Positions 1 to 64,000 of a stretch of 64,000 bases of DNA are shown here, piece by piece. The stretch spans positions 96,001 through 160,000 of the forward strand of contig CAVOXA010000014.1 in NCBI GenBank assembly GCA_963700285.1, read 5' to 3'. The position numbers and the translations under genes are program-made. The stretch comes from an uncultured Chloroflexia bacterium (GTDB taxonomy: Bacteria > Chloroflexota > Anaerolineae > JAAYZQ01). How positions within the stretch are numbered: position 1 is the stretch's first letter; each line of letters starts with the position of its first letter. The notes beneath the pieces are model-generated. The model had not been told where the DNA came from. It made no database searches and saw only the letters and a list, made by a program, of their open reading frames with translations.

Positions 1-1
1 C

Positions 2-532
2 ATCGATATCCTATTTGCCAACGCTGGCATCCTCGGCCCTGTAGATCTTGCGGATACCACTGCGCGCGACTGGGATCGAGTGCTCGCCGTCAACCTCCAG
101 GGTGTCATCCATGCCTGCCAGGCTGCGGCGCCGCCAATGATGGCCCGCCGACAGGGACGCATTCTGATCACATCCTCCGTAAACGCTGTGCGGGCTGGCG
201 CCCACGTCATCCCCTACCGGGTGAGCAAGGCTGCCCTGCTTATGTACACCCGCTGCCTGTCCCTTGCCGTGGCGCCCTATGGCATTACAGTGAACGCGCT
301 TTGCCCCAACGTCGTCCCGACGCCCATCCAGTTGAACTATGTCACTGAAAAGGTAGTTGAGCAAGGCATCTCCGCCGAAGACTATCTGTCGGACCGAGCC
401 AAGCGCATTCCCATGCAGCAGCTGACCCAGGTTGAGGACGTCATCGCCCTGGCCCGGTTTCTGGTGTCTGATGGCGCACGGCTGATCACAGGACAGGCCA
501 TTGGCCCCGATGGAGGGAGCATGGCGGAGTAG
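2..532 (+). CDS. Short-chain dehydrogenase/reductase (5'-truncated by window edge)
   Basis: Frame from nt 2 reads IDILFANAGI (NAG motif), then SS..., catalytic YRVSK (YxxxK), GITVNALCP and ITGQAIGPDGG. Confidence 0.9.
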   Translation: MDILFANAGILGPVDLADTTARDWDRVLAVNLQGVIHACQAAAPPMMARRQGRILITSSVNAVRAGAHVIPYRVSKAALLMYTRCLSLAVAPYGITVNALCPNVVPTPIQLNYVTEKVVEQGISAEDYLSDRAKRIPMQQLTQVEDVIALARFLVSDGARLITGQAIGPDGGSMAE

Positions 533-583
533 CTATGAGTGAATTGGGTTCCGAAATACTCAACAATCGATGGAAGAAGAACC

Positions 584-1708
584 GTGAAGAGCTGTAGCCA
601 CCGTGAGCGTGTCATCGCGGCTTTCAGCCATGAGGAACCGGACCGCATCCCGCTGGACCTGATGGGCAATGCCGGCGGGCTGGTGGATGCCACCTATTTC
701 CGCTTGCGCGACCACCTCGGCCTGTCGCCCATTCCCCCCATCCGCTCGGGCAGCACGGTCAACTACTACGACGAGCGCATCCTCGAGCACCTCGACATTG
801 ACTTTCGCCGCATCTTTCTCAATCGGAACCCGGGCGCCATCCAAGAGCACGACGATGGCACCTTTTGCGACGTGTGGGGCATGACCTACCAGAAGGCAGG
901 CTTGTTTGTCAACGTCAATAGCAATCCACTTAACCGCATAACGACCGTTGACGAGATCGAAGCCCATGCCTGGCCCACAGCCGAAGAAATGTTTAACACC
1001 GACGGCCTAGCCGAAGATGCGAGGCAGCGGTACAACGAGACGGACCATGCCCTCGTCGCCCGCAATCCACTGACCTACGGTTTTCTCGACCGCTCCTGCC
1101 AGCTCATGGAGATGTCCGAGTTTATGATGGCCATGCTCCTCTACCCCGACGTGGCCCAGGCGATGATCGACCGCATCCTGGCCATTTACAAGGACGTGTA
1201 CACCTTGTTCCTCGACGCCGTGGGACCCTATGTGCAGATGGTAGAAATCGGTGACGACCTGGGCACCCAGGACAGCCTGCTCATCTCACCCAAGATGTAC
1301 CGCAAGTTCATCAAGCCGGCCCAGCAGGAGTTGTACGACTTGATCCACGAAAAGGCACCGGGAGCCGCCCTCTTTCACCATACCGACGGCGCCATGTTCC
1401 GCCTGCTGCCGGACCTGATCGAGGCCGGGGTGAACGTCCTGAACCCGGTCCAGACCTCGGCGGCCGGCATGGAGGCCCGCGGTCTCAAGGAGGCATTCGG
1501 AAATCAACTAGTCTTCCACGGCGCCATCGAGCATTTTGAGGGTGACATCGATCTGGAAACCGTGGTTGCCGAGGTCAAGGACCGCATCGATGCCCTGGCG
1601 CCCGGCGGTGGTTATGTTCTGGCGCCCTGCAATCACATGATCGACGTGCGTCCGGAAGTGGTTTTGGCCATTTATGAAACCGCCCGCGAGCACGGGCGGT
1701 ACCGCTAG
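584..1708 (+). CDS. Uroporphyrinogen decarboxylase/MtaA-CmuA family protein (copy 1)
   Basis: RERVIAAFSHEEPDRIP N-terminus, GDDLGTQ, HTDG, LNPVQ, GGGYVLAPCNH; GTG start at 584 after a purine-rich RBS. Confidence 0.9.
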   Translation: MKSCSHRERVIAAFSHEEPDRIPLDLMGNAGGLVDATYFRLRDHLGLSPIPPIRSGSTVNYYDERILEHLDIDFRRIFLNRNPGAIQEHDDGTFCDVWGMTYQKAGLFVNVNSNPLNRITTVDEIEAHAWPTAEEMFNTDGLAEDARQRYNETDHALVARNPLTYGFLDRSCQLMEMSEFMMAMLLYPDVAQAMIDRILAIYKDVYTLFLDAVGPYVQMVEIGDDLGTQDSLLISPKMYRKFIKPAQQELYDLIHEKAPGAALFHHTDGAMFRLLPDLIEAGVNVLNPVQTSAAGMEARGLKEAFGNQLVFHGAIEHFEGDIDLETVVAEVKDRIDALAPGGGYVLAPCNHMIDVRPEVVLAIYETAREHGRYR

Positions 1709-1728
1709 CTATCAGCTCGGGAGAGACC

Positions 1729-2907
1729 ATGCCTACGTTCAGTCATCGAGAGCGAGTCATCGCCGCGCTCAACCACCAAGAGCCTGACCGGATACCGATC
1801 GATCTGATGGGCCACGCCACCATGCTCCTGGATGAAAGCTACCTGCAACTGCGTGATTACCTGGGCCTTTCGCCCATCCCGCCCATCCGCTCTGGCACCA
1901 GTGCCAACTATTACGACGAGCGTATTCTTGAACGCTTTGACATCGACTACAGGCGCCTATTCCTCAAGACCCGTCCCGAAGCGGCCATTGTGAACCACGC
2001 TGATGGCTCCTTCACCGATGTGTGGGGCATTCGCAGCCGAAAGGCGGGCCTGTACGTCAACGTCATCGAGTATCCCTTGACTGGGGCCACTACGGCGGCC
2101 GACCTCGGGACCTACGACTGGCCGGCACCGGAGCGCATGTTCTCAGCCGAGGGGCTGGCCGAAGAGGCGCAGCAGATGTATGAAGAGACAGACTATGCCC
2201 TGGTCGCCCGCAATCCCCTGAGTTTCGGCTTTCGCGAACGGGCCTGTATGTTGATGGAGATGTCGGATTTTATGGTCGCCCTGGCCCTCTACCCTGACAT
2301 GGCAGCGAGTATCATTGCCCACTTGCTCGAAATCTACAAGGGAGTCTATGGCATGTTCCTGGACGCCGTGGGCCCCTACGTCCACGTGGTAGAGGTAGGC
2401 GATGATCTGGGTTCCCAGGAAAGCTTGCTCATGTCGCCCAAGATGTGGCGAAAGTTCTTCAAGTCAGCCGAAAAACAGCTGTATGACCTAATCCACAAGA
2501 AAGCGCCCCAGGCAGCCCTGGTCCGTCACTCCGACGGCGCCTACTTTGCCCTGATCCCGGACCTCATCGAGATTGGCGTTGACGTACTGAACCCCATCCA
2601 GACATCGGCCACGGGCATGGGTGCTCAGCGTCTCAAGGATACCTTTGGCGACCAGCTGGCCTTTCACGGCGGCATGGAGTTCATTGAGGGCGACGTGGGC
2701 GTTGATGACGTCATCGCCGAAGTCAAGGAGCGGATTGACGTGCTGGCCCCTGGCGGCGGCTATATATTGGCCTCCTGCAATCACATGATCGATGTCAAAC
2801 CCGAGAATATCGTCGCCATGTTCGATATCGCGCGCGAGTACGGGCGATATGGATCTATAGCCGCCAGCAAGGACACGCGAACAGAAGTGGAGGGTGAGAA
2901 CGCATGA
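1729..2907 (+). CDS. URO-D/MtaA-CmuA family protein (copy 2)
   Basis: Same motifs; close paralog of copy 1 (LGLSPIPPIRSG, YYDERIL, ALVARNPL shared). Confidence 0.9.
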   Translation: MPTFSHRERVIAALNHQEPDRIPIDLMGHATMLLDESYLQLRDYLGLSPIPPIRSGTSANYYDERILERFDIDYRRLFLKTRPEAAIVNHADGSFTDVWGIRSRKAGLYVNVIEYPLTGATTAADLGTYDWPAPERMFSAEGLAEEAQQMYEETDYALVARNPLSFGFRERACMLMEMSDFMVALALYPDMAASIIAHLLEIYKGVYGMFLDAVGPYVHVVEVGDDLGSQESLLMSPKMWRKFFKSAEKQLYDLIHKKAPQAALVRHSDGAYFALIPDLIEIGVDVLNPIQTSATGMGAQRLKDTFGDQLAFHGGMEFIEGDVGVDDVIAEVKERIDVLAPGGGYILASCNHMIDVKPENIVAMFDIAREYGRYGSIAASKDTRTEVEGENA

Positions 2908-4427
2908 CAGGTACTACCACTGCCAAACCCAGAGTCGGCCTGGTGAGCTTTACCGACGGCCGCGACAGTTTTTTTGACCAGCCTCGCGAGGATTACTTGC
3001 GGGAGAAGCACCGCGAACTGATCGAGTTCCTGGAGGCGGAAGGCTGCGAAGTAGTCAACCCCATGGCCAGCCTCCGCAGAAACACCACCGATTGGTTCGG
3101 CGTGCGCCGCTACGACGAGGCTGCCTACTGCGCCCGCCACATGGTATCCGAAGGCGCAGAGTGCATGATCCTCTGCTCGCACTTCTGGACGCCGCCGATG
3201 CTCATGATTGACGTGGTGCGCGAGGCCAGTGTGCCCACCCTGCTGTACACAGTCGATGATCCCAACCTGCCGGGCACGGTCAGCATTAGCGCCTGCGGCG
3301 CCAGTCTGCTCGAGTCCGGCGTCAACCGCCACGCCGTGCAGCATGAGCGAATGAAGGGCAACCCAGCGCTGATGTTGCCCTGGATCCGCGGCACCTCCGC
3401 CGTAGCCAAAATGCGCAAAAGCGCGGTGATGCTGTGGGGCGGTTCCTACGCGTTGCATATGGAGCACCTGCAGGACGACATCCCAGCCCTGAAGCGATTC
3501 ATGATCCGCGACGTACTAAACGAGGGCGAATACGCCCTCATCCGCCGCGCCGAGAAGATCATGACCGAGCAACCAGAGCGCATCGACCATTTTCTACGGT
3601 GGCTCAAGGATAACGGCGCCCGGGTCGTTTATGATGATGTCAGCGCCACGCCGCACAACGTTCGTATCCAGGTCGGCTACTATTTGGGCGCCCGCGACCG
3701 TTTGCAGGAACTGGAGGGCGAGAGGATCGTGGGAGTGTCGGTACGCTGCCAACCGACACTCTCAGAAGAGTATGGCGTCGTAGGCTGCACCCTGCCCGCC
3801 TTTTTGCCCTTTGGCGCCGATGACTTGGGGCCAAAGCCCATTGTCCCCACCGTGTGCGAGGGCGACGTGAAAGGGCTGCTGACATCGGTCCTGCTCAGCC
3901 AGATCCGGCCTGACGTTGGCCCCATCTTTGGCGACCTGAAGTACGTGGGCGAGGACTTTTTCGCCATCTCGAACTGCGGTGCTGCCTCGGTCTGGTGGGC
4001 GGGCAAGAGCAACGACCCGGCCACTTCGCTGCCCGAGGTGACGGTACAGGCCAACGTTGATGGCTTTACGGGCGCCGCAGTCGGCTACCTGGGCAAGGGC
4101 GGCCCGGTGACGACGGCCCGCCTGTGCCGCGTCAAAGGTCACTACTTCCTGCATATGGCCCTGGGCGAGAGCGTGCCCCTGGAGGGCGATGTCAAGGATA
4201 AGGTCCTGGGCTTCTTCGGTGAGATGTGGCCCAACGTCATGGTTCGCCTGGGCAGCGATCCCGACCTGCTATTCCGCGTCGCAGCCTCCAACCACCCGGT
4301 GGCCACCGACGGCGATCTGTCGCAAGAGATCGCCTACGCCTGCCGCCAGCTGGACATCCCCATTGTGCGCCTCGACTCAAACGACTCGATGCGCGAGTAC
4401 CTGGATAAGGTGGGGCAGATTCGCTGA
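2904..4427 (+). CDS. L-fucose/L-arabinose isomerase-like protein
   Basis: RCQPTLSEEYG, CEGD, FGD, SNCGA, WP..SNH pattern typical of the FucI-like family; ATGA overlap with the upstream gene. Confidence 0.8.
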   Translation: MTGTTTAKPRVGLVSFTDGRDSFFDQPREDYLREKHRELIEFLEAEGCEVVNPMASLRRNTTDWFGVRRYDEAAYCARHMVSEGAECMILCSHFWTPPMLMIDVVREASVPTLLYTVDDPNLPGTVSISACGASLLESGVNRHAVQHERMKGNPALMLPWIRGTSAVAKMRKSAVMLWGGSYALHMEHLQDDIPALKRFMIRDVLNEGEYALIRRAEKIMTEQPERIDHFLRWLKDNGARVVYDDVSATPHNVRIQVGYYLGARDRLQELEGERIVGVSVRCQPTLSEEYGVVGCTLPAFLPFGADDLGPKPIVPTVCEGDVKGLLTSVLLSQIRPDVGPIFGDLKYVGEDFFAISNCGAASVWWAGKSNDPATSLPEVTVQANVDGFTGAAVGYLGKGGPVTTARLCRVKGHYFLHMALGESVPLEGDVKDKVLGFFGEMWPNVMVRLGSDPDLLFRVAASNHPVATDGDLSQEIAYACRQLDIPIVRLDSNDSMREYLDKVGQIR

Positions 4428-5497
4428 TGACAACCTACCGCAACCACGCGTGCCGTCTAGCGGAATACAGCCTCAATGGCCAGCGCCTGCTCTTTCTGGA
4501 GAACGAGCTACTTCGCATCGGCGTCCTGGTGGACAAGGGGGCTGACATTCTTCAGTTCCTTTTCAAGCCGTCCGACACCGAGTTCATGCTGCACATGCCA
4601 GATGGCATCCGCCCTCCGGCGGTACAAAACAGAGCGTCGGCCTGGGGCTCATTCCTGGACTACTATCCAGGCGGCTGGCAGGAGATCTTGCCCAACGGCG
4701 GGCCGGCCTGCACCTACAAGGGCATCGAGTTCGGTCTGCACGGCGAGATTTCGACGATCCCGTGGGAGCTGCATATCGACCAGGATGACCCGAAAGAGGT
4801 CCTGATCACTCTGACCGGCCGCCCTTTCCGCACACCCTTCCGCCTCGAGCGCCAGATGGCCCTGCGCCAGGGCGAGGCGATCCTGACCATGCGCGAAGAG
4901 CTGACCAACACGGGTGGCGAGGTGATGGACCTTATGTGGGGCCACCACCCTGCTTTCGGCGCCCCCTTCCTGGGGCCCGACTGTATCGTCGACCTGCCAA
5001 CTCCCAAGGGCAAGACTTTGACCCTGGAAACCGTGCCAGGGGCGGCGGGCACTCGCTTGGCCGGTGGCAGCCGCCAGCCCTGGCCCCTGGCCAGCGAAGG
5101 GGATGGTGCCCCCATCGACTTCAGCCGGCCCGATCCCTGCGGCATGGGGCACGAGGACCTAGGCTACGTGGTAGACTTGCCCCAGGGCTGGTACGCCATC
5201 ACCAACCAGTCCAGCCAGGTCGGCTTTGCGCTGACCTGGCCCGTGGACATCCTGCCCTACCTGTGGGTTTGGCGTCAGTTCAACGCCAGCCAGGGCTATC
5301 CCTGGTACGGACGAGCCTATACCATGGCCCTCGAACCGTGGACCAGCTACCCATCGGGTGGACTTCTGGAGGCCATCAGCAATGGCTCCGCGGCGAGGCT
5401 CGAGGCGGGCCAGACCCTTCGAGCGACCCTGCGCGCAATCGCCTATCAAGGTTTGGAGCGCGTGAGCCAGGTAACTCCAGAAGGGCTTGTGACATGA
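4427..5497 (+). CDS. Aldose 1-epimerase-like / DUF4432-type beta-sandwich protein
   Basis: GGWQEILPN, LHGE, WGHHPAFG, LEPW motifs. Confidence 0.75.
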   Translation: MTTYRNHACRLAEYSLNGQRLLFLENELLRIGVLVDKGADILQFLFKPSDTEFMLHMPDGIRPPAVQNRASAWGSFLDYYPGGWQEILPNGGPACTYKGIEFGLHGEISTIPWELHIDQDDPKEVLITLTGRPFRTPFRLERQMALRQGEAILTMREELTNTGGEVMDLMWGHHPAFGAPFLGPDCIVDLPTPKGKTLTLETVPGAAGTRLAGGSRQPWPLASEGDGAPIDFSRPDPCGMGHEDLGYVVDLPQGWYAITNQSSQVGFALTWPVDILPYLWVWRQFNASQGYPWYGRAYTMALEPWTSYPSGGLLEAISNGSAARLEAGQTLRATLRAIAYQGLERVSQVTPEGLVT

Positions 5498-7212
5498 CCT
5501 CGCGCTGGCAAGCCTACCGCCAAGCGGCCGATGCCATGCCTGAGCAGATGCTGGCCTGGCCCTACCATGGCGCTGGCCTGGAAAGATTAGGCGCCAACGG
5601 CCAGCCAGTACTTGAGCCAGTGCCGGCCTGCGGTCCAGAGGACCTGCTGGTTCGCGTCGACGCCCTGGGTCTGTGCAACTCGGACCTGAAAATGGTCCGC
5701 ATGGGCAGGGAGTATCCCCTATTCTTTGAACGCGACTTTGAACGGAACCCGGGGCGCTTGGGCCACGAGATGGCCGTCACGGTCGTAAAAGCTGGCGAGC
5801 GTTGGCGGGACATGTACCAGCGCGGCCAGCGGCTGGGCATGCAGCCCGATGTGTACCACGGCGGCAAGCGGCTGTGCCTGGGTGTGAACCTGTTGGGCGG
5901 AATGTCCCAGTATGTGACCCTCGGCCCCGAAGTGGTTGAAGGCGACCCCGAAAGCTATCTGTTTCCCGCGCCGCACGAGATGACTTATGTCGACTTGTCG
6001 TTACTGGAACCGTGGGCTTGTGTAGACGCGGCCTACCAACCCCTTCGTCGCCTGGAGCCGAAACCGGGCGGCGTGATGTGGATCAAGGGCCGTCCGGGCA
6101 GTGACCATGCTTTCACCATGAGCTGCCCTCTGACCTGCGCTCGCTTGGTGTTGAGCGACGTGCCCGAAAGCTTTGCGGCGTGGGCACGGACGCAGGCGGT
6201 CGAGATTTGGCAGCGCGACGGCGGCAGCGGCCGGGAGCTAGTCGAGGCTGCAACCGGTGGCGCCGGGTTTGACGACATCATTCTGCTCGATCCACACCAG
6301 GCGTCTATGGTCGAGGCAGCCGTGGAGGTGATGGTACCCTTTGGCTCCCTAAATCTCGTCACCAAACTGCCCCTGGACGGGCCGGTTCCGGTCGACATGG
6401 GTCGCCTGCACTATGAACACCTGGCCTTTGTCGGCTGCCCCGGTCCCGACATCGCACAGGCTTACGGAACCGCCCGCAACCGCTCGGAACTGCGCCCGGG
6501 CGGTGTCACCCTCATCGTAGGCGCCGGTGGCGCCATGGGCCGCATGCACCTTATCCGCACTTTGGAGATGGCAGAGGGGCCGCGGGCGGTCATTGTCACT
6601 AACCGAGGCACGTCCCGCCTGGCCAGCCTGGTCAGGGATTTCGGACCACTGGCCCAGGAGCGAGGCATCGAGCTGGTGGCCGTCAGTCCGACGTCCGAGC
6701 CGGGCCGCTTGGAACGGGAGATCGACCGTTTGAGCAGAGGCCGTGGCTGTGATGACGTCAATGTCATCGTGCCCAATGCCAGGGTCGTTGCCGAGGCGGT
6801 ACCCTACCTGGCTGACGACGGGCTGCTCATCGTCTTTGCCGGCGTCCGCGGTGGTCACAAAGTACCTCTGCCCCTGGATCGGATCGCCCTACATAGCGCC
6901 CAGTTCACCGGCACCAGCGGCTCGTCCATTGAGGACGCCAAGCGGGTGATGGAAAAAGCTCGGACGGGAGCGCTATCACCGTCTCGGGCCATGGCCGCCG
7001 TGGGTGGGCTGAAGGCCATTTCGAAGGGATTGCAGGCCATGATGGACGGGACCTACCCGGGCAAGATCGTCGTCTTTCCCAACCTCATCGACCTGCCCCT
7101 GCTGGGTTTGAGTGAACTGAAGACGGTACATCCTGAGGTCTATGCCCAATTGGGCCCTGGAAAAACATGGTCGGCGGCTGCCGAACAGGCCTTGTTTGAG
7201 GCATACCTATGA
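5494..7212 (+). CDS. Long zinc-binding (MDR) dehydrogenase, sorbose-1-phosphate reductase-like
   Basis: GLCNSD, GHE, LLEPWAC, GAGGAMG; true start ATG 5494 (ATGA overlap) inside ORF 4936..7212. Confidence 0.8.
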   Translation: MTSRWQAYRQAADAMPEQMLAWPYHGAGLERLGANGQPVLEPVPACGPEDLLVRVDALGLCNSDLKMVRMGREYPLFFERDFERNPGRLGHEMAVTVVKAGERWRDMYQRGQRLGMQPDVYHGGKRLCLGVNLLGGMSQYVTLGPEVVEGDPESYLFPAPHEMTYVDLSLLEPWACVDAAYQPLRRLEPKPGGVMWIKGRPGSDHAFTMSCPLTCARLVLSDVPESFAAWARTQAVEIWQRDGGSGRELVEAATGGAGFDDIILLDPHQASMVEAAVEVMVPFGSLNLVTKLPLDGPVPVDMGRLHYEHLAFVGCPGPDIAQAYGTARNRSELRPGGVTLIVGAGGAMGRMHLIRTLEMAEGPRAVIVTNRGTSRLASLVRDFGPLAQERGIELVAVSPTSEPGRLEREIDRLSRGRGCDDVNVIVPNARVVAEAVPYLADDGLLIVFAGVRGGHKVPLPLDRIALHSAQFTGTSGSSIEDAKRVMEKARTGALSPSRAMAAVGGLKAISKGLQAMMDGTYPGKIVVFPNLIDLPLLGLSELKTVHPEVYAQLGPGKTWSAAAEQALFEAYL

Positions 7213-8363
7213 CCACCTTGATGACGCCCAAAGAGCGGATGCTGGCCGCTCTCAACCGGACCGAGCCCGACCGTGTGCCAACAGTCATGTGGGGCAGCTA
7301 CTATACCTTTAACGATGACACCTATTTTCGCCTGCTGGACCATCTGGGCCTGGGTGAGCCTGTGCCACCGTTTCGCCGCCAGCTGCCGCGCAATTCGAAC
7401 TATCTCGACGATCGCGTTCTCGACCGCCTGGAGACCGATGCCCGCTACATCTGGTCGGGCCTGACCGACTTGGGCGGTGCGCGCATGGATGGCGACGGCC
7501 GGGACGCCTGGGGGGTGCAGTGGGCGCGCCAGGGTCCCCACCTGGTAAGCGTCGACTATCCCCTGGCTGGCGCGGGTATGGAGGAGATCGAAAACTACGG
7601 CTGGCCCGACCCGGAGCGGCATCTGGACTATGAGCTGATGGCCGGGCGGCTGGACTATTTGCGGCGGCACTGTCCCGACCATGCCATCGGCGCTCGGGCG
7701 GCCAACTCCTACGGGCCCTTTGAGCAAGCCGCCCAGTTGCGGGGCCGTGTGGACTTTTACATGGACATTGCCGCCGAACCCGAATTGGCCCGGCTGCTGG
7801 TGGACAAATGCGCCGATGTCATCGTTCGCGCTCAGGAGCTGTACCTGGACGTCGTCAGCCAGTACGTCGACTTTTTCGAGATTCCCGGCGACGACTATGG
7901 GGCAAACCAGAACCTCATCATCTCGCCGCGATCCTTCCGCGACCTGATCAAGCCGGCGCTGGCTCGCATTGTGGCCTCGGTCAAGGCCTACCGCGCTGAC
8001 CTGCCGGTGGTCTTTCACACCGACGGCGCCATCGCCAGCATCGTGCCCGACCTGGCCGAGATTGGCATAGACGTCCTGAACCCGCTGGAGCCGCTACCCG
8101 CCACCGATTGGCCGGCCATCAAGACCGACTACGCAGACCGGCTGTGCTTTATGGGCGGGGTGGATGTCACCAAGGCAATGATCGGCAGCGTAGAGGATGT
8201 ACGGTCCGAGGTGAAGCGTTGCATCGAGGTCTTTGGTTCCGGCGGCGGCTACATCTTGACCTCGGCCAACCATTTGCAGCCCGACGTGCCACCGGAGAAT
8301 ATCGTGGCCATGTTTGAGGCTGCTCGCGAGTACGGGCGCTACTATCCCTTTGGTGTGGAATAG
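7209..8363 (+). CDS. URO-D/MtaA-CmuA family protein (copy 3)
   Basis: KERMLAALNRTEPDRVP, GDDYG, HTDG, LNPLE, GGGYIL..NHLQPDVPPEN. Confidence 0.9.
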   Translation: MTTLMTPKERMLAALNRTEPDRVPTVMWGSYYTFNDDTYFRLLDHLGLGEPVPPFRRQLPRNSNYLDDRVLDRLETDARYIWSGLTDLGGARMDGDGRDAWGVQWARQGPHLVSVDYPLAGAGMEEIENYGWPDPERHLDYELMAGRLDYLRRHCPDHAIGARAANSYGPFEQAAQLRGRVDFYMDIAAEPELARLLVDKCADVIVRAQELYLDVVSQYVDFFEIPGDDYGANQNLIISPRSFRDLIKPALARIVASVKAYRADLPVVFHTDGAIASIVPDLAEIGIDVLNPLEPLPATDWPAIKTDYADRLCFMGGVDVTKAMIGSVEDVRSEVKRCIEVFGSGGGYILTSANHLQPDVPPENIVAMFEAAREYGRYYPFGVE

Positions 8364-8376
8364 GGGGGACACTGAC

Positions 8377-9924
8377 ATGGGTAAGGAGCATCTGATTGGC
8401 GTTGACCTGGGGACGAGTGTGGTCAAGACGACGCTGTTTGATCTAGACGGCAGGGCCCTGGCCGATGCCACCCGCGACACGACCCTTCACCAGCCGGGGC
8501 CTGGAATTGCCGAGCAGCGGGGCGATGATTTCTATGCTGCGGCGCTGGACACCATGCGCCAGGTAGTCAACAAAGCCGGCGTGGCGCCCGATGATGTAGC
8601 AGCCATCGCCTTCGATGGCCAAATGGGTGGGGCCATCGGCATCGACGAGCATTGGCAAGCGATCACACCCTGGTATGTTTCATCGTTGGATGTCCGCTAC
8701 CAGCCCTATTTGCAGCAGATGGTAGAGAGGGCAGGCAACCGGCTGGTCGAGCTAGCAGGCTCCATGCCGATCATGGGTCCGCGCATGCTGTGGTGGAAGC
8801 ACGAGCACCCTGACCTCTACAAGCGCATCCGCAAGGTACTGATCCTGGCCAACTATGTCGCTGGACGGTTGGCTGGCCTGGCGGTGGACGATGCCTTTGT
8901 CGATCCGTCCTACATACAGTGGATCGGCCTGAGCGACACCGCCCGGCACGCCTGGTCACCCGAGCTGCTGGACACCTTCGATCTGCCACTCGATAAGCTG
9001 CCGCGCATTGTGCCCGCCACCACCATAGTTGGCGGCCTGACGGCTGAGGCGGCGGAGGCCTGCGGCCTGGTGTCAGGTGTGCCCCTGGTGGCCGGTGCCG
9101 GAGATCAGGTGGCCAGTTGCCTGGGGGCTGGCCTGGTGGAAGCTGGCCAACTCATCGATGTAGCCGGCACCTTTTCGGTTCTGGCTACCTGCCTGGATCG
9201 CTATCTGGCTGATACCCGCTATGGCATGCTGCAGCCGCTGGCCAGCCCGCTGCCCGGCCTGTGGTACCCAATGATGTATATCGGCGGCGGCGGGCTGACC
9301 CATCGTTGGTACCGGGACGAGTTTGGCACCGCAGAAAAAGCCCTGGCAGAGGCCAGAGGATTCTCTGCCTACGAACTACTCGACGCCCAGGCTCAAGATC
9401 TGCCTGCAGGTTCAGAAGGACTGCTCTTTGTCCCTCACCTGGCAGGCCGCACCTGCCCCAATGATCCCAATGTGCGCGGTGCCTGGTTGGGCTTTACCTG
9501 GACCCATAAACCACCCCACTTCTACCGGGCAATCCTGGAGGCCATCGCCTACGACTATGCCGAGACGCTGGCCGTGGTGCGCGAGTACTATCCAGATGTG
9601 ACCTTCCAAGAAGTACGCGTCATCGGCGGAGGTGCTGGCAGCGACCTCTGGAGCCAGATCAAAGCCGACGTTTTGGGCCTGCCGTACGTGCGCCTACAGC
9701 GCGAGGATGTCGGGGCCTTGGGCTGCGCGGTCATGGCAGGCCACGCGGTGGGCATCTACCCCGACATGGCCGCCGCCGCAAGTCGCTTCGCACAGACAGT
9801 GGGCCGGGTGGAGCCCTGCCCTGAGCAGCACGACAAGTACCAGCCGTACGCAGCCGCCTATCGCGAGGCTTTTGACGAGCTGCGAGGCATGTACGAAAAA
9901 CTGGCCGTGCTCAGAGAGCAGTAG
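8377..9924 (+). CDS. FGGY-family carbohydrate kinase (xylulokinase-like)
   Basis: IGVDLGTS, GAGDQ, PHLAGR, GGGAGSDLWSQIKADVLG; ATG 8377 after GGGGGA. Confidence 0.9.
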   Translation: MGKEHLIGVDLGTSVVKTTLFDLDGRALADATRDTTLHQPGPGIAEQRGDDFYAAALDTMRQVVNKAGVAPDDVAAIAFDGQMGGAIGIDEHWQAITPWYVSSLDVRYQPYLQQMVERAGNRLVELAGSMPIMGPRMLWWKHEHPDLYKRIRKVLILANYVAGRLAGLAVDDAFVDPSYIQWIGLSDTARHAWSPELLDTFDLPLDKLPRIVPATTIVGGLTAEAAEACGLVSGVPLVAGAGDQVASCLGAGLVEAGQLIDVAGTFSVLATCLDRYLADTRYGMLQPLASPLPGLWYPMMYIGGGGLTHRWYRDEFGTAEKALAEARGFSAYELLDAQAQDLPAGSEGLLFVPHLAGRTCPNDPNVRGAWLGFTWTHKPPHFYRAILEAIAYDYAETLAVVREYYPDVTFQEVRVIGGGAGSDLWSQIKADVLGLPYVRLQREDVGALGCAVMAGHAVGIYPDMAAAASRFAQTVGRVEPCPEQHDKYQPYAAAYREAFDELRGMYEKLAVLREQ

Positions 9925-10066
9925 CAGCCTCCCGGCCCAAACTTGGCGCCAGGAAGCACTCGGAAAGGAGGAAGATGCTGACTAACAGACCGCAACGACT
10001 CTAAGCCGGCACCATTTTCAGACGAGCAGATAATCCGCAAGAAATAAAGAAGGAGGAAAGAAAAAG

Positions 10067-12973
10067 ATGAAAACAACCAAGCTCTTGCTACTGTGCAGCC
10101 TGGTGGTCGTGATCGCACTGGTCGTGGTCGCTTGCGGTGGCACCGAGGCGCCGAAAGAAGAAGTCAAGGTCGAGTCAACCAAGGCGCCGGCTCAGGAAGA
10201 AGCCAAGCCCACTGAAGCTCCCGCTCCGGCAGAGGACGCCGGCTACAAGATGGCGGGCATAACCTTCTACAGTGACTTTTTCATGCAGACCGTCATCGAC
10301 GGCATGAAACTGGCTGCTGACGAAAATGGCATCGAGTTCAGCAACCATGTCACCGAGTTCGATCTGGAGAAGGAAGCCCAGATCATCGACGACCTCATCA
10401 CCAAGGGTGTCGATGCCATCATCATCACCCCCATCTCTTCCGATGGCTCTATCGCCGCCCTCAAAAAGGCCAAGGAGGCCGGCGTCACCGTCGTCTGCTT
10501 TAACACCTGCGTCAACGAAGAAGGCATCGCTTCGGCCTTCCTCTACACCGACGGCATCGAGCACGGCGGCAAGACAGGCAAGGCCGTGGCCGAGTACGTC
10601 AAGAACGAGATGGGTGGCAGCGCCAAGCTGGGCATCCTCAACTGCGAGATCTATGAGCTCTGTGTCGAGCGCTTGGACGGCTTTATGGCCGAGCTGGAAG
10701 GCCTCGACATCGAGGTCGTCGACAACCAGCAGGGCTTTGTGGCCGACGAGGCTGTCACCGTCGCCGAGGACATGCTCCAGGCTCACCCCGACATCAATCT
10801 GATGTGGTCGGAAAATGAAGGCGGCACCGTCGGCATCGTCCAGGCAGTTAAATCGCTGGGCATGGACGGCGAACTGCCCGTCTTTGGCCTGGACATGAAC
10901 ATGCAGATGGCCCAGATGCTACAGTCTGACGACGGCATCCTCTTGGGCACCACCGGCCAGTCGCCCTACGACCTGGGCTACATGTCCCTCAACACGGCCA
11001 TTGATGTCCTGAACGGCAAGGAGGTCGAGCCCGTCACCTTCTCACCGGCCATCTACTTCGGCCGCGACACTCCTGAAAAGGTCCAGGAATTCATCGACAC
11101 CGAGGGCAAGATGTTCGCCACAGACGAGCCCGAGGCTGAGGCACCGTCCGAACCCGCAGGCGAAGGCTACAAGATGGCAGGCATCACCTTCTACAGTGAC
11201 TTTTTCATGCAGACCGTCATCGACGGCATGAAACTGGCTGCTGAGGAAAATGGCATCGAGTTCAGCAACCATGTCACCGAGTTCGATCTGGAGAAGGAAG
11301 CCCAGATCATCGACGACCTCATCACCAAGGGTGTCGATGCCATCATCATCACCCCCATCTCCTCCGATGGCTCCATCGCCGCCCTCAAAAAGGCCAAGGA
11401 GGCCGGTGTGACTGTCGTCTGCTTTAACACCTGCGTCAACGAAGAGGGCATCGCTTCAGCCTTCCTCTACACCGACGGCATCGAGCACGGCGGCAAGACA
11501 GGCAAGGCCGTGGCCGAGTACGTCAAGAACGAGATGGGCGGCAGCGCCAAGCTGGGCATCCTCAACTGCGAGATCTATGAGCTCTGCGTCGAGCGCCTGG
11601 ACGGCTTTATGGCCGAGCTGGAAGGCCTCGACATCGAGGTCGTGGACAACCAGCAGGGCTTTGTGGCCGACGAGGCTGTCACCGTCGCTGAGGACATGCT
11701 CTCGGCTCACCCCGACATCAATCTGATGTGGTCTGAGAACGAGGGCGGCACCGTCGGCATCGTCCAGGCCGTCAAGACCCTGGGCCTCGGGGATCAGGTT
11801 CCCGTCTTTGGCCTGGACATGAACATGCAGATGGCCCAGATGCTGCAGTCTGATGACGGCATCCTCTTGGGCACCACAGGCCAGTCGCCCTACGACTTGG
11901 GCTACATGTCCCTCAACACCGCTGTCGACGTCCTGAATGGCAAGGAAGTCGAGCCCGTCACCTTCTCACCGGCCATCTACTTTGGCCGAACCACTCCCGA
12001 GAAGGTCCAGGAATTCATCGACACTGAGGGCAAGATGTTCGCCACCGACGAGCCCGAGGCCGAAGCACCATCCGGTCCCCAGGGCGAGGGCTACAAGATG
12101 GCAGGCATCACCTTCTACAGTGACTTTTTCATGCAGACCGTCATCGACGGCATGAAACTGGCATCTGAGGAGAACGGCGTCGAGTTCAGCAACCACGTCA
12201 CCGAGTTCGATCTGGAGAAGGAAGCCCAGATCATCGACGACCTCATCACCAAGGGTGTCGATGCCATCATCATCACCCCTATCTCTTCCGATGGCTCCAC
12301 CGCTGCTCTGAAAAAGGCCAAGGAGGCCGGTGTCACCGTCGTCTGCTTTAACACCTGCGTCAACGAAGAAGGCATCGCTTCGGCCTTCCTCTACACCGAC
12401 GGCATCGAGCACGGCGGCAAGACAGGCAAGGCCGTGGCCGAGTACGTCAAGAACGAGATGGGTGGCAGCGCCAAGCTGGGCATCCTCAACTGCGAGATCT
12501 ATGAGCTCTGTGTCGAGCGCTTGGACGGCTTTATGGCCGAGCTGGAAGGCCTCGACATCGAGGTCGTCGACAACCAGCAGGGCTTTGTGGCCGACGAGGC
12601 TGTCACCGTCGCTGAGGACATGCTCTCGGCTCACCCCGACATCAATCTGATGTGGTCTGAGAACGAGGGCGGCACCGTCGGCATCGTCCAGGCCGTCAAG
12701 ACGCTGGGCCTCGCCGATCAGGTTCCCGTCTTTGGCCTGGACATGAACATGCAGATGGCCCAGATGCTGCAGTCTGATGACGGCATCCTCTTGGGCACCA
12801 CAGGCCAGTCGCCCTACGACCTGGGTTACATGTCCCTCAACACGGCCATTGACGTCCTGAACGGCAAGGAAGTAGAGCCCGTCACCTTCTCACCGGCCAT
12901 CTACTTCGGCCGCGACACTCCTGAAAAGGTCCAGGAATTCATCGACACCGAGGGCAAGATGTTCGCCAAGTAG
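10067..12973 (+). CDS. Sugar ABC transporter substrate-binding lipoprotein with three tandem RbsB-like domains
   Basis: Lipobox VVACGG, Ala/Pro/Glu linker, three ~308-aa periplasmic-binding type I units (GVDAIIITP, HPDINL, GTTGQSPY). Confidence 0.92.
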   Translation: MKTTKLLLLCSLVVVIALVVVACGGTEAPKEEVKVESTKAPAQEEAKPTEAPAPAEDAGYKMAGITFYSDFFMQTVIDGMKLAADENGIEFSNHVTEFDLEKEAQIIDDLITKGVDAIIITPISSDGSIAALKKAKEAGVTVVCFNTCVNEEGIASAFLYTDGIEHGGKTGKAVAEYVKNEMGGSAKLGILNCEIYELCVERLDGFMAELEGLDIEVVDNQQGFVADEAVTVAEDMLQAHPDINLMWSENEGGTVGIVQAVKSLGMDGELPVFGLDMNMQMAQMLQSDDGILLGTTGQSPYDLGYMSLNTAIDVLNGKEVEPVTFSPAIYFGRDTPEKVQEFIDTEGKMFATDEPEAEAPSEPAGEGYKMAGITFYSDFFMQTVIDGMKLAAEENGIEFSNHVTEFDLEKEAQIIDDLITKGVDAIIITPISSDGSIAALKKAKEAGVTVVCFNTCVNEEGIASAFLYTDGIEHGGKTGKAVAEYVKNEMGGSAKLGILNCEIYELCVERLDGFMAELEGLDIEVVDNQQGFVADEAVTVAEDMLSAHPDINLMWSENEGGTVGIVQAVKTLGLGDQVPVFGLDMNMQMAQMLQSDDGILLGTTGQSPYDLGYMSLNTAVDVLNGKEVEPVTFSPAIYFGRTTPEKVQEFIDTEGKMFATDEPEAEAPSGPQGEGYKMAGITFYSDFFMQTVIDGMKLASEENGVEFSNHVTEFDLEKEAQIIDDLITKGVDAIIITPISSDGSTAALKKAKEAGVTVVCFNTCVNEEGIASAFLYTDGIEHGGKTGKAVAEYVKNEMGGSAKLGILNCEIYELCVERLDGFMAELEGLDIEVVDNQQGFVADEAVTVAEDMLSAHPDINLMWSENEGGTVGIVQAVKTLGLADQVPVFGLDMNMQMAQMLQSDDGILLGTTGQSPYDLGYMSLNTAIDVLNGKEVEPVTFSPAIYFGRDTPEKVQEFIDTEGKMFAK
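10241..12969 (+). repeat. Intragenic direct triplication, 924-bp period
   Basis: GGCTACAAGATGGC begins at 10241, 11165 and 12089; units near-identical with scattered substitutions. Confidence 0.95.
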
Positions 12974-12985
12974 GACTTGATGCAC

Positions 12986-13033
12986 AGGCCTGGCAGGCCG
13001 GGGTCGCATCGGAACCTGCGGCCTGCCAGGTCT
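12986..13033 (+). terminator. GC-rich stem-loop after the SBP gene (mRNA stabiliser/partial terminator)
   Basis: AGGCCTGGCAGGCCG ... CGGCCTGCCAGGTCT inverted repeat; no U-tract. Confidence 0.55.
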
Positions 13034-13057
13034 CCACTTGCTATGGAAGGAATGCCA

Positions 13058-14572
13058 ATGACGAGAATTCTGGACATGGACCATGTCACCAAGCGCTATC
13101 CCGGCGTGGTCGCCCTGGACAGCGTCAGCTTTGGCTGCGACGCCGGCGAGGTACGCGCTCTCCTGGGCAAGAACGGCGCCGGCAAGTCAACGCTGATCAA
13201 GGTTCTGAGCGGCGCCGTACGCCAGGACGAGGGCGAGATCCGCATTGACGGCAGTCCGGTGGAAATCGACGATCCGCGCGATGCCTTTGGCCTCGGCATC
13301 AGCACCGTCTACCAGGAAATGAGCCTGGTTCCAGGGCTGACGGTCGCTGAGAACATCTTCTTGGGGCGCTGGCCCAGAAAACGGCAGCTCGGCCTGCCGG
13401 TCATTGACCGCAAAAAGATCCTGGAGGCCGCCCAGGAGGCATTGGACCAGCTTAAGGTCACCTTGGATCTGAATGAGCTAGTCCTACGGCTCAACGTGGC
13501 CCAGCAGCAGTTGGTCGAGATTGCCAAGGCCATCTCCTTCAACCCGAGGGTCTTGGTCCTCGACGAGCCAACCAGCGCGCTGCCCGAGGAAGAGGTCGAA
13601 GTCCTGCATGGCGTCGTCCGGAATCTGGCGAGCCAGGGCATGGCCGTTATCTATGTCACCCACCGCCTGCAAGAGATCCCGCACGTGGCTGACAGCGTCA
13701 CCGTTCTGCGCGACGGAAAGCGCATCGGTACCATACCTGTCGAGGCAGCCACCCCAGAAAAAATCGCCAATATGATGATTGGCGCAGACTGGGAAAGGAC
13801 CGAGTGGCTTCGAAGCGGCGAACTGGGTGAGGTCAAACTTGAGGTGCACAACCTGATACGCGAGGACGAGCTGCACGACATTTCATTTGGGGTGAGGGCA
13901 GGCGAAGTTCTGGGCATTGCTGGGCTGCTGGGCTCGGGGCGTACCGAGCTTCTGCGGGCCATCTTTGGCCTCGACAAGCTGGACAGCGGCGAGATCTATG
14001 TCGACGGCAAGCTGGTCGCCAAACCTAGCCCCGCCCGCATGAAGAGACGGGGCGTTGCCCTGACACCCGAGGATCGCAAGACCGAGGGGCTGGTCATGAT
14101 CTTTTCGGTGATGCGCAACCTGACATTGGCTAGTCTGAACCGGATCAGCGATGGTGGCATCCTCCGTCACCGGCGCGAGCGCCAGCTGGCTCAGGGCATG
14201 GCTGATAGTATACAGGTCGTAACACCCAGCCTGGACGCAGAAGCGCGGACATTGAGTGGTGGCAATCAGCAGAAGGTGGTTGTCGGCAACTGGCTTAACA
14301 CCCAGCCTTCGGTGCTGATCATGGACGAGCCAACCCGCGGCATTGACATCCAGGCCAAGGAACAGATCTTTTCCCTGGTGCGCGACTTGGCCGAGGAGGG
14401 CATGGCTGTCATCTTTGTCTCCTCCGAACTCGAGGAGGTCATGGATGTGTCGGACCGCATCCTGGTCCTGAATCATGGCTACCTGACCGACGAAGTGAAT
14501 CCCGACGAGATTGACCTGGAAAACCTGTTCACCTTGGTAATGAAGGAGGATGTGACTCATGGTCCAAGCTAG
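13058..14572 (+). CDS. Sugar ABC transporter ATP-binding protein (RbsA/MglA-type, two NBDs)
   Basis: GKNGAGKST, LDEPT, LSGGNQQKV, MDEPTRGID. Confidence 0.95.
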   Translation: MTRILDMDHVTKRYPGVVALDSVSFGCDAGEVRALLGKNGAGKSTLIKVLSGAVRQDEGEIRIDGSPVEIDDPRDAFGLGISTVYQEMSLVPGLTVAENIFLGRWPRKRQLGLPVIDRKKILEAAQEALDQLKVTLDLNELVLRLNVAQQQLVEIAKAISFNPRVLVLDEPTSALPEEEVEVLHGVVRNLASQGMAVIYVTHRLQEIPHVADSVTVLRDGKRIGTIPVEAATPEKIANMMIGADWERTEWLRSGELGEVKLEVHNLIREDELHDISFGVRAGEVLGIAGLLGSGRTELLRAIFGLDKLDSGEIYVDGKLVAKPSPARMKRRGVALTPEDRKTEGLVMIFSVMRNLTLASLNRISDGGILRHRRERQLAQGMADSIQVVTPSLDAEARTLSGGNQQKVVVGNWLNTQPSVLIMDEPTRGIDIQAKEQIFSLVRDLAEEGMAVIFVSSELEEVMDVSDRILVLNHGYLTDEVNPDEIDLENLFTLVMKEDVTHGPS

Positions 14573-15539
14573 CCTAGCAAAAGCCAGGAATCCGTGGTGG
14601 CGGGGGATACGACGCTATGCATCGCGCTCGGGGCTCCTCGTTGGCCTCATCGTCTTGTTCGTCTTGTTGGCGATCCTTGCCCCGAATTTCCTGACGGCGC
14701 GCAACCTCCTGAACGTGCTGCGGGCCATGGCCTTCACTGGCATGATCGCTTTTGGCATGACCTTTGTCATTATCTCGGGTGATATTGACGTGAGCGTTGG
14801 TTCTGCTGTGGCTTGGGCTTCCTCTCTGCTGGGTGTGTTGGCCATCACCCATGGCTGGCCCCTGTGGCTTGCGGTGCTCTTTGTCATAATCCAGGGCATG
14901 GTTATTCACATGATGGCGGCTGGCATCCGCATTGCGCTCAACGTACCTTCCTTTGTCGTCACCCTGGCCATGTTCATGAGTCTGCGCGGCGCGGCACGGC
15001 TTATCACCGGCGCCTGGTCGATCACACCTTTCCCCGAGTCGTTCAACTTCTGGGGGCAGGGCTACGTGTTCAAGGTCATTCCGGTCCCGGCAGTGTTCAT
15101 GCTGGCGACCTTTTTGATCTTTCTCTTTCTCAGCAAGCGTACCGTCTTTGGCCGGTCGGTCTACAGTGTCGGCGGCAATGAAGAGGCATCGCGTTTGTCC
15201 GGCATCCCCGTGCCCCGCACCCGGGTATTGATCTATGCCCTTGTCGGCCTGCTCTGTGCCGCGGCGGGCATTATCCTTTCGTCGCGCATCAGCGCCGGTT
15301 CGTCCAAGATCGCCTCTGGCCTGGAGTTCGAGGTCATCGCCGCTGTTATCATTGGCGGCACCAGCCTTTCCGGTGGCCAGGGCTCGATGATCGGAACCCT
15401 GCTCGGCGTGCTGTTCATCGGCCTGCTACAGAATGGCATGACACTCCTGGGTGTCGATCCCTTTGCCCAGGAAGTTGCCAGCGGTCTCATCATCCTCTTT
15501 GCCGTCCTCATCAGCGAGCTGCAAAAGCTGAGCCGCTGA
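14559..15539 (+). CDS. Sugar ABC transporter permease (RbsC-type)
   Basis: IISGDIDVSVG, GGNEEASRLSGI, IAAVIIGGTSLSGG. Confidence 0.95.
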   Translation: MVQASLAKARNPWWRGIRRYASRSGLLVGLIVLFVLLAILAPNFLTARNLLNVLRAMAFTGMIAFGMTFVIISGDIDVSVGSAVAWASSLLGVLAITHGWPLWLAVLFVIIQGMVIHMMAAGIRIALNVPSFVVTLAMFMSLRGAARLITGAWSITPFPESFNFWGQGYVFKVIPVPAVFMLATFLIFLFLSKRTVFGRSVYSVGGNEEASRLSGIPVPRTRVLIYALVGLLCAAAGIILSSRISAGSSKIASGLEFEVIAAVIIGGTSLSGGQGSMIGTLLGVLFIGLLQNGMTLLGVDPFAQEVASGLIILFAVLISELQKLSR

Positions 15540-15572
15540 AAGGAACCTTGTAGAGGGAGAAAGAGGCGCCCA

Positions 15573-16610
15573 GTGGCCCAACTCACATCTGAACAACGAA
15601 TTCACTGCGCCCTGCGTCGAGAAGAGCCCGACCGAGTGCCGCACTTTGAGTGGCTCATCGACCGCAAAGTTCGGGAGGCTATCTGCCCCGGCGTCCGCGA
15701 CAGCAACGAGTTCAACGTGCGCATGGGACTCGACGCTGTCCTCGGCCGCATCAAATATGGCAGCGAGCAGGTCGGGCCGGACCTCTGGCGCAGCGAGTGG
15801 GGCTATGTCTCCCAGATGACAGTCGAGGAGCACGGCATCGAAGTCGAGTCGCCCCTGAAGACCATGGACGACTTGGACCACTACACACCGCCCGATCCCA
15901 CTCTGCCCCAGCGTTACACCGAGATCGATGAACTGGTGGCAGCCTTTGCCGGGGACAAGGCCGTCATCGTACAGTTGCGCGACGTCTTTTCCCTGCCCCG
16001 CTACCTGCTGGGTATGGAGAACCTGCTGATGTCTCTCATCACGCAGCCCGATCTGGTTCGAGCCCTGGTCGACCTTTCGGTTGAGATCAACTTGCAGAGC
16101 GCCCGCGAGGTGGCCGCTCGTGGCGTCAAGATCGTCTACAGTGGCGATGACTATGCTTATACCAAAGGGCCGCTGATGTCACCCAGACACTTTCGCCAGT
16201 TCTTTTACCCGGGACTCAAGCGGCTGGTGGCCGGTTGCAAGGAACTGGGCTTGGTGTATATCAAGCACACCGATGGCGACCTGTGGCCCATCCTCGACAT
16301 GCTCGTCGACGCCGGTATCGACTGCCTGGATCCCATCGACCCCCTCGCCGGCATGGATATCACTGAGGTCAAGGCCAGGTATGGGGATCGGATCGCCATC
16401 AAAGGCAACGTGGACTGCGCACTGACGCTGACCTTCGGTACGCCTGAAGACGTTGCCGAGGAGACCAAAGAGGCTATGCGCAAGGGCATGCCAGGCGGAG
16501 GGTTTATCCTGTCCTCCAGCAACTCGATCGTCTCCGCCACCAAGCCCGAGAACTACCTGGCCATGCTCCAGACCTGGGAGCGTTGCCGCGACTATCCGAT
16601 GACTCTCTAG
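15573..16610 (+). CDS. URO-D/MtaA-CmuA family protein (copy 4)
   Basis: EEPDRVP, GDDYA, HTDG, DPIDPLAGMD, GNVD, GGGFILSSSNSI. Confidence 0.9.
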   Translation: MAQLTSEQRIHCALRREEPDRVPHFEWLIDRKVREAICPGVRDSNEFNVRMGLDAVLGRIKYGSEQVGPDLWRSEWGYVSQMTVEEHGIEVESPLKTMDDLDHYTPPDPTLPQRYTEIDELVAAFAGDKAVIVQLRDVFSLPRYLLGMENLLMSLITQPDLVRALVDLSVEINLQSAREVAARGVKIVYSGDDYAYTKGPLMSPRHFRQFFYPGLKRLVAGCKELGLVYIKHTDGDLWPILDMLVDAGIDCLDPIDPLAGMDITEVKARYGDRIAIKGNVDCALTLTFGTPEDVAEETKEAMRKGMPGGGFILSSSNSIVSATKPENYLAMLQTWERCRDYPMTL

Positions 16611-16653
16611 AAGAGAAACCAGGTACGGTATTCTTCTTCGAAAGGAACATGGA

Positions 16654-17706
16654 ATGACCAAGATCGCTATCGTTGGCGCCGGCCTGATGGGCACGGCTGT
16701 AGCTTGGCCCCTGTCGGACAACGGACACGAGGTGCGCCTCATCGGCACCCACCTCGACACCGAGATCATCGACAGCTGCCGCGCCGGAGGCTACCATCCG
16801 CGCCTCAAGCGCTACTTGCCGGCCAACGTCACGCCCTTCTACCTTGACAAGATCGAGGAGGCCCTGGATGGCGTCGAGATTGTTGTCAGTGGGGTCAATT
16901 CCCTGGGCGTGCACTGGATCGGGCAGACCCTTGGTCCCCTGCTGCAGCCGGGCCAGCTGGTCATCGCTGTCACTAAGGGTCTGGAGGCCACCGACGACGG
17001 CGAGCTGCTGATCCTGCCCGACGTGGTGGCGGCCGAGTTCCCCGAAAGTATCCGCGACCAGGTAACCATAGCCGCCATCGGCGGGCCGTGCATCGCCGGC
17101 GAGTTGGCCGGGCGCCGGCCCTCTCTGGTCGTCTTTGGCTCGCGCGACTCGGAAGACGTCGAACGACTCGCCGCTACTTTCCGTGCGAGCTACTATCACA
17201 TCTGGACGACCACCGACCTGCTTGGCCTGGAAATCTGCGCTGCCCTCAAGAATGCCTATACCCTGGGCGTAGGCCTGGTGGCCGGCATGTTGGAGCGCGA
17301 TGGCGGCGTGGATCAGGCAGATGCCTACATGCACAACCTGGCGGCTGGCGTCTTTGCCCAGGGCTGCACCGAGATCGACCGTGCCCTGCAGATCCTAGGC
17401 GGCAGCCGCCGTTTCGCGTACGGCCTGCCCGGGCCCGGAGATCTGTATGTGACCAGCATGGGCGGCCGGACCGTTCGTCTGGGGCGCTTACTGGGTCTGG
17501 GTCACTCCTACGCCGAAGCGCGGCAGATCATGGCTGGCGAGACCTTGGAGGCTGTCGAGATTGTGCGGTCCATGGGCAAAACGCTGCCTAGGATGCAGGC
17601 ACAGGGCAACATCAGCGCCGGGGATCTACCACTGCTCCGCGCCCTGGTCGACGTCGTCGTCCACGGCAAAGAGATCGACCTGCCGCTGGACGCCTTCTTT
17701 GGGTAG
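16654..17706 (+). CDS. NAD(P)-dependent glycerol-3-phosphate dehydrogenase-like protein
   Basis: GAGLMG, TKGL, GGPCIA, ALKNAY, GDLYVT..GGR. Confidence 0.8.
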   Translation: MTKIAIVGAGLMGTAVAWPLSDNGHEVRLIGTHLDTEIIDSCRAGGYHPRLKRYLPANVTPFYLDKIEEALDGVEIVVSGVNSLGVHWIGQTLGPLLQPGQLVIAVTKGLEATDDGELLILPDVVAAEFPESIRDQVTIAAIGGPCIAGELAGRRPSLVVFGSRDSEDVERLAATFRASYYHIWTTTDLLGLEICAALKNAYTLGVGLVAGMLERDGGVDQADAYMHNLAAGVFAQGCTEIDRALQILGGSRRFAYGLPGPGDLYVTSMGGRTVRLGRLLGLGHSYAEARQIMAGETLEAVEIVRSMGKTLPRMQAQGNISAGDLPLLRALVDVVVHGKEIDLPLDAFFG

Positions 17707-17762
17707 TCCAGCATAGCCGGGCACAGCCCGGCGAAACAAGCACTAGGAGATTGAGATAAGCC

Positions 17763-18836
17763 ATGACCGAAATCTTGACTGCTTCCGTTGTCGGCGGCGG
17801 TTGGGGCGGCACCCTGAATATGAGCGGCCTGGCCAACTCGGACCGGTTTGAGCTGGTCGCGGCGACTGATATCAAGCCCGAGGTCTGCCGGGTGTTGGAA
17901 GAACAGTACCCCGGTATCCGGACGTTCACCGACTACCAGGAGATGTTTGCGATTTGCCCGACCGATGTTGTGTGCGTCGCCACCTATGCCCCTAGTCACG
18001 AGGCCATCGCCATCGACGCCCTGGAATTGCCACTGAAGGGCATCTGTGTCGAAAAGCCCCTGGGCGCGTCTGTGGCTGAGGGACAGCGCATTCTAGAAGC
18101 CATCAAGGCCCGCAATCTGCCCATGGCTGTTCCCCATCCCCTGCTGGCCGAAGCGTTGCCCATGGAGATTATCGAGCGCGTCCAGCGCGGTGACATCGGT
18201 ACCCTGCGCCTGGTGGAGGTCGAGCAGAACAAATGGGACTTGCTCAACGCCGGCATCCACTGGCTGAACTTTTTTGTCCACCTGACTGCTTTCGAAGAGA
18301 TAGACTGGATCCTGGCCGCGCTCGACACCAAGGACCGCACCTACCGCGACAGCATGCAGGTGGAGACCTCGGGTGTGACCTATGTCCAGACCAGGAGCGG
18401 CGTCCGCTTTGTAATGCACACCGGCGACCAGGTGTTGGTGACCGAAGAGAGAGGCAGAGAGACCACTTCCCTCTTCCGTCTGGTGGGTACAGAAGGCGTC
18501 ATCACCTTCTTCGGCGTGCATCCTGTCTACAGGATCCTCAATGCCGAGAACCCAACGGGTACCGACATCCGTCCCGAACCTTTTTCCCAGACCGAGCACG
18601 AAATCCACCTGAACCACATGGCTGCTCAGATCGACAATGGGATACCGGACTATACCGTGGCCGATAGCTCTCTCACCGCTCTGGAATGCTGCGAGGCGGC
18701 ATTCCTCTCGCACCGCCACCGCTGCAAGGTCACCTTCCCGCTAAAGGCCTTCAGGCCACCCGCTGACAGCGACTGGGACCCCGGTGCCATCTATGGCGGC
18801 GAGGGTGGCGGTCTCGATGGACGGAGCCTGCTCTGA
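17763..18836 (+). CDS. Gfo/Idh/MocA family oxidoreductase
   Basis: GGGWGG Rossmann motif, H..IA, VEKPLG, GIH. Confidence 0.88.
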   Translation: MTEILTASVVGGGWGGTLNMSGLANSDRFELVAATDIKPEVCRVLEEQYPGIRTFTDYQEMFAICPTDVVCVATYAPSHEAIAIDALELPLKGICVEKPLGASVAEGQRILEAIKARNLPMAVPHPLLAEALPMEIIERVQRGDIGTLRLVEVEQNKWDLLNAGIHWLNFFVHLTAFEEIDWILAALDTKDRTYRDSMQVETSGVTYVQTRSGVRFVMHTGDQVLVTEERGRETTSLFRLVGTEGVITFFGVHPVYRILNAENPTGTDIRPEPFSQTEHEIHLNHMAAQIDNGIPDYTVADSSLTALECCEAAFLSHRHRCKVTFPLKAFRPPADSDWDPGAIYGGEGGGLDGRSLL

Positions 18837-18899
18837 CCAGTCAGCCCGCTGCTCCAGAAACCGGCAGCATTCAAGCCAGGAAAGGGAGATTTGTGAACC

Positions 18900-19805
18900 A
18901 TGTCAGAATCGCCAACACGCGTCCAACCAGGCCAGATTGCGCCCTACGGTTCCTTGCCGGTGCCCCGGCTGACGCCCGAACTGTTGGGCCTGGTACGGAC
19001 GGGCAAGGTCTACAGCCTTGCTGTTGTATACCATGAAGGCATGCCCTTGCCCGGCGTGTTCGAGCCCTTTAGCCTCACACCCCGGGTCAGGCACGGAGAC
19101 CTGCGGGGCCTCGGTCCTGTGTCGGGCGCGGGAGAGACGATCAAGATGGCAGCCCATACCGGCACGCATATCGACGCCTTGTGTCACATCGGCGAATACC
19201 AGGATGCGGATGGCAACCCCGTGTCAGAGGGCGGCGAGGTACGAATCTATGCCGGGCCGGGCATGACAACTCCCGCCGCCGGCCATGTCAGTTGGCAGGG
19301 TCAGAACCTCAACGATATCGCTGAGATGCCGCCCGTTGTCGCCCGCGGGATCATGCTCGACGTACCCGGCTACCTTGGCATCGAGGTCCTGCCTGAGGGC
19401 TACACCATCAGCCGCGAGGATGTGGAGGGAACCCTGGTCAAACAGGGAATCGAGATGGCGCCCGGCACCGCCGTCCTGGTACGCACCGGCTACAGCCGCT
19501 ATTGGCCCAACAACAGTACGGTCTACCTGGATGCCGTGGCGGGCATCGGCCTGGAGGCCAACAAGATGCTGGTCGAGGGAGGGATGATCCTCATCGGCGC
19601 TGACAACTCGACCGTCGAGCCCTGGCCGCCATACGACCACGATGTCCATCGCTACAACCAGGTACACCACGGCATCAGCCACCTAGAGGTGATGTACCTC
19701 GATGAGTTGGCGGCCGATCAAGTCTACGAGTTTCTCCTGATCGTCACGCCGCTACGCATCCAGGGCGCCACCGGTTCGTGGGTGCATCCCATCGCCATTG
19801 CCTGA
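18900..19805 (+). CDS. Cyclase family (kynurenine formamidase-like) metal-dependent hydrolase
   Basis: HTGTHIDALCH (HxGTHxD), VRTG, GADN, PLRIQGATGS. Confidence 0.88.
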   Translation: MSESPTRVQPGQIAPYGSLPVPRLTPELLGLVRTGKVYSLAVVYHEGMPLPGVFEPFSLTPRVRHGDLRGLGPVSGAGETIKMAAHTGTHIDALCHIGEYQDADGNPVSEGGEVRIYAGPGMTTPAAGHVSWQGQNLNDIAEMPPVVARGIMLDVPGYLGIEVLPEGYTISREDVEGTLVKQGIEMAPGTAVLVRTGYSRYWPNNSTVYLDAVAGIGLEANKMLVEGGMILIGADNSTVEPWPPYDHDVHRYNQVHHGISHLEVMYLDELAADQVYEFLLIVTPLRIQGATGSWVHPIAIA

Positions 19806-19882
19806 GCTTCGGCTCACAGGCAGGCGCCCTGAGGATGCCCGCGAGCAGCCCTGGTTGAAGCACATTGCCTTGGAGGAAATCC

Positions 19883-21043
19883 GTGCCCGATCTAACCCCT
19901 AGACAGAGGGTCCTTGCCGCCCTAGACCACCATCCCACCGACATGGTGCCTTTGGATTTGGGTGGCACCAAGACAACCAGTCTCAACATTCATGCCCAGG
20001 AAGCACTCTTGACCCACTTGGGCATGCATGAACCAACCCTGTGGGGTAGTTATCTCAGCCAACGCACCCACATGCCAGAGGCGCTGTCGCGCTTGCTCGG
20101 CTCGGACGTGCGGCGGGTGCAAGTCCCCCAGACTAGACTGCCCGAGGAATACACCAACCCGGTGCAGGTGGACCTGTGGGGCATCGAATGGACGCAGGAC
20201 CCCACCGGGCTCTTTCACGTCAGCCGGCCACCTCTGGCTGGAGCCGAGGGAGCAGAGAGCCTGAGGCGTTACGCTTGGCCCAGCCCAGAGAGCCTGGAAC
20301 CGGTGGACGAGCTGGCCGCGGCGGCCCGAGAACTCCGGGTCAAGACCGACTGTGCCGTCTGTCTCGATCTGCCCGACCTGGTGGTCCACACCTCTCAGAA
20401 TATGCGCGGCTATCAAGCCTGGTTGATGGACACAGCCACCAACGCGGTGTTCTTGGAGAGCTTGATGGACAAGATCGCCGATATCTATGTGGCCATGGTG
20501 ACGTACCTCCTGGCCGCCGTTGGCGATAGCATCGACCTGGTGATGGTCTGCGACGACATCGCCGTTCAGCGCGGCCCCCTGATACGGCCTGAGGTCTACC
20601 GCAGTCTCATCAAGCCTCGCCAGGCGCGCATCCTGGCCGCCATCCGGTCCAGCACGAAGGCCAAGATCGTCTTTCACACCTGTGGCTCGGTCTATTGGGC
20701 GCTGGGTGACCTGGTGGACCTCGGGATTGATGGCCTGAATCCTGTGCAGACGGCCGCCGCCGAGATGGATCCGGTGAGGCTCAAGCGCGAGGTTGGCGAC
20801 GAGATCTGCTTCTGGGGTGGCATCGACACCCAGCACATCCTGCCCTTTGGCAACCCAGAAGAGGTCCGCGCAGAAGTCCGGCGCATGATTGAGGCCCTGG
20901 CCGCCGATGGCACCGGGTATGTGCTCGGCCCGGTCCACATCGTACAGGCAGAGGTTCCGCCACAGAATATCCTGGCCATGGCCGAAGCAGGCCACCACTA
21001 CGGTGCACGCCAGATGAATCGCGGGCTCGCAGCTCACGGTTGA
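19883..21043 (+). CDS. URO-D/MtaA-CmuA family protein (copy 5)
   Basis: VPLDLGG, CDDIA, HTCG, LNPVQ, WGGIDTQ; GTG 19883 after GGAGG. Confidence 0.9.
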   Translation: MPDLTPRQRVLAALDHHPTDMVPLDLGGTKTTSLNIHAQEALLTHLGMHEPTLWGSYLSQRTHMPEALSRLLGSDVRRVQVPQTRLPEEYTNPVQVDLWGIEWTQDPTGLFHVSRPPLAGAEGAESLRRYAWPSPESLEPVDELAAAARELRVKTDCAVCLDLPDLVVHTSQNMRGYQAWLMDTATNAVFLESLMDKIADIYVAMVTYLLAAVGDSIDLVMVCDDIAVQRGPLIRPEVYRSLIKPRQARILAAIRSSTKAKIVFHTCGSVYWALGDLVDLGIDGLNPVQTAAAEMDPVRLKREVGDEICFWGGIDTQHILPFGNPEEVRAEVRRMIEALAADGTGYVLGPVHIVQAEVPPQNILAMAEAGHHYGARQMNRGLAAHG

Positions 21044-21074
21044 GAGCATTGACGTCGGAAAGGAGATCGGGACC

Positions 21075-22229
21075 ATGGCCAAGATGACATCGAGAGAGCG
21101 CGTGCTGGCCAGCCTAAACCACCAGGAGCCGGATCGGGTCCCTCTGGACATCGGCGGCGGTATCAGTACGAGCGTTGTGGTTGAGGGCTATGACCAGCTC
21201 AAAGACCACCTGGGCATACCGGGCGAGACACGGGAGATGAGCAAGGCCTTCCGCGTGGCCTGGGTGGATGAGGCGGTGAGGCGGCACCTGGGCGCCGACC
21301 TCTATCCTCTCCTGATCAGGCCTCCAGCCAATTGGACACCGCCGCCCAGCGAACCGGGGACCATGATCGACGATTGGGATGTCAAATGGAAGCGGACACC
21401 CTACGGCGACAATTGCTACTATTGGGAAATGGTCAGCCATCCTCTGGCTGAGGCCACCGTCGAGGACCTGGAAACCTTTCCCTGGCCCGACCCCTGGGAT
21501 CCCGGACTAACCGCTGGCCTGGAGGACGAGGTCAAGGCCCTTTACGAGGACACCGACTATGCCATCATGGCGGATGCCCGCTTCAAAAGCTTCTGGGAGC
21601 TGGGCTATATGCTGCGGGGCATCGAGCAGATGTACATGGACCTGCTCCTGAATCCCGAGTTCGTGACGGCTTTGATGGACAGACTACTGGCACTCAACAT
21701 TGTCGTCACCGGACGCTTTCTCGACATTGCCGGCCCTTACATCCAGGTCTTTCGCACCACCGACGATATGGCCACCCAGCAGCGGTTGATGATGAAGCCC
21801 GAAACCTACCGCCGCCTGCTCAAGCCCTACTATCGCAAGTATATCGACTTTGTCAAGTCCAAAACCGAGGCCAAGATCTTTTACCACAGCTGCGGCAACA
21901 TCGTCGACATCATCGATGACCTCGCCGAAATCGGCGTCGACGCCATCAACCCGGTCCAGGTCTCGGCCATGGCCGACACCGCAGGGCTCAAGGCTCGCTT
22001 TGGGCACAAAATGAGCTTCTGGGGCGCCATCGACTCACAGCGGGTACTGCCCTTTGGCAGCGTTGAGGATGTGGAAGCCGAAGTCCGGCGGAGAATCAGG
22101 GATCTGGCGCCCGGCGGCGGCTATGTGGTCGCCGGTGTACACACCATCCAACCCGACGTGCCGCCCCAGAACATCGTTGCCATGGCCGGGGCGGTACGCA
22201 AGTGGGGTACTTATCCACTGGCTGTTTGA
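21075..22229 (+). CDS. URO-D/MtaA-CmuA family protein (copy 6)
   Basis: RERVLASLNHQEPDRVPLD, TDDMA, HSCG, INPVQ, GGGYV..HTIQPDVPPQN. Confidence 0.9.
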   Translation: MAKMTSRERVLASLNHQEPDRVPLDIGGGISTSVVVEGYDQLKDHLGIPGETREMSKAFRVAWVDEAVRRHLGADLYPLLIRPPANWTPPPSEPGTMIDDWDVKWKRTPYGDNCYYWEMVSHPLAEATVEDLETFPWPDPWDPGLTAGLEDEVKALYEDTDYAIMADARFKSFWELGYMLRGIEQMYMDLLLNPEFVTALMDRLLALNIVVTGRFLDIAGPYIQVFRTTDDMATQQRLMMKPETYRRLLKPYYRKYIDFVKSKTEAKIFYHSCGNIVDIIDDLAEIGVDAINPVQVSAMADTAGLKARFGHKMSFWGAIDSQRVLPFGSVEDVEAEVRRRIRDLAPGGGYVVAGVHTIQPDVPPQNIVAMAGAVRKWGTYPLAV

Positions 22230-22376
22230 CATGCGGCGGAGCTCGGACCCTGAACAGAAGCATCGTCCAGCGGTATCGCGACACCATCTTCCAGAGCCGT
22301 TGGTTTCGACCGACCGGCCTTGCCCGATGCACCACTGCGAGTACAATAACAAGCGCCTCCAGCAGGGGAGAGATCC

Positions 22377-23222
22377 ATGAAACTGAAACGACATCAGCGC
22401 CAGGCCAGGATTCTTGAAAATCTGCGCCAGCGAGGCTATGTGGCGGTCGACGACTTGAGCCAGTCGTTGGACGTCTCGGCCATGACCATCCGCCGCGACT
22501 TGGACCAGCTCCAGGAGCTCGGTCTTGTCTCTCGCCACTATGGCGGCGCGACATTGCCAGCGGATCTGAATTCGGCTCTGGAGGGCAACCGTCACGCCAG
22601 CAGCCTGGAAATGCGCGAAGGGGCCAGCCTGGATCTGGAGCGGGGCAGCATCGAGTGGCCGTGGCGCATCCGCCAGAGCATCCATGCTGAAGAAAAGAAA
22701 AAGATCGGCAAGCGGGCTGCCGAGTTGGTACAAGACGAGCAAGTGATCGTCATTGACGCCGGAACGACGACCTACGAGCTAGCCAAGAACATCGCCGACA
22801 AGCACTTGACGGTCATCTGCAACTTTTTGCCGATCCTCTGCCTATTGTCCAGCCAGCGCAACATCAACCTCATCGGTGTTGGCGGCCACCTCGAGTGGGA
22901 CAACCAATGGTTCACCGGCTCAGAAGTAATTCCCACCCTACAAGCCATGAACGCCAACGTCGCCATCATGGCCACTTCCTGCCTGTCGCTCAGCAAGGGG
23001 CTGACCAATCGCCTACAGCCTGATTCCCAGATTAAGCGGGCGATGGTCGACATCGCTGAGAAGGTGATCCTAGTGGCGGACAGTTCAAAGATGCATCTGA
23101 GCACGCTGGCTTCGGTCGGTCCCGTTGAGCTGGTGGATACCTTTGTCACCGACCCCGGGCTCAAAAATGAGGATAGGCAAGCACTCGAGCAACGCGGCGT
23201 TGAGGTAATCATTGCCGAGTAG
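22377..23222 (+). CDS. DeoR/GlpR family transcriptional regulator
   Basis: VSAMTIRRDL HTH, IDAGTT, VADSSK, FVTD. Confidence 0.93.
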   Translation: MKLKRHQRQARILENLRQRGYVAVDDLSQSLDVSAMTIRRDLDQLQELGLVSRHYGGATLPADLNSALEGNRHASSLEMREGASLDLERGSIEWPWRIRQSIHAEEKKKIGKRAAELVQDEQVIVIDAGTTTYELAKNIADKHLTVICNFLPILCLLSSQRNINLIGVGGHLEWDNQWFTGSEVIPTLQAMNANVAIMATSCLSLSKGLTNRLQPDSQIKRAMVDIAEKVILVADSSKMHLSTLASVGPVELVDTFVTDPGLKNEDRQALEQRGVEVIIAE

Positions 23223-23286
23223 ACTGCCCACACACCCACTTTGCGAAGTGTGTTTAGCCCTCATGCACCCAAAGGAGAGAATCGAG

Positions 23287-24330
23287 ATGAACAGCCGAGA
23301 CCGCGTCAAGCGAGCCATCCACTTCCAAAAGCCCGATCAAGCGCCCATTTCTCACGCGGTTCTGCCCGCCGCCCAACTAAAGTACGGCCAGGCGCTGAAC
23401 GAAATCCTGGCCGAGTACCGCGAGGATTTCGGCTGGGACTATATGGAGGACCTGCCCGTCGAAAAGTTCCCAGCACTCTACAAGGAGGGCCGCCACAGCG
23501 ATGACTTTGGCACAGTGTGGCAGGTAGAGTGGATGGGCATCTGCGGCATTCCGGTCGAATGGCCCATTGCCGACCTGGACCGCTACGACGAATACCGGTG
23601 GCCGGCCGGCTTTACAGCCGGACCTCCTTCGGGCCGCCAATACAGCGGCCACATGTGCGGCTTTGACGAACGCTGGTACGCGCGCGGGGCATGGATCACG
23701 TTCTTTGAGCAGCTCCAGCAACTGCGCGGTATGGAAAACCTCATGATTGACATTGCCCAGGAATCGGCGGGCTTCTACCGGCTTCTGGATGACATGCTAG
23801 CCTTCAACCTACGCTGGATTGACAGATGGACGGTGCTCGAGTACGAAGGTCTGCACTTTGCCGACGACTGGGGCGCGCAGCGCCGCCTCTTGATCAAGCC
23901 AGACACCTGGCGGCGCGTATTCAAGCCGCGCTATGCCGAAATGTTCCGCAAGGTGCGTGAGGCCGGCATGGACGTCTGGTACCACAGCGATGGCCACATC
24001 AACGACATCTTGCCCGACCTGATTGAGATCGGTGTGGACGTCATCAACTGCCAGGTGCCCACTATCGGCCACGAATGGCTGGCCCAGAATGCCCGCGGCA
24101 AGGTCGCCTTCCGTACCGATATCGACCGGCAGCAAGTCATGCCCTTTGGCTCACCGGCGGAGGTCAAGGAAGAGGTGCAGCGCGTCTTTGAGGCCTGCGG
24201 CACGCCCGACGGCGGCATCGTCGCCTGCGGCGAGATCAGTCCCGAAGTACCACTGGCAAACATCCATGCCATGTACGAGGCCTTCAGGGAGTATGGGACG
24301 AAGGTAGAAGCTCTTGCCCGGGGAGCGTAG
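23287..24330 (+). CDS. URO-D/MtaA-CmuA family protein (copy 7, divergent)
   Basis: LRGMENL, FADDWG, HSDG, DIDRQ..PFG; ATG 23287 after AAGGAG. Confidence 0.85.
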   Translation: MNSRDRVKRAIHFQKPDQAPISHAVLPAAQLKYGQALNEILAEYREDFGWDYMEDLPVEKFPALYKEGRHSDDFGTVWQVEWMGICGIPVEWPIADLDRYDEYRWPAGFTAGPPSGRQYSGHMCGFDERWYARGAWITFFEQLQQLRGMENLMIDIAQESAGFYRLLDDMLAFNLRWIDRWTVLEYEGLHFADDWGAQRRLLIKPDTWRRVFKPRYAEMFRKVREAGMDVWYHSDGHINDILPDLIEIGVDVINCQVPTIGHEWLAQNARGKVAFRTDIDRQQVMPFGSPAEVKEEVQRVFEACGTPDGGIVACGEISPEVPLANIHAMYEAFREYGTKVEALARGA

Positions 24331-24377
24331 CTTCGTCGTCCAGACAGAGACCCAGGCAGGACGGCACTACCCCCACT

Positions 24378-24405
24378 TTGCAAAAGGCCCCCTTAATGCT
24401 ACAAT
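24378..24405 (+). promoter_or_regulatory. Sigma70-type promoter for the MFS gene
   Basis: TTGCAA-16 nt-TACAAT with extended TG. Confidence 0.55.
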
Positions 24406-24446
24406 GAGCCCTAGCAGGAACCGTCCAGGAGGCACGAGGCAGCCAC

Positions 24447-25709
24447 ATGGAGAGCATTCCGTCAGGTACCAGCGGAGCCAAACCCCTGCTGGGCAACATA
24501 CCCTTTCTCCGGCTGTGGGCTGCTCAGTTCACCTCGATTGCCGCTGTCTATGCCGTGACCCTGGCCGGAATCACCCTGGTCGAAGAGCTGACCCACTCCA
24601 CGGCGCTGAACGCCGTGACACTCGTGTCGGCCATCCTGCCCGCCTTCCTGGGTTCGCTGGTATCAGGCGCCGTGGTCGACCGCATGGGGCGGGTACGCGT
24701 GCTCATCGCCAGCCAGGTGGCCTGGGCCCTGTCCGCCCTGGCCTTCTGGGCCGCCACGGGGTTGCTGTCCCCGACCTGGGCCATCCTCGCCGTCTTTGTC
24801 ACCAACACCACCATGGCTCTCGTGACCCAGTTCGCCATGTCGGCCGAGTACGCACTGCTGCCCGACTATGTGGGCCCGGTTCAGCTTTTGCAGGCCAATA
24901 CCCTATTCCAGATCAGCCTGGTCGCCGGTGAGGGAGTGAGCATATTCCTACTGGCCCCGCTGCTGATCAAGGCCTCCGGTATCGCCGCTGTTGGCCTGGC
25001 CGCGGTTATCCTTTGCTTGCTGGCCCTGGCCCTTGTCGCCAAACTGCCCCGGGAGAAGACGCGGTCCCGCCAGTCTTCCGGAGAGGGCTGGGACTGGGTT
25101 GCCCTGGCCGCCGACCTGCGGGCTGGCTGGCGCGCCATCGCCCGGGACCGCGTACTGGGCCTGGTGACAATCCAGGCCACGGTGGCCGCCGCCCTGCTGC
25201 TCATCCTCATCGCGCTGCTGCCTGGGCTGGCTTCCCGGCAGTTGGGAGTCGGTGCCGAGAACGTGCCCTTTTTGTTGCTGCCCGGCGGCCTGGGCTTTGT
25301 CCTGGGGATGGTGGCCGTGAACGGGTGGGAGGGTCAGCTGAGCCGGCTGGCCTGGATAGGCTGGGGACTGGCCGGGCTGGGGCTGGGCATCGGCCTGCTA
25401 GCCGCCGCTAGTGGTACACCGCCGGTGCTGGGGCTGATGCTGGCCTCCTTTCTGGTCATGGGCTTTACCTTTGCCGTTGCCCTTATCCCGGCCCGTACCG
25501 TCTTTCAAGAACGCCCACCTGCCGAGGTGCGCGGCCGGGTCATATCTGCCCAGTTGGCCCTGGGCAACGCCGCAGCGGTACTGCCCCTGCTGCTGGGCGG
25601 CAGCCTGGCCGACCAGATCGGTATCCAGCCCGTGCTGGCCCTCATGGCCCTGGTGGCCCTGGCAGCCGGCGCTGGCGGATTGTGGTTTGCTCGGAGGCAG
25701 GGGCGCTAG
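24447..25709 (+). CDS. MFS transporter (DHA3/H+ antiporter-like)
   Basis: FLRLW.AQ, GAVVDRMGR motif A, RGRV, about 12 hydrophobic segments. Confidence 0.88.
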   Translation: MESIPSGTSGAKPLLGNIPFLRLWAAQFTSIAAVYAVTLAGITLVEELTHSTALNAVTLVSAILPAFLGSLVSGAVVDRMGRVRVLIASQVAWALSALAFWAATGLLSPTWAILAVFVTNTTMALVTQFAMSAEYALLPDYVGPVQLLQANTLFQISLVAGEGVSIFLLAPLLIKASGIAAVGLAAVILCLLALALVAKLPREKTRSRQSSGEGWDWVALAADLRAGWRAIARDRVLGLVTIQATVAAALLLILIALLPGLASRQLGVGAENVPFLLLPGGLGFVLGMVAVNGWEGQLSRLAWIGWGLAGLGLGIGLLAAASGTPPVLGLMLASFLVMGFTFAVALIPARTVFQERPPAEVRGRVISAQLALGNAAAVLPLLLGGSLADQIGIQPVLALMALVALAAGAGGLWFARRQGR

Positions 25710-25845
25710 ATGAGGGCATCTTGGCAGCTCGCATCGCCTCCGTGCCGAGATGCCCGGCGCTGAAGCGAGCAGAAACCGCCAGGTCTGTGACCTGGCTTGA
25801 GCAGAGCTACTGTCTGTTTTGTGAAAGGTCCCTGAGGAGGGAAGC

Positions 25846-26490
25846 ATGTCAAATCGTGAGCGCAGTACCTGGGTTTTTGGGGCCGGCTTGCTGGCAGCCG
25901 CGGCCTGGCCCGCCTACCTACTCACCATCCGGCGCTGGCACGCGCGTTGGGGGGCCACCGATGGTGAAGTACAGGCCGTAATGCCCGGCGACGACATCGT
26001 CGCCGGGCCCTGGGACGTCACAACCCGCGCCGTCACCATTGCCGCGGTGCCGGCGCAGGTCTGGCCCTGGCTGGCCCAGATGGGCTACCAGCGGGGCGGC
26101 ATGTACAGCTACGACTGGATCGACGAGGCCCTGGGCGTCCTGGACAGCCCCAGCGCAGACCAGGTACTGCCCGAATTCCAGGACCTGCAGCCCGGCGACG
26201 AGATCCCCATGGGCAACAGTCCCGGCTGGCCGGTGGCAGCCGTCGAGCCCAACCGGTCGCTAGTAATGGACATCCGGCATCCCGGCATCCACATCAGTTG
26301 GTCGTTTCTCCTGGAAGCCACCGATGAGGGGCACACGCGGCTGATCCTTAGGATGCGAATCAAGCTGCGCCCCCTGGTCCAGCTCGTATCGTTTTTTCCC
26401 GTTTCAGATTTTGGCCAGTTCCTGATGACGCGCCGGATGCTGCTGGGCATCAAGGAGCGAGCTGAGGCTCTTGCCACCGCCCTTGGCTAG
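25846..26490 (+). CDS. SRPBCC-like protein
   Basis: WGAT..E..MPGDD, TRAVTI, VWPWLAQMG..RGGMYSYDW, MLLGIKERAE. Confidence 0.75.
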   Translation: MSNRERSTWVFGAGLLAAAAWPAYLLTIRRWHARWGATDGEVQAVMPGDDIVAGPWDVTTRAVTIAAVPAQVWPWLAQMGYQRGGMYSYDWIDEALGVLDSPSADQVLPEFQDLQPGDEIPMGNSPGWPVAAVEPNRSLVMDIRHPGIHISWSFLLEATDEGHTRLILRMRIKLRPLVQLVSFFPVSDFGQFLMTRRMLLGIKERAEALATALG

Positions 26491-26940
26491 TACCTTGATA
26501 CGGGCAACCTCCCGAGCTTTGGGTACGAGGGGCCTCACGTTGTTCCCGCCCCCACCGGGCAAGGGGATCCTTGCATGCCATAATAGCGCCCACGCAGGGC
26601 CCGTTCGTAGTACGCACTCGTAAACCTTGCACCAAACTTCCCACGCTGACCCCAGTTGCTGCCTATCCATAGCAGCGGGCGGGCAGGCCCTGTAGGTTGG
26701 CATGCATCTGGGGCCAGGCTCCGTCGCGTCCTGGTCCACGCTTCTTCGTCCGAGCACCGGAGCCAAGACTACAAAGAAACCGCGGCGGCCGCTCTGTGTT
26801 CAAAACCGACGTGGCCCAGTACATCGACTGGTCCGCGTCCAGCGGCACTGGCGGCTGACACCTCTAGATCACCAGGCTCAGCCTTCAGCATCAGCGACAA
26901 GCCTGGTGAGACCCTGCATCTGGCTGGCGGCCAGGCGCGT

Positions 26941-26969
26941 TTGACTCCCTTTCTCTCTGAGGCTATAAT
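26941..26969 (+). promoter_or_regulatory. Sigma70-type promoter for the sulfatase
   Basis: TTGACT-17 nt-TATAAT. Confidence 0.7.
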
Positions 26970-27035
26970 CGCCTGCCGGGACCTGCCAAACTGGGACCAC
27001 GACATCGGCATGCACATTTCAGGAGTGTACAAACT

Positions 27036-29033
27036 GTGGATCGGAAAAAGGGCGAGCGCGACAAACGCCGCATGGAGCTGACGGCCATTACCATGGCCGC
27101 CGCCGTGGGCCTGGGTTGGGGCTTGGTCTTTGGCCTCCTCGATGCCCTGCCGGCTCTGCTGGAGGGCGATCCCCTGGCCGCCCTGGGCCGGCGCTTGCTG
27201 ACCGTGACCTACGTCGCCGTATTCTACGCCCTGGTTTTTGGCCTGGTACTGGCTCTGGCTGGTACGGTCGTGTGGGCTGCCCTATACTTCAGCCACCGCC
27301 GCGCCAATCTGTCCGACCTCTTTGCCCTATACATCGGCCTCGCCGTCGCCCTGTCGGCAGCGGCCTATGGCCTCCAGCACTACCAGGGGGGCTCTACCGT
27401 ACTGGTGATCATCCTGGCGGTGCTGGCCGGCGGTATCGCCGGCTGGCTTGCCCGTGCGGCAGCTGCCGCTACGATCGCGGACGCTCCCAGGCGAGGCGAA
27501 AGGCTACAGAGCGTTGTCATCTGGGTCTTTGTCGCCTGCTCCCTGATCTTGCTTGGGGCCGCTGTCTTTCACATTTCCATCCGCGACCTGGCCGCCTTCA
27601 ACCCCCGCGTCACCGACCAGCGGCCCACACCGGAACGCCCGAACATTGTACTTGTCTCTATCGATGCCCTGCGCGCCGACGGCCTGGGCATCTATGGCAA
27701 CAGCCCGGCCGTCAGCCCCAACATCGACGCCCTGGCCAAACGCGGCCTGGTCTTCCAGCAGGCCATCAGCCAGGCCAGCTCCACAGTGCCATCGATTGCC
27801 TCTTTCCTGACCTCACTGTATCCCACCGAACTGGGCATCATCACGGGCAGGAAATGGATCATCGACGACATGCGCGTTACTGTCGCCGAAGCGCTGCAGG
27901 CAGCGGGCTATCGCACCCAGGCCTTCGTCACCAACGGCCACCTGGTCCCAGCCAAGGGCTATGCCCAGGGCTTTGATGATTATGTGGCCCCGGAGCCGGG
28001 CCGCCCTTATGGCCTCGACCGGCTGCGAGCCGAGACATCAGTGATCGGCCTGGTCTGCCGCCAGGGAGGCCTCGTCTGCGACACATTTAGTGATGGGTAC
28101 ACCCTGTTCTTCGACCGGCTGCTGGTCATGCAGAACGGGGGCGGGCGGGTCAACGGTCTTGCCCGGCGCTTCATCCGCTTGCATCGCGACGAGCAGTTCT
28201 TCCTCTGGCTCCACTATATGGAGCCCCACGCCCCCTACGATCCCCAGCGACCCTTCGGCGGCATTCCCGGCTCTGTCAGCCCAGAGCGTGAGGATTTCCT
28301 GCGGGCCTGGACGCCCGCCAACAAGACCACGCCCATGGTTGCGCGCCCCGACGACCTGGCCGCTGTCCGTGCCCTGTACGGCGGCGAGGTCCTGGACGTA
28401 GACCACTGGATCGCTGCCATCTGGCAGGAGATCGAGGCCCAGGGGCTGGACGGCAGCACGTTCCTGGTCATCACCGCCGACCATGGTGAGGAATTCAACG
28501 AACATGGCGGCTTTGGCCACGGCCATACCGTCTACCAAGAATTGGATTGGGTACCTTTGATCTTTGTCGGGCCTCAGGTGGCAGAGCCGGGCAGCCTCGT
28601 GGAAAGACCGGTCCCGATGCTCGATCTGGCCCCCACCCTCATCGACATAGCGGGCGCGCCGTCGCCCGATCTGGCTCACGGGCAGAGCCTGCTGCCAATT
28701 CTTCAGGGCCAGGAACTGCCGCCCGTTGCCATCTACACCGAGTCACCTGCCCGCCGTTCCTCGTACGACCATAAGGCCCTGCGCCAGGGGGACTATAAGC
28801 TGGTCTACAACGCCAAGCTCGACCAGGCCGAATTGTACAACCTGCGGAACGATCCCGGCGAGCAGCACGACCTCTCGTCCGCGGAACCGCAGCGGGCCGC
28901 CGCCATGCGCGACCAACTCCGCGCCTGGACAGCCAGCACCATGGAGACCTGGGCTTCACTTCCTCACGCGCGCGGCGAGGCCGATGAAATGGACGCGGCC
29001 ATGGAAGAAGCCCTGCGCCAGATCGGCTACTGA
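27036..29033 (+). CDS. Membrane-anchored sulfatase-like (alkaline phosphatase superfamily) protein
   Basis: N-terminal TM helices, PNIVLVSIDALRAD, STVPSIAS, HYMEPHAPY, ADHGEE, ELYNL..DPGE, ALRQIGY; start may be ATG 27072. Confidence 0.88.
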   Translation: MDRKKGERDKRRMELTAITMAAAVGLGWGLVFGLLDALPALLEGDPLAALGRRLLTVTYVAVFYALVFGLVLALAGTVVWAALYFSHRRANLSDLFALYIGLAVALSAAAYGLQHYQGGSTVLVIILAVLAGGIAGWLARAAAAATIADAPRRGERLQSVVIWVFVACSLILLGAAVFHISIRDLAAFNPRVTDQRPTPERPNIVLVSIDALRADGLGIYGNSPAVSPNIDALAKRGLVFQQAISQASSTVPSIASFLTSLYPTELGIITGRKWIIDDMRVTVAEALQAAGYRTQAFVTNGHLVPAKGYAQGFDDYVAPEPGRPYGLDRLRAETSVIGLVCRQGGLVCDTFSDGYTLFFDRLLVMQNGGGRVNGLARRFIRLHRDEQFFLWLHYMEPHAPYDPQRPFGGIPGSVSPEREDFLRAWTPANKTTPMVARPDDLAAVRALYGGEVLDVDHWIAAIWQEIEAQGLDGSTFLVITADHGEEFNEHGGFGHGHTVYQELDWVPLIFVGPQVAEPGSLVERPVPMLDLAPTLIDIAGAPSPDLAHGQSLLPILQGQELPPVAIYTESPARRSSYDHKALRQGDYKLVYNAKLDQAELYNLRNDPGEQHDLSSAEPQRAAAMRDQLRAWTASTMETWASLPHARGEADEMDAAMEEALRQIGY

Positions 29034-29099
29034 GGTCCAACCCATGGAACGGCCAGCCGCCGCCACCATCCCTGACAGCGCCATGTCTCCACAGTTCCG

Positions 29100-30010
29100 G
29101 CCCCATCTGGACCGGACTGATCGTTGGGCTGGCCTGGGGTCTTCTGGCTGCCTTCCAGGATGGCCTGCCCCTGCTGCTCTAGGGCTCGATCCTGACCTAC
29201 TTGGGCCTCCGGCTTCTGAACTACGGCTACGATCCCACGATCAGCCCCACTATCAATGCCCTGGCCCAGCGTGGCATCCGCTTCGACCAGGCTTTCGCCC
29301 AAGCTCCCTGGACCGAGCCTTCGTTGGCCTCCTTGCTCAGGTCCCTCTATCCCAGCCAACTGGGCATCTCCTGCCAGGCCGTCATCAAGTTACCAACCCC
29401 ACCTGGATGAGCAGCGGGTTACCCCGGCCGAGGCGCTGCGCGACGCCGGGTATCACGCCGCCGCCTACCTGACCTGCCCCTGGCTGACGGCCGAGTTGGG
29501 TTTTGACCAGGGCTTTGGGACCTTCGAGACCACACGCGCCGAGGAACCCTTTGACCTGGGTCCCACCCGCGGCCGGGCGCTGGGCTGGCTCCTGGGCTGC
29601 CCGGAGAATTCGGCAGCCTGCAGCCCTACAACCTCGAGCCGCTTTTCCGTCCTCTGCCCGAGGGATCCCTGGCCAGTTCAGAAGCGATACTCAAAGGGAT
29701 AGGCTACTGGCGTCTGGGCGATGCCTTTGCTCCCCGGGAGATTCTGATGCCTCGGGACGTTGAAAGCCTCACCGCACTCTACAATGACGAGGTCCACCAC
29801 CAGGACTGGCTGGGAGGGACTGTAGGCCAGCTTGCGCTCTATGACCTGGAGGCTGACCCGACCGAACAAGAAGATGTGGTAATCGAACAGCCCCAGGTCC
29901 TAGAGTCAACGAGCAGCGACCTTCTGGGCTGGCTTGATCATGCACATGGATCCCTTCGGGACCTTCCGCGTTTCGCTCCACCAACCGAGTGCACCGACGC
30001 AGTGTGGTAA
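29100..30010 (+). pseudogene. Decayed, internally deleted sulfatase paralog
   Basis: Fragments in different frames: YGYDPTISPTINALAQRGIRFDQA..WTEPSLAS, AEALRDAGY, LGFDQGF, LYDLEADPTE. Confidence 0.7.
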
Positions 30011-30217
30011 CGCCAGCCCCAAAGACTAGCCACGTGGCCAATGCGAAATCCCCCAGATGGCCAATGTGACAGTACGCGTCATGCGTTATACTAACCTGTA
30101 GAGGTCCAGTACAGATTTGGTCCCCGTACCTCTGGTGCGCGAGCAAACGGCAGTCATTCGCCGAGTACTGACGCACCAGGAGCGAGGGGCGGGCCAGGTC
30201 GGGAAGATGGGGGAGAC

Positions 30218-31624
30218 ATGAAGGGCATCTTTGCCAGGCTACTGCTGGCAGTGACCGCGTTCTTGCTGGTCTGCACCGCCTCCGGTTGTTCCCTGCTCCC
30301 AGACCCCGGCAGAGAGGCAGCCCACTCCACGACCTCGCCGACCAAAGAGATTCAGACCTCTGCCGCCCGCCCCTCCGTCCAACCCAAGCCCTCCGACTCG
30401 ACAGCGTCCCCCGCTCCGTCGACTCGCCCGGCCACAACCCTGCAATCTAGTTCAGGCGGGACAGCATCGCCCGCCGCTGCACTGGCCGCCAGCCTCCAGG
30501 GTCTAGACATCGACCAGTTTTTCGAGGCATCGTGGCGGGGAAGCGCCACGAACCAAGCGCCAGAGCAGGTCGGATTGTGGCCGGCCAGGTCTTGGCCTGT
30601 CTCCACGCCAGAGGAGCAGGGCATGAACTCGGAGTTGCTGGCCGGCATGCTGAACGCCATCCACCAAGAAGACCGGGGCATTGACGCCGTCGTCGTCGTT
30701 CGCCACGGCCACCTGGTCCTCGATGCCACCGTCGCGCCCTTTGGTCCCGGAGAGAAGCACATCATCCACTCCTGCACAAAGAGCCTCGTCTCTGCCCTCA
30801 TCGGCATCGCCATGGACCAAGGCTACATCCAGGGCGTGGACCAGCCGGTCCTGGATCTACTGCCGGGCAGAACCGTGGCCAACCTGGATGCGCGTAAGAA
30901 GGCCATGACCCTCGAGCACCTGCTGACCATGACCACCGGTCTGGATTGCCAGGATTCATACCTGTATCGCTGGCGCGGCCTGAACGAGCTGCGGGCCAGC
31001 GACGACTGGGTCCAGCACCTGCTCGACCTGCCCATGGTCGCGGAACCGGGGACCGTCTTTGAGTACTGCAACGGCGCCTCCTTCCTCCTCTCGGCTATCA
31101 TCCAGGAGGCGACAGGCATGAGCGCCGCCGAATACGCCCGAGAGAACCTATTCGGCCCCCTGAACATCTCCGACCTTGACTGGCCGTCCAACCCGCAGGG
31201 CATCTCTATCGGCTGGGGCGAGCTATTCATGAGGCCTCACGACCTGGCCAAGATCGGGTACCTGTTTCTCCATGATGGCCAGTGGGCAGGTGAGCAACTC
31301 GTACCCGCTTCCTGGGTGGCGGCTTCGACGGCGAAACACGTTCCCGCTACACTTCAGGGGGGCTATGGCTACCAATGGTGGATCGACGACAGCGGCAGCT
31401 ACTACATGGCCCTGGGATACGCGGGACAGTTTGTGTTCGTGCTGCCAGAGTTGGACCTGGTCGTCGTGTTTGTCAGCGATCTGGACGACAAAGATTTCTA
31501 CGTCCCACAGGAGCTGTTGCACAGCTACATCCAGCCCTCGGTCCAGTCGTCCGCTCTGCTGCCGGCCAATGCCCAGGGCGTGGATCTGCTTCAGGCCCGG
31601 ATTAAGGCCCTGGCCGCGCCATGA
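30218..31624 (+). CDS. Serine hydrolase, beta-lactamase class C-like family, probable lipoprotein
   Basis: ASGC lipobox, Ser/Thr/Pro linker, SCTK (SxxK), YCN (YxN), HLLTMTTG, YGYQWW. Confidence 0.88.
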   Translation: MKGIFARLLLAVTAFLLVCTASGCSLLPDPGREAAHSTTSPTKEIQTSAARPSVQPKPSDSTASPAPSTRPATTLQSSSGGTASPAAALAASLQGLDIDQFFEASWRGSATNQAPEQVGLWPARSWPVSTPEEQGMNSELLAGMLNAIHQEDRGIDAVVVVRHGHLVLDATVAPFGPGEKHIIHSCTKSLVSALIGIAMDQGYIQGVDQPVLDLLPGRTVANLDARKKAMTLEHLLTMTTGLDCQDSYLYRWRGLNELRASDDWVQHLLDLPMVAEPGTVFEYCNGASFLLSAIIQEATGMSAAEYARENLFGPLNISDLDWPSNPQGISIGWGELFMRPHDLAKIGYLFLHDGQWAGEQLVPASWVAASTAKHVPATLQGGYGYQWWIDDSGSYYMALGYAGQFVFVLPELDLVVVFVSDLDDKDFYVPQELLHSYIQPSVQSSALLPANAQGVDLLQARIKALAAP

Positions 31625-31637
31625 AGGTTCAAGACCC

Positions 31638-33776
31638 ATGAAGGGCAACCTGCGGAGCAAGATCATTGCCTGGTCTTTCGTTCCTACAGCCATCATCTTT
31701 CTGGCAGTGGCGCTGGTCACCGTCTACGCTTACCAGCGGGTCACCGAGAACCTGGTCATCGAGCGCGACAGGGAGCTTACTCGACTGTCGGCCCAGCTCC
31801 TGGCCAACGACCTGGCCACCTACACCGATCCTCGGGCAGGCTTCGATCTACGGATCTTTGACGGGGTCGTCGTCATGGACGAGGATGGCGACATACTGGC
31901 CGCCGAGCCCCAGCAATATGACCGCTTGCGGGCAAGCTGGCTCAGAGACTTCTCCCGGGAGCGGATTCTCAGCTTGGACGAACCGGTATACTCTGATATC
32001 ATCTATGATGGTCTGCAGGGCTACAACTATATCGTGGTGGTCATGCCCACCAGGAGCGAGTTGGGCCACATCACAGGCGCAATCGCCGGGCTCTACCGCC
32101 TGGGTCGCAGCGCCGACAATGCACTGTACGCCAGCCTTGAGCAACTTCGGGTCGGCAGCAGCAAGACCGTCTACCTGGTGGACGGACGCGGCCGTGTCAT
32201 CTATCACACCAACAGGTACCATATCGGCAGGAGCTTTGGAAAACGCACGGCCGTCGAAATGGTACTCGGTGACCTGACCGGCGCCTATCGAACCCGCAAC
32301 TTGGAAGGCGAGGAGATCGTTGCCAGCTTTGCGCCCGTACCCAACACCCCCTGGGGTCTCATCATTGAGGAGAATTGGGATGCGCTGACCCGGTCCAGCC
32401 GCAGCTACGGACAGATCCTGCTCTTGCTTCTGGGCTTGGGCGTGGTAGCCCCCGCAGCCCTGGTCACCGTGGGCGTCCGGCGCATCACGCAGCCCATCTC
32501 CGACCTGATCCTGGCTGCCCAGGAGATCGCCGGCGGGCGCTACAAGCAGCGCATAGAGGCGTCCTCGGGCGATGAGCTGGAAGAACTGGCCGAGCAGTTC
32601 AACCTCATGGCCGCCCACCTCCAGGAATCCTATGCCCACCTGGAGCGCAAGGTCGCCGATCGAACCAAAGGGTTGGCCGCACTCAACACAATTGCCGCCG
32701 AGGTCAGCCAGTCGCTGGATCTGGAGCAGGTTTTGGACAAGGCTCTGGAGGAGGTCCTGCAGGTCCTGGGAATGGAGAGTGGGCGAGCGTTCCGGCTGGA
32801 GGAGGAGACGTCCGAGCTGATCTCCGTGGCCCATCGCGGACTGTCCGACGAGTTTGTGCGCAGTACGGTGAGACTGCCCCTTGAGGCGAGCCTGGCGGGG
32901 CTGGCATCCAGGCTGGGCCAGCCGGCTGTCCGCCGGGCAGCCGACTATCCGCCCGGGGAGATGAGGGATCTGGTGCGCCGGGAAAGGCTAGAGCTTTTGC
33001 TGAGCATCCCGCTCATGGTCCATGGCAAGTGTGTGGGCGCCATCAACGTTGGGACTAGGACACCGCGGTATATCGAAAAAGAAGAACTCTCGCTGCTGGC
33101 GGCCATTGGTCACCAGATTGGCGTGGCCGTGGAGAACGCGCGGCTGTACGAGCAGGCCCAGCAGTTGGCCGTCATGAAAGAACGCAACCGGCTGGCCCGC
33201 GACCTGCACGATTCTGTCACCCAGGCGCTGTACGGCATAACCCTCTACTCCGAGGCCGCGGTGCGCCAGCTACTTTCGGGCGAAGCCGGCCTCGCCGCCG
33301 GTCACCTGGTCGAGATCCAGGAGACGGCACAGGAATCCCTGCAGGAAATGCGGCTGCTCATCTTCGAGCTTAGACTGCCCTCGCTCCGCAACGAAGGCCT
33401 GGCGGCCGCTCTGGGAGCGCGCCTGGAAGCCGTGGAAGCCCGCGCTGGAATAAAAGTCGCCTTCGAGTCACAGCTCCATGGCGGATTGTCGCCGGAGATT
33501 GAAGAGGGCCTGTACCGCATTGCCCAGGAAGCGCTCAACAACACCCTCAGGCACGCCCGGGCGCAGAGACTCTGCGTGCGGCTCCATCAGAACGGTCGGA
33601 CCATTGCCCTCGAGGTGAAGGACGACGGTGTGGGCTTTGACCCGGCCCAAGCCTGGCAGCGCGGTGGCTTTGGCCTGCGGGGCATGGAAGAACGGGCGGC
33701 GAGGCTGGGTGGGGAGCTGACCGTGGAGAGTATGCCAGGCCATGGTACAACGATTGCTGTGGAGGTAGAACTGTGA
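31638..33776 (+). CDS. Sensor histidine kinase (Cache-HAMP-GAF-HisKA_3-HATPase)
   Basis: ERNRLARDLHDSVTQ, QEALNN..HA, DDGVGF, GFGLRGM; ATG 31638 inside ORF 31272..33776. Confidence 0.92.
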   Translation: MKGNLRSKIIAWSFVPTAIIFLAVALVTVYAYQRVTENLVIERDRELTRLSAQLLANDLATYTDPRAGFDLRIFDGVVVMDEDGDILAAEPQQYDRLRASWLRDFSRERILSLDEPVYSDIIYDGLQGYNYIVVVMPTRSELGHITGAIAGLYRLGRSADNALYASLEQLRVGSSKTVYLVDGRGRVIYHTNRYHIGRSFGKRTAVEMVLGDLTGAYRTRNLEGEEIVASFAPVPNTPWGLIIEENWDALTRSSRSYGQILLLLLGLGVVAPAALVTVGVRRITQPISDLILAAQEIAGGRYKQRIEASSGDELEELAEQFNLMAAHLQESYAHLERKVADRTKGLAALNTIAAEVSQSLDLEQVLDKALEEVLQVLGMESGRAFRLEEETSELISVAHRGLSDEFVRSTVRLPLEASLAGLASRLGQPAVRRAADYPPGEMRDLVRRERLELLLSIPLMVHGKCVGAINVGTRTPRYIEKEELSLLAAIGHQIGVAVENARLYEQAQQLAVMKERNRLARDLHDSVTQALYGITLYSEAAVRQLLSGEAGLAAGHLVEIQETAQESLQEMRLLIFELRLPSLRNEGLAAALGARLEAVEARAGIKVAFESQLHGGLSPEIEEGLYRIAQEALNNTLRHARAQRLCVRLHQNGRTIALEVKDDGVGFDPAQAWQRGGFGLRGMEERAARLGGELTVESMPGHGTTIAVEVEL

Positions 33777-34492
33777 GCGAACCAGAGATGAGCGCCCCCA
33801 TCACGACAGACCCAGCAGATGGCGGTACCATACGCGTTTTGATCACCGATGATCACGCCATCGTACGCAAGGGAATCCGCGCCCTGCTGGCCACGGAGCC
33901 CGGTATCGAGGTCGTGGGCGAGGCGGAAGACGGGCACGAAGCCATCACCCAGGTAATTACTACCCAGCCAGATGTCATCCTCATGGACATTGTGATGCCG
34001 GGCATGGACGGCCTGGAGGCCACGCGCCATATTCTGGAGCAGCAGCCCGGCGCGCGCATCCTGGTACTGACCAGCTTTGCCAGCGATGACAAGATTTTTC
34101 CCGCCATTCGGGCCGGGGCCCTGGGCTATCTTCTCAAAGACTCGGGGCCGGGGGAGCTGACGCTGGCCATCCGGCAGGTCTACCGCGGCGAGTCCTCACT
34201 CCATCCCTCCGTCGCTCGCAAGGTTCTGCATCAGCTCGCCTACCCACCAGATACCGCGGCCGGAACAGGAGCCCTTACCGAACGGGAGAAGGAGGTGCTC
34301 CAGCTCTTGGCGCAGGGTCACAGCAACCGCGAGATCGCTGAGGAGCTTTGCATCAGCGAGGCCACGGTACGCACTCACGTGAGCCGCATCCTGAGCAAGC
34401 TGAACCTCTGCAGCCGCACACAGGCCGCCCTCTATGCTCTGCGCGAGGGCCTGGCCACTCTGCACGATGCGGATGCCTCGCCTTCGTCCTAG
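33773..34492 (+). CDS. NarL/LuxR family response regulator
   Basis: DDHAIVR, MDIVMP, GYLLK, LTERE..HVSRILSKL. Confidence 0.95.
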   Translation: MSEPEMSAPITTDPADGGTIRVLITDDHAIVRKGIRALLATEPGIEVVGEAEDGHEAITQVITTQPDVILMDIVMPGMDGLEATRHILEQQPGARILVLTSFASDDKIFPAIRAGALGYLLKDSGPGELTLAIRQVYRGESSLHPSVARKVLHQLAYPPDTAAGTGALTEREKEVLQLLAQGHSNREIAEELCISEATVRTHVSRILSKLNLCSRTQAALYALREGLATLHDADASPSS

Positions 34493-34783
34493 TTCATCTG
34501 AGCCCGACAAAAAGGGGAGCCAGTGAGAACCAGCTTTCTTCTCGGTCACCGTACATCAATTGGTGTACGCTACGTGCAACTTTTGGTGGGCAACACAACC
34601 ACCCGGGGTGACTCTTTTTCCGTAGCCCATATCAGCCCTTTCTCCGATGACAATCTGGCAGCCCTTTGGTATACTGTGATCAGGCTTGTCGCTCCGTCCA
34701 AAAGAGCGTTCGGGGCATGCTTTCCCACGCGCGCCGGCTGAACGCTCAGCACTTATGGGTTCCTTAACGGCTCCGCGCGCAAG

Positions 34784-34813
34784 TTGACAAGTTCAAAGAA
34801 ACTGTGTTATAAT
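34784..34813 (+). promoter_or_regulatory. Consensus sigma70 promoter for the peptide ABC locus
   Basis: TTGACA-18 nt-TATAAT with extended TG. Confidence 0.75.
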
Positions 34814-34999
34814 TCAGCGTCTCGTTGTACGCTCAATAAAAAGCCAACCATTCAGAGAGGAGGTGAACAGGCGGTCCCTGGACCCAAGCCCCATCCCGGG
34901 AAGGCGGTGATGCTGTCTATCCGACCGTCCCTACGGGCTACCGCACCCGTCTATCGTTATCTGTCCACCAAGCACATCAAACTGAAGGAGGAGCTTAAA

Positions 35000-36905
35000 A
35001 TGCCGAGTCGAAACAAAAAAGTGGGCGCCAGCCTGATCGCCCTACTGATCATCGCCACATTGATCCTTGCAGCCTGTGGCCCCGCGCCGGCGCCCGAGAC
35101 CGTGATCCAGACCGTGGTGGTGGAGAAAGAAGTCGAGAAAATCGTCACCCAGGAAGTCGAAAAGATCGTCGAGAAAGTCGTCACCGAGGTGATCGAGAAA
35201 GAGGTGACCATCGTCGAGACCGTCGAGGTCGAGGCTGAGGCCCCTGCGGGCGCGCGTGGCAGTTGCGGTACCGTCACGCTGCTTTACTGGCAGGCCGTCT
35301 CCATGGTCAACGCCTATCTCTCCGGCGGAACCAAGGACATCCACGCCGGTTCGGTCGTCCTGGAATCGCTGGCCCGCTACAACGAGTCCGGCCAATTGGT
35401 GCCCTGGCTGGCCGCAGAGATCCCCACCCTGGACAACGGCGGCGTCTCCGAAGACCTGATGAGCATCACCTGGAAGCTCAAGCCAGGTATCCTCTGGTCC
35501 GACGGCACGCCATTCACCGCGGCGGACGCTGTCTTCTCTGCCGAGTACTGCCTGGACCCGGAGATGGGCTGCAACGCGCTCTCCAACTTTGCCGACGTCG
35601 AGAAGCGTTGAGGCCATGACGATCTGACCTTCAAGATCAACTTCTCCGTGCCCAAGCCGTTCCCCTACGGCCCCTGGTCTCGAGCACGTCACCCATCATC
35701 CAGAAGGCCCAGTTCGAGGACTGCATGGGTGCCAAGGCCCAGGAGTGCACCGAGCAGAACTTTTACCCCATCGGCACCGGCCCCTTCAAGGTCAAAGACT
35801 TCCGGGCCAACGACGTCGTCGTCTACGAGGTCAACGAGAACTATCCGCGACCCCAACAAGCCCTGCTTCAGTGAAGTCGTGATCAAGGGTGGCGGCGATG
35901 CCCCCTCGGCCGCTCGCGCCGTGCTGGAGACCGGCGAAGCCGACTATGCCTGGAACCTGCAGGTCGAGCCGGAGATCCTGTCGGCCATGGAAGCCGCGGG
36001 CAAGGGCAAGGTCATCGCCTCGTACGGCACCGGCGTCGAGCGCATCATGGTCAACTTTACCAATCCCGACCCGCGACTTGGGCGACAAGCGCTCCAGGTG
36101 GACCGAGGACGACCAGTTCCCGCACCCCTTCCTGACCGACCCCGCCGTGCGCAAGGCGCTGTCGATGGCCATCGACCGCAACACGCATCGCCAGCCAGCT
36201 CTACGGCTTTGCCGGCAGAGCCGACCTGCAACGTGCTGTCTGGGCCGACCATCTATGCCTCCACGGCCAACGACGCCTGCCTGACCCAGGACATCGACGG
36301 GCGCCAACGCGCTGCTGGACGAGGCCGGCTGGGTGCCGTGGCGCCGACGGCATCCGCGAGAAGGATGGCGTCCGCCTGAGCATGCTGTACCAGACCTCCA
36401 CCAACTCGGTGCGCCAGAGCACCCAGGCCCTGGTCAAGCAGTGGTGGGAGCAGATCGGCGTGGAGACCGAGCTGCGCAACATCGACTCGGCCGTCTTCTT
36501 TGGCGGCGACCCGGCCAGCCCGGACACCTACGGCAAGTTCTACGCCGACGTCGAGATGTACACCAACTCCTTTGACGGCACCGACCCCGAGCGCTATATG
36601 GCCAACTGGCTGAAAGCAGAGATCTCGGACGAGTCCAACCAGTGGCTGGGCAACAACATCCCGCGCTGGTGCGAATCCGGACTACGAGGCGCTGGTGGCC
36701 GAGTTCGCCATGACGGCCGACTTTGACAAGCGCATCGAGATCGCCAAGGCCCAGAACGACCTGCTGATGCCAGAACTATGTCATGATCCCGCTGGTGCAC
36801 CGCGGCGACGTGTCGGCCCACGCCAACAGCCTGCTGGGCGTGCGCATGAACTCCTGGGATTCCGAGCTGTGGAACATCGCTGACTGGACGCGGGCGAGCC
36901 AGTAG
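35000..36905 (+). CDS. oppA: Oligopeptide/dipeptide ABC substrate-binding lipoprotein (family 5), multiply frameshifted in this sequence
   Basis: LAAC lipobox, VEK repeat linker, WSDGTPFTA.D, GTGPFKV, VRKALSMAIDR across ORFs 34784-36883; stop TAG 36903-36905. Confidence 0.8.
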
Positions 36906-36951
36906 GCGCCTGTGACTGCAAGGGAAGCAGTTACCCCTAGCTAACCGATAG

Positions 36952-36992
36952 AAAGTGGTCTACGGCGCCCGCCAGGGCCCGTAGACCACTTT
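36952..36992 (+). terminator. Stem-loop between SBP and permease genes
   Basis: AAAGTGGTCTACGG ... CCGTAGACCACTTT, perfect 14-bp stem followed by GTTCTT. Confidence 0.7.
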
Positions 36993-37013
36993 GTTCTTCA
37001 GAATCGAGGCAGC

Positions 37014-38031
37014 ATGGGAAGATACATCGTTCGCCGCATACTGACCGCCATCCCCACCCTGTTGGTCATCAGTTTTGTCATCTTTGCCATCCTGGACCTG
37101 GCGCCCAACGATCCCACCGGCAACCTGCCCCTGACCATCCCGCCGGAGGTCCGGGCCCAGATCCGGCGAGTCGTTGGGTCTGGGCCAGCCCATGCACATC
37201 CGCTACGTGAAATGGCTGCGCCAGTTCTTTGTCAACGAGCCGCTGAACATCATCGAGCAGCTCACCGGCGTCGAGATCGGCGACTCGGCGAACCGCCTGC
37301 GCGTCAGATCGTGGGCCACCCGCAGCCCGGTCATCGATCTGATCATCGAACGCCTGCCGCAGACCCTGTGGGTCATAGGCTTGTCCTATCTCTTCTCGAT
37401 GCTAATCGCCATCCCCATTGGCGTCATTTCGGCCTACAAGCAGTACTCTGTCTTTGACCAGGCCGGGACCTTTGTGGCCATGATCGGCTTTTCGGTGCCC
37501 ACCTTTTTCACCGGCCTGCTGTGCATCATCATCTTTAGCGTCGACCTGGGCTGGTTCCCTTCGATCTATGACACCACCCTCAAAGTCACCGATTTTGACA
37601 GCTTTATCCAGCAGATCAAGCAGTTGATCATGCCCGTGACCGTGCTGGCCTTTTTCCAGGCGGCCCAGTTGAGCCGCTACACACGCTCCTCGATGCTGGA
37701 CAACCTCGAGTCGCGACTATGTGCGCACCGCCCGTTCCAAGGGGCTGGGTGAGCGGGTCGTGCTGATGCGCCACGTCCTGCGCAACAGCCTGATCCCGGT
37801 GGTGACCCTGATCGCCCTGGGCATTCCCGGCCATCTTTGGCGGAGCCATCATCACCGAGCAGATTTTTCGCGTCAACGGCCTGGGCTCACTTCTCATCAT
37901 CGCCATCCAGGGGGCCGACATCCCTCTTGTACAGACGCTGACCTTTATTTTTGCCGTCCTTATCGTGCTCGTTCAACATCGTGGCCGACGTGCTCTACGG
38001 CGTCCTGGATCCGCGGATCCGTTACGACTAA
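37014..38031 (+). CDS. oppB: Peptide ABC permease OppB/DppB (frameshifted in this sequence)
   Basis: [43 protein letters not shown] in three frames. Confidence 0.8.
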
Positions 38032-38157
38032 AAAGAGTCAGTCCTCGGAGGTCTCTGTCTGGCGTGCTCTTGCCTCAAGTTGAGGCTCCCGCCACGGCAC
38101 AGCGACCGGCGTGAGAGCAGGACCTCCGAGGTCTTGTTGAGAATACGAGGTAGTACC

Positions 38158-39084
38158 ATGACTGCCGAGACTGTCAAAGCCAAGACCGTAACCGATTTTG
38201 CACTGCGCAAGCACCGCTCGCTCTGGGGTGACGTCTGGACACAGTTCCGCAAACACAGACTGGCCATGATCGGTCTGGCTACCTTCATCCTTCTGATCCT
38301 GTTCTCATTCATCGGCCCGCTGATTTACCAAGGGGATCCAGACTATATCGATTTCAACGTGGCCCACCAGGGGCCGAGTCGCGAGCATCCCATGGGTACC
38401 GACCACCTGGGGCGCGACATGATGGCCCGGACCATGTACGGCGGCCGGATCTCTATCGCGGTGGGCATCGTGGCCATGCTCATCGCCATCGTCGTGGGCG
38501 CCGCTCTCGGCGGCCTGGCTGGCTTCTTTAACAGACTGGACGGCCCGCTCATGCGCGTCACCGACATGTTCCTGGCGCTGCCCCTGCTGCCCCTGCTATT
38601 GGTGATCATCCTTCTGTTTCGCGACACTTTGAGAGCGGCCTTTGGGCCAGAGATGGGCATATTCATCCTCATCGTGTTTGTCATCGGCATCCTCAACTGG
38701 ATGGCCACGGCCCGCGTCGTCCGCGGCCAAACGCTGTCGGTCAAGGAAGAGGAATTTGTTACGGCGGCCAATGCCGTCGGCACCCGGCAAACCCGCATCC
38801 TGAGTCGCCACGTCTTCCCCAATGTGCTGAGCCCCATCATGGTCGCCGCCACGCTGGGTGTGGCCAACGCCATCCTCACCGAATCCGCCCTCTCCTTTCT
38901 TGGCCTGGGCTTCCCCTCCGACTTTCCGACCTGGGGCCGGCTGCTGTACGACGGCAAGGACTTTTTGGTGTTGAACCCCTGGATGGTCATCTGGCCCGGC
39001 ATCTTTATCTCACTCACCGTTCTGAGCATCAATTTCCTGGGCGACGGTCTGCGCGATGCCCTGGACCCGAGGCTGAGGGACTAG
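38158..39084 (+). CDS. oppC: Peptide ABC permease OppC/DppC
   Basis: HPMGTDHLGRD, RHVFPN, ESALSFLGLG, GDGLRDALDPR. Confidence 0.92.
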   Translation: MTAETVKAKTVTDFALRKHRSLWGDVWTQFRKHRLAMIGLATFILLILFSFIGPLIYQGDPDYIDFNVAHQGPSREHPMGTDHLGRDMMARTMYGGRISIAVGIVAMLIAIVVGAALGGLAGFFNRLDGPLMRVTDMFLALPLLPLLLVIILLFRDTLRAAFGPEMGIFILIVFVIGILNWMATARVVRGQTLSVKEEEFVTAANAVGTRQTRILSRHVFPNVLSPIMVAATLGVANAILTESALSFLGLGFPSDFPTWGRLLYDGKDFLVLNPWMVIWPGIFISLTVLSINFLGDGLRDALDPRLRD

Positions 39085-39110
39085 GAAGAGCCTGCTCGCT
39101 GACATTGAAT

Positions 39111-39150
39111 AAGCCCTTCGGGCCTCAGAGCTCCGAAGGGTTTCTGTTTT
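39111..39150 (+). terminator. Intrinsic terminator after oppC
   Basis: AAGCCCTTCGG ... CCGAAGGGTTT followed by CTGTTTT. Confidence 0.7.
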
Positions 39151-39295
39151 CGCACCCGGCCAGGACTGGCAGTCCTTCTCTCTCGCTCCCGTCGGGTCCG
39201 TGACCCGGCGGTCTCGCGAAGCCGGCATGGTTCGTCTCCTGGCCTTGGGCAGTTCACCGCCAGGATCCCCTGCCAAATCACAGATAAACCCGCAC

Positions 39296-39324
39296 TTGCG
39301 AAAAAAACAGGGCTCAGGTATACT
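39296..39324 (+). promoter_or_regulatory. Sigma70-type promoter for the cytochrome operon
   Basis: TTGCGA-17 nt-TATACT. Confidence 0.6.
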
Positions 39325-39381
39325 CTGCAAGTCGTAGAATCAACCGAGTCCGGCATAAGCTGAGAGGACACGCGGGCAAAG

Positions 39382-40170
39382 ATGGCCAAGTGGTTCACAA
39401 ACCTCCAACGCAGACGGATCTGCATCCTTATCGCACTGCTGCTGGGCGCTGTGTTTGTGGCGGCGCTTCCAGGATTCAGGCTTGCGCCTCACGACCTGGG
39501 TTCACCCCGCTCCCTGGCCGCGGATGCCGAGCCCACACCCAGTCCTAACATGGGCATGGGCATGGGCATGATGTCCCCCCACGAACGCCTTTCCCGCCCG
39601 CTGATATCCAAGCCCCCGACCCAGATCGAGCTGGGGCACGCCGAGTACTGGATGTCCTGCATGGTCTGCCACGGCGACCGGGGCCAGGGTCTGACGCCAG
39701 AGTGGCGCAGCGTACTGGACCCGGCCGATCAGAACTGCTGGCAATCCCGGTGCCACGCCGCCAACCACCCGCCTGAAGGGTTCCAGATCCCGCGTGAGTC
39801 GCCGCTGGTCATGGGCACCGGGGCGCTAGCCGGCTACCGGACCGCCACGGAATTATACGAGTACCTTCGTGTGGAGATGCCCTGGTCCTTCCCCGGCCTC
39901 TTTAGTGATGAAAAATACTGGGAGCTTGCCGCCTATCTGGCCGAAACCAACAAGATCGATATCCCTCACAAACCCCTGGGTCCGGATAACGGAAAAGATG
40001 TACTCCTGGTATCGGGCCTCGTCCAGGCCGACCACCAGGGGGTAGGAACAGAGAGGGTTCTAGCTGGCGTCGTGCTCGTGCTGCTGCTGAGCACCCTGAT
40101 TCTGCAGAGATGGACCCGGCGCCCTGAGGTGAAGCAACAACATAGCAGTGAGGTGGATGGCGATAGCTGA
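39382..40170 (+). CDS. Membrane-anchored c-type cytochrome
   Basis: CMVCH plus CWQSRCH, distal MP, N- and C-terminal hydrophobic helices. Confidence 0.85.
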   Translation: MAKWFTNLQRRRICILIALLLGAVFVAALPGFRLAPHDLGSPRSLAADAEPTPSPNMGMGMGMMSPHERLSRPLISKPPTQIELGHAEYWMSCMVCHGDRGQGLTPEWRSVLDPADQNCWQSRCHAANHPPEGFQIPRESPLVMGTGALAGYRTATELYEYLRVEMPWSFPGLFSDEKYWELAAYLAETNKIDIPHKPLGPDNGKDVLLVSGLVQADHQGVGTERVLAGVVLVLLLSTLILQRWTRRPEVKQQHSSEVDGDS

Positions 40171-40918
40171 GCACGGTCGAGGAACAGGAACCGGGCAGGT
40201 GACGGGGCAAAGAATACGTACCACCTGCAGGCTCGGCGCCTTTGTCATCCTGCCGCTGGTCCTCTGGCTGCCGGTGAGCGTCTCCTTGCCCGGCTTGTTG
40301 GCGCCAACTCCGCTCCACGCCGCTCCCCCGCAGCCTCCCACGTCGAACTCAGACACGATGCCGGGCATGGGTCGCTCGACTGAGCAGAGCGGCGACCGCC
40401 TGGCCAAGCCGGTCCTGCCCGAATCGCCGACCCAGGTCGACGTGGGCCACAGTCTCTACTACTTCCACTGCATGCCCTGCCACGGCGACAGGGGCCAAGG
40501 TCTGACCGATGAATTCCGCGAGGTATGGGTTGAGGACCATCAGAACTGCTGGGGCCGTGGCTGCCACACAGGCAAGTCAGAACAAGCCGCCTTTTACATA
40601 CCAAAATCGGTTCCGCCGGTGAGCGGCGTACCGCAGGCCCTTGGGGCTTTTCAATCGCCGGAGGAGCTGTTCGCTTTTGTGCAGGGTACCCAGCCTCCCC
40701 AGCGCCCCGGGGCACTCTCTGAGAGCGAGTACTGGGCGCTGACCGCATTCCTGCTGCACGAGAATGGTCGCCTGCCCACTGGTGGCCGGGTTGGCCCAGA
40801 GGTCCGTGGCGACGCAATCGTCGCCGCTACGTTTGGGCTGGTCCTGATCCTCGTGACCATGGCCTGGACAGGCAGGCGAAGACAGGGCATGGTCGCTCAC
40901 CAGCCGGCCGCCAGATAA
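40157..40918 (+). CDS. Membrane-anchored c-type cytochrome (paralog of upstream gene)
   Basis: CMPCHGDRGQGLT and CWGRGCH; start uncertain (40148/40157). Confidence 0.82.
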   Translation: MAIAEHGRGTGTGQVTGQRIRTTCRLGAFVILPLVLWLPVSVSLPGLLAPTPLHAAPPQPPTSNSDTMPGMGRSTEQSGDRLAKPVLPESPTQVDVGHSLYYFHCMPCHGDRGQGLTDEFREVWVEDHQNCWGRGCHTGKSEQAAFYIPKSVPPVSGVPQALGAFQSPEELFAFVQGTQPPQRPGALSESEYWALTAFLLHENGRLPTGGRVGPEVRGDAIVAATFGLVLILVTMAWTGRRRQGMVAHQPAAR

Positions 40919-40946
40919 CGTAGCCAGACAAGGATAGACCTGAAGA

Positions 40947-41453
40947 ATGGACCGTCAAGTTCAGACACCGCAGAACCACACCGACACCGGCCTTGACACA
41001 GACCAGGTAGACCGCCGCAGATTCCTGACCTGGCTAACCCGGGGCTCGCTGGCCGCGGCGGGCGCCCTCGCCATCGGCCAGGTCGTCCGCTTTCTCTCCT
41101 TTGAACCGCCCAATCCTATCTCGAGCATCGTTGCCCTTGGCCTTCCGGGCGACTATCCGCGGGGCACGCTGGTCTATGTTCCTGAAGCACAGGCCTACGT
41201 CGGCCACGATGCGCCGGGCTTTTACGTCGTCGACGCCGTCTGCACCCACCTGGGCTGTCTCGTGGAGCAAGGAGAGGCGGGCGAGTTCGTCTGCCCCTGC
41301 CACGACAGTCGCTTTGACGCCCAGGGAAAGGCCGAAAACGGGCCGGCCACCAAACCTTTGCGCTTCCTTTACATCTGGCTGGACCAGGACGAGGGCCAGT
41401 TGATGGTTGACCGGGCCAATCCGGTGGATCCCGCGGCGCGTCTGGCCATCTGA
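40947..41453 (+). CDS. Rieske 2Fe-2S subunit of a Rieske/cytochrome b complex
   Basis: DRRRFL Tat-like signal, CTHLGC and CPCHDSRF. Confidence 0.92.
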   Translation: MDRQVQTPQNHTDTGLDTDQVDRRRFLTWLTRGSLAAAGALAIGQVVRFLSFEPPNPISSIVALGLPGDYPRGTLVYVPEAQAYVGHDAPGFYVVDAVCTHLGCLVEQGEAGEFVCPCHDSRFDAQGKAENGPATKPLRFLYIWLDQDEGQLMVDRANPVDPAARLAI

Positions 41454-41480
41454 GATCCCACACGAATCAGGAAGACATCC

Positions 41481-42497
41481 ATGTCCCAGCGCCGTCCCAA
41501 TTTCTACTACCACTTGCATCCCCCGACGATCCCCGCCCGGGAGGCTCGCGCTGTTTACACCTTCGGGTTGGGCGGCATCTCGCTGCTGCTGTTTCTCGTA
41601 CTGGGCATCACCGGCGTGATCGAGATGTTCATCTATGTGCCTGCTCCCGAACTGGCCCACGAATCGATCCGGCAGATCACCTATCGGGCACCCTACGGCT
41701 GGCTGCTGCGCAACCTGCATTTCTGGGCCGGCCAACTGATGGTGGGTACCGTCGTCCTGCACATGGCTCGCGTCGTACTCAGTGGGGGCTACAAGGCAGG
41801 GCGCAGGGCCAACTGGCTCATCGGCGTGGCGCTGTTGTTCCTGACGCTGGTCCTCAACTTTACCGGCTTTGTCCTGCGCTGGGATCAGGACACCTCCTGG
41901 GCGCTCATGGTCGGTACCAACCTAGTGGCGGCCATCCCCGGCCTCGGCCCGGCACTGTACCGCTTTGTAGTTGGCGGAACCACCATCGGCGCCGCGGCCC
42001 TGATCCGCTTCTACACCTGGCACATCCTGGGTCTGGCCCTGCCGGCCCTGCTGCTCACGACGTGGCACCTCTTCCGGGTCCGTCGCGACGGAGGCATCTC
42101 CAGCCGGCAGCGAGCGCCCCGCGTGGGCCGGGAGCGGTTGGTCCGTACCGAGATAACCGCGGCCCTGCTGACCCTGGCCGCCCTGGTCGGGCTCAGCCTG
42201 CTGCTGGACGCGCCCCTGGCTCCCCCCGCCGATCCCACCGCCCTGGTCGCCGAGCCGAAGGCGCCCTGGTTCTTTCTGTGGATCCAGGAACTGCTGCGCA
42301 TCGCCTCGCCCTTCCTGGCCGGCGTGCTGGTGCCGTTGGTTGTTCTGCTGGTGCTGGGTATCTTGCCCTACAGCCTGGACCGCAGCGACCGGGGCATCGC
42401 CCAGTGGTTCAATCGCCCAGGGCGCGCGGCCCAGATCGTCTTTCTGTTCATCCTCGTCGGAGCCGTGCTATTGACCCTGCGCGGTGTACTGCGCTAG
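41481..42497 (+). CDS. Cytochrome b (b6-like N-part fused to subunit IV-like C-part)
   Basis: GWLLRNLHFW..LHMARV, FYTWH..WH heme ligands, APWF at the PEWY position. Confidence 0.9.
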   Translation: MSQRRPNFYYHLHPPTIPAREARAVYTFGLGGISLLLFLVLGITGVIEMFIYVPAPELAHESIRQITYRAPYGWLLRNLHFWAGQLMVGTVVLHMARVVLSGGYKAGRRANWLIGVALLFLTLVLNFTGFVLRWDQDTSWALMVGTNLVAAIPGLGPALYRFVVGGTTIGAAALIRFYTWHILGLALPALLLTTWHLFRVRRDGGISSRQRAPRVGRERLVRTEITAALLTLAALVGLSLLLDAPLAPPADPTALVAEPKAPWFFLWIQELLRIASPFLAGVLVPLVVLLVLGILPYSLDRSDRGIAQWFNRPGRAAQIVFLFILVGAVLLTLRGVLR

Positions 42498-42572
42498 CCT
42501 CTTGAGCTTGCCCATTCGCAGTGCATGTGTGAGCACTGGCTGCTCGATCTGGCTACAGGTCGGGCCTCGCTG

Positions 42573-42619
42573 GTAGTGCGCGCTTCAGCGCGCTTTTTTT
42601 GCGCTGGAGCGCCTACTAC
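42573..42619. repeat. GTAG-type REP-like inverted repeat between convergent genes
   Basis: GTAGTGCGCGCTTCAGCGC ... GCGCTGGAGCGCCTACTAC. Confidence 0.55.
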
Positions 42620-42636
42620 AAGACTCCGCCAGGACA

Positions 42637-43884
42637 TCAGTCGCCAGCTCCCGTCCTGATCACCAGCAGCGCCATGTCGTCAAACTGTGCTGCCCCTGCT
42701 TGGAACTGGCCGACGCGCTCAAAAACCAGGTCACACGCTCCTTGGGCATCCATTGCGCTGGCAGCAAGCATGGTATCCTGGAAACACTTCACCCCAAAGA
42801 ACTCACCAGAGGGCGAGATGGCATCCGTGATGCCGTCGGTGTAGAGGATGAGCAAGTCGCCAGAACCCAGACACACAGCGACTTCCTCAAGTACCACCTC
42901 TTCGACGACGCCCAACGCCATGCCCTCAGCATCCAGGACCTTGCACTCGCCCAGGTCAGCCTGCAAGAGCAGAGGACGATCGTGACCGGCCCTGACGTAT
43001 TGAAGGAGGCCCTGCCCCACATCGAGGACTCCGTAAAAGACGGTGACAAACATGCCAACCTGGCTCATCTCCAGCAGCAGGCAGTTGACATTGAGCAGCA
43101 CGGACCGGGGCGAGGGGTTGCGTTGGGCTTCGGCCCGGATCAAACTCCGGGTGAGGGCCATGAACAGCGCCGCGGCCATGCCCTTGTCCGACACGTCGGC
43201 CATCACCAGACCCACACGCTGGTCGCCCAGGGGGAAAACGTCATAAAAGTCACCGCCTACCTGCCTCGCGGGCCGGTAGCGGGCCGCACATTCCAAGCCC
43301 GGCAGGCGCGGGAATGCGCGGGGCAGGAAGCTGTGCTGGATGCCGCGGGCAAGCTCCAGCTCCCGCTCCAGGCGCTCCTTTTCCACCAGTTGGGCCTGAG
43401 CCTCCTCCAGTTCGCGAAAGGCCCGGGCCAGCTCCTCGTTCTTGCGCTGCAGATCGGCGATCATCTGCTGGTCTGACTCCCGCAGCCGGGCGCTGAGTAC
43501 CTGCATCGTACGGTACATCAACTGGGGCTGTTCCGACAGCAGGGAGTTCATGCCCGCTTCGGAAAGCTCCAGCAGCGTCGTGGGCTCCAGGGCGCGGATC
43601 GTGGCCGAGCGTGGCCGGCCGTCGACGAGGCCCATCTCGCCAAAGATCTGCCCTGGACCGCGTCTGCTCAGGACCATCTCTTCAGCGCCCTGCCCTTTGA
43701 CCACTTCGACCTGCCCTTCCACGATTATGTACACTTCACGTCCGGCGGTTCCCTCCCGCACGATCGTTTGCCCCGGCGCAAAGCTCCGCTCCTGCGCTGT
43801 CTCGGCCACCCATTCTAGCAGCTCCGGTCCAGCACCTTTCAGAAAGGGTACCTGGATCAAGACCTCCCTATCGAGCCTGGTCAT
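42637..43884 (-). CDS. cNMP-binding domain + coiled coil + PP2C/SpoIIE (RsbU-like) phosphatase
   Basis: FGEMGLVDGRPRSAT; VGGDFYD, ADVSDKG, YTDGITDA, DDMAL. Confidence 0.93.
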   Translation of the reverse strand: MTRLDREVLIQVPFLKGAGPELLEWVAETAQERSFAPGQTIVREGTAGREVYIIVEGQVEVVKGQGAEEMVLSRRGPGQIFGEMGLVDGRPRSATIRALEPTTLLELSEAGMNSLLSEQPQLMYRTMQVLSARLRESDQQMIADLQRKNEELARAFRELEEAQAQLVEKERLERELELARGIQHSFLPRAFPRLPGLECAARYRPARQVGGDFYDVFPLGDQRVGLVMADVSDKGMAAALFMALTRSLIRAEAQRNPSPRSVLLNVNCLLLEMSQVGMFVTVFYGVLDVGQGLLQYVRAGHDRPLLLQADLGECKVLDAEGMALGVVEEVVLEEVAVCLGSGDLLILYTDGITDAISPSGEFFGVKCFQDTMLAASAMDAQGACDLVFERVGQFQAGAAQFDDMALLVIRTGAGD

Positions 43885-43959
43885 GCGTCCTCACTCAAGC
43901 TACGGCCAAAGAACACCTTGCCCTCCATCCCCTGCCGGTGCACGGCCTGACCTGGTGCC

Positions 43960-44095
43960 CGGATGCCAGGCCGGTGTTGATGCCGACCCGCACACCAAAG
44001 CCATGGAGGCCGCGGTTTCGCTCCCGATGTGTCGTGTACTCTTGCGCACCCTTATGGCTACCACGTCACAAGCGTCCAGGGCCAAATCGGCCCAA
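43960..44095 (-). pseudogene. Relic fragment of a class III adenylate/guanylate cyclase
   Basis: Start-less minus frame reads GAQEYTTHRERNRGLHGFGVRVGINTGL (VRVGINTGL at 43967-43993), the R-x-G-I-[NH]-T-G motif of class III cyclases. Confidence 0.55.
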
Positions 44096-44286
44096 TCGCA
44101 GCTTCAACCTGTATTGGGCAGCAACGTCAATTGAAAGTATACCACAGTTGGGGGGAATCTACCACTGCCGAGAGACCATGCCAAACTGGACCAGTCTGGC
44201 ACGCAGGTGGCATTCTCGTTCACACGGTATCCTAGCCGCGAGGGCTTGTTGCTTTCAGGGTAACAGAGCTGATCTGGTCTTTCGAG

Positions 44287-47200
44287 TCAAGCCACGCGCT
44301 GCAGGTCCAGCAACCGCCTGCTTGTGTCGCGTTCAAGCTGCCGGCCCACGTACAGGTGCTCGCTGACCAGGCGGTCGAAATCATCTTTGGTTAAGGCCAA
44401 TACGCGTGTCGGCGCCAGGGCCGTGACGGTGGCCGTACGAGGAACTTGAAGCAAGAGCGCGATCTCGCCCACGTACTCGCCTGGCCCGCGCTCAGCAGCG
44501 ACGCGCAGCTCGCCATCCTGGCCCACGGATACCTGTACCCGCCCCGACTCGATGACATAGAAGGTCTCCCCCATCTCACCCTGGCGCATGAGGGCTGCGC
44601 CAGGCTCGTAGGTCTGGGCTTGCAGTTGGGCAGCGACGAGCCGGAGCTGTTGGGCGCCCATCTCGGCAAAGAGCGGTACGCGCCTCAGCAGTTCCACCTG
44701 GGTTATGGAGCGATCCACCTTGTCCCGCAGGGCAAAGCGAGCTTTGACCAACTGTTCAAAGTCGCGGCGGCTCAAGGACAGCAACTCTGTGGGTATTGTC
44801 GTCCGGCATGTGGCGTTGCGCGGGGCATCGTGCAGCAGCGCCAGCTCGCCAAAATAGCCCCCTCGGTCCAGTTGGTTCACCACCTCGGAGACTCCTCGTT
44901 CGTCGCGCTGTGTCACCTCGACGTGCCCGTGCCGGACGATGAAGAACCGGTCCCCGCGCTCACCCTGGCGGATGACGGCCCGGCCAGGCCCGTGGTGCTC
45001 TACCCGCAGGCGGGAGCAGACCAGGTCAACCTCGGCACCGTCCATGGTAGCGAAAAGGGGCATGCGCTGCAGCAGGCGCCTGTAATCCTGCTGTACAGTC
45101 TGAAAGTCAGCACTCAGGCTCTCGGCCCGCTTTACCTCGCGGAACAGGTATTGGACTCCGATCTCCCGCTCCTCCCAGGGCAACCCATCGTAGGCCCGCT
45201 GCAGAGACCGCACCGCCAGCTTTTCCCCTACCTCCTCGGCGGTCAGGTCCAGGAGCAGCCCCAGCACGGCAGCATAGATCTCGCCCTGCTCGATGAGGGG
45301 GCGCTCCGAGACTGTGGCCTCCTCGACCTGCCCTGCGACGATGCTCACCGCCCAGCCAGCGGCCAGGGCATAGTTGTTGAAACGCTCCACCAGGTTGCGG
45401 GCAGCCCGGTCGCCGGCAATCTGGCGGAACTGCTCCACGAGGTCGGACACAGTCCAGCCCAGGGCCCTTTGCAGACGGCGCCCGTCGCTCAGGTCAACCA
45501 CGGCCCTGGGTTGGTCGCTCAGGAGGGCGATGGACCTGAAGGCCAGGTGGTGGAGCAAAAGCCCTCCAGCCAGGAGCAGATAGGCAAGCAGCGGAACGCG
45601 GCCGGTGAGCGCCGAGACCGCCATTCCTCCCAGGCTGAAGATCAGCAGCGTCCAGGCCGGACCAAAACTCGTCCGCCAGAAAGAGACCAGGGTAGGCGCC
45701 ATCAGGGCCAGTGTCAGCAGCGGGAGCAGCCAGCCGCTGACGGTCAACAGCGCCCCGGCAACCGTAGGGCTGGCCTGCTGCTGTCGCGCGACCAGCCACA
45801 ACACCAAGCCGTAGCTTCCCGCCAGGCCAAGGACCAGCAGGGCCTTTCCCATCCGGCTCATCTCTTTGAGCTTCGCGCCGGAAAACAGGAGGAGGCCGGC
45901 CACGGCCAGAGCGCCATAGGCCAGGTAGGCCAGACCGATGGCGACAGGTGCGACGAGAATGGGCAGCACAGGCTGCCCTTCTTTCACCGCAATCGCCCCG
46001 GTTCCCACAAGTCCGATCAGCACAAGACTCGGCACAAGAGCCAGGGAAAAGAGCCCTATCAGCCAGAACACAGGCGACAGGCGGGATCCTGCATAGTCGG
46101 AAGCAATGCGCCAGGCGAGAAAGGCGGCAATGCTCAGAGCAGCCACGCCGATAACCGGGGTCAGCGCCCGGTAGGATAAGGCAGCAGGTACCAGGCTGAG
46201 CGCGACTGCGGCAGCCAGGAGCAAGGCAGCCACATTCCAGGGGTTGGCAAAGAGGCCCTTCCGGGCCGCCCAGAGCACAACCTTGCGGACCATGCTTAGC
46301 AGGGCCAGGCCGATGGATAGGACCAGGAGCAGGCTGAGGGCCGCCAACCCCAGGGCAAGCAAGATCCTGCCCACGCCGCCGCCCCGAGTCCACAGGTCGC
46401 GCAGCGCCCCAGCCAGCCGCCGCTGCCAAAAGTAGGCGCCCATCAAGATGGCGTAGGCGGTCCAGGCCGCCGACAACAGGCCAAAGACAGTAAAGATCTT
46501 TTCCTCGCGGGAGAAGGAGGGCAGGACGCCTTTAGGGCTGGCCGAGACTTCGGAAGTCTTGGAGACTTCCGAAGTCTGCTCTTGCCGGACAGCCTTGACC
46601 TTTTCCCACAAACCACCCCGGATAAAGGCCAGCGATTTGCGCCGCAGCATGGGGATGTCGAGCCAGTCCATGAGCAAGTAATAGCCATCCAACTCTAGCA
46701 GGGGATTGAGGTTGAAAAAGACCGTCAGGTAAGACAGAAAGGCGAACTGGAAGAGCAGGGGGTTCAGCGCGAAGGCAGGCCAGAGAAAGAGTACGATACT
46801 GGCCAGGCCTCCCAGGATCAGACCCGAGTAAGGGCCCGCCCAGGTGACGGCCAGGCGAGCCCGTTTGCCCTCCAGCCAGATGTCGGTGGTATCCACGAAA
46901 AAGGCGGGCATGCCAAAATAGATCATAAACCCGCCGCGCCGCACTTCGCGCCCATAGTGCTTGACCGTCAGGGCGTGGGCCATCTCGTGGATGAGGACGG
47001 CGAACAGGTTGGCCACGATCAGGCCCATCATGCCCAGCGCGATAGAACCGGCGATGGTCACCACGCCGTACTGTCCCCCGCGCAGGGCCTGGACAAAGGC
47101 ATAAAAGCCCAGTACCGTTACGAGCAGGTAGAGGATCAGCACCGGTCGGGCGAAGAGCAATCCACCGACCCGCCGATAGACACCACTCAACGCGCGATCC

Positions 47201-47682
47201 AGGCCACCGATGGTGAATTGCCTTTGCAGAAAAGACTGCCAGACCCGGGCCAGACGGTATTGGGGACGGCGTCTCAGCAGGCGGCCCCGCACCCGCTGGT
47301 AGACGTTGACCGGCCGCTCGCTGAGCAGCAGGCCAGCTTTGAGCCCCTCTACCAGGGCGGCCACACGAGCAAAGGCAAAGGAACCATATTCAAGAAAGTA
47401 GGCAACGACCAGGTCCTTGACCGTGCGGCGGCCATCCATCCGCTCCCACAAGAAGTGGTCCCGGTCGCTCAGGCGGTAGTAGGTCTTGGTGGCTGGATTC
47501 TTCAAGACATAGTACACGCCATCGCGCCCTGTCAGGCGGCTGGCTATCACGCCCGGCGCCGCCTGGGGTCGGTATTGGGCCATCTCCAGCTTTTCGTACA
47601 GCCAGGCCTTCAGGCCCAGCCAGCCCTGATCGGGCTGGCTGGTCTCTTGCCGCAGCGTGTCCCAGAGGGAGGTTGCTTCCAT
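44287..47682 (-). CDS. PqqD/RRE-like domain + M50 (site-2) zinc metalloprotease + multi-TM region + two cNMP-binding domains
   Basis: YYVLKNPATKTYYRL..FLWERMDGRRTVKDL; IHEMAH, AGP, NLNPLLELDGYY; FGELALLHDAPRNAT and VGEIALLLQVPRTAT. Confidence 0.88.
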   Translation of the reverse strand: MEATSLWDTLRQETSQPDQGWLGLKAWLYEKLEMAQYRPQAAPGVIASRLTGRDGVYYVLKNPATKTYYRLSDRDHFLWERMDGRRTVKDLVVAYFLEYGSFAFARVAALVEGLKAGLLLSERPVNVYQRVRGRLLRRRPQYRLARVWQSFLQRQFTIGGLDRALSGVYRRVGGLLFARPVLILYLLVTVLGFYAFVQALRGGQYGVVTIAGSIALGMMGLIVANLFAVLIHEMAHALTVKHYGREVRRGGFMIYFGMPAFFVDTTDIWLEGKRARLAVTWAGPYSGLILGGLASIVLFLWPAFALNPLLFQFAFLSYLTVFFNLNPLLELDGYYLLMDWLDIPMLRRKSLAFIRGGLWEKVKAVRQEQTSEVSKTSEVSASPKGVLPSFSREEKIFTVFGLLSAAWTAYAILMGAYFWQRRLAGALRDLWTRGGGVGRILLALGLAALSLLLVLSIGLALLSMVRKVVLWAARKGLFANPWNVAALLLAAAVALSLVPAALSYRALTPVIGVAALSIAAFLAWRIASDYAGSRLSPVFWLIGLFSLALVPSLVLIGLVGTGAIAVKEGQPVLPILVAPVAIGLAYLAYGALAVAGLLLFSGAKLKEMSRMGKALLVLGLAGSYGLVLWLVARQQQASPTVAGALLTVSGWLLPLLTLALMAPTLVSFWRTSFGPAWTLLIFSLGGMAVSALTGRVPLLAYLLLAGGLLLHHLAFRSIALLSDQPRAVVDLSDGRRLQRALGWTVSDLVEQFRQIAGDRAARNLVERFNNYALAAGWAVSIVAGQVEEATVSERPLIEQGEIYAAVLGLLLDLTAEEVGEKLAVRSLQRAYDGLPWEEREIGVQYLFREVKRAESLSADFQTVQQDYRRLLQRMPLFATMDGAEVDLVCSRLRVEHHGPGRAVIRQGERGDRFFIVRHGHVEVTQRDERGVSEVVNQLDRGGYFGELALLHDAPRNATCRTTIPTELLSLSRRDFEQLVKARFALRDKVDRSITQVELLRRVPLFAEMGAQQLRLVAAQLQAQTYEPGAALMRQGEMGETFYVIESGRVQVSVGQDGELRVAAERGPGEYVGEIALLLQVPRTATVTALAPTRVLALTKDDFDRLVSEHLYVGRQLERDTSRRLLDLQRVA
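46545..46577. repeat. In-frame palindromic repeat (TSEVSKTSEV) inside the M50 gene
   Basis: AGACTTCGGAAGTCT-TGG-AGACTTCCGAAGTCT. Confidence 0.8.
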
Positions 47683-47698
47683 AAGATGTCCAAGACAT

Positions 47699-47727
47699 CG
47701 AGCCGTCCGCACAGTGCGGACGGCTCG
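47699..47727. repeat. Perfect inverted repeat between precursor gene 1 and the protease gene
   Basis: CGAGCCGTCCGCAC-A-GTGCGGACGGCTCG. Confidence 0.8.
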
Positions 47728-47794
47728 GTGCGGTTGTCAGACCCCCGATAGGCACTGACAAACCTGGGATTGAGGGGAAGAGATAATGTTAAAT

Positions 47795-48067
47795 CTAGAC
47801 GATCTTGAACTCCGGTCCCACCATAGGACCGGCGTCGACGCTGCCAAAGGCCACCATTCCGGCAAAGTCCATTTTGGAGATGCGCTCGTCCAGAGTACCG
47901 GCCAGCGTCTCCATGGTCTCTGCGTCAAGACTCTTCAGTGCGGCCACCTCCTCGTCCGTCAGCTCAAAGCCCGCCAGCGCCTCCTCGGGGCTGGCAAACA
48001 GAGCCTCGCGAAAGTCTTTCTCCAGTACTGCCTTGCCGATGACAGTTTCCACAGCTTCCTTGGACAT
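47795..48067 (-). CDS. NHLP-clan (Os1348/Franean1_4349-like) RiPP-type precursor peptide 1, 90 aa
   Basis: MSKEAVETVIGKAVLEKDFREALFASPEEALAGFELTDEE..LDERISK + 25-aa tail; AGGAG RBS. Confidence 0.8.
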   Translation of the reverse strand: MSKEAVETVIGKAVLEKDFREALFASPEEALAGFELTDEEVAALKSLDAETMETLAGTLDERISKMDFAGMVAFGSVDAGPMVGPEFKIV

Positions 48068-48128
48068 GGTACACGCTCTCCTTTTCTTGAGTTTGGTCTC
48101 TCGGCCTGATGGGCTCAAATCTGACCTC

Positions 48129-48194
48129 ATTCTACAGCACAACCGGGCTCCTGTCTATGACCGCCTTCACAGGCTGACTGTGACCTGCGTCACA
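48129..48194 (-). promoter_or_regulatory. CRP-dependent (class II) promoter of precursor 1 with tandem CRP boxes
   Basis: TGTGA-CCTGCG-TCACA (48179-48194), TATGA-CCGCCT-TCACA (48156-48171), -10 TAGAAT (48134-48129); proximal box centred at about -41.5. Confidence 0.8.
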
Positions 48195-48201
48195 GTATCG
48201 C

Positions 48202-48822
48202 TCAGCGGCGACAACCAATGTCCGCCAGCAGAACTTCTAGGGCCGCGATGTTCCGCTGCTTTCCCGTCCCGCGAAGGGCCCGCGCTGCCCCGGTAAAGTA
48301 GGTGTGTTCTCGAAGGAACTGGAGTTGGCGGCGATACCAGGCTTCCTTACCCAGCCGCACACCGTGCGCCGCCCACTCGGCACGCAGCGCCTCACTCTGA
48401 ACCAGGCCATCCTCCCGCCCCAGGCTATCGAGGTCAGCATCGGCCAGGATCTCTTCTAGGGACGTAAGGGGTCGCTGCGGCAGCCTGGTGGCCAGGATCA
48501 GCCCCTGGACCACGGACACCTGTTTTGGCGTGAAACCAAAGCAGGGCAGGACCAGGACCACGATCTCGGCGCCGGCCCGTTCGTGGTCGTGGTACTGGAA
48601 CAAGAATCCAATGTCATGATAGGCCGCGGCGATTTCGATGAGCCGGGTCTCATCCTCATCCATGCTGCTGGCCGCCGCCAATCGCAGGGCTGCGGGCAGC
48701 ACGTCATCGTTTGTATGGGAAAAGTTGTGGTAGGTCAGTTCCGGAGCCAGTTCGCTTTGCAGGCGGTCCAGCGCATAGCGCTTGGCAGCCTCAAAATCGG
48801 ACTGGCGGTGAGGGTAGCGCAT
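48202..48822 (-). CDS. HD-domain metal-dependent phosphohydrolase (possible cNMP phosphodiesterase)
   Basis: YHNFSHT, AAAYHDIGF, HE, ILADADL; ATG 48822. Confidence 0.85.
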   Translation of the reverse strand: MRYPHRQSDFEAAKRYALDRLQSELAPELTYHNFSHTNDDVLPAALRLAAASSMDEDETRLIEIAAAYHDIGFLFQYHDHERAGAEIVVLVLPCFGFTPKQVSVVQGLILATRLPQRPLTSLEEILADADLDSLGREDGLVQSEALRAEWAAHGVRLGKEAWYRRQLQFLREHTYFTGAARALRGTGKQRNIAALEVLLADIGCRR

Positions 48823-49157
48823 GGCTTCCCGGCCAGCTCCTGCCCACGGCTCTCCGCTCAGAATCTGCCAGCCGGTCACGGCCTCCGGATCCGTTCCCTG
48901 GATAGCCATTGCGCAGGAATGCAGATCATTGGACGCTCACGCGGCAGCCCTCGCCCTTCGCTGCGCATCGACCGCAGTCCACGCATGGGATCCATGTGCG
49001 CTGGAGGGCGCACTTGGAGGCCCGCCCGAGCTTGGCGCAGGAAAGGCACGGGTCTGTGACCCGGCCTGAGGGAATTCGGACGGGCGAGCCGGTGTCATTA
49101 GCCGGCACAGGTGCCGGGGGAGGGAATGCGGCAGCACATGAGTCCGATGCAGGTCTT

Positions 49158-49448
49158 CTATGTGACCTCAATCAGGGACGCCCTGCCCATGTCACCCGAC
49201 TCGCCGGCCCACAGCCCGTTCCAGCCGTAGCTGAGCACGCCCTGGTAGTCACTCTTGGAAATGCGCTCGTCCAGGATGCCGGCAAACGACGCAATGGCCT
49301 CGGCATCGATGGTCTTCAGAGCGGCTGCTTCCGCCTCGGCCAGGTCGTAGCCGGCCAGTGCCCGGTCGGGATCTATGAAGAGGAGGTCGCGGAACTCGCG
49401 GTCCAGCACTGCCCTGCCGATAACGGCCTCTACGGCTTGCTTTGACAT
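49158..49448 (-). CDS. NHLP-clan RiPP-type precursor peptide 2, 96 aa
   Basis: 39/65 leader residues identical to precursor 1 (hand count), LDERISK + 31-aa tail; AAAGGGG RBS. Confidence 0.8.
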   Translation of the reverse strand: MSKQAVEAVIGRAVLDREFRDLLFIDPDRALAGYDLAEAEAAALKTIDAEAIASFAGILDERISKSDYQGVLSYGWNGLWAGESGDMGRASLIEVT

Positions 49449-49532
49449 AGGATTCCCCTTTCTTTCAGGCCGGTCCCGCCCCAGATCGCGGGCGTACCTG
49501 CTACAGCCCCATCGAGATCGCTAACTGGTACG

Positions 49533-49598
49533 AGTATAACGCACTGCCGGACTGTGGGCCATGAACTGCGTCACATCGTTGCTGTTAACTGGGTCACA
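49533..49598 (-). promoter_or_regulatory. CRP-dependent (class II) promoter of precursor 2 with tandem CRP boxes
   Basis: CATGA-ACTGCG-TCACA (49560-49575), TGTTA-ACTGGG-TCACA (49583-49598), -10 TATACT (49538-49533); geometry identical to precursor 1. Confidence 0.78.
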
Positions 49599-49615
49599 CT
49601 CCAGGCTAGCGCCGG

Positions 49616-49658
49616 ACAAAACGAAAGGGATGGAAACAGCAGAACCGTTTCCATCCCT
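49616..49658 (-). terminator. Intrinsic terminator downstream of the Crp gene
   Basis: AGGGATGGAAAC/GTTTCCATCCCT 12-bp stem followed on the minus strand by TTCGTTTTGT. Confidence 0.7.
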
Positions 49659-49776
49659 CACAGGCACAGCACCGTCTATTTGCTTATGACAAGATCATCT
49701 CGCGCTTCAGAGAGTGGCCGGGCTCTCCCCCCTGAGCGGCAACAGGGTTGGCGGCTTCGCAGGCGTCTCGGTCCCA

Positions 49777-50478
49777 TCAATACAGGATCCTTCTCTCCAA
49801 TCCCTGCCGGTCCAGAATCGTGACCCGATGCCCCTCGATCTCGATCAGCCCCTGGTCCCGGAAGGCGCCCAGTACCTTGTTCACCCTCTCCCGGCTGGCT
49901 GCTACCCAGGTGGCCAGCTCGGTCTGGGTCAGGCGGAGATCGATGGCGACAGTCTCATTGCCTTGCTCCCCTTCCTGTCCCTCCCGCCCGTAGCGCTCGG
50001 CCAGCTCCAGGAGCTTGGCCGCTACCCTGCCATAGACGTCGAGAAAGGACAGGCTCTCAACATAGGCAGTGGTATAGCGGACTCGGGCGCTCAGAACCTC
50101 CAGGATGCTTCTGGCCATACCGGGGCAGGATTCCAGGTGCCGCAAAAAGTCGTCTCGGCTCAGGGTCAGCGTCACCGTCTTTTCCATGGCCACCGCCCCG
50201 GCCGAACGCGGCAGGCCGTCGAGCAGTGCCAGCTCACCAAATACCTCACCGGGGCCGTAAACGTTGACCGAAATCTCCTGACCAGACTCGCTGATGATAA
50301 AGATGCGGACCTTGCCCGATTCGATGACGTACAGACTGTGGCCCCGGCCGCCCTTGTGAAAGATGATCATCCCCTTGCCAAAGGTGCGTTTCCCCAGGCT
50401 GCCGGCCAGGGTCTCCAGATTTTGGTCAGAGACTCTGGCAAAGAACGAAACGTTCCGAAGCTGATCCACCTGGGACAT
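49777..50478 (-). CDS. Crp/Fnr family transcriptional regulator, cAMP-binding type
   Basis: FGELALLDGLPRSA binding cassette; LTQTELA..SRERVNK HTH; no Fnr Cys cluster. Confidence 0.95.
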   Translation of the reverse strand: MSQVDQLRNVSFFARVSDQNLETLAGSLGKRTFGKGMIIFHKGGRGHSLYVIESGKVRIFIISESGQEISVNVYGPGEVFGELALLDGLPRSAGAVAMEKTVTLTLSRDDFLRHLESCPGMARSILEVLSARVRYTTAYVESLSFLDVYGRVAAKLLELAERYGREGQEGEQGNETVAIDLRLTQTELATWVAASRERVNKVLGAFRDQGLIEIEGHRVTILDRQGLERRILY

Positions 50479-50874
50479 TCACACCTCCCGCGCGCGCTGC
50501 AAGCGATTGGAATGCTCCTATTCTAACACACAACAGCAGAAAACAAAACCACTACTCTCATTTCCCGTGTCGCCGTGGGTCGAAGGCATCCCGCGGTCAA
50601 TCGCCCACAAAGTCTAGGGACGTCGTCAACAGCGCACAGTGGTCGCACTCAAGCTCCCGGCCTAGGGCCCAGGTCAAGAACACGACAAGCCCTGCCCGAT
50701 ACCCCACTGAATGTTTTCGAGCAGCGTCGCGCTTGAGAGAAGGCGCAGGATCGCCCCGGCGATGGCGACCACCAGGTCCAGGGCTGTGATGGCCTGATTG
50801 GTCGGATAGATGGGGTCGATAGGGGTGCGTCCCGGGGCGTTACGTCACTCGGCTTCGTCGTGTCGCACCTCTTC

Positions 50875-51481
50875 GATTGAGATTCACCTGCTGGTGTATC
50901 CACTCCGGCACCGGATAGCGGTTGAGGTGATGCTTGAGCAGGGTTAAGGGCACGATCAGTGGCACCAGCCCCTGCCGGTAGTCCTCGATGAGGCCCAGGA
51001 GTTCCTGCTTATCTTCGCTGGAGAGGTCATTCTTGAGGTAACCCATCAGGTGCTGGAGCACGTTCACATGCTTGCCCCGCGTGCCCAACACGGCGAGGCC
51101 CTCCATCAATTGAGCGCCGTACTCTGCGGTCAATTCGTCCCAGTCCCGCTTGCCCGCATCGGCGACCAGGCGGCCCATCTCAGTGTAGTGTTTGGGACTA
51201 TGGGCCATCAGCGTCATCTTGTGCGCCGTATGGAACTTGACCAGGCCACCTGGCGTCGGCTCCTCGTCTAGCATTCGAGTCCAGCGATAGTAGGCGAACA
51301 CCCGCTCGACAAAGTTCTCGCGCAGCGGCAGGTCGTTGAGCCGTCCCTCCTCCTCCAATGGCAGCAAGGGGAACCGGTTCATCACCTCTCGGGGGAACAT
51401 GCCCGTGCCGTTGCGCTCGGCCATGCCATGTGGATTGTACACTTTCACGCGAAATAAGCCTGAACTTGGCGAATCCTTCTT
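50875..51481 (-). pseudogene. 3' fragment of the DUF523/DUF1722 (YbgA-like) gene, copy D
   Basis: KKDSPSSGLFRVKVY..KHVNVLQHLMGY..WIHQQVNL; lacks N-terminus and last residues. Confidence 0.85.
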
Positions 51482-51602
51482 ATAAGACTGGACACAAACG
51501 ACAAATCCAGCTGGCCAATGAACTGACTCTGACAACTAGAATCAAGCTCCGGAGGCTCTGCGACTGAGACCTGTTACTACGCGTGGTCGGCTCCAGAGAT
51601 AG

Positions 51603-52676
51603 CTATGCCCCAGACTCAAAAACCTCTGCCGCGCGGCGCATCTTGGCGATGATATCAACATCAAATGGGCAACGCTCGAGGCACACCTCGCATTCGATGC
51701 AGTCCGATCCCGTAGCCGGGAGCGACGCATACCACTCCCGATTCGCCTGCTGGTGAAGCGGCGTAAGTCCGTAGTACTCGACGTAGTTCAGATAGTAGAT
51801 GACGCTAGGAATGGGGATGTCCTGTGGGCAGGGGAGGCAATGTTTGCAGCGCACGCACTGCCCGCGGAGCCAGTACTTGAGATCGTCGTGCAAAGGGGTG
51901 GCCCGTTTCTCCTCCGCGGATGCCGTCAGATAGCTGAGGGCCTGCCGCGTCTGATCGGCATTCCGGGGGCCGGGCACGGCAGCGGCGACTCCCTGTGACA
52001 GGACATAGTGCAAGCACTGGGCCGGCGTGATGCCGGTCGGGGTGCCATCTCTCTGCAACAGCACGCCACCGTAGTAGGGCTTCATGGCGACGACGCCAAC
52101 CCCGTACTCTGCGCAGGTCTCCAGAAGTGCGGCTCGCTCCGGGTCCCCGTGGTGTTGATACAGATTGACCGGGAACATGAGGACATCGATGAGGCCCGAT
52201 TCGATGGCCATGCGGGCCACAGCCGGATTGTGGTTGCTGAGACCGATAAAACCGATCCGCCCGTCGCGTCGGAAGCGATCCAGTCGTTCGATTCCCTGCG
52301 CCGCCCAGTTCTGCCACAACGATTCGGTATCGACCATGGTGAGCATTGCGATCTCAGCGTAGCCGTTTCCCAGGAGGCTGAGTGCCTGATCGAAGCAGCG
52401 CTGGCAGCGGTCAACCGGTTCGTGGTAGATGAACCCCCAGTGTAGGCAGAGCACCAGACTCTCGCGAAATCGGCGAATGGCTGGGCCGATAGCCTCCCAA
52501 TAACCGGCATGGCTTTCCAAGGGGTCGTTGTAGACCAGATCGATGTAGTTCACGCCCGCTGACAGGGCTAGGCCGAGCACTGCATCCATGTTCTCAGAGC
52601 TCTCGATCAGGTGCTCAGTGCCTAGCCCGATCACACCGACCTCGAGTCCTGTCCTACCCAGAGTTCTGGTTTCCAT
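51603..52676 (-). CDS. Aldo/keto reductase with C-terminal 4Fe-4S dicluster domain
   Basis: RTLGRTGLEV..IGLG, IGLSNH, AMKP; CVRCKHCLPC and CIECEVCLERCP. Confidence 0.9.
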   Translation of the reverse strand: METRTLGRTGLEVGVIGLGTEHLIESSENMDAVLGLALSAGVNYIDLVYNDPLESHAGYWEAIGPAIRRFRESLVLCLHWGFIYHEPVDRCQRCFDQALSLLGNGYAEIAMLTMVDTESLWQNWAAQGIERLDRFRRDGRIGFIGLSNHNPAVARMAIESGLIDVLMFPVNLYQHHGDPERAALLETCAEYGVGVVAMKPYYGGVLLQRDGTPTGITPAQCLHYVLSQGVAAAVPGPRNADQTRQALSYLTASAEEKRATPLHDDLKYWLRGQCVRCKHCLPCPQDIPIPSVIYYLNYVEYYGLTPLHQQANREWYASLPATGSDCIECEVCLERCPFDVDIIAKMRRAAEVFESGA

Positions 52677-52939
52677 TCTTATCGCAGATTGCCCCCTATT
52701 CTGCTCGTCCAGCTTTCCTGTCCAATGGTAGACCGTCTAGCAAGTACCGAACAGAACACCTCTGCACAAGCAAACTGACCAGATGACCATGAAGAATCTG
52801 CTTGTAGAAGCACCCGTAGCTGGAAAATTCCAGAGATCCTTCAATGCGTCTCCTGGTGGGACTCTATGACCAATTGACATTGTATCATAGTCTCGCCCCT
52901 TGAGCAAAACCACGTGTGCGGGGACTGGAATGCCACAAC

Positions 52940-53512
52940 TCAGGTGATGCTTCAGCAGCGTCAACGGCACGATCAGCGGCCCAGCCCCTGACGGTAGTCC
53001 TTGATGAGACCCAGGAGCTCCAGCCTACCTTCGGTAGGCCTTGTCATCACTGGAGAGATGGTTCTTTAGTAACCCATCAGGTGCTGGAGCACGTTCACAT
53101 GCTTTCCTCGCGTGCCCAGTACAGCCAGGCCCTCCATCAGCATAGCCCCATACTCGGCTGTCAGTTCGTCCGAGTCCCGCTTGCCCGCGTCAGCGACGAG
53201 GCGGCCCATCTCGGTGTAATGCTTGGGACTATGGGCCATGAGCGTGAGCTTGTGGGCGGTGTGGAACTTGACCAAGCCGCCTGGGGTAGGTTCCTCGTCT
53301 AGCATTCGGGTCCACCGATAGTAGGCAAAGATCCGCTCGATAAAGTTCTCACGCAGGGGCATATCGTTGAGCCGGCCTTCCTCCTCCAAGGGCAGCAGCG
53401 GGAAACGGTTCATGAGCTCGCGGGGGAATATGCCTGTCCCATTTCTCTGCGCCATTCCGTGCTCATTATACACTTTCACACGGAATAAGCCCGAACTTGG
53501 CGAATCCTTCTT
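52940..53512 (-). pseudogene. 3' fragment of the DUF523/DUF1722 gene, copy C (frameshifted, with a palindrome insertion)
   Basis: Same start point as copy D; premature stop at 53066; PLTLLKHHL remnant. Confidence 0.85.
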
Positions 53513-53627
53513 ATAAGACTGGACACAAACGACAAAAAGTCTTCATGCTAACGACCTGCATCCAAGTAATGGGAGAGGCCGAAATAGACTGAACACGTCT
53601 TATAGGTTGAGCAAAACGCAGATGAAA

Positions 53628-53972
53628 CTACATCTGTAGCCCAGATCGCAACAGGTCGATGATTGCCTGGACGATGCTCTGGAGGGTCGCTTGCGAGAGG
53701 TTACCGGCTTCGGATACCATGAGGCTGCTGCTGGCCGTGAACAGCTTGCCAGGACGTGCATAGCTTGTCACCCGAAGGGAGCCTGTATCGAAATCTGCGT
53801 CCGTAAGCTCAACGGCACGCGGGTCTGCGTACGGATTGCTGGTGATCTGGCACAGTATCCAGTCATCCCTGCCAGAGTCAGCCAACACAAGCGCAGGTCG
53901 CAGCTTGGCCTCCGACAGATCCGAGAACGGAAATGGTACAAGCACTATCGAGCCGACTGCAGGTGTGACCAT
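53628..53972 (-). CDS. PemK/MazF family toxin
   Basis: GSIVLVPFPFSDLSEAKLRPALVL, CQITS. Confidence 0.9.
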   Translation of the reverse strand: MVTPAVGSIVLVPFPFSDLSEAKLRPALVLADSGRDDWILCQITSNPYADPRAVELTDADFDTGSLRVTSYARPGKLFTASSSLMVSEAGNLSQATLQSIVQAIIDLLRSGLQM

Positions 53973-54166
53973 GCGGCATCTTCCTCTGACCTGTTCCAGT
54001 CCTTGGCCAGTGCTGCCTCGCTGAGCAAGGCCGTTTCAGACACGCCGCTTAGAGGCGCCTCCTCCAAGATTGTCACAAGTGCACGCCGCACAGCCGGCAA
54101 TCGGACTGATTCAAGCAAGCTCACTTTGCCTTGCTCGTCAATCACAGCTTCGATTGTTTTGACCAT
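53945..54166 (-). CDS. Putative antitoxin upstream of the PemK/MazF toxin
   Basis: 73-aa acidic protein ending LSEAALAKDWNRSEEDAAWSHL, overlapping the toxin start. Confidence 0.75.
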   Translation of the reverse strand: MVKTIEAVIDEQGKVSLLESVRLPAVRRALVTILEEAPLSGVSETALLSEAALAKDWNRSEEDAAWSHLQSAR

Positions 54167-54201
54167 GCCTACCCCTTTCATCGACACTGAACCCTAACCT
54201 G

Positions 54202-54230
54202 ATTATACAACGAATGGCATGGCCGGTCAA
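54202..54230 (-). promoter_or_regulatory. Sigma70 promoter of the TA operon
   Basis: Minus strand TTGACC-17 nt-TATAAT. Confidence 0.7.
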
Positions 54231-54295
54231 CCAACCGAAACAACTTCGCACGCAGGTCAAGGCTCATGTAGACAGTGATGGGTTGATCCATTGGT

Positions 54296-54424
54296 CTACA
54301 CGTGATTGCGCAGCATGAGCTCCTTGGGGTACGGATGCAAGTACGCCTGCTGGTGTACCCAATCGGGAACCTGATAGCGGTCTAGATGATGCTTGAGCAG
54401 CGTCAGCGGCACGATCAGCGGCAG
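54296..54424 (-). pseudogene. Extreme 3' fragment of the DUF1722 gene, copy B
   Basis: LPLIVPLTLLKHHLDRYQVPDWVHQQAYLHPYPKELMLRNHV* (not in ORF track). Confidence 0.85.
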
Positions 54425-54443
54425 GAGGTCCCGCTGACAAGCC

Positions 54444-54725
54444 TCACCCATCTGGGCTCGGAACTCCAGGATACACAGATTGTGGAAGGCTTCTAGCTTC
54501 TGCTGCTGCCTTCTGCAACGCAGCGGCTAGTTGCTCTGCCTGTTCGATGGTCAGCAGGAAGCTCGTCTCATCCGCCTCAAAGAGCCGCATATCCCTCGGC
54601 CCTGACTCATGGATGCGAAACCGGATTTCATCATCCCAACCTTGCTCCCGGTCCGCAGGGTCAAAGTACACTTCGACAGAAATGTTCTCGCCTGCTTGAA
54701 CGATCATGTAGACATCTCGAAACAC
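54444..54725 (-). CDS. Small acidic hypothetical protein
   Basis: 93-aa ORF directly after the DUF1722 stop; no recognisable motif. Confidence 0.55.
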   Translation of the reverse strand: MFRDVYMIVQAGENISVEVYFDPADREQGWDDEIRFRIHESGPRDMRLFEADETSFLLTIEQAEQLAAALQKAAAEARSLPQSVYPGVPSPDG

Positions 54726-54737
54726 CGCACTACCAGT

Positions 54738-55720
54738 TTAAACATGATTCCTAAGCATCAGCTCCTTTGGGTACGGATGGAGGTAGACCTGCTGGTGCAC
54801 CCAGTCAGGCACCGGATGCCGGTTCAGATGATGCTTGAGCAGCGTCAGCGGCACTATCAGTGGCACCATCCCCTGCCGGTAGTCCTCGATGAGGCCCAGG
54901 AGCTCCTTCTTGTCTTCACTCGAGAGGTCCTTCTTGAGATAGCCCATCAGGTGCTGGAGCACGTTGACGTGCTTGCCCCGGGTGCCCATCACACCGAGGC
55001 CCTCCATGAGCATGGCCCCATACTCGGCTGTCAATTCGTCCCAGTTCCGCTTGCCCGCGTCGGCGACGAGGCGGCCCATCTCGGTGTAATGCTTCGGACT
55101 GTGGGCCATCAGCGTCAGCTTGTGCGCGGTGTGGAATTTGACCAGACCACCGGGCGTTGGCTCCTCGTCTAGCATTCGCGTCCAGCGATAGTAGGCAAAG
55201 ACTCGCTCGATAAAGTTCTCGCGCAGCGGCATGTCGTTGAGGCGGCCCTCCTCCTCCAGCGGCAAGAGCGGGAAGCGGTTCATGACCTCGCGGGGAAACA
55301 TGCCCGTGCCATTGTGCTGGGCCATGCCGTGTTCATTATACACTTTTACACGGAACAGACCCGACGAAGGAGAATCCTTTTTGAACACAAAGCCGTGAAG
55401 CTCGGCGGCAGCCAGCTCTTCCACACGATTCTCGTGCCCAGGCGATCATGGCTTCCGTATGGTCAGTGCCGGACTTGGGCGCTATCAGCCGCGGATGCTC
55501 GCTGTCACCCACCAAGCGCAGGCTCTCCCGTGGGATGGGCAGCCCCATCTCTACCTCCGGGCAGACAGGCACCCACTCAACGAATAAGCCCAGCGTGCCG
55601 GTCAGATACCGGTCCAGTTTGTGCCCGCCGTCAAAGCGTACCTTTTCTCCGAGCAGGCAGGTGCTGATTCCAAGACGAATCGTCGGTCCCTCGATGGGCT
55701 TCTGCTCGACGTTTGCCATC
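54738..55720 (-). CDS. DUF523/DUF1722 (YbbK-YbgA-like) protein, full-length copy A, one frameshift near 55430
   Basis: GISTCLLGEKVRFDGGHK, VCPEVEMGLPIPRE, KKDSPSSG, PYPKELMLRNHV. Confidence 0.85.
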
Positions 55721-55770
55721 TGTTCCTCCTTCCCTGTCACGGTGCCGGCCCCATCGGGGGGCAGCTTCGT

Positions 55771-56244
55771 TCAGGGGCTTTCAGGCCGGCTATCAGCAGG
55801 CGTGCCCCACCGCTCTCGGCGACGATAGCGTCGGCGGATGGAGCGAAAGTGGACTCGAATCGGCGCCTCATCCAGCTCTGGATGGGCAGTGAAAAGAGCG
55901 CGATCGCCGTAGCGAAAGGCCTCCAGCACCAAAGGCAACTCACGTTGAAAGATGGCGTACCGCCAACGAGAGGTGCCAAAGACGAGTCCCCCGCTCACGT
56001 GACAGTACACGTGCAACGCAGGGCCGTCGTCGTCTTTGCGCCACTCAGCCAATACCTCGTCACGCATCAGGCGTGTGTACCAACTGCTGATCTGGTCCCG
56101 ATCATAGTCCGGACCGACGGTTAGGTACAGGTCGCCGGTCATGTCGGAATGAGTCAAGGTGTAGCACCGGTGTGCAATCGGGCCTTCCGCCTCCATGCCC
56201 CGGACAAAGCGCACATCCAATTTCTCAGGACGCAAGCGACTCAT
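55771..56244 (-). CDS. Staygreen (SGR) family protein, Mg-dechelatase homolog
   Basis: RCYTLTHSDMTGDLYLTVG, RDEVLAEW, LHVYCHVSGG, IFQRELPLVLEAFRYGD. Confidence 0.9.
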   Translation of the reverse strand: MSRLRPEKLDVRFVRGMEAEGPIAHRCYTLTHSDMTGDLYLTVGPDYDRDQISSWYTRLMRDEVLAEWRKDDDGPALHVYCHVSGGLVFGTSRWRYAIFQRELPLVLEAFRYGDRALFTAHPELDEAPIRVHFRSIRRRYRRRERWGTPADSRPESP

Positions 56245-56268
56245 TTGAGCACTCCCCTGGCCCAGCGA

Positions 56269-57564
56269 TCACGGATGTGCCTGGGCCGGTTCTGGAGTAG
56301 CCGCCGTTTCCTCCCTGCCCGGCAGAGGCGGATCAGGATTGATGATGAGTCGGCGCCAGACATAGATAACGACCCAGGCCATGATGACCGCGCCGACTAC
56401 GCCCGGCGCCCAAGCCCCCAGAGCTCCCAGGAGAAGGCCGCCGGCTGCTGGGCCAATGACTCGCGTTAGACTCTCGACGGACGAGGACACACCCAGGGCG
56501 CCACCCACCTCCTCGGGATAGACCGACTTGGTGATGCTACTGTTGATTACGGTATTTAGCACGCCAGCGGCAAAGGACAACGGAGCCAGGACCAGCAGCA
56601 ACCACAGGAGATTTGGTGCAAATGCCCAGCCCAGGAGCGAGACGGCCAGCACCATCACGGCGCCAAAGATCAAGCGATTCTCGGGAAAGCGTTTTGTCAG
56701 CCGGCCAATCGCCACCCCCTGGACCAACACGCTCAGCAAGCCGACATAGGCCAGGATGTAGCCGGTTCCGATCGAATCAAGCCGGAGCTGGTACTGAGCA
56801 TACAGCGCAAATACCCCCGTAAACGTGGCAAAGGCCAGGCCGTAGAAAAAGCGGATGTTCAGCAACGGGCCAAAGCGCGGTCGCTGCAGTGCATTCACAA
56901 GCTCCCGCACGCTGAGCAATGACTTTGCCGGTTGCTTGGCCAGTTCAGCCTTGATCTCGTCGGTAAGCGACTCTGGCAGCCAGAACAGAACGGCGAACCA
57001 GTTCAGGGTGGCGATGGCAGCCGCTACAAAGGCAGGAACAGCATACCGCCCCCCGGCGCTAAGCGCACCGCCCAACGCCGGACCGATGATGAAGCCCAGA
57101 CCAAAGGCTGCGCCGATGAGGCCCAGCCCGCGAGCTCGACTCTCCTCGTCGGTGACGTCGGTGATGTATGCCTGTGCAACCGAGATATTGCCGCCGGTCA
57201 GACCATCAATGATGCGACTGATGAAAAGAATAATGAGGATGATCGCATTGGTCGTCGCCACCGAACTGTCACCGGCCAGTGCCCTTCCTAGCGGCTCGGC
57301 AAGCCCCAGCAGCAGAAAGCCGGCCACCGTGCCGGCAATGCTGATCAGCAGGATGGGCCGCCGACCGTAACGGTCAGAGAGGCGGCCCAGGACCGGTGCG
57401 CCAATCAACTGCGCTGCCGCATACGAGGCAGCCAAAAGGCCAACGACAAAAGGCGCAGCGCCATAAGCCTCGGCATAATACGGCAGCAGCGGCAAGATTA
57501 AGCCAAAGCCCAACAAGTCAACAAAAACGATGATGAATACAGTAATGAGACGTCTTTTGTCCAT
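56269..57564 (-). CDS. MFS transporter, TetA/DHA1-like
   Basis: DLLGFGLILPLLP, GRLSDRYGRRP, AFGLGFIIGPALGG. Confidence 0.92.
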   Translation of the reverse strand: MDKRRLITVFIIVFVDLLGFGLILPLLPYYAEAYGAAPFVVGLLAASYAAAQLIGAPVLGRLSDRYGRRPILLISIAGTVAGFLLLGLAEPLGRALAGDSSVATTNAIILIILFISRIIDGLTGGNISVAQAYITDVTDEESRARGLGLIGAAFGLGFIIGPALGGALSAGGRYAVPAFVAAAIATLNWFAVLFWLPESLTDEIKAELAKQPAKSLLSVRELVNALQRPRFGPLLNIRFFYGLAFATFTGVFALYAQYQLRLDSIGTGYILAYVGLLSVLVQGVAIGRLTKRFPENRLIFGAVMVLAVSLLGWAFAPNLLWLLLVLAPLSFAAGVLNTVINSSITKSVYPEEVGGALGVSSSVESLTRVIGPAAGGLLLGALGAWAPGVVGAVIMAWVVIYVWRRLIINPDPPLPGREETAATPEPAQAHP

Positions 57565-57591
57565 CCTACTCCTCCCTGTTTGCCCCCTTGT

Positions 57592-59103
57592 TTATCGAGT
57601 CCCAGGCTGCGCCGCCTGCGCAGCCAGGTCTGTAGCCACCTCTGGGGACGACAGGGATTCGGCGCGTTCGGCCAGTCTGCCGATCATGTTACCAAAGATG
57701 GGTCCATGGAACGGGTAAAGACCGTACCAGTACAGGAAGCCGGGCAACCCTTTTGGCGCCAAGAAAGCAGTCTGCACCAACAATGTCTTTCCATCCTCGC
57801 GGGGCCGAGCTTCAAACTGAAGCCAAGCCTGGCCCGGCACCTTCATCTCAGCCCGCAGGCGCATCAGGCGGCCCGGCTCGACGGCTTCTACGCGCCAAAA
57901 GTCCAGGGCATCTCCCACGCGAACTTTTTCGGGATGGCGACGGCCCCGGCGCAAGCCCGGCCCGCCCACGAGCCGGTCGGCGACGCCCCGCAGCCACCAC
58001 AGCCAGTTGGCATACAGCCAGCCCTGCTCACCGCCCAAGCGGCTGAACACGGCAAAGACATCCTCCGGCGGCGCATCCACTACCTGTTGGCGGCGCTCAA
58101 TCTGCAGGCCTTCTTCGGTCGTGAGCTCCACAGGAGCCACGTCTCCGGCACTGGATGCCAACGAGTCGCTCCAACGGGTCTCCACCTGTCCCAACTCCAA
58201 GCTGGCCAAGGCTCGGCGCACAGCCGTGTCATAGCCTACCGGCACGATATCGGGAAAAAGTGTCTGGGCCGCGTCGTCGCGTACGACAACTTCGTTTCGC
58301 AGTCCCTCGATGAGGGGGTATACGATGCCAGCGTTCACCGGCGTCATCCAGTGTACCCAGTGAGCGGAAAGACGGGGCGTCAGCACCGGCACGGGGATGA
58401 GCAGGCGGCGCAGGCCGCGCACCTGCGCGTAGCCCTTCATCATGTCGCCGTAGGTCACTATGTCAGCCCCGCCGACCTCGATGATGCGCCCGGCACTCTC
58501 CGGCACCCTCAAGGCATCGACCAAGTAGTCGAGAATATCTCGGATAGCGATGGGCTGGATGCGAGTGTATACCCAGCGCGGGCTAATCATGACCGGCAGT
58601 CGCTCGGTCAGGTAGCGGATCATCTCGAACGACAGGCTGCCCGAACCGACGATGACGGCCGCGCGGAACTCGGTGACCGGCACGCCCGCCTCGCGCAGCG
58701 CAGCACCCGTCTCCTGGCGAGAGCGCAAGTGTACCGAGAGCTGGCTGTCAGGATCGCCCAGACCGCCCAGGTAGATGATGCGTTCTATGCCAGCAGCCTT
58801 GGCTGCATGCCCAAAGTTGCGAGCGACGACGATGTCGCGTTCACGGTACTCTTTTGTGTCACTCAGACTGTGGATGAGGTAGTAGGTGGCCCATGCGCCT
58901 TGCATAGCGGCGACCAGCGTCTCTGGACGCAGCGCGTCGGCTTCAACCACCTCTACCTGATCGCTCCAGGAACGTCCCTGAAGACGGTTGGCATCGCGCA
59001 CCAGGCAGCGAACCCGGTAGCCCGCATCCAAAAGATGCGGCACCAACCTGCCGCCGATGTAACCTGTGGCACCTGTGACGAGAACGAGCTTTGGCTCCTG
59101 CAT
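57592..59103 (-). CDS. Atypical SDR (NAD(P)-binding) + DUF2867 protein, YbjT-like
   Basis: TGATGYIGG, YYLIHS, HLRSR, GDALDFWRV..LRAEMKVPG.AWL. Confidence 0.88.
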   Translation of the reverse strand: MQEPKLVLVTGATGYIGGRLVPHLLDAGYRVRCLVRDANRLQGRSWSDQVEVVEADALRPETLVAAMQGAWATYYLIHSLSDTKEYRERDIVVARNFGHAAKAAGIERIIYLGGLGDPDSQLSVHLRSRQETGAALREAGVPVTEFRAAVIVGSGSLSFEMIRYLTERLPVMISPRWVYTRIQPIAIRDILDYLVDALRVPESAGRIIEVGGADIVTYGDMMKGYAQVRGLRRLLIPVPVLTPRLSAHWVHWMTPVNAGIVYPLIEGLRNEVVVRDDAAQTLFPDIVPVGYDTAVRRALASLELGQVETRWSDSLASSAGDVAPVELTTEEGLQIERRQQVVDAPPEDVFAVFSRLGGEQGWLYANWLWWLRGVADRLVGGPGLRRGRRHPEKVRVGDALDFWRVEAVEPGRLMRLRAEMKVPGQAWLQFEARPREDGKTLLVQTAFLAPKGLPGFLYWYGLYPFHGPIFGNMIGRLAERAESLSSPEVATDLAAQAAQPGTR

Positions 59104-59170
59104 AACACACCCTTTCGGTAGATCTGGCTGGGAGAACCCGAACCAGAACGATCTCTATTCTACGTCAAGG

Positions 59171-59210
59171 ATTATACCACGTTGAAGGTATTTTGTCAAG
59201 CTTTTGTACA
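59171..59210 (-). promoter_or_regulatory. Consensus sigma70 promoter overlapped by CarH/LitR-like TnnACA repeats
   Basis: Minus strand TGTACA-AAAGC-TTGACA-17 nt-TATAAT (extended TG). Confidence 0.7.
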
Positions 59211-59257
59211 TGTTCCTAATGGGTTTCTAACGCCGAACAGAGGGATACCAGTGTCAG

Positions 59258-59593
59258 CTAGGCACCCGCCGCCCGCCTCCCCATCCAGAAACGTCGCCAG
59301 TCTCCCCCACTGGTCTGGAGCGCAACGAGTGTGTACAGGCTGCCCGCCCAGAAACCCAGAGTCATCATGAGGATGACCCACACAACGGATCGCACGCCGA
59401 TTCCCTCCCGGTAGACGATCCAACCGGAAAACAGGACAAAGCCCACGTACAGATCGACCAGTGACACGATTCCCCAGGGCATGGATAGGAGCTGCTTCCC
59501 TTCTTCGGCAAAGTTGCCGGCAGTGAAGCCATAGATGAGGACGGCCGTCATAGCCAGCAGTCCCAACAGTGCGATACCTTTCGCAGTCTTCAT
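59258..59593 (-). CDS. Small membrane protein (DUF1475-like)
   Basis: PWGIVSLVDLYVGF..WIVYRE, hydrophobic helices. Confidence 0.7.
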   Translation of the reverse strand: MKTAKGIALLGLLAMTAVLIYGFTAGNFAEEGKQLLSMPWGIVSLVDLYVGFVLFSGWIVYREGIGVRSVVWVILMMTLGFWAGSLYTLVALQTSGGDWRRFWMGRRAAGA

Positions 59594-59722
59594 GTGTTTG
59601 TCTCCTTTTGTCTACACACTGGCCGCCAGAGGTCCCGACGACCACCTTCCCTTAGCACCCAGACAAACAGTACGATGACCGAGCCCAGGGAACGCCAGAT
59701 GTAGACGTCCTGGGCCAGCCCG

Positions 59723-61147
59723 TCATATTCCAGTCTCTCTAGCCAAGCGATAAGCGCTTAGCGTCCGCTGCCGCGCCCAGGCATGGTCGATGATCGGCGC
59801 CGGGTAGCCCTGGCCCAGGACGAACCCGGCCTCACGCTGTACATCACCGGGCATCTCCCACGGCGCGTGGAGGTATCTGTCCGGCACGCGGGCCAGCTCA
59901 GGCAGCCAGCGCCGCACAAAGACACCGTCCGGATCGTGTTTTCTGCCCTGAAGTATTGGGTTAAAGATGCGAAAGTAAGGCGCAGCGTCAGTGCCGGTGC
60001 CGGCCGTCCACTGCCAGCCGCCGTTGTTGGCCGCCGGATCGCCATCTACCAGGTGCTGCATGAAGAACCGCTCACCCCACCGCCAGTCGATGAGCAGGTC
60101 TTTGACCAGGAACGATGCGACGATCATCCGTGCCCGGTTGTGCATCCAGCCGGTCTCGACCAGTTGGCGCATGGCCGCGTCGACCACGGGATAGCCGGTC
60201 CGGCCCTCGCACCAGGCGGCGAAAGCACCCGCATCGTTCTCCCAGGCGATCTGGTCGTATACAGGGCGAAAGCTCGATCCGGATACATGGGGAAAGTGGT
60301 GGACGATGTTGATGTAGAACTCGCGCCAGACCAACTCGTTGAGCCAAACCTCGACGCCTTTGCGCTCCTCAGCGCTGGACGCCGCGCCGGCAGCAGCCAG
60401 GGCGCGGGTCACCGCCTGCCGCGCTGAAACCATACCAAATCGCAGGTAGGGCGAAAGTTTTGACGTGCCGTCCTGATCCAATCGATCGCGGCCCTCTGAA
60501 TAGCAGTAGATAGGCGCGGCGTCGAGATCGACAAACGAGTCTAGGCGGCGCCGGGCCTCGGCCTCCCCGGGTGGGAAGGGTACCTTGGAGGGCAGAGTCG
60601 GGGAATCGGGAATCGGCAAGGCCGGCACATCCGGCACTGCAGGCAGCGACGCCGGGGCAGCCAGCAAGAGTCGCTCGTACGGCGGGGCTAGGGCCTTCCA
60701 GGCACGGCCAAAGGGCGTAAAGACGGTATAGGGCGCACCGGCGGCGTTGAGAACCACTCCGGGCGGGTGCACAGTCACGCCCGCGGTCAGGTGGAGCGGA
60801 AGCACCTCGGCGACGCGGGCATCACGCCCTCGGGCGTACGGCGTATGGTCCTCTTCGGCAAAGATGCCGGCCGCACCGGTCTCACCCACCAGTGTCCTCA
60901 GTTCGGCCAGCGGCTCGCCGCGCCGGACCACCAGGCGGCTGCCCCGCGCACGCAGGTCTGAGTCGAGTTGGCGCAGCCCGCCAAGCAGGAACGCCACCCG
61001 CTTCTCGCCGGCGCACGGCGAATTGAGTAGCGCCGGGTCGAGTACAAAGACCGGGATGACCTTTTCGGCGAGGGCCAAGGAGGCGGCAAGAGCTTGGTTG
61101 TCTGCCAGGCGGAGATCGCGGCGGGTCCACCAGATGGCTGTGGTCAT
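59723..61147 (-). CDS. phrB: Deoxyribodipyrimidine (class I CPD) photolyase
   Basis: [46 protein letters not shown]. Confidence 0.95.
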
Positions 61148-62135
61148 GATTGGTTTTGGTCCGCCTCGATCAATTGCTCTCGACGGCGCCGATGTTCGAT
61201 GATGGGCCGGTCACCCTGGATCATCTTTTCGCCGATGCGCAGCCCTGAGGGCCGCGGCTGCTGGGTCTCTACCACACGGCGATCCTGGTGCAGCACAAGA
61301 CGGTTGTAAGGCATCGCCGCCCAAGCTACCAGTTCCTTCAGCCCCGGTACCGGCAGGAACTTCTGATAGAAGCGCAGGTAGAATAGTGTGTGCTCCTCAT
61401 CCACGGGCGCAAAGGCAACGATGATCCGCACGTCCTGGCTGATATAGTTCTGCCACAGGTTGGGAAAGAGAAACTCCAGTTTGAATTCCCGATCCGTGGG
61501 CGGCACCGGCACTTCAGCTTGGTCGTCGAGGTGGCGTCCCGTCGTCCTCCCGGTTGAACGTATAGACGTAGAACATGTCCTCGTCAATCCAGTCCATACC
61601 AGGGCCATCCACCAACTTGCCTATGCCGCGCCCAATGGTGTTGTAATGCACGAAAGGCACGTGCACTACGTCGAGCTGGTTTTCAATGGCGCGGGAATAG
61701 TGCGCATTCCACAGGTCATGGATCGTAGCGTAGGTAAAGCCATCGTCCATGTCGTCAAAGAAGCGCGGTGGCGGCAGGTCCTCCGGTGGGTTATCACCCC
61801 ACCACACCCAGACAAAGCCGTGGCCCTCGTAGGTCGGGTAGCTATGTGCCTTGAGAGCTTGGGGCACCGGAGCATTGCGACCATTTGCCGGGATGAGCAC
61901 CGCTCTATCAGAGCTGTCGTACTCAAAACCGTGGAAAGGGCAATGGATGTGGCCATCGACCACCTTGCCTTTGCTGAGCTCGACGCCCCGGTGAGGGCAC
62001 TTGTCGCGCAGACAGACTCACGCTGCCCGTGCCGTCACGCCAGAAGACCAATTTCTCGCCCATGCGGGTGACGCCGACAGGTTTGTCCTTGACCTGTTTG
62101 GATTCGACCAAAACGTACCACTGGTTAGGAATCAC
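61144..62135 (-). CDS. Rieske non-heme iron oxygenase alpha subunit (two frameshifts in this sequence)
   Basis: NQWY, CPHRG..CPFHG Rieske motif, [13 protein letters not shown] mononuclear Fe motif. Confidence 0.8.
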
Positions 62136-62182
62136 GTCCCATCATCCTCCATCGTTGCTTTTTGAATCCTTGCCATTCTCTC

Positions 62183-63744
62183 TTACCTCCAGGTTGATGA
62201 GTACGAGGATTGTGGCTCGCCAGGAGCTTTGAGAGGTACTTCCCGCAGACCCAGCTCGGCCAGTAGCGACCGCGCCACGCGCAAGCCACCCAGGGCCACG
62301 GCCGGCACCGACTGCCCGGGAAAGACGCTGTCGCCCACCAGCCACAGGCCAGGTGCCAGCCGCGGCCCCCAGGCTCGGAAGAGGCTGGTCTGCGGGAAAC
62401 CACCCACCCAGCCCCAGTCCCGGCGGGTGAAGCGCTGAAACGTAACCGGCGTGCCGGGCAGAATCAGGTTGGCGGCGTCCCGCAAGAGGGGCACCGCAAC
62501 CTCGGCCAGCGGCCAGTACTCGTTCCGCATACGATTGCTTGCGGGCCTTGTAGGCCTCGCGATCATGCTCGTACAGATCCCACCACGGATCTAGCTCGGT
62601 ATGGGTGCTGAGGGTGAGCGTGCGCTGTCCCTTCGGCGCGCGATCCTCATCCCACGCTGGGCTGAGCGACAGAAAAACGGTATTGCCGTTGCCCATCGGC
62701 TCGCGCACCACGACCTGGTGGTGCAGCGGAAAACCGGCGGGCACGGCGGCACCATCCAGGCCGACGTAGACCATGAAGGCGCCCCACACCTCCTGCGGGC
62801 GGGGCGGAAGCGTGCGCAGTCTGTGAACGCGCAGGCCGCGCGCCTCGTGCTCACCCAGCAGCCGGGCAACGTTCCACGGCGGCAGATTGGCGATCACGAC
62901 GTCGGCGGGGAAGGACTGCTCCCTTTTTCGTCTCCACGGCCACCGGTCGCCCGCGCTCGACGGCGATGCGCGTGGCCTCCTGGCGAAAGTGCACCTGCCC
63001 GCCGTTGCGCCGCACAGCTTCGACCAGCGTCCCGGCGATGGCTCCCATGCCGCCCTCTGCGTGGGCCACGCCGCGACGGGGTAGGTCCAGCGCCGATGCG
63101 CCGTAGAGGGCGTTGGCGTAGCGGCTCGTCGTCTGGGCGGCGATGAGCAGTTGGGCATCCACGAACAGCCGCAGCCGCTCAGACGCGCCGCGCAGGTGGG
63201 TACTGACTGGGCGGAACGCATCGAGCATCAGCGACGGCCTGAGCCGATTCCGCAGATCGTTGCCCAGCCAGGCGAGACCATCGCCCACCAGGTGGGCAGC
63301 CTCGCCGGGAGTCTGAGGCGGCCAGGCCGGCAGCCGCAGCGCCAGGTCCCACAGGGCGTCAGAGGTGGCTTCCTGCCAGCGCCAGAAGGGCTCGGCCTCG
63401 GGGCCAAAGGCGCGGCGGCGTTCGTTCCAGCGCTCTTCGCCACAGTAACGGGTGACGCTCGCACCATCGGGCAGGTGGACGACCATGGCCGGGTCGTCGG
63501 GCTGGACCGGCCAGCGGTTTATGCCCACAGCTTGGGCCACAAGGTCCATCGGCCCGCCGGGGTAAAAGCCAGCGGGCAGGGTCGCCCCGACGTCGAAGCG
63601 GTAGCCCTGGTGATAAAAGGTCCCGGCGCAGCCCCCGGCGTAGACGTGGGCCTCCAGCACGGTGACGTCCAGGCCGGCGCGGGCCAGCAGCGCCGCCGTC
63701 GTCAGTCCGCCGATTCCTGCACCGATGACGACAACGCGACTCAC
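62183..63744 (-). CDS. Phytoene desaturase/CrtD-like FAD oxidoreductase (frameshifted in this sequence)
   Basis: [46 protein letters not shown]. Confidence 0.8.
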
Positions 63745-64000
63745 GCTGCAGCTTCTTCCAGCAAACGCCGAGTTTTCCAGCCTCGATAGGCAAAGAGCAG
63801 CGCTAAGGCGAGCCACATGGCCAAACCGACAGATCGCCAGAACAGGTGCGGCTTGAGCTGCGCATCCACCTCGTCAATCACCTGGGTCGCCGCCTCGTCC
63901 ACGGCCACAAAGCTATGGTGATGGGCCCAGGAGGCAAAAGGACCGCGTACCTGACGGTCCAGAAAACCGGTCGGCGAGACATCCTCCACGCGGGCCACCC
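63741..64000 (-). CDS. SRPBCC-family protein (5'-truncated by window edge)
   Basis: [24 protein letters not shown]. Confidence 0.7.

Follow-up and report, generated by a model that had tools for sequence, protein, structure and literature searches.

Between positions 42637 and 50478 of the window, by which we mean the whole 64,000-nucleotide stretch of DNA from an uncultured Chloroflexia bacterium that was analysed here, lie six genes in the same orientation, all on the minus strand (Table 1). Four cNMP-binding domains are spread over three of their products, one in Crp, two in the protease and one in the PP2C protein. The original prediction, made from the sequence alone, had described this gene set and domain count, together with two leader-plus-core peptide genes, CRP boxes at both precursor promoters and a remnant of a cyclase gene, and each of these was found.

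Table 1. Features of the locus, with positions in the window.
Feature	Position	Strand	Remarks
Crp/Fnr-family regulator, 233 aa	49777..50478	-	cNMP-binding and HTH_Crp_2 domains; within 8 kb in 16/20 clade loci
Terminator-like hairpin, 3' of crp	49625..49659	-	16 pairs; consensus match only
Promoter of precursor 2	49533..49598	-	CRP boxes 49583-49598 and 49560-49575; -10 TATACT 49538-49533
Precursor 2	49158..49448	-	Os1348/PF14407 leader of 65 aa, ending LDERISK, plus 31-aa tail
HD hydrolase, 206 aa	48202..48822	-	predicted class I-like cNMP phosphodiesterase
Promoter of precursor 1	48129..48194	-	CRP boxes 48179-48194 and 48156-48171; -10 TAGAAT 48134-48129
Precursor 1	47795..48067	-	Os1348/PF14407 leader of 65 aa, ending LDERISK, plus 25-aa hypervariable tail
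Hairpin, 12 bp, between precursor 1 and protease	47700..47726	.	sequence and fold
RRE-M50 site-2 protease-membrane domain/linker-two cNMP-binding domains, 1131 aa	44287..47682	-	
Relic of deleted class III adenylate cyclase-STAND gene	43881..44213	-	comparison with L116
cNMP-binding-coiled coil-SpoIIE/PP2C phosphatase, 415 aa	42637..43884	-	

Both precursors are members of the Os1348/Frankia_peptide family, with precursor 2 and precursor 1 scoring 56.9 and 66.2 on PF14407 (cut-off 48) and 74.6 and 84.4 on NF038399 (cut-off 40), and the nearest solved structure is that of Os1348 (6LK7, E 4.5e-8). Of 97 precursor-like proteins in loci or genomes that have the protease, 74 carry the motif that closes the leader, L[DE]xRxxK, compared to 1 of 21 from negative genomes. 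What follows the motif ranges from 2 to 323 aa across these proteins with no shared sequence, and therefore a common receptor is not obvious. Precursor 2 has Thr as its C-terminal residue and precursor 1 does not.

Ahead of each precursor stands a pair of CRP boxes spaced 23 bp apart, followed after exactly 21 nt by a -10 element. The box at 48179 is perfect, one of only 7 perfect sites in the 7.05 Mb genome, while those at 48156 and 49583 carry one mismatch and that at 49560 carries two. This composite promoter occurs three times in the genome, each time ahead of a precursor, and a reversed-promoter control returned none in 301 genomes. The -10 (TAnnnT) stood exactly 21 nt past the 16-bp box in 20 of 21 promoters inspected, and a box with at most one mismatch was found ahead of 16 of 22 Crp-adjacent precursors compared to 17 of 1230 other genes. 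An operon of STAS and cyclase genes in two genomes (G236 and G259) is preceded by an identical type of promoter. The site of a class II CRP promoter is centred at -41.5, and the precursor promoters fit this geometry from their predicted start sites. Box enrichment and the fixed -10 spacing thus argue, at the level of sequence, for the proposed control of the precursors by Crp. As a weak hint from transcripts, RNA-library contigs end at 48106-48111, near the promoter of precursor 1, and one ends at 47714 inside the 12-bp hairpin; these contigs leave out crp, the HD gene and most of the protease, a gap that carries no weight as evidence, and their depth cannot rank the genes.

The protease probably starts at ATG 47682 and not at GTG 47712, because its homologues begin there. 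Its N-terminal domain has the make-up of a PqqD-like RRE (modelled strands at residues 46-52, 55-62 and 67-72, then helices at 73-80, 88-99 and 104-116) and is predicted to bind the leader. The sequence that follows reads as an M50 site-2 protease, with HExxH (HEMAH) and NxxPxxxxDG (in NLNPLLELDG) in membrane segments; H232, E233, H236, N324, N326, P327 and D332 are invariant in 36 sequences, and HExxH is found in 95 of 96 protease domains. Profile searches had been suggested for all of these parts, and whereas the precursors exceeded their cut-offs, the protease came just under that of PF05402 (PqqD; E 1.4e-4, 22.6 bits, cut-off 23.4) and under that of PF02163 (16.1, cut-off 27.2). Both of the tandem cNMP-binding domains, whose best match is to PKA/PKG regulatory domains, are intact, and their role in gating is putative. 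For the family-specific membrane domain and linker (residues ~478-865) there was no Pfam or Atlas match. Relatives of this region number 81 in 1.84 billion representatives; M50 or cNMP parts accompany it in 72 of them and the remaining nine are mostly short fragments, so that no use as a sensor in other proteins was found among them. A fold search with the whole protease matched cNMP domains only, and complex prediction of residues 1-375 with precursor 1 gave scores of 0.25 and 0.08 against a mark of 0.32, with controls not folded, which counts neither for nor against binding.

To place the locus among its relatives, the neighbourhood survey that the original prediction called for was carried out, and the linkage of precursor and protease held. 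The protease family is widespread, with members in 29 of 301 genomes from the class and in 36 of 301 from the phylum, among them 18 of 18 in one family. Within the clade of our protease (20 loci; from a quick tree, support 91, unstarred, with L056 and L111 left out), a precursor was present in 18 loci, the other two having less than 600 nt upstream, and both a Crp gene within 8 kb and the order Crp-precursor-protease were seen in 16. At the genome level, PF14407 was found in 26 of 29 protease-positive genomes compared to 64 of 272 others, and above its cut-off in 18 of 29 compared to 11 of 272, with kin not independent in either count. Outside the clade, many cNMP-proteases have neither Crp nor precursor nearby. 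The most recurrent partners are a cyclase-STAND-TPR gene, a Cys-rich zinc finger of 70 aa (12/20) and an M16 peptidase (8/20), all missing from this locus; the query used for the zinc finger had no match in the same-genus genome G263, which is 90% complete. Three loci (L130, L044 and the frameshifted L056) keep Crp, precursors and cyclase with no cNMP domains seen on the protease. The cyclic nucleotide had been proposed to act twice, on transcription and on cleavage; the first part is supported by the promoters, but because of these three among the 20 clade proteases the second is not obligatory.

The remaining genes of the locus vary more. The HD protein (PF01966 24.2, cut-off 22) had no match in a sequence search of the PDB, and a profile search was swamped by receiver and cyclase domains of fusion proteins, which left it uninformative for HD. 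By fold, class I phosphodiesterases make up 17 of its top 20 matches (Z 13-16.6 across 187-198 of 206 residues, 14-20% identity); the top match is 2PQ7 (Z 17.4), an uncharacterised bacterial HD protein, which like YpgQ (Z 15.9) ties with them. The YHxxxH, HD, HE, T, D and Q166 residues are invariant in the family and F169 is kept in 28 of 34, a Q-x-x-F that we take to be the purine-binding pair of class I phosphodiesterases. Class I cyclic nucleotide phosphodiesterases are ~320 aa long whereas this protein has ~200. Among 46 longer homologues of HD, 35 carry a cyclase or cNMP domain in the same chain. Our prediction for the HD protein is a cAMP phosphodiesterase, which would make it a 206-aa candidate for a bacterial class I enzyme. 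The off-switch assigned to it is compatible with this phosphodiesterase-like fold; the gene is accessory, present in 4 of 20 clade loci. The PP2C protein, proposed as a partner-switching output, is accessory as well: its SpoIIE/RsbU-type phosphatase domain is clear by profile (PF07228 163.8, cut-off 25), and it lies within 8 kb in 8 of 20 clade loci. A STAS gene adjoins PP2C in L044, L056 and L130, and there is none in this window.

Several observations link the precursors to cyclases. Over 29 aa, positions 43967-44053 of the relic share 72% identity with an adenylate cyclase from L116, a locus of the same genus, where a cyclase gene of ~4 kb, deleted here, lies between protease and PP2C. The L116 homologue of the relic is a cyclase-AAA-TPR-SBP5 protein, the L116 cyclases ending in the SBP5 domain, and an intact cyclase-STAND-TPR gene lies ~25 kb away on our contig. 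In genomes with the cNMP-protease alone, the precursor stands beside an adenylate cyclase-STAND-TPR gene in 14 of 16 cases (8/10 and 6/6), and TPR domains are found on precursor-linked cyclases. The Pfam text on PF14407 presumably already links the family to cyclases in chloroflexi. We know of no ligand for the large Chloroflexota cyclase-STAND-TPR proteins, and the short-tailed protein of 70 aa encoded beside them offers a direct candidate.

Our preferred reading, to which we give a probability of roughly 55%, is that the conserved cassette uses feedback by cAMP to control the production and cleavage of a signalling peptide that stays unmodified. The cAMP would come from a class III cyclase-STAND-TPR protein, here the distant copy acting in trans, as the local one is a relic. 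cAMP-bound Crp would then activate both precursor promoters from sites centred at -41.5 and -64.5. Bound at its leader by the RRE, the precursor would next be cleaved by the HExxH protease, either at L[DE]xRxxK or immediately behind it. Binding of cAMP to the tandem sensor domains may tune the protease in either direction. In the last and weakest step, inferred because of gene linkage, the freed tail or the clipped leader would act on the TPR or peptide-binding sensor of the cyclase and so close the loop, with the HD phosphodiesterase and the cNMP-PP2C output as putative accessories. We put forward only tentatively, as a possibility on which we would not rely, the full form of this loop, in which the peptide cut in the membrane under cAMP gating is the ligand of the STAND cyclase, cAMP re-induces the peptide via Crp and the minimal phosphodiesterase clears it. 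If the loop is true, leader/RRE recognition known from RiPPs would be re-used as a signalling switch, which would also drive ECF-sigma release in sister operons. The original prediction had the core released; its exit from the cell is unsupported, because no exporter recurs among 87 flanking proteins of 23 loci or among a further 6 scanned.

This lack of a recurring exporter would suit an intracellular regulator, whose leader fold binds the STAND cyclase or sigma machinery, whose tail is largely irrelevant and for which L[DE]xRxxK is a destruction tag read by the RRE-protease, with M16 finishing the degradation. Indeed, 34 of 74 tails have at most 10 aa, M16 recurs in the clade, and in six ECF-sigma operons a PF14407-type domain is fused to a preceding N-terminal region of 80 aa, its tail being 4 aa long in four of the six, and RRE-M50 and M16 genes adjoin. 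However, Crp-clade tails mostly have 23-323 aa, and comparison with L116 reveals a constant leader with tails that are either kept (26/31 identical in precursor 2) or replaced (3/25 in precursor 1, against 55/65 in its leader), as in precursor families. Some cassettes also have tailoring enzymes beside the precursor, and we consider this regulator rather improbable.

Such enzymes could instead point to an ordinary RiPP whose cores are modified in trans, cAMP only timing the production of an antimicrobial or metabolite. Radical SAM genes lie alongside four cNMP-less relatives of the protease, one of which, a second kind of locus on contig C1 of this genome, combines an RRE-M50 gene with four PF14407 precursors and four B12 radical SAMs, and two distant cNMP-protease cassettes have an ATP-grasp or a TP_methylase enzyme beside the precursor. 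Os1348 likewise has putative modifying genes beside it and an effect on antibiotic activity (PMC7726476). Yet the original prediction was right that the cassette lacks a tailoring enzyme: there is none in the window, radical SAM genes are found in 0 of 20 clade loci and no tailoring family recurs by Pfam. G263 keeps the cassette with only its two precursors, and the best identity to the C1 radical SAM enzyme in five cassette genomes is 29-33%. The tails have no modifiable residue in common, Cys making up 0.6% of their first 8 positions. Modification in trans by the C1 enzymes is unlikely, and we regard a RiPP of this kind as improbable overall.

The near-complete turnover of tail 1 between two species of one genus, and the Gly-rich hydrophobic residues with which tails start, might also befit peptides that are unmodified and evolve fast, serve antagonism or kin recognition and are released under the control of cAMP. 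The M50 protease EpeP is proposed to both cut and export its peptide (PMC10885120). This reading is very unlikely given that no immunity or export gene recurs, that many tails have 3-9 aa or else consist of long low-complexity repeats, and that PADLOC matches fall on cNMP domains only. Least probable of all is an island of independent cNMP-related genes in which the precursor is no substrate of the protease: HD, PP2C, cyclase, zinc finger and M16 do vary between loci, but the Crp-precursor-protease order is conserved, the leader-end motif tracks the protease and co-occurrence in genomes persists even when the genes are unlinked. An anti-phage system of the Pycsar/CBASS type was rejected, as PADLOC had no match for HD or precursor 1 and there is no PycC cyclase with a TIR or TM effector.

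Among the known systems close to the cAMP circuit that we favour is, for its protease, the daptide leader peptidase MpaP (NF041824), in which an RRE likewise precedes an intramembrane site-2 protease and several short leader-core genes adjoin (10.1101/2023.03.08.531785). The locus is nevertheless no daptide pathway: the protease scores 146 bits on NF041824 (cut-off 300) and adds a membrane domain, a linker and two cNMP domains, the leader is NHLP/LigA-like and not of the ELExMEAP type, and the MpaB/C/D/M enzymes (dehydrogenase, aminotransferase or methyltransferase) are absent. EpeP/YydH of the epipeptide and TglG/TmoG of the pearlin pathways are likewise M50 proteases of the membrane with a small ribosomal peptide as their substrate, and TglG/TmoG act on a scaffold peptide by clipping from its C-terminus (PMC10885120). 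The words 'cyclic nucleotide' do not occur in that review. Unlike these systems, our cassette lacks a radical SAM epimerase, an ABC exporter and the pearlin enzymes, and epipeptide membership was rejected with NF058609 at 49.6 (cut-off 225). Os1348 is under Gac control (PMC7726476), whereas here there is a CRP-type promoter and no modifying enzyme adjoins; the leader fold is common to NHLP, borosin and ComX precursors (PMC12353581).

A literature search found no description of this system, and the daptide-preprint supplements, outside that search, may list the RRE-protease family. The known regulation of site-2 proteases is by upstream cuts and through PDZ or CBS domains; gating by PKA-like tandem cNMP domains, with an RRE to aim the protease, would be new. 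In the Eep/RRNPP systems of Gram-positive bacteria, an M50 protease frees a short exported peptide that is re-imported and sensed by a TPR protein, with positive feedback on the peptide gene. By analogy, the candidate sensor here would be the cyclase-STAND-TPR protein, acting via cAMP and Crp on a precursor that differs in having a folded cytoplasmic leader, with export and re-import of the peptide putative.

All six genes of the original prediction, namely Crp, precursor 2, HD, precursor 1, the protease and cNMP-PP2C, lie co-oriented on the minus strand, and both leader peptides exceed the score thresholds of PF14407 and of NF038399. The protease (1131 aa) is modelled (pLDDT 76) as an RRE fold of three strands and three helices, a membrane part of about 14-15 long helices, a linker and two cNMP domains, whose best structural match in a fold search is to PKA/PKG regulatory subunits. 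Its catalytic Glu and zinc ligands are invariant across 36 homologues, and the phosphate-binding arginines of its cNMP domains are intact. The proposed cyclase relic is borne out by the same-genus counterpart, L116, which keeps a cyclase-AAA-TPR-SBP5 gene of ~4 kb, frameshifted in its assembly, between protease and PP2C, and has a second cyclase gene upstream of crp. As an intact cyclase-AAA-SBP5 gene lies ~25 kb from the window cassette and a receiver-cyclase-HD fusion on another contig, C1, cAMP could be supplied in trans. Two further loci of this genome are on C5 and C1; the 349-aa protein of the latter weakly resembles prenyltransferases (E 0.23).

Coordinates of cassette genes and further features (L, mapped loci; G000, the genome of the window; C1 and C5, its other contigs)
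Locus	Position	Feature
Window	42637..50478	Cassette
Window	44287..47682	RRE-M50 protease with two cNMP domains
Window	47795..48067	Precursor 1
Window	49158..49448	Precursor 2
Window	34800-37000	Frameshifted ABC substrate-binding gene; RNA-library contigs differ from it by single-base indels, which suggest assembly errors in the window
Window	39382-42497	Genes probably for c-type cytochromes (Pfam match for one), Rieske, cytochrome b, converging on the cassette; order identical in L116
Window	50840-55740	DUF1722-type gene in several copies, some broken
L001 (C5)		Paralogous cassette: HD, MFS-cNMP, Crp, precursor, M16 peptidase, cNMP-protease, zinc finger
L001	7605-8911	DNA repeated in tandem (units of 49 and 224 bp) in the MFS-cNMP/crp interval
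L001	15360-15572	Zinc finger
L002 (C1)	5014-15890	RiPP-like cluster: four PF14407 precursors alternating with four B12 radical SAM genes; RRE-M50 without cNMP domains, zinc finger, 349-aa protein
L002	5014-5226	Zinc finger
L041	7321-8445	Repeat-built precursor tail (200-323 aa across these four loci, tandem peptide units)
L042	489-1286	As L041
L043	8913-9866	As L041
L128	7108-8274	As L041
L058	8409-13560	ECF operon: RRE-M50, ECF sigma, PF14407-domain protein, M16 peptidase (also L060, L065, L077, L082, L148)
L149	8406-12038	RimK-type ATP-grasp adjoining precursor in cNMP-protease cassette
L183 (genome G065)	2163-6705	Crp, double-box promoter of this type, WD40/PD40 protein, PrsW intramembrane protease fused to cNMP domain
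L194	2817-15166	Cyclase-AAA-SBP5 fusion genes of G000 (also L196, L197), some frameshifted
L231	7612-11387	TP_methylase adjoining precursor in cNMP-protease cassette

The protease search gave 651 matches among 8000 candidates scored; cNMP domains occur in 117 of 120 homologues among the matches listed, and relatives with named records are Chloroflexota, mainly Anaerolineae. We mapped 94 loci (102 less 8 duplicates; one source was the best 80 of 581 relatives), of which 20 form the window's clade, 18 from a quick tree and two (L056, L111) added by identity. The neighbourhood survey called for by the original prediction upheld the linkage: a precursor is present at 18 of the 20, the other two having just 4 and 568 nt of upstream sequence. 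Crp is present in 16, the zinc finger in 12, M16, PP2C and cyclase in eight each (seven cyclases by custom HMM, that of L037 by Pfam) and HD in four, accessory counts that are lower bounds because many loci stop at contig edges; radical SAM genes were found in none of the 20. A STAS gene adjoins PP2C in three relatives. In a hand tally of 301 class genomes, whose kin are not independent, PF14407 is found in 26 of 29 protease-family-positive versus 64 of 272 negative genomes, and over cut-off in 18/29 versus 11/272. The zinc finger (70 aa, Cys/His-rich, B-box-like; ~55 loci besides those tabulated) matched no named family and is the commonest neighbour of the protease family, yet is missing at the window locus.

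CRP boxes before the peptide genes, already noted in the original prediction for both window precursors, lie with ≤1 mismatch upstream of 16/22 Crp-adjacent precursors versus 17/1230 other genes. Of 21 promoters inspected, 20 consist of two boxes 7 nt apart and a TAnnnT hexamer 21 nt further on, a spacing that places CRP sites at -64.5 and at -41.5, the class II CRP geometry. The 21 comprise the promoter of each first precursor following Crp and those of three boxed cassette members (window precursor 1, the corresponding gene of L116, and L114); four precursors that come second in a tandem and lack boxes were excluded. G000 has three copies of this composite, all upstream of a Crp-linked precursor. 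A scan of 301 genomes locates it at 33 sites, spread over 17 of them (circular for the nine cassette genomes it was derived from), and the reversed pattern at zero sites. Further targets include short proteins with signal-peptide-like N-termini and a STAS + cyclase operon in G236 and G259, where the promoter would give positive feedback. At L177 (G259) and L179 (G236), the double-box promoter precedes runs of 120-135-aa genes with such N-termini, and a Crp gene comes after them. The PrsW-cNMP fusion of L183 is a second cNMP-linked membrane protease. Three studies yielded RNA-library contigs covering precursor 1 (≥99% identity); these end at 48106, 48106 and 48111, the predicted transcription start near 48122 lying shortly before; one stops within a hairpin, at 47714. 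This agreement with start and hairpin is a weak hint, as these are assembled contigs only, with no DNA run.

Of 97 precursor-like proteins taken from loci or genomes with the protease, 74 have a leader ending in the motif L[DE]xRxxK, a figure favoured by an HMM seeded on protease-linked examples; of 21 taken from 20 genomes without the protease, one has it, and its genome is 64% complete. Where the cNMP-protease stands alone, the best precursor has a cyclase-STAND neighbour in 8 of 10 genomes of the class and 6 of 6 from elsewhere in the phylum; those cyclases that were Pfam-scanned also carry TPRs, and the tails of such precursors measure 5-9 residues. The Pfam entry, citing Iyer et al. 2009, reportedly already ties PF14407 to cyclases in chloroflexi. 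At L156, L157, L160, L164, L225 and L055, PF14407-like genes, mostly with terminal Trp, lie beside an L002-type prenyltransferase-like gene, pairs that we take to be reminiscent of ComX/ComQ. The ComX leader fold is related to that of PF14407-type precursors (PMC12353581).

Class I phosphodiesterases fill 17 of the 20 top rows in a fold search with the HD model (pLDDT 97) and align with 187-198 of its 206 residues; an uncharacterised HD protein and YpgQ match equally well, HD-GYP reaches a score of 8.9, and the Foldseek ranking puts small HD proteins on top. The longer homologues, 46 in number, include 22 with a cyclase and 13 with a cNMP domain. The protein is likely a cNMP phosphodiesterase.

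The genes, motifs, linkage and promoter geometry observed are best explained, at a probability of roughly 0.55, by a cAMP-wired circuit that makes and cuts an unmodified signalling peptide; its binding, cleavage, gating and feedback steps we infer. A cyclase would make cAMP, cAMP-Crp would drive precursor expression, and the RRE would direct cleavage close to where the leader ends, with cAMP tuning it; HD may be the brake and PP2C-STAS the output. The product may also act back on the cyclase, though a loop closed in this way is rated less likely than not. Against the circuit stand three clade proteases without visible cNMP domains, the absence of a recurrent exporter among cassette neighbours, tails (2-323 residues) without common sequence, and the ATP-grasp or TP_methylase, the latter presumably borosin-like, beside the precursor in two distant cNMP cassettes. 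The main rival takes the leader motif to mark an intracellular regulator for degradation; tails of ≤10 aa (34/74) and leader domains fused into larger proteins in ECF-sigma operons support it. There the PF14407 protein (145-165 aa, domain in the C-terminal half) is possibly a leader-tagged anti-sigma; a zinc finger gene and an FHA gene lie upstream in L058, L060, L065, L077 and L082.

In the part consulted, Haft et al. 2010 (PMC2887384) mentions neither M50, cyclic nucleotides nor Chloroflexi, and we found no published description of such cAMP/precursor/protease wiring in searches of a mostly open-access literature. The cassette is real and conserved, and it appears to be an uncharacterised variant of peptide processing that depends on an RRE and has cAMP wiring. 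It would work much as daptide MpaP, EpeP or TglG do, but by their defining criteria belongs with none of the three. Both window precursors are members of the Os1348 family (PMC7726476, PMC12353581, PMC8939145).

Follow-up and report, generated by a model that had tools for sequence, protein, structure and literature searches.

The element e14, inserted at icd, restores the gene that it splits and leaves the displaced fragment at its far end. Xer/dif modules (pdif) are recombinase-free; dyad sites, each with a 6-bp spacer, flank them, a host enzyme serves them in trans, and IS1202 reportedly targets Xer sites. In the Islander paper, tDNA islands also restore the split gene and have the displaced fragment at the far end, and tandems need an integrase in every member (PMC4383910). 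The ssrA islands of Dehalococcoides (PMC3146451) form tandems bounded by repeats of their target gene, the tmRNA gene, with a 20-bp repeat; 16 have a module with the serine integrase DsiB and 15 have no integration module. The CIMEs and microCIMEs of streptococci (PMC7563491) are integrase-less, have kept their att sites and lie in tandem at the target gene; CIMEs are decayed ICEs/IMEs that occur at the 3' ends of genes next to an intact ICE/IME, two or three to an array. Integrons and CALINs carry co-oriented, mostly single-gene cargo that is rich in toxin-antitoxin genes and reshuffled, with promoter-bearing leaders (PMC8618304). Our literature search, mainly of openly accessible papers, returned no description of DUF1722 or ybgA as an integration site or of cassette arrays in Anaerolineae.

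The arrays that we describe are a variant of the att-site accretion arrays, the group of tDNA islands, ssrA-GIs and CIMEs. They have a restored target gene with a displaced fragment at the far end, and a fixed crossover with a conserved arm on the element side; in the arrays searched, neither the elements nor their tandem neighbors were found to carry a cognate integrase. The restored gene and the displaced fragment at the far end are shared with tDNA islands, but the Anaerolineae arrays lack the integrase of the Islander tandems (PMC4383910). Like the ssrA islands of PMC3146451, they occur in Chloroflexota and are tandem, with repeats of the target gene as borders; unlike them, they target a protein gene, have a 645-bp repeat and had no integration module that we could find. 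Compared with the CIMEs of PMC7563491, the modules are similarly integrase-less and in tandem at a target gene; however, the exchange replaces 645 bp from a crossover one third into the gene, an array has up to eight sites, the modules are reshuffled, and no ICE/IME parent was found among the loci searched. We consider it likely that these integrase-less tandem modules behind a ybgA-like gene are inserted and reshuffled, at the junction between the arm and the codons KKDS, by a tyrosine recombinase that is predicted to act in trans.

The original prediction placed, in a window of 64 kb (the whole stretch of DNA analyzed), a DUF523/DUF1722 gene followed by copies of its own 3' end with different cargo between them, and the ORF list, Pfam and alignment recovered each piece on the minus strand at the predicted place (Table 1). 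The gene that it had called full, copy A, is split into two ORFs by an extra base at 55432, which shifts the frame and is absent from relatives' contigs; this base may be a sequencing error or a real lesion. In the putative attB of copy A the crossover would lie at, or just past, 55382. The fragments are 82-84% identical to copy A, and the longest exact run common to the copies is 32-36 bp; the array is therefore, as had been predicted, not a collapsed repeat. Fragment B is likely a decayed remnant, and fragment C is disrupted, with one nucleotide deleted, a 16-nt palindromic insert and the final 86 nt missing. The 195-bp remnant likely marks a deletion that shortened the array. A second cluster of fragments lies on the same contig (C14:654-704 kb), 550 kb from the array; the prediction had overlooked this cluster, the +1 frameshift and the conserved 24-mer. 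Concerning the cargo, the first hypothetical protein is also found behind ybgA 3' ends in loci L044, L084/L108 and L130, and the toxin-antitoxin module together with its arm has 90-94% identity to its counterparts in L129 and L084. The antitoxin label is taken from context, Pfam and NCBIfam searches having given no match. The leader ahead of the aldo/keto reductase has a predicted promoter on the minus strand (TTGCTC at 52907-52902, a 17-nt spacer, TACAAT at 52884-52879), and its family accounts for 17 of 119 3'-end flanks.

Table 1. Features of the array in the window (a slash marks the putative crossover point).
Feature	Position	Strand	Basis or remark
Copy A, ybgA-like gene, DUF523 (2-thiouracil desulfurase-like) + DUF1722, target gene	55719..54738	-	PF04463, PF08349; ATG at 55719, stop at 54738
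Putative attB ...GGCTTTGTGTTC/AAAAAGGA (codons GFVF/KKD)	55375..55397	-	Start point of all long fragments
Cargo 1, hypothetical protein of ~87 aa	54444..54707	-	Profile search, no family match
Fragment B, final 128 nt of the gene, without 24-mer	54296..54423	-	Alignment to gene
Putative antitoxin	53945..54166	-	ORF that lies upstream of the PemK gene and overlaps it
PemK/MazF-like bacterial toxin	53628..53972	-	PF02452
Conserved 24-mer (att-like arm) ahead of fragment C	53513..53536	-	Sequence comparison
Fragment C, gene nt 339-897	52940..53512	-	Alignment to gene
Leader shared with other loci, predicted sigma70-like promoter facing the cargo	52750..52939	-	Sequence comparison
Aldo/keto reductase with 4Fe-4S dicluster domain (cargo)	51603..52676	-	PF00248, PF13187
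Upstream arm, commonest family (arm1)	51506..51571	-	27/126 arms belong to arm1
Conserved 24-mer ahead of fragment D	51482..51505	-	Sequence comparison
Fragment D, open frame covering gene nt 339-945 (final 38 nt missing)	50875..51481	-	Alignment to gene
195-bp remnant, 77% identity to the gene intact in the second cluster (C14:691.3-691.5 kb)	50639..50833	-

The four long fragments, C and D and two that are 550 kb away, all begin at the same base (gene nt 339, codons KKDS), and directly ahead of each stands the conserved, non-coding 24-mer TTTGTCGTTTGTGTCCAGTCTTAT. At loci retrieved through a protein match alone, 11 of 15 non-gene KKDS starts have this 24-mer at 0-8 mismatches, and a twelfth (two mismatches) joins them if an off-by-one frame is allowed; at the equivalent position, all 12 full genes differ from it by 15-19 mismatches. 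Between arm families the 24-bp arm is 90% identical, a value partly selected by our search pattern; identity is 41-43% over the adjacent 36 bp and 28% farther out, and at synonymous sites the fragments agree to only about 51% (pS 0.49). That the 24-mer is coding or acts as a promoter was rejected in view of variants with an in-frame TGA and of conserved third positions. The site can be read as an imperfect dyad around a 6-bp spacer, TGTGTCCAGTCTT-ATAAGA-AGGACTGACCACA (10/13 in the short form), which the left half-site on the gene side matches poorly. Hairpin (attC-like) folds of its long form are not significant (z -0.2 to -1.0), and an Rfam search gave no match. An IS or MITE has inserted at the 6-bp spacer in four loci, with both ends and a 6-bp duplication visible in L088; the AAGACTGGAC joins, at first taken for inversions, are such insertions. 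The data also hint that another breakpoint lies at the stop codon; the explanation that we prefer does not account for it.

With overlapping duplicate loci removed ahead of the site, arm and pair counts, relatives and sediment metagenomes together contain the 24-mer at 121 distinct sites, up to eight per array. The pattern of the 24-mer occurs in 8 of the 23 genomes of the order (none with the reversed pattern as control), in 6/401 genomes of a sample of the class and in 81 metagenome stretches. The median module is 1,965 bp long; the modules all lie on one strand, with diverse cargo spanning 0.2-14 kb. The array belongs to a system spread through one Anaerolineae family. In seven of eight sequencing runs, contigs cover the 3' half and the 24-mer far more heavily than the 5' half; this summed contig depth is not copy number, the joints there come from other organisms, and we do not use it as evidence. 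None of the runs contains the source strain (best share 0.23); they were examined as contigs, and neither an excised circle nor an empty site was seen.

Comparison of related loci bears out the predicted variation in cargo; a fixed arrangement was not seen in relatives. Among 99 sites with enough flank, every pair at least 90% identical over 300 bp upstream (20/20) has a different downstream piece; these pairs represent four cassette families, that is, four independent cases, and come mostly from short metagenome contigs in which mis-joins at the 32-bp repeat are possible. Sites L088:4080 and L119:625, for example, are 99.7% identical upstream and 67% identical at +8 to +60. In both pairs whose downstream pieces are at least 95% alike (2/2), the DNA upstream is unrelated, and the same holds for G001 versus L118. 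One DUF5661 cassette precedes the long, S1, S1p and S2 forms, with only the arm and 3-14 nt in common (a few sites, L094:381 among them, are misassigned by the form classifier), and a cargo that is 97% identical between two arrays is first in one and last in the other. Near-identical cargo followed at this mark by differing fragments reveals, on comparison of the loci, a crossover fixed at the junction of the 24-mer with KKDS. One could suppose that misassembly at a short conserved repeat has mimicked the shuffling and that the arrays are static, decayed duplicates: the loci are mostly short metagenome contigs, and the source assembly and G001 contain frameshifts. However, the contiguous assemblies G000 and G001 (22 and about 20 contigs) share a 5.9-kb block that begins at the 24-mer, with unrelated DNA upstream; moreover, the divergence between the copies and their short exact runs (at most 36 bp) and the clustering of fragments across genomes in the tree argue against an artefact, which we consider very improbable. 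A point against site-specific exchange is that a sharp step in identity between the 5' and 3' parts at the junction is absent between the G000 and G001 genes (89% versus 86%).

The fragments are under purifying selection, with a median dN/dS of 0.085 among 15 intact ones, taken from the 24 of 73 long fragments complete enough for frame analysis. Such selection on spare halves is expected if the halves alternate in completing the gene. The long fragments might instead be expressed as stand-alone DUF1722 genes with the 24-mer as a regulatory site, given that the complete ones are mostly open frames under this selection and that NF007549 represents a family of about 169 aa with DUF1722 alone. However, the 19 codons ahead of the first in-frame Met are under the same selection (366 synonymous versus 70 non-synonymous differences in 64 fragments), the 24-mer is retained ahead of short non-coding forms, some of its copies carry the in-frame TGA, and the reassortment at the junction is left unaccounted for; we give this reading hardly any chance of being correct.

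The five copies in the source genome do not form one clade, and fragment D clusters with the metagenome fragment L129 (99/92), apart from copy A. In G374 and G021, gene and fragment do cluster by genome and are identical over internal tracts (100% over nt 180-540 in G374; the first 60 nt in G021), which indicates homologous recombination or conversion. These tracts and this clustering, together with the lack of a recombinase in the genomes and loci searched, would also fit accretion by RecA alone, in which the 645-bp copies act as homology arms through which circles loop out and re-enter, the 24-mer being an old duplication edge or a nicking site that starts transfer. However, linkage is gone within the first 8-60 bp past the junction even between long copies, short forms with only 27-38 bp in common reassort with many arms, and the arm is conserved far above synonymous sites. 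Accretion by RecA alone is therefore an unlikely explanation of the arrays.

As the original prediction stated, the window contains no recombinase, and no cognate one was found near any site or in the arrays of the source genome; searching beside the 3' fragments, as it had suggested, yielded no cognate integrase either. Profile searches of the source genome found no PF07508, PF00239, PF04986 or intI, and its seven PF00589 matches are all on contigs other than that of the array. Across the 23 genomes, profile searches with families that included PF00589, PF07508, PF00239, PF04986 and TIGR02249 detected no recombinase inside any array. Pfam searches of 150 of the 155 metagenome ORF representatives (at least 110 aa) and of 30 genome ORFs, as well as tblastn and motif scans of the loci, were likewise negative, although many loci are so short that a large parent element with an integrase could be missed. 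ICE/IME families (conjugation, relaxase) are lacking among the 180 ORFs scanned, the 24-mer motif is absent from viral contigs, plasmids and phage collections, and protein searches of these collections returned only distant ybgA homologues, less than 60% identical. PF04986, the Y2 transposase of IS91/ISCR, occurs in one of five array-bearing genomes, off the array contig; rolling-circle capture was rejected, as no Y2 transposase lies beside the fixed end.

The nearest candidate, a xerD 6 kb upstream on the array contig of G374, is the housekeeping xerD-PNP locus. Two host Xer-like genes are unsupported as candidates: the C7 gene, in 10/22 family genomes and 14/58 others, and one adjacent to rpoC, in 18/22 and 3/58, which also occurs in array-less genomes and apparently lacks the catalytic residues. 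XerD itself is encoded in the source genome. By analogy, the modules resemble Xer/dif modules in being recombinase-free, in their imperfect dyad site with its 6-bp spacer and in the insertion of IS elements at the site, and a role for Xer would be hypothetical. A pattern search for the host dif gave no match. The 24-mer does not resemble the dif predicted for Dehalococcoides (PMC3025954).

The term integron-like, used in the original prediction, fits the behavior of the array and not its membership: it is a co-oriented array of small, shuffled cassettes, and intI was not found beside the arrays or in the source genome, nor was an attC-type crossover. With integrons and CALINs (PMC8618304), the arrays share co-oriented, reshuffled and mostly single-gene cargo rich in toxin-antitoxin genes, leaders with predicted, consensus-like promoters and, at some cargo ends, attC-like halves; they differ in having no adjacent intI, a crossover that is not at the G/TT of attC/attI and a piece of a protein gene as repeat. 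It is conceivable that an IntI encoded elsewhere does everything and treats either the ybgA junction or the stop codon as a secondary attI, in which case the arrays would be unusual CALINs. IntI matches occur in 5/23 genomes of the order (four above the cut-off), 5' remnants of intI are present in the source genome and are joined to the 24-mer in L072/L095, and attC-like halves lie upstream of 22/106 sites versus 193/3000 random windows, an enrichment that is partly circular since the patterns were tuned on the flanks of these sites; the predicted promoters of the leaders would fit this reading as well. However, the crossover block TCTTAT/AAGAAGG has no G/TT box on either strand, a strict attC hairpin scan was passed by only 1/109 sites, no attC-like halves were found in the window's cargo, and the source genome and array neighborhoods lack intI; control by IntI alone is thus highly unlikely. 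Part of the cargo nevertheless appears to have been loaded as integron cassettes nested in the modules.

Comparison of the loci establishes that the breakpoint is fixed, that the arm is conserved and non-coding, that the cargo is diverse and co-oriented, that linkage is lost precisely at the junction and that the spare halves are under purifying selection. The original prediction of repeated integration with a replacement 3' end is supported by the fixed breakpoint, the att-like arm, the variable cargo and the reassortment at the junction. Under trans-acting site-specific recombination, the explanation that we favor, a module would consist of a spare copy of the last 645 bp of the gene (or a shortened form), a leader, cargo of one or a few genes and the 24-bp arm. 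An excised circle, with the arm joined to the 3' half, leader and cargo, would recombine with the KKDS site of the gene; the incoming 3' half would restore the gene, and the old half and older modules would be displaced downstream. Recombination between two junctions would delete or relocate a module, and RecA recombination between long copies would add further shuffling. The imperfect dyad with its 6-bp spacer and an exchange for which identity is required on the right side of the junction only suggest an enzyme of the tyrosine type, predicted to act in trans; a host Xer-like protein and an unsampled helper element are candidates. More tentatively, and with less than even probability, the arrays may represent a host-run capture system analogous to integrons within one Anaerolineae family, with a mid-gene entry site, the spare two-thirds of a gene as recombination unit, a chromosomal Xer-like enzyme in place of a mobile element, and nested integron cassettes.

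These abundant sediment bacteria harbor a platform for shuffling cassettes that would escape both programs that look for integrons and programs that locate islands by their integrase. The 24-mer with AAGAAGG offers a precise, testable att site for a recombinase that tolerates 0.2-14 kb of cargo. Each insertion would swap the C-terminal two-thirds of the target protein, and modules with shortened halves could turn the gene off. If, as is likely, a site-specific recombinase does the swapping at this mark, the family would maintain an integron-like gene collection without an integron; and if a host Xer-like enzyme runs the arrays, the integron principle would have been invented here independently.

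The array claimed in the original prediction, a DUF523/DUF1722 (ybgA-like) gene followed by three copies of its 3′ end with differing cargo between them, has all of its pieces in place (see the table). The claimed divergence was likewise borne out: in sequence comparison the fragments are 82-84% identical to the gene (copy A), and the longest exact runs common to the copies are at most 36 bp. Fragments C and D are both damaged, and copy A carries one extra base at 55432 that is absent from the contigs of relatives; the source assembly comprises 22 contigs and is 89% complete. Genes for Staygreen, MFS, DUF2867 and photolyase proteins neighbor the target gene (window 55771-61147). At window 44287-49448, two Frankia_peptide (PF14407) precursors stand beside an HD-domain gene and the gene for a membrane protein of 1141 aa, which on visual inspection resembles a peptidase with cNMP-binding domains; the whole is likely a RiPP-type locus.

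Coordinates of array features and IS/MITE insertions, and forms found downstream of the motif
Feature	Position	Strand	Sites
Array, in order: DUF523/DUF1722 (ybgA-like) gene, hypothetical ORF, fragment B, putative antitoxin and PemK toxin, fragment C, Fe-S aldo/keto reductase, fragment D	window 55719 to 50875	minus	
IS/MITE insertions at spacer	L088:2035-2187; L060:4273; L014/L041:120; L118:1501-1654		
Long form (nt 339 to stop)			73 of 121
Short form (nt 352 jumps to 897), including promoter-bearing variant			35 of 121
Second short form			6 of 121
IS/MITE-interrupted sites			2 of 121
Other forms			5 of 121

A second fragment cluster, missed by the original prediction, lies in the same genome (G000, contig C14, 654-704 kb) and holds fragments E and F. 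The breakpoint is fixed: C, D, E and F, the four long fragments, all start at gene nt 339, with codons KKDS. They are preceded by a non-gene 24-mer, TTTGTCGTTTGTGTCCAGTCTTAT, with 0, 0 and 2 mismatches before C, D and E, respectively, and 8 before F. A whole-genome scan (at most 5 mismatches) returned four motif sites, every one at a ybgA fragment. In loci fetched by protein match alone, the motif, at 0-8 mismatches, precedes 11 of the 15 non-gene KKDS starts, a twelfth joining them once an off-by-one is corrected, and none of the 12 full genes; of the other three starts, an IS end replaces the motif in one, the bases stay gene-like in another, and the third is a distant homologue. In a comparison of window 53505-53536 with 55375-55397, the 24-mer includes TTTGTGTCC, which is close to the gene's own TTTGTGTTC but has 8 bp more between it and AAGAAGGA; this could be an ancient footprint, or else a mimic. 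The region C14:654000-726000 (L001-L003, L136) also contains a ybgA 5′ half fused to a short form, i.e., a cut-down 3′ half, and duplicated blocks with photolyase, 2Fe-2S oxidoreductase and a repeated gene for a secreted protein; these blocks adjoin the main array in the related genome G001 (C19).

Between arm families the 24-mer is 90% identical, a figure raised by the search pattern itself, the next 36 bp are 41-43% identical and the sequence beyond 28%; synonymous sites of the fragments show about 51% identity. These comparisons indicate that the 24-mer is under constraint. Together with the bases past the junction with KKDS, it forms an imperfect dyad centred on ATAAGA; folding found no stable hairpin at the motif in the long form. 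At the ATAAGA spacer of this att-like site, four loci carry an insertion of an IS/MITE family whose terminal repeats read CTGGACTTTGGCCA; L088 shows both ends and a duplication of 6 bp, and L060 retains a DDE_5 remnant.

In a protein search, 26 of 81 genomes had ybgA-like matches, frequently as multiple fragments with an identical start residue. Within the order, 8 of 23 genomes carry the motif (control: 0 matches). So do 6 of 401 in a sample of the class, two of them outside the family; in the two orders to which those outsiders belong, its frequency among genomes is 1 of 14 and 1 of 11. Metagenomes added 81 motif-bearing stretches. After removal of duplicates, 121 distinct sites were analysed. 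Within any locus all sites lie on one strand, at junction-to-junction intervals of 183 to 13,717 bp (n = 45, median 1,965), and the largest arrays have eight sites on one 22-kb contig and seven in G001. The cargo is varied (hydrolases, methyltransferases, transporters, and the toxin-antitoxin genes PIN, HepT, HicB, ParE and Phd), and recurrent leader families follow the stop codon, one with a putative sigma70-like promoter.

Modules are reassorted at the junction. In a linkage test on 99 sites with sufficient flank, all 20 pairs at least 90% identical across 300 bp upstream differ in the downstream piece, identity falling inside the first 8-60 bp past the junction; these pairs represent four cassette families. 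An assembly artefact would fit with most of the unlinked pairs coming from short contigs, and is extremely unlikely. The two pairs whose downstream DNA is at least 95% identical are unrelated upstream. The toxin-antitoxin module of the window is 94% identical to one in L129, where a D-like fragment comes next, and 90% identical to one in L084, where a short form does. A 97%-identical cargo takes the leading position after the intact gene in G022 and the final one in a different array, and a 5.9-kb block common to G000 and G001 starts at the motif, with unrelated DNA ahead of it. These alignments map the crossover to the junction. Running counter to the simplest reading, identity between the G000 and G001 genes is 89% vs 86%, with no sharp step at the junction. 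In nine leader-sharing pairs the preceding 80 bp are 59% to 96% identical (median 82%, background about 80%), and near-identical leaders stand behind unrelated 3′ ends (e.g., window 54296 and L129:83; L064:1963 and L104:513), which hints at another breakpoint, at the ybgA stop codon.

In a phylogeny of 45 3′ halves, the five G000 copies do not group together; D groups with L129 (99/92) and E with fragments from other genomes (100/99). The gene and its fragment cluster together in G374 and in G021 and have identical tracts in common, which suggests that homologous recombination or conversion also acts. However, RecA-only exchange, which this grouping would favor, is unlikely given the abrupt loss of identity past the junction in 20 of 20 pairs. 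The spare halves have been under selection: dN/dS is 0.045-0.074 between A, C and D, with a median of 0.085 over 15 intact fragments. Across 64 fragments, the differences in the 19 codons ahead of the first in-frame Met are 366 synonymous vs 70 non-synonymous, in keeping with translation that begins in the gene's own 5′ half. From these ratios, the spare halves have worked as genes; an explanation of the arrays through expressed fragments is extremely unlikely. C and E have in common with fragments of other genomes a frame-shifting 16-nt palindromic insert (window 53025-53045; L001:13550 region), which indicates that non-functional halves also spread.

Seven PF00589 matches were found in the genome, none on the array contig, and the search for a serine recombinase, Y2 transposase or intI in the source genome found none. 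No recombinase lies inside any array in 23 genomes or among the scanned locus ORFs, and the motif is absent from the viral contigs and plasmids searched. A xerD near the G374 array proved to be a housekeeping locus. Two host Xer-like genes are leads at most. The Xer-like genes at G000 C10:1211588-1212532 (L255) and C10:222173-223150 (L256) apparently lack catalytic residues; the rpoC-adjacent one is present in 18 of 22 family genomes. Operation of the arrays by a host enzyme is possible, if doubtful. The integron integrase IntI as driver would be consistent with the attC-like halves found upstream at 22 of 106 sites, compared with 193 of 3000 random windows and, on the opposite strand, 4 of 106 (the attC patterns had been tuned on these data), and with L072/L095, where the motif is joined to an intI 5′ remnant and its promoter. 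It is nevertheless very unlikely, as the mapped crossover lacks a G|TT box and IntI matches, present in 5 of 23 genomes, never lie near arrays. Of 109 sites, a single one passed a strict hairpin scan. Scattered intI 5′ or promoter remnants occur in G000 (C15:38000, C6:27300, C4:58400, C10:1612200) with no full intI, and G017:C73 (L261:14180-16114) carries two full-length intI genes side by side. Integron parts are nested in the arrays, not central to them.

Site-specific accretion and reshuffling at the junction is the probable explanation. A circle would unite the arm with a 3′ half and enter the gene at the KKDS site, restoring the gene and shifting older modules downstream, and junction-junction exchange would take out or relocate modules, with a tyrosine recombinase supplied in trans. 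No such circle was seen, and none of the sequencing runs examined contains this strain. Genes with their 5′ half joined to a short form (C14:668 kb, G001) would be products of the same event, in which the copy is disabled. No ICE/IME parent of the modules was found. The e14 element at icd and pdif modules also serve as comparison systems. The arrays work like the tandem accretion at att sites in tDNA islands (PMC4383910), Dehalococcoides ssrA islands (PMC3146451), SXT tandems (PMC5812530) and streptococcal CIMEs (PMC7563491). They behave similarly to integron arrays (PMC8618304), yet are not classed as integrons, and the motif is not similar to the predicted Dehalococcoides dif (PMC3025954). 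Our search found no published account of such arrays; ybgA might still be listed among target genes in tables of supplements or subscription papers outside its reach. The cassette array is real and family-wide, and apparently undescribed so far.
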